A DNA stretch of 20,000 bases from IMG/VR virus record IMGVR_UViG_3300018050_001510. One strand, given 5' to 3'. Numbering within the stretch: the stretch's first letter is position 1; every line of letters begins with the position of its first letter. Under the pieces are notes generated by a model. It had not been told where the DNA came from and did not search any database. It saw only the letters and a list, made by a program, of their open reading frames with translations. This document shows positions 1 through 20,000 of this stretch, in pieces. The stretch is from an uncultured virus (IMG/VR IMGVR_UViG_3300018050_001510) (Duplodnaviria; Heunggongvirae; Uroviricota; Caudoviricetes). The position numbers and the translations under genes were made by a program.

Positions 1-2
1 AA

Positions 3-584
3 TCGTGAAACCATTGTATCAGCAATAGCTGAATATGGAAGTAATATTGCATTTACTTGTGCTGCAAAGTCTGTTAAAATATCAGGAGTTGTTTCACCAC
101 CAACAACTAAATGCTGAAAGCTATTTGTAACTAAATTACCACAATCATTATTTGTAATAGTTAGAATAATTAAATCTCCAACTAAAAACACTCCTGAAAA
201 AACGTAGGCAATAGAGCCAGCCTGTCCAGGATTACATACAATCTTATTACCGGAAAGATATCTTTCAGGAGTGGTAACAACTGGAGAACTTTTAGCTTTA
301 TTAAACATTCTAAAATCACGTTTGGTTACATCCAAATATGTTTCGCCAATCTTTAATGCATTTAAATAAATAAAATTATCTGGAACACAAGCTTGATAAT
401 CTTCAACCTCTAGTTCACACTCAAATCTTTTATATGTATCACTAGATCCAATTTTTGTTTCAGCTTCATAAGCCCAACGAGCAAAATCTTCCAATACCTC
501 ATTTGGATTTTCTAATTGAAGTAAAGTCATTGCAGCATCGATAGCCGAATAAATACTTACATGTTGTTGTGAATTTAAACTCAT
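3..584 (-). CDS. crAss-like ring/tail-tubular (head-tail connector) protein, 3' truncated by the window edge
   Basis: Not in the ORF track. ATG at 584-582, 3 nt after the stop of the upstream gene, and open to the window edge: MSLNSQQHVSIYSAIDAAMTLLQLENPNEVLEDFARWAYEAETKIGSSDTYKRFECELEVEDYQACVPDNFIYL... The W..EA...IG / L.V.DYQA..P.NF pattern and the position after the IHF-like gene fit crAss-like ring proteins. Confidence 0.65.
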   Translation of the reverse strand, partial: MSLNSQQHVSIYSAIDAAMTLLQLENPNEVLEDFARWAYEAETKIGSSDTYKRFECELEVEDYQACVPDNFIYLNALKIGETYLDVTKRDFRMFNKAKSSPVVTTPERYLSGNKIVCNPGQAGSIAYVFSGVFLVGDLIILTITNNDCGNLVTNSFQHLVVGGETTPDILTDFAAQVNAILLPYSAIADTMVSR

Positions 585-587
585 AAA

Positions 588-1019
588 TTATTTTTGTTGA
601 GGTGCGTATTGTTGATTTCCATCCATTGTAATATCTAAATATTCTTTACCTAATTCAACTTGCTTCATAATTAATTTTTTAATTCTTGGAGCAGTTTTAA
701 ATTTAAAGTTTCGAAACTTTTTAGAGCATGAAAGGAATAAAAAAGTAAATCTATAATCGTATTTACTCATATCAATACCAATAGGTAAATAATGAGTACA
801 CAATGTTTTTACGGGTAAGCAAAAGTTTTTTGCAAATAACCGAACTGGTTCATTATTTTCAATAGAATATTTCATTCCATTTAAATAATAATAATGAATA
901 ATCTTTGAAAATTCATCTTGACTTAAAACATAACCATCTTGTGTCGTAAGCATTTTATTTGCTCGACAATAATCATAGATGTCTTTCATCTTAAATTGTC
1001 TAGGTATCTTCCCGGCCAT
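588..1019 (-). CDS. IHF/HU-like DNA-binding protein of the crAss-like structural module
   Basis: 143 aa basic protein (KDIYDY...EFSKII...VRL...FKFKTAPRIKKLI). Located between ring protein genes as in crAss-like phages. The family call is from pattern and synteny. Confidence 0.55.
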   Translation of the reverse strand: MAGKIPRQFKMKDIYDYCRANKMLTTQDGYVLSQDEFSKIIHYYYLNGMKYSIENNEPVRLFAKNFCLPVKTLCTHYLPIGIDMSKYDYRFTFLFLSCSKKFRNFKFKTAPRIKKLIMKQVELGKEYLDITMDGNQQYAPQQK

Positions 1020-1689
1020 CGTTTATTTCGTCAGTTTTTGAAGATTGAATAATAGTTAATTCTCTTGGGAAAATTTTATCTACAATTTTTTGATAAACAT
1101 CAAGTGACAATGGATAAGCGTCAGTCATTGGATTAAAACATGTAGGGGTACATCCTTCAGTTGAATAATTATAAGCATCTTTTGGTTGCTCTGCAATTAA
1201 ACGAACATTAATATATTTTGTTTTTTTAAATTCATTTTTAAACATTACATACAATGTATTACCAATAAGAAATGAACGATTAACGTTTTTACCAAAATGT
1301 GTTTTTTCACGAAAAAAAACATGATTAGCCTTACTTACAATAATTGGATTTTGTTTATTTATAAAACCAACCCAAAGAGCAGGACTATTACCACTACCCA
1401 TAACAGGAACAGGAATTTTTACTTTTTTAATATTGCATCCCCATTTTAATAATTCGCTACAATTTTGATCAGTCATATCCACTTCAGTAAGTGGAACAAC
1501 TCCTAAGTCTTGTTGAAAGATTGCATCAATTGATAAATTCTTCAACATCATTTCTTTTAGAATAGAAGCACGATAATACCGAATCCAAAATTCAATCTGT
1601 CGAGGATTTAATTTGTTATCATCCGAATTACCTTGCCCTGCCTTTGGACTATTACGGATATTATAAATAAAACTATTAAGACTTTCCAT
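1000..1689 (-). CDS. conserved crAss-like virion structural (ring) protein
   Basis: 229 aa. N-terminus SLNSFIYNI...SDDNKLNPRQIEFWIRYYRA, plus GNTLY and YPL motifs typical of crAss-like ring proteins. Synteny agrees. Confidence 0.65.
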   Translation of the reverse strand: MESLNSFIYNIRNSPKAGQGNSDDNKLNPRQIEFWIRYYRASILKEMMLKNLSIDAIFQQDLGVVPLTEVDMTDQNCSELLKWGCNIKKVKIPVPVMGSGNSPALWVGFINKQNPIIVSKANHVFFREKTHFGKNVNRSFLIGNTLYVMFKNEFKKTKYINVRLIAEQPKDAYNYSTEGCTPTCFNPMTDAYPLSLDVYQKIVDKIFPRELTIIQSSKTDEINDGREDT

Positions 1690-1711
1690 AAATTAAAAAT
1701 TAGCAAGTAAG

Positions 1712-1719
1712 CAAATATA
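1712..1719 (-). promoter_or_regulatory. Bacteroidota-type -7 promoter box (TATATTTG)
   Basis: Exact match to TAnnTTTG, 22 nt upstream of the ATG at 1689 and directly after a terminator. Confidence 0.6.
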
Positions 1720-1747
1720 AAAATAAAGGTCGGGATTTCTCCCGACC
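1719..1747 (-). terminator. intrinsic terminator after the capsid gene block
   Basis: Minus strand GGTCGGGA-GAAA-TCCCGACC (8-bp perfect stem, GNRA loop) followed by TTTATTTTT. Confidence 0.85.
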
Positions 1748-1776
1748 AGTTACATATTTTAAATAAAAAGTTTTAA

Positions 1777-2466
1777 TTAAAGTCCGTTAATTAATGTAGC
1801 TAAGTCATTACCTTCTCCAGCATCACCATACCAAACAAGTTCCATACTTTTACCATCAACCGTTCCATCGGTAAAATTTTGGTCAGCACTTGGGTTGTAT
1901 TGAATTACTACAACATCGAATGTTGAGTTAGTAATTAAGTCAGCACTAATACCATCTACAATTGCTTGAGCTGGAGTTCCTGAAGAAACTGTTCCAGCAA
2001 CATCTACTGCATAAGCAATAGTTCCTGCAGTAGAATCAGCATATACATAACCAACCATACTGTTTTTTAAAGTTTGGTTAGCAGTAATAATAAGAACACC
2101 AGAAGAATTTGAAGCAGTATAAGGTGCTAATGTATCAGCATTAATTAATGCTTCAACAGCATTAGCAATTGAAGTTACATTATCGCCAGCAACAACAGTA
2201 TACTGATATTGTTTTCTCCAAATTTGACGGCTTTCACTATTATCAACAATAGTTACTTTTACAACATCGCCAGCAGCGTATGTTCCCGCAAAAGTTACTT
2301 CAATTACACGGGCAGTACCCGCCGCATAAACATGTGAAACAGCACCCAAAAGAGAATCTGAAGAAACTACAAATGAAGGTGATAAATCAACTTTTCCACT
2401 AGCTAAAGCTGGTGTGTGCCCTTGGGCAAGAATCGCTCTGCGATTTGGTCCAATATTAACTCCCAT
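1777..2466 (-). CDS. putative auxiliary capsid / decoration protein
   Basis: 229 aa rich in A/G/S/T/V, beta-rich, with a VVAGDNVTSIANAVEALINA motif. It is the last gene before the terminator in the capsid block, consistent with a high-copy virion protein. Confidence 0.55.
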   Translation of the reverse strand: MGVNIGPNRRAILAQGHTPALASGKVDLSPSFVVSSDSLLGAVSHVYAAGTARVIEVTFAGTYAAGDVVKVTIVDNSESRQIWRKQYQYTVVAGDNVTSIANAVEALINADTLAPYTASNSSGVLIITANQTLKNSMVGYVYADSTAGTIAYAVDVAGTVSSGTPAQAIVDGISADLITNSTFDVVVIQYNPSADQNFTDGTVDGKSMELVWYGDAGEGNDLATLINGL

Positions 2467-2496
2467 AAGAATTTTTTATTTTTTTGATTTTGAAAA

Positions 2497-3138
2497 TTAT
2501 GTGTTAGCAGTTTTAATTTCGTTCATTTGAACTTGATAATTTGGATCCTTGACAGTACCTAACATTTTACGAACAGCGATATTTACAATCTCATTATGAG
2601 TAGCTAAAGGTAAATCACAATTTACATTATTAGTTGGATTTGTTTCATCATTTAAAACCGTTACCGGTAATTTAAGATAAACTAAATCAGCACTAACAAA
2701 ATTTGTTATTCCTTTTATATCTATAATATCAACTGTTCCATTATTATTTGTTAAATAAATAGGATTTTCATTATCCGGAACATTAAATGGATCCCGTTGG
2801 CTTTCGTTATAATCATCCCATTTCATGGGTTTTACAGGCGCCGACCTTTGGTTATCGCATATATCAGTATAACTTGCAGACAAAGCAAGAATGTACATAA
2901 AACTAGGAACATTGATATTATTCAATGTAATTATAGGAACAGTAAAAGACTTTTTACGAACCAATGAAACAAGGTCTTCACGTCTTTTTTCATTAAGTTC
3001 AAATTGAGCATACCTTTCTTTAGTGAATTCGACAATAGCCTCATTCAAATAAAAATCTTTTTGAGTTGAATTAAACCAAGGATTACCTGGCTTATCCATT
3101 AACTCATCACAGGCGGTATGCATTTGAATTATAGTCAT
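2497..3138 (-). CDS. conserved crAss-like ring/adaptor protein
   Basis: 213 aa. MT..QMH...D..MDK...F...KD.YLNEA...FE..EKRREDL..LV, DPFN.P, YLKLP and C.LP..TH.EIV.IAV are motifs of the crAss-like gene found downstream of the MCP. Confidence 0.7.
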   Translation of the reverse strand: MTIIQMHTACDELMDKPGNPWFNSTQKDFYLNEAIVEFTKERYAQFELNEKRREDLVSLVRKKSFTVPIITLNNINVPSFMYILALSASYTDICDNQRSAPVKPMKWDDYNESQRDPFNVPDNENPIYLTNNNGTVDIIDIKGITNFVSADLVYLKLPVTVLNDETNPTNNVNCDLPLATHNEIVNIAVRKMLGTVKDPNYQVQMNEIKTANT

Positions 3139-4127
3139 TACTCTTCAGTTTTAGCAAGTTCTTTTTTATTAGCCTCTAGTTTTAACTTCATATCCTTAAC
3201 CTTTTTATGGAATGCCGGAACTGATTTAATTTTCAATGAATGACCATACATTTCGATTGCTACTTCAAGGTTTCCCTCGGTAACAGCCTCTTCTGCAAGT
3301 TTAACATATTCTAATCTTTCAGTCTCTTCATCAGGATTTACAACTAATGAAGATACAGGTTGCGGAGCTACCGCTACTGGTACTGGCACGATTCCTTGAG
3401 TATTTTTAATACCGAGTTGCGTATTAATTGATGGTATTAAATCTGAATTTATTTTAAGCCAATTAATAGCTTGTTCTTGGTTAATACCAATTCGTTCATT
3501 ATTAAAAAACCATAATCCTTGCGCTTCACGAATAATCTTACTTTCCTTTGCCATAAAGAAAACTTCTTTATAAACTTTATCAGGAGATTCATACTCTTCC
3601 AATACTTTAGCTGGATTCTTACGAACAGCATCATATACCAATTTCTTGATAATGGCTTCGCTAGAAGCAACGTTTACTGGAATAGCAAGTAATCGAGCAA
3701 ACATAAAAAGCTTTTGACCTTTTAGTTCACTAATAATCCCTCTAACTTTTCCTTCTAAGTCCATTTTCTCAACATCTTCAATTGCTTGAGCATGAATATT
3801 TACAGGAAGAAAAACAGGAGTGTTAGATTTACAATAAACTATATGATCTTTTACATGAAGATATTCTAAGCAGTCATTGATTTTTGAAAAACTCAATATC
3901 TTTTTCTTATTATATCTTGTTGTTTTTGGATTACCATGTTCATCATAAAATTGACGATAAATACCATCATGATCGGTATAATCTCTAACTACAATTGTTC
4001 CCACACGCTTCGGATTGACCAGGCGGATTTCCGCCTGACCAGTTTCCGGAAGCATTATTAATTCCTGATAAACTTTAGTCGGCAATAAATCTTTTAATGC
4101 CTGACTAATTACTCTTTCTTTCTCCAT
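3138..4127 (-). CDS. hypothetical protein downstream of the MCP with a C-terminal TPR-like helix pair
   Basis: 329 aa ORF with a TAATG overlap into the next gene. A Pro/Val linker is followed by YVKLAEEAVTEGNLEVAIEMYGHSLKI. Confidence 0.7.
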   Translation of the reverse strand: MEKERVISQALKDLLPTKVYQELIMLPETGQAEIRLVNPKRVGTIVVRDYTDHDGIYRQFYDEHGNPKTTRYNKKKILSFSKINDCLEYLHVKDHIVYCKSNTPVFLPVNIHAQAIEDVEKMDLEGKVRGIISELKGQKLFMFARLLAIPVNVASSEAIIKKLVYDAVRKNPAKVLEEYESPDKVYKEVFFMAKESKIIREAQGLWFFNNERIGINQEQAINWLKINSDLIPSINTQLGIKNTQGIVPVPVAVAPQPVSSLVVNPDEETERLEYVKLAEEAVTEGNLEVAIEMYGHSLKIKSVPAFHKKVKDMKLKLEANKKELAKTEE

Positions 4128-4167
4128 AACTTTTCTTTTTCTTTTTTAGTTTATATTCAATTTACTT

Positions 4168-5547
4168 TTAAGCCATTACAAGCATACCGCAAGACAATGG
4201 GTTTCTGATGATGTAACCACCTTCAGTCAAATACTCACATTTAAATGAGTCACTTGAATTGGCAGACATCATTGTTTTTTGGTCAAATGGATTTACCATA
4301 CCTGCAATATACTTACAGATATATCCTCTTGACATTCCTTCAGCACCTTTAACAAGACGCTCGATGTTTGATTCACCACCAACCATATCAAAGTTCATAA
4401 ATACCATACGGAAAGATTCCTTTGGTAAACCTGAATTTGCATCAATATTGTTTCCGTGTATGTTTGGATCATCAAAGATTGGAGCATCAACCAATGTCAT
4501 ACTAACACCAAAAGCATTGTATGAAGTAAAGTTTACACCAATATTCATTTCCTTACCAACAGCAGCATTGTAAATCATATTTCCGTTAGTCATAACAAAT
4601 GCTTTCATAGCATTAGCAAAAGCTACACGTCCACCAGAACCAGTGTATACTAACCAATGTTGACCTTTTTTACCAGTATTTAAAAACAATTGCATCAAGA
4701 AATCTTGAATACGTTGTTCAGTTAATATACCATTATATGTATCAATATTTGCAGAGTCAATCTGACGAAGTAAACCATCACCTTTAATGATTGGACGACC
4801 ATTAGTATCGAACATTGTTGGATTACCATTAGAATCCATTGTAGAAATTGAATACCAAGCATCTAATTCTTTTTCGTAACGGAAATCATCTTCAGCAATC
4901 ATTTGATCAGTGAAATACCATAAACGGCTTCCAGCATTTTCAATCCAAGTTACATCAGTCAATGCAGAACCAGAAATACTTCTAGCCTTACGATTGATAC
5001 CAATGTAATTTGTATACCAGTCTGGATAAACGTGGTTTTCGTATCCTTTTTCAGAAGACTCAGTAAATGCAGTACCAATTTTACCAACAGTAACACCAGC
5101 TAAAAGAGCTGCAGCTGCAACAGCTGAAGTTCCAATAATTGATGAATCTTGAAGTTTGTAAGTATAGGTATATCCTCCCGCAGAAGCTACAGGTAATCCG
5201 ATAATAACACCTTGGTTACCATCAGCAAATCTGATTACGTCATTTGGATTGAAATAATTCTCTTCAAATTCAACAGTTGCTGAAGCATGTGCTGAACCAT
5301 CACCAGAAGAAGTTCCAGTACAAGTCGATGGACGATTTGTACGACCTAATATTGGCCATGAGAATTTTACATCACCGATTAATTTTTCTTTTGCAAAACG
5401 ACCTGTTCCTTCGGTAAAATAGGCAACAGAGTATTGTGGAAATTGACGAGTTAATTTACGCTCGATCTCAGGAAATTTCAAGAGATTCGTCACTAGAGCA
5501 TTACTTTCCATGGTTTCATTACCATAAGAACCTTTGTATGTACGCAT
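4168..5547 (-). CDS. major capsid protein (crAss-like, HK97 fold inferred)
   Basis: 459 aa located after the portal and scaffold-like genes. GDGLLRQI, YTGSGG..AF, FTSY...G..MTLV..PIFD and final I.NP..CG motifs. Codon usage suggests high expression. Confidence 0.85.
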   Translation of the reverse strand: MRTYKGSYGNETMESNALVTNLLKFPEIERKLTRQFPQYSVAYFTEGTGRFAKEKLIGDVKFSWPILGRTNRPSTCTGTSSGDGSAHASATVEFEENYFNPNDVIRFADGNQGVIIGLPVASAGGYTYTYKLQDSSIIGTSAVAAAALLAGVTVGKIGTAFTESSEKGYENHVYPDWYTNYIGINRKARSISGSALTDVTWIENAGSRLWYFTDQMIAEDDFRYEKELDAWYSISTMDSNGNPTMFDTNGRPIIKGDGLLRQIDSANIDTYNGILTEQRIQDFLMQLFLNTGKKGQHWLVYTGSGGRVAFANAMKAFVMTNGNMIYNAAVGKEMNIGVNFTSYNAFGVSMTLVDAPIFDDPNIHGNNIDANSGLPKESFRMVFMNFDMVGGESNIERLVKGAEGMSRGYICKYIAGMVNPFDQKTMMSANSSDSFKCEYLTEGGYIIRNPLSCGMLVMA

Positions 5548-5605
5548 TTTAATTTGGTTTTTGATTAAACATTTTAATTTAATCGGCTACCTAAAATACA
5601 ATCTT

Positions 5606-6682
5606 TTAATCTTCTCCTACAAACCTTCTTGGATCAAAAGCACCTTTGCTTGTTGAAACATTTACTTTGTTTACTCCTGGCATTTCTGCATTTTTTAGAG
5701 TATTCAAAAGTTTGGCAGTAGCAGAGTTTTCTCCACGACTTTTTAATATTTGCTTTATCACATTTTTATTACGATAGATGAAAGCTATTTCAGCTAACTC
5801 TGATTCGTTTGCAGTAATCTCTCTCAGAAATTTACCACTTGTGATGTATTCATAATGTGAACCTTGAAATTTTTTAAGGTCAGAATCATTTTTAGCCACT
5901 TTAATATCAAACATCGTTTGAGTATTTTCTAAATGACTTTTTAGTTTCTCTTTAGAATACATTAAATCTTTATCGTTCATTGAACTCGATTCTTTGTACT
6001 CTTCCTTTTTTTTATTTTCTAGTTCACCAACGTATCCGTTGATTCCATTACGCAATTTTCTAGCTTCGATAACAAGAACACCACTGTTTTCCATTTTTTC
6101 AACAGCAATTTCAGCATCTTCTTCATTCATACCATTAAGGACTAAATCCTTAATCATCAAAGCATCATCTTTTAATTTAAGAACTTCATTTAATTTTAAA
6201 ATCTGTTCGTCAAATTTAGAAGGAGTAGTCTTCATACGAAGTTCCTCATTCTCTTGTTTTAACTTTTTAATAGCCTCAACAGTTTTTTCGATTGGTTCAT
6301 TTTCTTCAACTCCAAGTTCAGTATAAATTTCTTTTGAAATAACTGGCTTTTGGTTATTTGAATTTTTATTATCAGAATTATCGTTTTGCTCAACTTCTAA
6401 TCGAACAGTTTTTTGTTCATTAGTTTCATCATTATTATTGGATCTTTTATTTTCATCAAACCCTTTTTCATCTTCATCGGCTGAATCACTAAAATCACTC
6501 CATGTCAAAGAACCATCATTATCGGTATTTTCAGTTTCTCTATTATCGGTTTTAGAATTAATTTCTTCACCTTTATTATTAACTTCACTACCATTATTTG
6601 CATCGATATTATTTTCAATATCTACATCTTCTTCAGCAAACTTTTTTGCTAATTCAATGTTCATTTCATTTTCATTTGCCAT
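5606..6682 (-). CDS. acidic coiled-coil protein, putative capsid scaffolding protein
   Basis: 358 aa with a D/E/N-rich disordered N-terminus and helical remainder, between portal and MCP. Confidence 0.6.
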   Translation of the reverse strand: MANENEMNIELAKKFAEEDVDIENNIDANNGSEVNNKGEEINSKTDNRETENTDNDGSLTWSDFSDSADEDEKGFDENKRSNNNDETNEQKTVRLEVEQNDNSDNKNSNNQKPVISKEIYTELGVEENEPIEKTVEAIKKLKQENEELRMKTTPSKFDEQILKLNEVLKLKDDALMIKDLVLNGMNEEDAEIAVEKMENSGVLVIEARKLRNGINGYVGELENKKKEEYKESSSMNDKDLMYSKEKLKSHLENTQTMFDIKVAKNDSDLKKFQGSHYEYITSGKFLREITANESELAEIAFIYRNKNVIKQILKSRGENSATAKLLNTLKNAEMPGVNKVNVSTSKGAFDPRRFVGED

Positions 6683-6703
6683 AACTTTTCTTTTTCTTTA
6701 ATA

Positions 6704-6711
6704 CAAATATA
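6704..6711 (-). promoter_or_regulatory. Bacteroidota-type -7 promoter box (TATATTTG) for scaffold/MCP
   Basis: Exact TAnnTTTG in the 34-nt intergenic gap, 21 nt upstream of the ATG at 6682. Confidence 0.6.
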
Positions 6712-6716
6712 TATAA

Positions 6717-8963
6717 TTATTTCTTTGAAGTACTTTTTGTAGGGGCTTTTTTATCGGGTGCTGGTTTGTTTTTACTGTCCATCATCTTTTCACGCTCAGA
6801 CTGAATCTTTAAATTTGTTTCTTCAATCTTTGTACGATTTTTCATATCCGTAGTTTCTTTTGCTCCACGCATTAACTGGTCATTACTAATAGCCCTACCT
6901 TCACTCATAATATGAGCAACTTCAATTTTGGTTTTAGAATCCATATCTATATCGTACTTTTTCAACTCATTAGCCTGACCAGTAAGTTCATTTGATTGTT
7001 TAATCAATTCATTCTTTTGTTGTTCAATTTGAGTTTGTTGTGCTTGAACTTGTTTGAATCCATTTGTAATAATATTTTCAATTTCAGTAGCAGAACTGGC
7101 ACGAACAGAACGAATAGCACTTGAAGGATCAATAGCACCTGAATTAGCATATTGCATAATTAAAGCAGCCATAGTTTTTCTATCTGAAAGTTCCTTTGCA
7201 TTGTTTTTTACAAAAATACCGTACTCATCTTTAGCAATTGATTTATCAATATGAAATGTTTCCATGCCGGTATCTCCAAAAACATTAACCATACGACCTT
7301 CATTACCCCAACAAAAAGGCATAATATTAGCACAGGCTTGTAAAACATCACCAACAACCTTATAATGTATTTCATATAAAGGAGCAGTAATTAATGTAGA
7401 TTGCATTACATTTCTTTCATTTACACCAACCAAATCTCCAGACTTATTTATTCCTGATCGTGCAGCACTAATACCTGTCATTCTATCTGCTGTATCATTT
7501 AATAATGCAAGAAGGTTCATTAACTGTTGAACACTATTTGATAAAGTAAAATCTACAGATTGAAATTGGTTAAAACCATTTCCTCCATACTTATTACCTT
7601 CTTGTTTACTATTAATAAGGATAAGTCCTGAGTTCTTGGCATGATAAAAAACATCTTCTAAAGGAATCTTCTCAGGCTTTTGACTTACATCATAAACAAC
7701 CGACTTACCACCCGAAGCAGCTAAAGCCTTTTCAATATGATACCAAACAATGTTTGTCATCAATTGAACATTTTTTAATGCATCAACTGGCGATAATGTA
7801 ACACTTGTAAAATTATTTTTAATACATCCGTAATAATCTAAAGTTGTATGTTGATAGTTTTCTTCTGGACGAAATTGATTTGGTTTTCTACCCCAATTAA
7901 GTAATAATTCATGACCAATAAGAATACCTTGTCTAACATCTGAACAGCCATACTCACGAATATCTTCACCTTTTTTACCTTCATAATCATCTTCCATCAT
8001 TTTATAAAATGGAGTTTCTTCGTCATAAGGATTTTTAGAAACCTTATACTTCATCATTTTAATTGAACGCCATTGAAGTTCAGTAACGCAAACAGATAAT
8101 ACACCACCATCATCAAAACGATAAAAATCAAAACCGAATCCTAAATCGTCAAAATATGAACGGTCACGTGTTGATAAATCTTCAAGCCATTCAACCTGTT
8201 TCTTGTCTAATTTAAATCTATCAAGAATTTCATTAATTGCATAGTATCTTCTATGTCCAGCAAGTGAAGCATTTTGAATAAATTCTGATTCAGAATCTTT
8301 ATCCCAAATCATATTTCTAGGGTCAATCCTTTCAACATAAGGATCACCATTTTTTATATAAACTTTATAAAATTCTTTTGAGCAAATAGAAAGGTCATAA
8401 AAACCTCTTTTAAAAATATGGTCAAGACTATATTTTTGAACTAAAAATTTTAATCCTACATTAACATTTACCTCAACAGCATCTCTAAATTTCATATTGG
8501 AAAATTCTTCAATATCTTTTGGAATTTCTTCTCCAACATCTTCATCTTCCATTGGCACACCAAGTAGTTCTTCCATCTCTCTTCGTATAGGACGAAGCAA
8601 TGTTTCTACAGCGACACCAATCTTTTTTTCATTCTTTCTTGCAATAGCATTTCTATTAGTAACATTTACTGTCCACTCTAAACCTTGTGAAAGTAATTCT
8701 CCAGCAAGTAATTCTAATCGTGGAGCAATTACCGGCCAATTAACTAATCGTGCAGGAGCAGTAATTCCATAAGTGTCGGTCATATATTGAAATTGCTTAT
8801 GGTCAAAAATACCATCTACTAATTGGTAATTTTCATGGTCTTTAATATTTTCATTTCTAAAAACACCATAATCATGATGATAATTTATGGTTGCAAGAAT
8901 ACAATCACGATGAAATTGTTCATCTTTTTTATTCTCTGGTATTGACTGTCTAGGAAAAATCAT
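6717..8963 (-). CDS. portal protein
   Basis: 748 aa with an ATGA overlap with the large terminase. FP.Q.IP...K, I.PRLELLAGE, E.YKVY..NGDP.V..IDPRN and TGIS.AR.G motifs, plus a C-terminal Gln-rich coiled coil. Confidence 0.88.
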   Translation of the reverse strand: MIFPRQSIPENKKDEQFHRDCILATINYHHDYGVFRNENIKDHENYQLVDGIFDHKQFQYMTDTYGITAPARLVNWPVIAPRLELLAGELLSQGLEWTVNVTNRNAIARKNEKKIGVAVETLLRPIRREMEELLGVPMEDEDVGEEIPKDIEEFSNMKFRDAVEVNVNVGLKFLVQKYSLDHIFKRGFYDLSICSKEFYKVYIKNGDPYVERIDPRNMIWDKDSESEFIQNASLAGHRRYYAINEILDRFKLDKKQVEWLEDLSTRDRSYFDDLGFGFDFYRFDDGGVLSVCVTELQWRSIKMMKYKVSKNPYDEETPFYKMMEDDYEGKKGEDIREYGCSDVRQGILIGHELLLNWGRKPNQFRPEENYQHTTLDYYGCIKNNFTSVTLSPVDALKNVQLMTNIVWYHIEKALAASGGKSVVYDVSQKPEKIPLEDVFYHAKNSGLILINSKQEGNKYGGNGFNQFQSVDFTLSNSVQQLMNLLALLNDTADRMTGISAARSGINKSGDLVGVNERNVMQSTLITAPLYEIHYKVVGDVLQACANIMPFCWGNEGRMVNVFGDTGMETFHIDKSIAKDEYGIFVKNNAKELSDRKTMAALIMQYANSGAIDPSSAIRSVRASSATEIENIITNGFKQVQAQQTQIEQQKNELIKQSNELTGQANELKKYDIDMDSKTKIEVAHIMSEGRAISNDQLMRGAKETTDMKNRTKIEETNLKIQSEREKMMDSKNKPAPDKKAPTKSTSKK

Positions 8964-10768
8964 AAGTTATAATTTAATGTTGGTGGCTTAGAGCCAGATT
9001 TATTCATTCCCACATAAGTAATTTTACCTGAATCTTTATCCCTATGGAAACCAAATAATGATTCTTCTTTTTCTTCTTTTACAGGCTTAGCAATAAGCTT
9101 AATCATGTCCATATCGTGCATCAAACATAATCCAAAAGCCATTGCTTCATCCGTATTCTTTGTCCCAAATTTAGCTAATTCATGCAAAAGTGACACAAAA
9201 AAAATATTATCGCAATAATCTCGCACATATTCTGCAATTAAATCTACTAAAAGACTTTTTTGGTATTCCGACATATTAACTCCATATCGATTTGTTGGCT
9301 TTGCATAGGGAGCATCTGAAGATAATGGTCGTTCTTTTAAGTATCTTAACGCTTCTTTTTTATTAAACCATCCTAAAAAATAATCATCTGTATTTTCTAC
9401 AAGTATTTGAGTATCAAAGTAAACAGCTAGTTTATAACAATTTTCACAAAATGTATCTTTTGAAGCAGGTCGGTCCAAATACTTTGCTACAGGAATATTT
9501 CCAACTGTATTTACACCTAAGAACCTACGGTACACATACATACAACCTTTTGAACGGTATTTATTATCATTTGAACCTTTTTCTTCAAACTCATCATTTA
9601 TATTGTAACTATCAACACCCGCTACGTGAGCAAATTGATAACCATCCAACGGAAGTGGTGGATCTAAAAGTTCAAAACATCCATTATCATCAAAAATAAA
9701 TTCAGGTTTAGCACCAACAACACTTTTACCTTCTTTTGTTCTGGGCCATTCTAATCGACCACGAACAACCTTTCGGGAAGAAGTATCGGTAAGTATATAA
9801 GCTTTTTGATTATTAATTTTATCAAGATCAAATGGAGTATTACCAAGTGACACAAAAGCATCTTCCATGCTAAGTGGCATCTCTTGTTTAAAAGTATAGT
9901 ACGCAAGTTTATCACCTTTTTTTTCAGCCAAACGTTTTTCAATATCTTTTGTTGCACCAGCAACATCTGACTTTCCTGTACTCATATCAAAGAATCCGAC
10001 ATAAGCTTTTGAAGCTGGAATAAATATTGGTTTTAAATTATACTTTTTGGCATCATAAAGCATATCTTGAAAATCCCTATGTTCATGGGAAATCTGATTT
10101 GAAGTACCACCAATAATTGGAATACCAAACTGTTTAGAACCTTCACGAAAACATTCTTCAGAGTTGAGGTAAATTTTTTTAAGTTTTGAAACCTCACCAC
10201 CCTCTTCAATAAACATCCATTTTAATGAAAGTCCACGAAAACAGTTTTCATCTTTTGCTATACGAAAGTGCATTTCTGATTGTAATCCTTTTGGAACCCA
10301 TTCACCTTCAATTTTTTCTTTATAACCAGATATTAAAGAACCATCTTCTGCTTTTGAATAAGATTTTAATTTAAAGTATGGATCTATTTTATTGTAAGCT
10401 TTCATGACCTTGGCACGAAAGTCCATTACATAATCTTCTTTTTCGGAAGCTACTGCAGAAACACTATTTGGAAAAAATGACCATTCATGAAGTAATAGTC
10501 CAGCATTATTAAAAGAAAAACCCTTACGTCTTGCTTTTAAAACAATAAGACCGTAAGCTCCTTTTTCAGCTTCTTCAATTTCACAATAATATTCGTGATC
10601 TTGGTCACGATAAAAAGGATGACCTACTTTTTTACGATTTGTTTTTGGGTCAAAAGTATCAATGCTGCAAAAATTTAAATAAAAATAGTAAGCTCCCGAC
10701 ATTCTAGTACCTCCATTTGGAGTATATCCATTTATACATCGGTCATACTGTTCACTCCACCAATTCAT
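8960..10768 (-). CDS. terL: terminase large subunit (true start probably further upstream, near 10843)
   Basis: Walker A LKARRKGFS, Walker B FIEEGGE, coupling motif GGTS, RNase H-like nuclease AGVDSY...DEAMAFG. Confidence 0.93.
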   Translation of the reverse strand: MNWWSEQYDRCINGYTPNGGTRMSGAYYFYLNFCSIDTFDPKTNRKKVGHPFYRDQDHEYYCEIEEAEKGAYGLIVLKARRKGFSFNNAGLLLHEWSFFPNSVSAVASEKEDYVMDFRAKVMKAYNKIDPYFKLKSYSKAEDGSLISGYKEKIEGEWVPKGLQSEMHFRIAKDENCFRGLSLKWMFIEEGGEVSKLKKIYLNSEECFREGSKQFGIPIIGGTSNQISHEHRDFQDMLYDAKKYNLKPIFIPASKAYVGFFDMSTGKSDVAGATKDIEKRLAEKKGDKLAYYTFKQEMPLSMEDAFVSLGNTPFDLDKINNQKAYILTDTSSRKVVRGRLEWPRTKEGKSVVGAKPEFIFDDNGCFELLDPPLPLDGYQFAHVAGVDSYNINDEFEEKGSNDNKYRSKGCMYVYRRFLGVNTVGNIPVAKYLDRPASKDTFCENCYKLAVYFDTQILVENTDDYFLGWFNKKEALRYLKERPLSSDAPYAKPTNRYGVNMSEYQKSLLVDLIAEYVRDYCDNIFFVSLLHELAKFGTKNTDEAMAFGLCLMHDMDMIKLIAKPVKEEKEESLFGFHRDKDSGKITYVGMNKSGSKPPTLNYNL

Positions 10769-10842
10769 ATAATCAGCAGAACCCTTACGTAAAGAATAAC
10801 GAAGAGGATCATGAACAGCCGGGCTATATTTTTCTGCTAGTA

Positions 10843-11397
10843 TCAGACTTTCATTGTTTTTTCTTTCTTTCTAAGTTTTTCCTCTTGATATGATAATGCT
10901 TCCTCTTCTTTACCATGTATCTGTACACCTTTTTCTAAACTGGCAATAATTCGTTTTTCTAATTTCTCTCTTGATTCAGCAGCTTTTTCCATTTTAATTG
11001 CCATATCGTTTACTTCGTCTAAATTTTTTGCATCAACTTTAATCCCTCGAAATATTTTTGTAATCTCATTCATCTTATCAGTCATTGCCCAATACTGGTC
11101 AAGCAATGGATCGTATTGTAACTTACGATATTCTTCACGTGCAAGATTAACTTTTGGATTACGCATATATCCTGTTTCACCATCTAATAAGTTTTCACAG
11201 GCTTGCTTTTCACGTTCCTCTGTTGGTAATTTACGATATATAGATTTATAATCTTCAACGGCTACTATCCAACGAACCATTCGTGAACCCATGTTCTTGT
11301 CTTTATAGACAGCAAAAAGTTTAGGGGCAAGAGAAATTGTCTTGTCCAGTAGGAATACATTTCCATCATTCTCAATATCTACTAAAGTCCCAAACAT
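10843..11397 (-). CDS. putative terminase small subunit
   Basis: 184 aa helical protein directly upstream of terL, with DYKS.Y...EER and A.E.Y.KLQYDP motifs. The function is inferred from position and size. Confidence 0.45.
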   Translation of the reverse strand: MFGTLVDIENDGNVFLLDKTISLAPKLFAVYKDKNMGSRMVRWIVAVEDYKSIYRKLPTEEREKQACENLLDGETGYMRNPKVNLAREEYRKLQYDPLLDQYWAMTDKMNEITKIFRGIKVDAKNLDEVNDMAIKMEKAAESREKLEKRIIASLEKGVQIHGKEEEALSYQEEKLRKKEKTMKV

Positions 11398-11588
11398 GGT
11401 TCTTGTTCATCAGTTATTAAACCAGTTTTATTTTTTGGTGTTGCATGAAAATCAAAAAAAAGAAATCTCATTCTTGTTCCTAAATAAAAATAATAATGAG
11501 GCTTACGTCTTATAATACGAGAAAATCTTCTATGTTTTTCAATAGAAGATTCACTTTTTGACTTTCTAATAATACGATACGAAATCAT
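11382..11588 (-). CDS. hypothetical basic protein
   Basis: 68 aa. Its ATG overlaps the upstream stop (TAATG) and its end overlaps the next gene. Confidence 0.45.
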   Translation of the reverse strand: MISYRIIRKSKSESSIEKHRRFSRIIRRKPHYYFYLGTRMRFLFFDFHATPKNKTGLITDEQEPCLGL

Positions 11589-11701
11589 TAATAAGGAGAT
11601 TTCATTTTCTTTGGTCCTTTAACTGGTGTAAGTTTCTTAACTCCCTTTGGAGCTTTTACAGTTTTTAATCCCTTCGGAGCTTTTACTTTTTTTTGTGACA
11701 T
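11588..11701 (-). CDS. 37-aa Lys/Pro-rich basic micro-protein
   Basis: Not in the ORF track. MSQKKVKAPKGLKTVKAPKGVKKLTPVKGPKKMKSPY, with an A-rich start context and TAATG coupling to the next gene. Confidence 0.7.
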   Translation of the reverse strand: MSQKKVKAPKGLKTVKAPKGVKKLTPVKGPKKMKSPY

Positions 11702-11716
11702 AATATTAATTTTAAA

Positions 11717-11968
11717 TTAAACGTGATTATTCATAAGAGGAATTTTTAATTCTCTCAATAAATTTATGACTAACACTTCTGCATCTAATTTATGGCGAAA
11801 TTCATTCTCCATAATTTTTTTGCATATAGCGGTAATCTCTTCAGGAATGGAATAACCTACAACGGCTTTCCAATGACCTGTATTTTGACAATGATAATAT
11901 AAACGATCATTGCATCTAGCGCCTTTATTCTCGCTAAAAATTTCTACGGTGTAATTGTTTTGTGACAT
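11717..11968 (-). CDS. hypothetical protein, first gene of the leftward operon
   Basis: 83 aa, with a TATATTTG box 20 nt upstream. Confidence 0.7.
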   Translation of the reverse strand: MSQNNYTVEIFSENKGARCNDRLYYHCQNTGHWKAVVGYSIPEEITAICKKIMENEFRHKLDAEVLVINLLRELKIPLMNNHV

Positions 11969-11985
11969 AATTTATTTTACTCTCA

Positions 11986-12017
11986 TTGCAAATATATATA
12001 AAAAAATAATACCTTTG
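11986..12017. promoter_or_regulatory. overlapping divergent Bacteroidota-type promoters
   Basis: Minus strand TATATTTG at 11996-11989. Plus strand TTG (11986-88)-N21-TACCTTTG (12010-17). Confidence 0.65.
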
Positions 12018-12124
12018 ACACTTCGGCAAATCCTCAGCTTTCTTTTAAGCTACCCACGATGGATTAACGCTTCTCTCGCATCTAACCCTCGGTAACGGGG
12101 GTTCGGTGTTTAATAACATATCCT

Positions 12125-12412
12125 ATGCAGAAACCAATAGTTATTATTTGTGATCTCCAAGTTTCATACTACAAAGAAAACAAAACGAATAAAAAGCCCG
12201 AAACACTAAAAACAATTTTTAAAAAAGAATCAATTACTGTCTGGGATGATATCCAAACGATACCCAGCAATCTAATCGAAGCGTATAAAAAGAGATTTGG
12301 AAAAGAGATTTCCGAAAAAGTCTCTGTTACAGAAATACAAATTATAAACTTCCACCAATCATTCGGTCCAGTTAATTATATCCCAAAAGAAGGTTGGCAA
12401 ACATATAAATAA
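12125..12412 (+). CDS. hypothetical protein
   Basis: 95 aa ORF downstream of the plus-strand promoter and a structured leader. Confidence 0.7.
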   Translation: MQKPIVIICDLQVSYYKENKTNKKPETLKTIFKKESITVWDDIQTIPSNLIEAYKKRFGKEISEKVSVTEIQIINFHQSFGPVNYIPKEGWQTYK

Positions 12413-12418
12413 ATAATT

Positions 12419-12523
12419 ATGAAAATAAATCTAATAATCTTTATCGCTATTTCCTCAACAGCAGTATTTGCCCTAACAGGTTATTTCTGCATCTATCCAT
12501 TAATTCTTAAAAACCAAAACTAA
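12419..12523 (+). CDS. 34-aa single-pass membrane micro-protein
   Basis: Not in the ORF track. MKINLIIFIAISSTAVFALTGYFCIYPLILKNQN, starting 6 nt after the previous stop with an AATAATTATG context. Confidence 0.55.
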   Translation: MKINLIIFIAISSTAVFALTGYFCIYPLILKNQN

Positions 12524-12534
12524 TTTTCTATAAA

Positions 12535-12568
12535 ACAAAAAATCCAGAAGATATTTCTACCCCCTGGA
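12535..12568 (-). terminator. intrinsic terminator between convergent genes
   Basis: Minus strand TCCAGGGGGTA-GAAA-TATCTTCTGGA (11 bp, 3 G-U pairs) followed by TTTTTT. The G-U pairs fix the minus strand. Confidence 0.75.
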
Positions 12569-12634
12569 CTTCTTGCAAAACATAAAACATTGTTCGATTT
12601 TAAAACAAAGAAAAAACTATTCCAAAGATAATAA

Positions 12635-13165
12635 TTAATCCTTACCTACAACACCCCTCTTCCAACCAATAGCATTATCTTCCGTATCTACATCATCAAT
12701 CCTTACCATAATCCTCGTATTACTTACCCAACTTAAAAACCATCCATAATACTTCGTATCTCCCTCATACCGGTAAATCCTCTCTCCACCTTCCATATCC
12801 TTTAATTCACTATTCAATAACGCATGCGCCGTCTCCTCATCCATATTCTCGTACATCAAATATCCCTGATCTATAAACTCCCTACCCCTATCACTAATCT
12901 GAAACTTTACCTTATAATATCCCCCCTCAACATTCATCTCCCTTTCTACCACCCCCACCATAACATCAGATTCACCTAATCGTACAACTAATCCATAACT
13001 CATACTACCAAACGTAAAAACCTTCCTTACATTCATCTTCTCAATATCATCCCTCATTACACCCCTCCTCAATAATCCACTAAATACCTTATCAAGCAAC
13101 CTGGACTCAACATCCAAATACTCCTTAACCATTTGCTCAAACATCTCTATCCTCTCCATATTCAA
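12635..13165 (-). CDS. hypothetical protein encoded by a C-depleted strand
   Basis: 176 aa (TTG start, or ATG at 13159) followed by a terminator. It contains no Pro or Cys. Confidence 0.6.
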   Translation of the reverse strand: MNMERIEMFEQMVKEYLDVESRLLDKVFSGLLRRGVMRDDIEKMNVRKVFTFGSMSYGLVVRLGESDVMVGVVEREMNVEGGYYKVKFQISDRGREFIDQGYLMYENMDEETAHALLNSELKDMEGGERIYRYEGDTKYYGWFLSWVSNTRIMVRIDDVDTEDNAIGWKRGVVGKD

Positions 13166-13594
13166 AAATTACATAACTAACCCCCATTGCGTAAACTTTA
13201 CAGTACAAACACCCCCCCTATAGTACTGAAAATTATATTTGTGATACCCCGGTACGGAGGTTATCACTAAAAAACCCCGATAATAAAATCAAAATGGAAA
13301 CAGGGAGGCATCAATTCATCAAAAATTTTTTCATTTTGGAAAAAATATCGTCTAATAATGATAAATTCTAATCATTTTTGACGATTATGTAGAACTAATT
13401 AACTATAATATAATCAATCTATTACTTGTGAGGTAATCCCTTATCTACGTTAATCAATATTATAATTATGTGTGCTTTACTATCTATTGAGAATATTATA
13501 TACGATGTAAAGATGTGTGATATTGTCCTAAGACTTTGTAAAGTTAGCGGAAATAAATGAGATAGTCAAGAATCTAAACGTATTTAGGTGAACT

Positions 13595-13675
13595 TAGTCG
13601 TTTGTTGTCGGATAAATATATTATTATCATTGATTCTCAATGATAATAATTAATAGCCGTTTGTTGTCGGCTAAA
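13595..13675. repeat. two 22-nt direct repeats flanking a 14-bp perfect palindrome
   Basis: TAGTCGTTTGTTGTCGGATAAA (13595-13616) and TAGCCGTTTGTTGTCGGCTAAA (13654-13675). Between them ATTATTATCATTGA-TTC-TCAATGATAATAAT (13620-13650). Confidence 0.85.
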
Positions 13676-13692
13676 CAAATACAATAATGTTT

Positions 13693-13750
13693 AGGGGCTT
13701 TATTGTCTTTTGTATCAATTAAACTAATTTAAACTAAATACTATTACAAC
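13693..13750 (+). repeat. intergenic hairpin + translation-start module, copy 1
   Basis: AGGGGC-TTTATT-GTCTTT TG...AAACTAAATACTATTACAAC ATG. Confidence 0.7.
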
Positions 13751-13969
13751 ATGGAAAACACAATCATTTTAGGTAATTTACTGGAATATTTCGGTGGATT
13801 AAATACTGAAAACAAACAAGATGTTATTAATACAGTAAAAGAAGTAAACCTTCCTGTATTCAATGATTTGACTAATGATGTTTATACAATTGAAGACTTT
13901 GAAAAAAGAATAGATTCAATCGTAGAAAATTATGAAACCATATTAAGAAACATCACAATTGAATTGTAA
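13751..13969 (+). CDS. hypothetical acidic early protein
   Basis: 72 aa flanked by repeat modules. Confidence 0.75.
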   Translation: MENTIILGNLLEYFGGLNTENKQDVINTVKEVNLPVFNDLTNDVYTIEDFEKRIDSIVENYETILRNITIEL

Positions 13970-13973
13970 ACAT

Positions 13974-14018
13974 AAGGGCTTAACAGCCCTTTGTATTAAT
14001 TAATTAAATCTAAATACT
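13974..14018 (+). repeat. intergenic hairpin + translation-start module, copy 2
   Basis: AAGGGCT-TAAC-AGCCCTT TGTATTAATTAATTAAATCTAAATACT ATG. Confidence 0.85.
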
Positions 14019-14285
14019 ATGTACTACATTTTAAAAGATAAACAACCTGTAAAGGTTAGTTATGATGAGTATCTAAAGCAAAACATCAGTGATGATATAA
14101 TTGCTAAAGATAACTTTGGAACAACGATAATATCAACAGTATTTGTTGGTGTTTATAATTGTATGTTCGAAACAATGGTGTTCGGAGATCCAGACTTAGA
14201 AGGATATCAAAAAAGATATTCAACTTATGAAGAGTCTGTAAAAGGACATCAAATGATTAAAGAATGTATCGAAAAGTTGTCGTAA
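14019..14285 (+). CDS. conserved phage hypothetical protein
   Basis: 88 aa with the ISTVF.G...FETMVF...YQ.RYST.EE...GH pattern I recognise from small phage proteins of unknown function. Confidence 0.8.
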   Translation: MYYILKDKQPVKVSYDEYLKQNISDDIIAKDNFGTTIISTVFVGVYNCMFETMVFGDPDLEGYQKRYSTYEESVKGHQMIKECIEKLS

Positions 14286-14293
14286 CTATTACT

Positions 14294-14339
14294 CAAAGGG
14301 CTTTAATGTCCTTTGATTATTAACCTAAAACTAAATGTT
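14294..14339 (+). repeat. intergenic hairpin + translation-start module, copy 3
   Basis: CAAAGGGC-TTTAAT-GTCCTTTG ATTATTAACCTAAAACTAAATGTT ATG. Confidence 0.85.
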
Positions 14340-14639
14340 ATGAAAAATCAATTCGCTGTTATCGTTCCTGAGCAATTCGGGAACTTGAATGTTACAATCT
14401 TTGGAACAAACAACAATGTTGCAGAAGTAACCGAAAAACATCTTGTTACAAGCATTGATAATGCAAAAGCTGTCATTAGATACAAAGCATTATCATTTGC
14501 AGACAAGATGAAGTTGAACAGACCGAGTATAACTATTGGAATCAATGAGCAATCATTGGAAGGCAATGGTAAATTACAAGGTCATATCAGCTTTGGTGAT
14601 GAGTGCAAGTATGACGGTACTTGGGAGTTACAGATGTAA
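14340..14639 (+). CDS. hypothetical protein (99 aa)
   Basis: The track start at 14313 (TTG) lies inside the repeat hairpin. The in-frame ATG at 14340 follows the conserved AAACTAAA motif. Confidence 0.75.
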   Translation: MKNQFAVIVPEQFGNLNVTIFGTNNNVAEVTEKHLVTSIDNAKAVIRYKALSFADKMKLNRPSITIGINEQSLEGNGKLQGHISFGDECKYDGTWELQM

Positions 14640-14641
14640 TG

Positions 14642-14693
14642 ATAAACAAAGGGCTTTACAGCCCTTTGTTTATTAATTAAAAACTAAATAGTT
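14642..14693 (+). repeat. intergenic hairpin + translation-start module, copy 4
   Basis: ATAAACAAAGGGCT-TTAC-AGCCCTTTGTTTAT (14-bp perfect stem) TAATTAAAAACTAAATAGTT ATG. Confidence 0.85.
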
Positions 14694-15041
14694 ATGCATA
14701 AAAATTTAAAGATTAATCTACATCGTGGATTGATAGAAGATAAAGAAAAACTTTACTTCAAAATTCAAAACATGAAATCCTTCATAATACTTGAAGGAAA
14801 CAACGACAATATGCTAACAGAATACATGGAAAGAAAACATACATTCTTATGTCCTAAAAAGAAATACAAAGACAGATTGTATGATTTATATCCAATGTAT
14901 ATCTGGGATTTTCTAAGAGAAATCACATTTGATTCAAGCATGAGTGGATTCTTTGAATTCAAATCAAAGAAAATAAAATTCCATATCGTGCAAACATCAA
15001 ACTGGGATGAATCAAAGAATTGGTATATTGCTATTTACTAA
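14694..15041 (+). CDS. hypothetical protein
   Basis: 115 aa flanked by repeat modules. Confidence 0.75.
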   Translation: MHKNLKINLHRGLIEDKEKLYFKIQNMKSFIILEGNNDNMLTEYMERKHTFLCPKKKYKDRLYDLYPMYIWDFLREITFDSSMSGFFEFKSKKIKFHIVQTSNWDESKNWYIAIY

Positions 15042-15047
15042 TCAAGT

Positions 15048-15069
15048 AAGGGTGCTTTTGTGCCCTTTG
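15048..15069 (+). repeat. hairpin variant, copy 5 (possible terminator)
   Basis: AAGGGTGC-TTTT-GTGCCCTT TG followed by a T-rich tract. Confidence 0.65.
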
Positions 15070-15151
15070 CTTTGTTTTTAGGTTTACAAAGATAGCATTG
15101 GGAGAGTAGCATACATGATTCATTATGCTCACAACTGGACAACAGAGTTTT

Positions 15152-15208
15152 AGGGCTTTGTTGTCCTTTGTTTTGTTACAATGTCGTAACAATTAAAAAC
15201 TAAAACAA
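15152..15208 (+). repeat. intergenic hairpin + translation-start module, copy 6
   Basis: AGGGC-TTTGTT-GTCCT TTG...AATTAAAAACTAAAACAA ATG, with an inserted TTGTTAC/GTAACAA stem. Confidence 0.75.
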
Positions 15209-15808
15209 ATGAGTAATTTAAAAGCATTATTGGCGAAACGTCAATCAGGTGAGGCTAAATCAACCGTTCAATTGAATCAATCAGGTAACGTAAAAATCGT
15301 TTCCGTTGAATCAGAAGTTTCACAAAAAGGAAATGGAATGATTGTAATGGTTGTTGAAGAAGAACTTGGTTTGAAACTTCAAAAGAAAGAATTCATGAGA
15401 ACTTCTCAGGTGAAATACTTAGAAGGTTACAGAAAAAAGATGAACTTGTTATTGGAATTCAACAAAATTCCAGCACCAACTGTTCAAACTCCATTCGCTT
15501 TTGTTCTTGACGCTAATAAAGAACCGATTACCATCAACGCTGAATTAAAAGGCGAAGAGTTATCGGCTGAATTAAAGCGTACCAAAGAAGAACTTGGTTC
15601 GGATGAATTCATTACGGTTACAGACGATGCGGGTACTAAATTCCGAGTATTGGTAGTTGTTGACGAGTCAGCAATTCCAGCTTACAACGAGGCTTATGCA
15701 AATGCATTGAAACAATGTATTGATAAAAGTTTCTATTTGGAATTGAAAGAAAAAGATTCACAAGGTTATTGGAAGACATTCTATTTACCACGTAAATCAG
15801 CAAAATAA
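15209..15808 (+). CDS. putative OB-fold ssDNA-binding protein (DUF669-like)
   Basis: 199 aa. VKIVSVESEVSQKGNGMIVMVV resembles the DUF669-type N-terminal strands, and CIDKSFYLELKEK resembles the C-terminal strand. Codon usage suggests high expression. It lacks the usual acidic tail. Confidence 0.45.
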   Translation: MSNLKALLAKRQSGEAKSTVQLNQSGNVKIVSVESEVSQKGNGMIVMVVEEELGLKLQKKEFMRTSQVKYLEGYRKKMNLLLEFNKIPAPTVQTPFAFVLDANKEPITINAELKGEELSAELKRTKEELGSDEFITVTDDAGTKFRVLVVVDESAIPAYNEAYANALKQCIDKSFYLELKEKDSQGYWKTFYLPRKSAK

Positions 15809-15815
15809 GGTTAAA

Positions 15816-15840
15816 AGAGGGCAGAAATGCCCTCTCCTTT
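15816..15840 (+). terminator. GNRA-capped hairpin, probable terminator
   Basis: AGAGGGCA-GAAA-TGCCCTCT CCTTT, 7 nt after the stop. Confidence 0.65.
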
Positions 15841-15894
15841 ATATTGTACTTTGTATTACTTCGTAATACATTTTTTTTATAAATCCTTGCTTCT

Positions 15895-15959
15895 CGCTTA
15901 CCCATAATGCTTACCCATATTGCTTACCGATAACGCTTAACCATTATGCTTAAAAACAC
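15895..15959. repeat. tandem 13-bp repeats (YGCTTAcCsATwW)
   Basis: CGCTTACCCATAA / TGCTTACCCATAT / TGCTTACCGATAA / CGCTTAACCATTA / TGCTTAAAAACAC at 15895, 15908, 15921, 15934, 15947. Confidence 0.85.
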
Positions 15960-16083
15960 AAAAGCTCTCTTGAAATGCTTTGCAAAACGCTTATCAGCCC
16001 ACGTTTTTCAGTCGGGTTCTATCAGGGGGAGTGGCGCCAGACAATGTATTTATATAATATGTAACCAACAAAAAATCAAATAT

Positions 16084-16668
16084 ATGAAAAGAATGAATTG
16101 TATTATTGTAATACTCATTGGAGTATTCATTGGAATGAGTAAAAACTCAAAAGCTACTATGATAATGACCGATCCTGGTCCTACATCTCATTATAGTCAA
16201 TATTCAGATAGAGGTCTTCGAGGAAAAGTCATTAATAATGAACTATTAAAAAAAATTAAGACTGATGAACAAATTGTATTTACTGCAGGATCTGAAAAAA
16301 GAGTTAATCATGAAGGATGGACAAGATACTTGATAGTAAGCATTATGTTGATTGTATTGATTAAATTCTGGATTGCTGAAATTGCAAGAAGAAAAGCTAA
16401 TAAGATAACAAAGTATCTTGTATTACATGCTATGCATTTCAATATTGATTATCAATTAGCTAGTTTAATTTATCAAAGAAATTACTTAGATGAAACTGGA
16501 CCTAAACACTTATTCTTTTTGTTTAGCTATAAACAACTGATTTCCAAGGATGATTTAAAAAGCTATAAAAAAATACAACATGATATAAATCAGAGTAGTA
16601 TAAAAAAAAGCTTTGATAAAACAAATTGGCAAGAGATCAGAAACAGTTTGCACATTCAAGGAATTTAG
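16084..16668 (+). CDS. putative membrane protein (signal peptide plus one TM helix)
   Basis: The in-frame ATG at 16084 has an A-rich context. MKRMNCIIVILIGVFIGMSKNSKA is signal-like and YLIVSIMLIVLIKFWIAEIARRK is TM-like. The track start at 15946 lies in the repeat array. Confidence 0.65.
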   Translation: MKRMNCIIVILIGVFIGMSKNSKATMIMTDPGPTSHYSQYSDRGLRGKVINNELLKKIKTDEQIVFTAGSEKRVNHEGWTRYLIVSIMLIVLIKFWIAEIARRKANKITKYLVLHAMHFNIDYQLASLIYQRNYLDETGPKHLFFLFSYKQLISKDDLKSYKKIQHDINQSSIKKSFDKTNWQEIRNSLHIQGI

Positions 16669-16738
16669 ATCTATTAGATTTATTATGTCTGTTTACCCAA
16701 AAAGAATTAACTCAAAAACCAACCAAAACTATAAGGAA

Positions 16739-17149
16739 ATGAATACAAATTTAAAGGAACAGTTATTTGCTCGTCAAAGCGGTAATTTTATGGCTAAAAC
16801 CCTACAGCCATCAACACTTCAAGGATTGAAAGAGGTATTAGAATCACGTCCAAAGAAAGAATTAGATGAACGCACGAAAATGAAAATTCAAGTATTCAAA
16901 AACCTAGAAAAAATCATTGAAATGAAGAAAATGACAGTCAAAAGAAGTGCAGATAAAAGAAGAATTGAATCAGTTATTGTTTCTGTTGCTGGCTTTCCAG
17001 TTCCATTCAAACCGATTGTAAATTACGATGGAAAACTAGAAATGATTAGTCTTTCAGAGAATGGATTCTTTAAAGGAGTTAGATTCTGGGGCAATGAATT
17101 ATTTGGACACCATGTAAATTTTGTAACTAAAAACTTTGAAGTATGTTAA
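16739..17149 (+). CDS. hypothetical protein (136 aa)
   Basis: In-frame ATG at 16739 after an A-rich leader. It overlaps the next gene. Confidence 0.7.
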   Translation: MNTNLKEQLFARQSGNFMAKTLQPSTLQGLKEVLESRPKKELDERTKMKIQVFKNLEKIIEMKKMTVKRSADKRRIESVIVSVAGFPVPFKPIVNYDGKLEMISLSENGFFKGVRFWGNELFGHHVNFVTKNFEVC

Positions 17150-17352
17150 GTCCAGAATTAGAATTTGAACGGGTAACAAATGGATTGTTGCCCGATTTCG
17201 ACCTTCAAGAATTTAAGGATTGTGATGAAAAACTATATCAAGCGATAATTGAAACGGTTCGATTATTTGGTGAACTAAAATACCATGAAGGTATTCAGGA
17301 TGCCACCACTGCTGCTATTAATGTAATCAGAAATCACGGTTTAGATGATTAA
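17143..17352 (+). CDS. hypothetical protein
   Basis: 69 aa, overlapping both neighbours. Confidence 0.7.
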   Translation: MLSPELEFERVTNGLLPDFDLQEFKDCDEKLYQAIIETVRLFGELKYHEGIQDATTAAINVIRNHGLDD

Positions 17353-17527
17353 GCTCAAATTTGTATGGATGTTACTCACTCATATAGTAACGCCACAGGA
17401 AAAGCATGAAGGAAGGCAAATGTATAACATCTGTTTTAAGGATGGAACTACAATTGAATACGCTTACAAGGAAGAAGTTTTAGAATACATTAAAACTGGT
17501 ACTTTCGAGTACAATGAAGACTTTTAA
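17345..17527 (+). CDS. hypothetical protein
   Basis: 60 aa, overlapping the upstream gene. Confidence 0.65.
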   Translation: MIKLKFVWMLLTHIVTPQEKHEGRQMYNICFKDGTTIEYAYKEEVLEYIKTGTFEYNEDF

Positions 17528-17532
17528 ATATT

Positions 17533-17663
17533 AAACACGTTGGTTGAAGCCAACATCTAATAAAACCGAATGTGTGACCTTACGTAAATCTACCCAGAAA
17601 GCTTGAAATAGCGAACTTCGAAAGAAGGTAGTAAGGATAAAGCCGGATATCAACGTGTTTTTT
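17533..17663 (+). ncRNA. candidate structured non-coding RNA, family not recognised
   Basis: ORF-free and relatively GC-rich. Closing stem AAACACGTTGG/TCAACGTGTTT, nested CCTTA/TAAGG and CTAC/GTAG, hairpins GCT-TGAAAT-AGC and CTTC-GAAA-GAAG. Confidence 0.55.
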
Positions 17664-17731
17664 AAAATATTTACGGTATGTCAGGCTAAACTACCATCCT
17701 GTAACCAGCGTAGTTTTATCGTAAATAAATC

Positions 17732-17771
17732 AAGGATCGGGGCAACCCGGTCCTTTACTAATTAAAAACAT
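17732..17771 (+). repeat. GNRA hairpin + translation-start module (divergent copy)
   Basis: AAGGATCGGG-GCAA-CCCGGTCCTT TACTAATTAAAAACAT ATG. Confidence 0.65.
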
Positions 17772-17948
17772 ATGAATCAATTAATGAAATTTGCGCAAGA
17801 AGCAATTACAAACAATCCTGAATACAAATCAAGGATAAATGAATTATTCCAATTATGCTTAGATGAAATTGATGAAGGTGGTTCAGAAGAACATGAGATT
17901 CAATTATGCTATTCTTCAATTTATGAATTAATAAAAAAACATTCATAA
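17772..17948 (+). CDS. 58-aa acidic hypothetical protein
   Basis: Not in the track. MNQLMKFAQEAITNNPEYKSRINELFQLCLDEIDEGGSEEHEIQLCYSSIYELIKKHS, following the AATTAAAAAC module. Confidence 0.75.
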   Translation: MNQLMKFAQEAITNNPEYKSRINELFQLCLDEIDEGGSEEHEIQLCYSSIYELIKKHS

Positions 17949-18037
17949 TGAACGATTATCAACGCAGTTTATTTTGGACAAATTTCAATTGGAATTTGTA
18001 CAAAGCATATTTACGAATTAAAAACCAACAGTCATGA
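17948..18037 (+). CDS. 29-aa micro-protein
   Basis: Not in the track. MNDYQRSFIWTNFNWNLYKAYLRIKNQQS, with a TAATG overlap upstream and an ATGA overlap downstream. Confidence 0.6.
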   Translation: MNDYQRSLFWTNFNWNLYKAYLRIKNQQS

Positions 18038-18318
18038 CAACAACAAGAGATGAAATGATGGTTTTATTAAAAGAAAAATATCCAAAGATGTTTTTAAAAA
18101 CAACTGAAGAATTTAATAATGCAGAAAATGGTATTTGGACTACTTCAGAAAATGCTTCTGCAAAAGATGGATGGCCATTATTTAATTACTATGCAGAAGA
18201 CATACAAGAAAAAAGATATATAATTGGTGTTCATAAAGAAATTTATAATTTCCTTGATAAACATAAATGGTATGCAGAATGGTATGATTCAGAAACTATA
18301 ATGATATGGAAAAACTAA
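18034..18318 (+). CDS. conserved phage hypothetical protein
   Basis: 94 aa with FNYY...GVH...FL....WYAEWYD..T motif. Confidence 0.75.
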   Translation: MTTTRDEMMVLLKEKYPKMFLKTTEEFNNAENGIWTTSENASAKDGWPLFNYYAEDIQEKRYIIGVHKEIYNFLDKHKWYAEWYDSETIMIWKN

Positions 18319-18327
18319 AATAAAAAT

Positions 18328-19536
18328 ATGAATAAAGAAATAAAAAAGTTTAATGATTACCTCAGCAAAAGAATTGTTGATCTACGATCAACAACATGTG
18401 AAGTTCTTTTAATAGAAGTGCGAAATAAATTTAATGAAACATTTACTATTCAAGAATTAAAACCAAAAAAAAATAAATTTGAAAATGATTTTGATAAAAA
18501 CTTTAAAGAACTTTGTTCTTTTGGAAATAATAAAAGTTGCTTACCAGCATTAGATAATGCATTACTTACAGAAGATGGATTATTAACAGTAACAGACCTT
18601 GAAATTTATTATCAATTACAAATTAATATAAAAGATAAAAAAGCAATAATTCCAATAAGTATTTTAAAAACTGTGGGAAAGTTGGAAGCAATTCTTGATG
18701 TTGAATTTGATAATATAACTTGTAAAGGAAAACTTATTACTAATAGAAGAGAAATGATATTTACATCATGTGCAATTGATGAATTTCCTCAGTTACCTGA
18801 ATTTGTTTCCGAGAAGTGGCATTTTGCTATCATGCCAGAAGACCTTATTAATGCAAAAAAACTAATGACGTTTGCTGGAAATAATGATTTACGTCCTGTA
18901 ATGAATGGTGTTTATTTTGGTGAAAAAATTGTTTCTACAGATGCTCATAAGTTAGCTTGGTTTGAAACAAAAAGCAATATCAAAGATGAGCGTTTCATTA
19001 TTGACAGAAAACATATTCCATTTTTATGTTATGGTGATGTAAAAACATGGTATGAAAATAAGCTAAGCATAATGAATAAGCAATGCAAATCTAATTGGAT
19101 AACTATTGAAAATCCATGGAAAAAAATATTCATTAGAACTACTGAAGGTATATATCCAAATTTTGAAGCTGTTATTCCAAAGATGGAAAATTGTCCTATT
19201 ATTGTAAATATAAATAAGAACGATTTAATTCAAGGTATCAATGATGTACTTCCTTTTGCAAACAAAACAACAAACAAAATTTCATTTAAAATGAAAGATG
19301 AATTAGGTGTTGTTTCTTTACATGCTGAGGACTTAGATATTGGTAAAGAATTAAAAATATTTATTGAAACAAATAAAAAAGTTGGAGATATTGAAATTGC
19401 ATTTAATGGTAAAATGATGTTATCGATATTAAAAACTATTGATGAATCAACTATTACTTTTAGTATGAGTACTCCTAGTCGTGCTATTCGTGTAAATGAA
19501 AATGCTTTGATTATGCCATTAATGTTAGAGAATTAA
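18328..19536 (+). CDS. dnaN: DNA polymerase III beta sliding clamp-like protein
   Basis: 402 aa. LPALDNALL, TDLEI, DEFP.LP, D.RPVMNGVYF, STDAHKLA, EG.YPNFEAVIP, IAFNGK.MLSILK and LIMPL are all beta clamp hallmark motifs. Confidence 0.9.
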   Translation: MNKEIKKFNDYLSKRIVDLRSTTCEVLLIEVRNKFNETFTIQELKPKKNKFENDFDKNFKELCSFGNNKSCLPALDNALLTEDGLLTVTDLEIYYQLQINIKDKKAIIPISILKTVGKLEAILDVEFDNITCKGKLITNRREMIFTSCAIDEFPQLPEFVSEKWHFAIMPEDLINAKKLMTFAGNNDLRPVMNGVYFGEKIVSTDAHKLAWFETKSNIKDERFIIDRKHIPFLCYGDVKTWYENKLSIMNKQCKSNWITIENPWKKIFIRTTEGIYPNFEAVIPKMENCPIIVNINKNDLIQGINDVLPFANKTTNKISFKMKDELGVVSLHAEDLDIGKELKIFIETNKKVGDIEIAFNGKMMLSILKTIDESTITFSMSTPSRAIRVNENALIMPLMLEN

Positions 19537-19541
19537 TGTTT

Positions 19542-19576
19542 GGGGCTTTCGGGCCCTTTACATTTAATTTATAATT
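19542..19576 (+). repeat. hairpin + translation-start module (divergent copy)
   Basis: GGGGCT-TTCG-GGCCCT TTACATTTAATTTATAATT ATG. Confidence 0.65.
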
Positions 19577-19912
19577 ATGGAATTTAAACCAACAGATAAA
19601 TTTTTACCAATTAGCGTTTATCGTTTTCCTCTTGGTTCATGCGGAGGTATTACTGATTTACTTAAAACAATCTACATTCCTTCTCCAAAAGGAAATTATA
19701 CATTTGAAGAAGTGGAAGACCATTTAATTTTTTATGAAGAAAGACGTGGTGAAGAATACTGGGCTTTAAAGCCATACATTCAACCTAAAGGACTTATTGG
19801 ACCAATGGCCGGAGGTAACTTAGCATACAGTTCTGATTCACGTTGCAAAAGAGTTTATCATATACATGATAGATTTGAAACCGAAGAACAATATAATTCA
19901 AATTCAAATTAA
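19577..19912 (+). CDS. conserved phage hypothetical protein
   Basis: 111 aa with L.ISVYR...GGIT...GPMAGGNLAYSSDSR...IHDRFE motif. Confidence 0.8.
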   Translation: MEFKPTDKFLPISVYRFPLGSCGGITDLLKTIYIPSPKGNYTFEEVEDHLIFYEERRGEEYWALKPYIQPKGLIGPMAGGNLAYSSDSRCKRVYHIHDRFETEEQYNSNSN

Positions 19913-19913
19913 T

Positions 19914-20000
19914 ATGAGAAGTGTTCAAGAAATCCTATTTACTACAGAAGAATTACTAACAGTTAATGAAGTAGAAATTCATTACAAAAAAAAATCAAAA
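19914..20000 (+). CDS. 5' part of an ORF, possibly RadC/JAB-domain protein
   Basis: MRSVQEILFTTEELLTVNEVEIHYKKKSK, open to the window edge. V.EVEI.YK resembles the N-terminus of Bacteroidota RadC-like proteins, but only 29 codons are visible. Confidence 0.35.
   Translation, partial: MRSVQEILFTTEELLTVNEVEIHYKKKSK

What the first reader, a model, noticed from the sequence alone, without database searches (positions are those of the whole stretch)
17533..17663. Candidate novel multi-stem ncRNA with a mutually exclusive alternative fold
Seen: an 11-bp closing helix (17533-43 with 17650-60) followed by a T tract, nested CCTTA/TAAGG and CTAC/GTAG helices, and a three-way junction carrying a TGAAA (T-loop-like) hairpin and a GAAA tetraloop hairpin. 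The 5' arm can instead form the local hairpin GTTGGT-TGAA-GCCAAC (17539-54), which excludes the closing helix. Inference: a small RNA or a switch-like leader controlling the downstream genes that include the beta clamp. I cannot assign it to a known riboswitch or ribozyme class.
Basis: partly seen in the sequence, partly recalled or inferred. Interest (0 to 1): 0.7.

Follow-up and report, generated by a model that had tools for sequence, protein, structure and literature searches.

The report
Dispensable structured RNA cassette in phage
The described fold is really there, but it is a small non-coding insert that close relatives of this crAss-like phage carry in shortened form or lack altogether, so it is an optional RNA module of unknown role and not a switch controlling the downstream replication genes.

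Summary
The closing helix is 12 bp (17533-17544 with 17649-17660) and runs into a T6 tract. The + strand folds better than shuffles (z -2.45). No Rfam family matches.

The window is a crAss-like phage. The element lies in a 244-nt spacer between two small ORFs, two ORFs upstream of the beta clamp.

Comparison with relatives decides the reading:
- G001 keeps the closing helix and T tract but lacks the inner three-way junction.
- G002 lacks 17530-17665 entirely but keeps the same gene order.
- All six outer differences between the window and G001 preserve a + strand fold. Two of them are compensated pairs in a small hairpin, 17553-56/17570-73.
- No second copy was found anywhere I searched.

Best reading: a dispensable, exchangeable cis-acting RNA module in the 3' UTR of the upstream ORF, probably a transcript-end or attenuating structure. 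A ligand switch is unlikely.

Side finding: in more distant relatives the same slot holds a twister-like element that Rfam does not detect. It occurs at 106 places in IMG/VR.

The parts
17345..17527 (+). Upstream 60-aa ORF (ORF60). Its TAA stop ends 5 nt before the element.
   Evidence: No Pfam or PHROG hit. Conserved in G001 (98% aa) and G002 (95% aa). Ten metagenome loci were found with it, seven of them at 56-100% identity over most of its length, one on a cut-off gene, and two weak 15-residue matches.
17522..17531 (+). Left copy of an A/T-rich direct repeat flanking the cassette (TTTTAAATAT).
   Evidence: G002 has a single, slightly different junction at this point.
17533..17544 (+). 5' arm of the 12-bp closing helix.
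   Evidence: In G001, G17543 is A, turning G.U into A-U.
17539..17554 (+). It overlaps the 5' arm.
   Evidence: Equilibrium probability is 0.01. In G001 it has one A-C mismatch and one U.G pair.
17553..17573 (+). Hairpin H2: 4-bp stem 17553-56/17570-73 with a 13-nt A-rich loop (17557-17569) that is identical in G001.
   Evidence: The stem changes from ACAU/AUGU to GCAC/GUGC in G001, which is two compensated pairs. Simulation: 144 of 50,000. Probability in the window's own ensemble is low, 0.02-0.03.
17577..17636 (+). Inner three-way-junction module (two nested helices plus the TGAAAT-loop and GAAA-loop hairpins). It is variable: about 11 unrelated nt replace it in G001.
   Evidence: gaps at 17578-83 and 17591-17633. 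A 27-nt pattern from it has 0 matches in IMG/VR.
17649..17660 (+). 3' arm of the closing helix.
   Evidence: C17654 is T in G001, turning G-C into G.U.
17658..17663 (+). T6 tract that overlaps and follows the 3' arm.
   Evidence: Kept in G001.
17660..17670 (+). Right copy of the flanking direct repeat (TTTTAAAATAT).
17668..17727 (+). Neighbouring conserved stem-loop D2 (11-bp outer helix, 7-bp inner helix, possible CAGG/CCTG pseudoknot). Not part of the variable cassette.
   Evidence: D2 plus the next hairpin fold at -31.8 kcal/mol, z -5.0, 0 of 200 shuffles as good. Identical in G001. The only change in G002 is G17676A, turning G.U into A-U.
17732..17755 (+). GC-rich hairpin H3 (10 bp, GCAA loop) followed by the A-rich leader of the next ORF. 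This is the usual gene punctuation of this module.
   Evidence: Similar hairpin-plus-leader units lie upstream of the ORFs at 14019, 14340, 14694 and 15209.
17772..17948 (+). Downstream 58-aa ORF. The beta clamp (18328-19536) lies two ORFs further on.

Best explanation
The element at 17533-17663 is a discrete, non-coding, single-copy cassette of about 131-136 nt in a crAss-like phage. It sits directly after the stop codon of a 60-aa ORF. Its two ends pair in a 12-bp helix that runs into a U6 tract. It is optional: near-identical genomes carry a short form or none.

I infer that it works as RNA on the + strand, in cis, as an accessory 3'-UTR structure. The long-range helix plus U tract would stop or attenuate transcription, or block 3' exonucleases, ahead of the regular punctuation (D2 and H3). 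The inner three-way junction would be a peripheral, replaceable extension.

Shown: the anatomy, dispensability, single copy number, absence from known families, and a substitution pattern compatible with the fold. Inferred: the RNA-level function and the terminator or stabiliser role.
For: - The helices are present, and the + strand fold beats shuffles (z -2.45, 2 of 200). The - strand is weaker (z -1.79, 10 of 200).
- The cassette ends coincide with the helix arms. G002 lacks 17530-17665, the only gap over 3 nt in about 3 kb of collinear sequence.
- The only large difference from G001 in 3.7 kb is the inner module.
- All 6 differences between the window and G001 in the outer 71 nt fit one + strand fold. 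Two are G.U/Watson-Crick exchanges in the closing helix. Four form two compensated pairs in hairpin H2. Two or more compensated pairs in one retained helix arose in 144 of 50,000 random sets of six transitions.
- Position and polarity fit a transcript end: 5 nt after a stop codon, an A-rich 5' flank, a U6 tail, and the same strand as the genes.
- There is no conserved reading frame, because the 49-nt difference in G001 breaks every frame.
Against: - Only two sequences carry the element, so covariation rests on a single pairwise comparison.
- A looser version of the compensation test is not significant (2,635 of 20,000).
- H2 has only 0.02-0.03 probability in the window's own ensemble.
- The G001 form does not fold better than shuffles (z -1.42, 18 of 200).
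- An interior of 104 nt between the arms is far from a canonical intrinsic terminator, and the terminator scan did not call it.
- The helix has only 4 G-C pairs. This module's own terminator-like hairpins are short and GC-rich, and H3 already supplies one.
- There are no expression data.
Confidence: 0.4

Rival explanations
1. Selfish or neutral DNA: either a MITE-like insertion bounded by terminal inverted repeats, or the decaying remnant of a lost gene cassette (punctuation hairpin, A-rich leader, start codon, 3' end). No RNA function in either case.
For: - Clean presence/absence with inverted repeats at the ends and imperfect A/T-rich direct repeats on both flanks.
- This genome region is a mosaic of gene cassettes. 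For example, G001 has a 235-nt insert coding for a small ORF just before the clamp.
- The 5' half (hairpin 17539-54, then an A-rich stretch, then ATG at 17570) resembles the hairpin-leader-ATG units upstream of real genes.
- The element and its borders diverge faster than the flanks: 9 and 5 mismatches per 100 nt against 1-4 nearby.
Against: - No second copy was found: not in the window, not in 94 kb of G001-G003, not in 123 fetched loci totalling 159 kb.
- Three IMG/VR patterns from the element are not informative: two gave 0 matches, and one GTDB pattern gave 4 matches, none with a 3' arm within 250 nt.
- The empty site in G002 is not a clean single copy of the flanking repeat.
- Neutral decay does not predict two compensated pairs in H2, or that both mismatches in the arms are G.U on the + strand.
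Confidence: 0.25
2. A stand-alone small RNA gene. Its 5' and 3' ends pair, it ends in a U tail, and the conserved 13-nt loop of H2 is the functional (pairing or protein-binding) surface.
For: - The stem changes while the H2 loop at 17557-17569 stays identical in G001.
- Paired ends plus a U tract are typical of stable small RNAs.
- It is accessory and exchangeable, like many phage-encoded small RNAs.
Against: - No promoter-like site precedes it, and it starts 5 nt after a stop codon.
- The complement of the H2 loop has no better-than-chance target in the window: 11 matches with up to 3 mismatches against 11.1 expected.
- There are no expression data.
Confidence: 0.15
3. A self-cleaving or otherwise self-processing RNA of an undescribed class, alone or together with the neighbouring stem-loop D2. 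It would cut the polycistronic transcript at this gene boundary.
For: - In more distant relatives, the slot directly after the ORF60 homologue holds a twister-like double-pseudoknot element.
- One of those contigs has a near-threshold pistol ribozyme about 1 kb upstream (33.9 bits against a gathering score of 34.5).
- Small ribozymes typically occur as sporadic intergenic cassettes with a closing helix and optional peripheral stems (background knowledge).
Against: - No similarity to any Rfam ribozyme.
- The twister L4 motif is absent from the window and from G001-G003.
- The three-way junction is missing in G001, so any catalytic core would have to lie in the short outer part.
- This is association only; no cleavage site can be named.
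Confidence: 0.07
4. One reading: a riboswitch-like leader in which the local hairpin and the closing helix alternate to control the downstream genes.
For: The two folds are mutually exclusive in sequence. The closing helix is followed by a U tract.
Against: - The element is absent from G002 although the gene order is the same.
- The junction is absent from G001.
- The alternative hairpin is weakened in G001.
- D2, H3 and two ORFs separate it from the clamp.
- No Rfam riboswitch matches.
- The element is confined to two near-identical lineages.
Confidence: 0.03

Closest known systems
Intrinsic (Rho-independent) terminators with an A tract / U tract, including branched-loop forms
   Same: A stem whose 3' arm runs into a U6 tract, an A-rich 5' flank, the same strand as the genes, and a position just after a stop codon.
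   Different: The arms are 104 nt apart (57 nt in G001) where a terminator has a loop of 3-10 nt. The stem has only 4 G-C pairs. The scan for terminator-like sites does not call it. This module's own terminator-like hairpins are short and GC-rich.
Bacterial miniature inverted-repeat elements (MITEs; ERIC- or Correia-type intergenic repeats). Comparison from recall.
   Same: About 130 nt, terminal inverted repeats, located in transcribed intergenic DNA, presence/absence between close genomes, and short and long forms that differ by an internal block.
   Different: Single copy in every sequence I could search. No clean target-site duplication. No family found in 185,579 prokaryote species with the 5' end pattern.
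Mobile promoter/stem-loop cassettes of T4-type phages (PeSL). Comparison from recall.
   Same: This module is punctuated by repeated hairpin-plus-leader units at gene borders. Gene cassettes come and go at these borders. The element lies at such a border.
   Different: The element is not one of the repeated units. It is unique in sequence and carries a long-range helix.
Twister self-cleaving ribozymes
   Same: Relatives carry a twister-like element in the same slot. Like the element studied here, it has a conserved closing region and a highly variable interior stem.
   Different: The window's element has no twister L4 motif, no double pseudoknot that I can draw, and no Rfam match.
Transcription-attenuating riboswitches
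   Same: The sequence allows two mutually exclusive folds, one of them ending in a U tract.
   Different: No conserved aptamer, dispensable, not conserved upstream of any gene family, and the alternative hairpin is not maintained.

Membership tests
Any Rfam 15 family (riboswitches, ribozymes, sRNAs) | Covariance-model score at or above the family's gathering score | tested here: not met
   0 matches in the whole window at gathering scores. At E up to 10 in 17400-17900 there are only MIR828 (15 bits against 69) and Flavivirus-5UTR (13.9 against 80).
Intrinsic terminator | Stem immediately followed by a U-rich tract on the transcribed strand | tested here: met
   12-bp helix with its 3' arm at 17649-17660 and T6 at 17658-17663. 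Kept in G001.
Intrinsic terminator | Compact GC-rich hairpin with a short loop | tested here: not met
   104 nt between the arms and 4 G-C pairs of 12. Not among the 12 terminator-like sites.
Intrinsic terminator | Transcripts end at the U tract | not testable with these tools
MITE / inverted-repeat mobile element | Terminal inverted repeats at the ends of the inserted block | tested here: met
   The arms lie 3-5 nt inside the 17530-17665 gap against G002.
MITE / inverted-repeat mobile element | Target-site duplication, with an empty site holding one copy | tested here: inconclusive
   The flanking repeats at 17522-31 and 17660-70 differ by one A. The junction in G002 is not a clean single copy.
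MITE / inverted-repeat mobile element | Multiple copies in a genome or in related genomes | tested here: not met
   Searches found no further copy. The window's own full genome is not held.
Riboswitch / attenuator | Both alternative folds maintained in relatives | tested here: not met
   The closing helix is kept. The local hairpin gains an A-C mismatch in G001. Only one relative is informative.
Riboswitch / attenuator | Conserved association with the regulated genes | tested here: not met
   G002 keeps the genes without the element.
Twister ribozyme (tested for the window's element) | P4/L4 consensus with the TCCCAAG loop, as given in bioRxiv 10.1101/2024.07.11.603121 (passages) | tested here: not met
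   The pattern TCCCAAGS has 0 matches in the window. A longer pattern holding it, TCCCAAGS followed at 4-6 nt by CAG, has 0 matches in G001-G003.
Twister ribozyme (tested for the element in relatives L008-L011, L014 and the IMG/VR loci) | L4 motif, a 2-bp pseudoknot to 'NC', a second pseudoknot to 'GRG', an 'NA' cleavage site, and P2 and P4 stems (descriptors) | tested here: met
   96 of 96 cells pair in the fold I drew. In 59 distinct cores, P4 has 4 variants, all paired 5 of 5. The pre-P2 triplet is TAA in 55 of 59. The tail is GAGGG in 57 of 59.
Twister ribozyme (tested for the element in relatives) | Match to the Rfam twister covariance models | tested here: not met
   No twister hit at E up to 1, 5 or 10, even for the shortest form. 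Membership therefore stays open until a cleavage assay is done.

The most novel reading that the evidence does not exclude
The variable cassette, alone or together with the conserved stem-loop D2 (17668-17727), is an undescribed self-processing RNA or processed small RNA. In more distant relatives the same position after the ORF60 homologue is occupied by a twister-like element, and a near-threshold pistol ribozyme lies nearby. The window's lineage would then have a non-homologous replacement doing the same job: cutting or ending the transcript at this gene boundary.
Probability: 0.07. Interest if true: 0.8.

Novelty: new variant of a known kind. Interest (0 to 1): 0.3.

Why it matters
On its own this is a minor result. 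It is an optional structured spacer in an uncultured freshwater-type crAss-like phage, and it shows that a convincing multi-stem fold with a plausible alternative hairpin can still be dispensable.

It has two wider uses:
- It marks a gene boundary where related phages swap non-homologous structured RNA modules: this cassette, D2, an unrelated 106-nt insert in L010/L011, and a twister-like element. That makes it a natural place to look for new processing RNAs.
- The twister-like family found on the way occurs at 106 places in IMG/VR and is invisible to the Rfam models. If it cleaves, it would extend the known twister class to forms with a large, hypervariable P5 stem.

Tried and rejected
- Known RNA families: Rfam at gathering scores and at E up to 10 gave only chance hits. 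tRNA/tmRNA scan found none.
- Coding: the 40-aa (- strand) and 36-aa (+ strand) ORFs across the spacer are broken by the 49-nt difference in G001. Rejected.
- More homologues for covariation:
  - blastn against 50,697 phage records found no match.
  - Two IMG/VR patterns from the element gave 0 matches.
  - Patterns from H3 and D2 found only G002.
  - The single metagenome scan, run with ORF60, gave 10 loci. Only L007 carries the element, and it is identical to the window over the stretch printed (30 nt before to 330 nt after the ORF60 stop).
  - Note that the tools say records very close to the window may be left out.
- Host-derived mobile element: the GTDB scan with the 5' end gave 4 matches, about what chance predicts (my estimate), and none has a 3' arm.
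- Target of the H2 loop in the window: at chance level.
- Compensation statistics: my first, loose test (any two compensated pairs anywhere) was not significant, 2,635 of 20,000. Only the stricter test (both pairs in one retained helix) gave 144 of 50,000. Both treat the T17556 deletion as a T-to-C change plus loss of C17557.
- Hammerhead, HDV-like, pistol, Y-RNA and put-like readings were tried by eye and from memory against the junction sequences. None fitted. These are not formal tests.
- I built no covariance model of the element. Two sequences would not support one.

Full report
**Context.** The window is part of a crAss-like phage.
- The - strand from 3 to 11968 holds tail ring proteins, the Crassvirus major capsid protein, portal and large terminase.
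- From 12125 onward the + strand holds many small ORFs without family hits, plus a DNA polymerase beta clamp at 18328-19536.
- The finding lies in a 244-nt spacer (17528-17771) between a 60-aa ORF (17345-17527) and a 58-aa ORF (17772-17948).
- The window contains no tRNA or tmRNA.

**The observation.**
- The closing helix is 11 bp as stated (17533-43 with 17650-60, one pair being G.U). T17544-A17649 extends it to 12 bp. It runs into T6 at 17658-17663.
- The free MFE fold of 17528-17671 (-28.9 kcal/mol) keeps the closing helix, the nested inner helices and both small hairpins. Shuffles average -21.5 (z -2.45), and 2 of 200 do as well.
- The first ten closing pairs have probability 0.90-0.99. 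The full alternative hairpin has probability 0.01 at equilibrium, and forcing it costs 3.0 kcal/mol.
- The - strand folds slightly less well relative to its shuffles (z -1.79, 10 of 200).
- An inverted repeat of this length is not remarkable by itself. The window has 23 inverted pairs within 160 nt, one of them an 11-nt perfect pair inside a gene.

**Known families.** Rfam gives nothing at gathering scores for the whole window. It gives only two chance-level hits at E up to 10 around the spacer.

**Relatives decide the interpretation.** Three lineages can be compared.
- G001 is the nearest record held. It is 96-99% identical to the window over the four collinear stretches that cover most of it, and about 75% over one 0.4-kb stretch.
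- G001 keeps the outer 71 nt of the element, including the closing helix and T tract. About 11 unrelated nt replace 17577-17636, the whole three-way junction (net gaps of 6 and 43 nt).
- G002 is 97.5% identical over 15034-17533. It lacks 17530-17665 altogether, and this is the only gap over 3 nt in about 3 kb.
- G002 still has ORF60, an ORF58-like gene, ORF94 and a clamp in the same order.
- The element is therefore a discrete, dispensable cassette. Its inverted-repeat arms lie 3-5 nt inside the ends of the presence/absence block, and that is what makes the repeat meaningful.
- Imperfect A/T-rich direct repeats flank it (17522-31 and 17660-70). The G002 junction is not a clean single copy of that repeat.

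**Is the fold under selection?** The window and G001 differ at six places in the outer part.
- G17543A and C17654T each switch a closing-helix pair between G.U and Watson-Crick. RNAalifold keeps all 12 pairs.
- The other four changes are A17553G, loss or change of T17556, A17570G and T17573C. Together they convert a 4-bp stem (17553-56/17570-73) from ACAU/AUGU to GCAC/GUGC. That is two compensated pairs around a 13-nt A-rich loop that does not change.
- I simulated six random transitions on these 71 nt. Two or more compensated pairs in one retained helix, among 31 candidate helices, arose in 144 of 50,000 trials.
- A looser test, counting any two compensated pairs anywhere, arose in 2,635 of 20,000 trials and is not significant.
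- This small hairpin has only 0.02-0.03 probability in the window's own ensemble.
- The G001 version as a whole does not beat its shuffles (z -1.42, 18 of 200).
- The evidence for selection on a + strand RNA fold is therefore suggestive. It rests on a single pairwise comparison.
In G001 it gains an A-C mismatch and a U.G pair.

**Copy number and spread.** I found no second copy anywhere.

| Search | Result |
|---|---|
| Arm 10-mer in the window, up to 1 mismatch | 3 matches; two are the arms themselves (1.4 expected) |
| Element against G001-G003 (94 kb) | only the G001 locus itself |
| blastn-short against 123 fetched loci (159 kb) | only the four chance loci that share the typed pattern |
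| Two exact patterns from the element in IMG/VR | 0 matches |
| 5' end pattern in one genome each of 185,579 prokaryote species | 4 matches, none with a 3' arm within 250 nt |
| blastn of 17400-17900 against the phage collection | no match |
| Metagenome scan with ORF60 | 10 loci; only L007 carries the element, and it is identical to the window over the printed stretch |

The tools warn that records very close to the window may be hidden, and the window's own full genome is not held.

**Surroundings.** The rest of the spacer is conserved, unlike the element.
- It holds a 60-nt stem-loop (D2, 17668-17727) and a GC-rich hairpin with a GCAA loop (H3, 17732-17755). Together they fold at z -5.0, with 0 of 200 shuffles as good.
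- Both are identical in G001. In G002 there is a single change, G17676A, turning G.U into A-U.
- H3 plus the following A-rich leader is the ordinary punctuation of this module. Similar hairpin-leader-ATG units precede the ORFs at 14019, 14340, 14694 and 15209.
- The region is a mosaic. Gene cassettes differ between the three genomes, and G001 has a 235-nt insert coding for a small ORF before the clamp.

**What it most likely is.** I read the element as an accessory cis-acting RNA structure in the 3' UTR of ORF60.
- I infer that the long-range helix with its U tract ends or attenuates transcripts, or protects their 3' ends. The inner junction would be a replaceable peripheral extension.
- For this reading: position, polarity, A-rich 5' flank, U tail, and the fold-preserving substitutions.
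- Against it: the 104-nt interior, the weak stem, the regular terminator-like hairpin H3 only 70 nt downstream, and the complete lack of expression data.
- I put this at 0.4.
- Neutral or selfish DNA (a MITE-like insertion, or the relic of a lost gene cassette whose 5' half still looks like hairpin, leader, ATG) gets 0.25.

**A lead from more distant relatives.**
- In L008, L009/L014 and L010/L011 (ORF60 homologues at 73-79% identity), the slot right after the stop codon holds a different conserved element.
- That element fits a twister-like double pseudoknot: 96 of 96 cells pair in the fold I drew, and two P4 pairs change on both sides. With four sequences the shuffle control is weak, since 42 of 500 shuffles reach the observed values.
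- A 23-nt pattern from its 5' core matches 106 stretches of IMG/VR.
- Among the 80 stretches fetched, 75 also have the 3' half and 59 cores are distinct. P4 occurs in four variants, all fully paired. The base of an extra stem (P5) covaries. The P5 interior is hypervariable, giving elements of about 87 to over 200 nt.
- A twister screening preprint (bioRxiv 10.1101/2024.07.11.603121; passages read) uses these descriptors: the P4/L4 consensus with a TCCCAAG loop, 'NC' and 'GRG' pseudoknot partners, and an 'NA' cleavage site. The element meets them.
- A review states that P5 occurs in 1% of twisters (PMC6154101, section 2.1 read).
- Rfam's models find no twister there at E up to 10, even for the shortest form. 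Membership therefore stays open.
- L010 also has a pistol ribozyme hit just under threshold, 33.9 bits against 34.5.
- L010/L011 also carry an unrelated 106-nt structured insert between the stop codon and the twister-like element, again flanked by A/T-rich direct repeats.
- Only 5 of the 80 fetched loci have an ORF60 homologue nearby, so the twister-like element is not tied to that gene.
- The window and G001-G003 lack the twister motif.
- This shows that the gene boundary is a place where non-homologous structured RNA modules are exchanged. It is the only support for the ribozyme-like reading of the window's own modules.

**Literature.**
- A full-text search for 'crAss-like' plus 'ribozyme' returned 12 papers. 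Judging from the 9 listed titles and abstracts, none is about small self-cleaving ribozymes in these phages.
- The Crassvirales review PMC10136315 mentions ribozymes only as introns, in the single passage found.
- The comparisons with PeSL cassettes of T4-type phages and with ERIC/Correia elements are from my own recall, not from any call.

**Verdict.** The switch interpretation is not supported. The element is a real but dispensable, lineage-restricted structured cassette of uncertain, probably modest, function.

Noticed in passing
L009:735-850, L008:1685-1815, L010:1785-1890 (also L025-L104): A twister-like double-pseudoknot element with a hypervariable extra stem, found at 106 places in IMG/VR (80 fetched, 59 distinct cores). 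It meets the published sequence descriptors for twister, but the Rfam models do not detect it. In L031 two copies lie in tandem.
   Followed up: partly
L010:464-523: A pistol ribozyme hit just below Rfam's gathering score (33.9 against 34.5 bits, E 0.0047), about 1 kb upstream of the ORF60 homologue.
   Followed up: no
L010/L011, about 1684-1790 (also L033, L064): An unrelated 106-nt structured insert sits between the stop codon of the ORF60 homologue and the twister-like element, flanked by A/T-rich direct repeats. This is the same slot and the same pattern as the window's cassette. L086 has a 346-nt spacer that begins with a 13-bp long-range helix right at the stop codon. L068 and L086 share a further conserved stretch just upstream of the twister-like element.
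   Followed up: no
window 17668-17727: Conserved 60-nt stem-loop D2 with a possible CAGG/CCTG pseudoknot. It is identical in G001 and has one pair-preserving change in G002. Together with hairpin H3 it folds at z -5.0. It has no Rfam match and is found only in this small lineage.
   Followed up: partly
window 13970-15210 and 17732-17771: A repeated gene punctuation: a GC-rich hairpin ending in CCTTTG or CCTT, then an A-rich leader containing AATTAAAAAC a few nt before the ATG. It may act as a terminator plus translation-start signal and as a recombination linker.
   Followed up: partly
window 12413-13750: A long stretch between the divergent modules. It holds a 176-aa - strand ORF (12635-13165) with no family hit and strongly C-rich + strand composition. 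About 580 nt of non-coding DNA follows, with a 27-nt direct repeat (13595 and 13654) and a perfect 14-bp palindrome (13620-13650). This may be a regulatory or origin region.
   Followed up: no
G001 19352-19587 (between window 18322 and 18323): G001 has a 235-nt insert encoding a small ORF (about 72 aa) between ORF94 and the clamp. G002 likewise has extra DNA between the ORF58-like gene and ORF94.
   Followed up: partly
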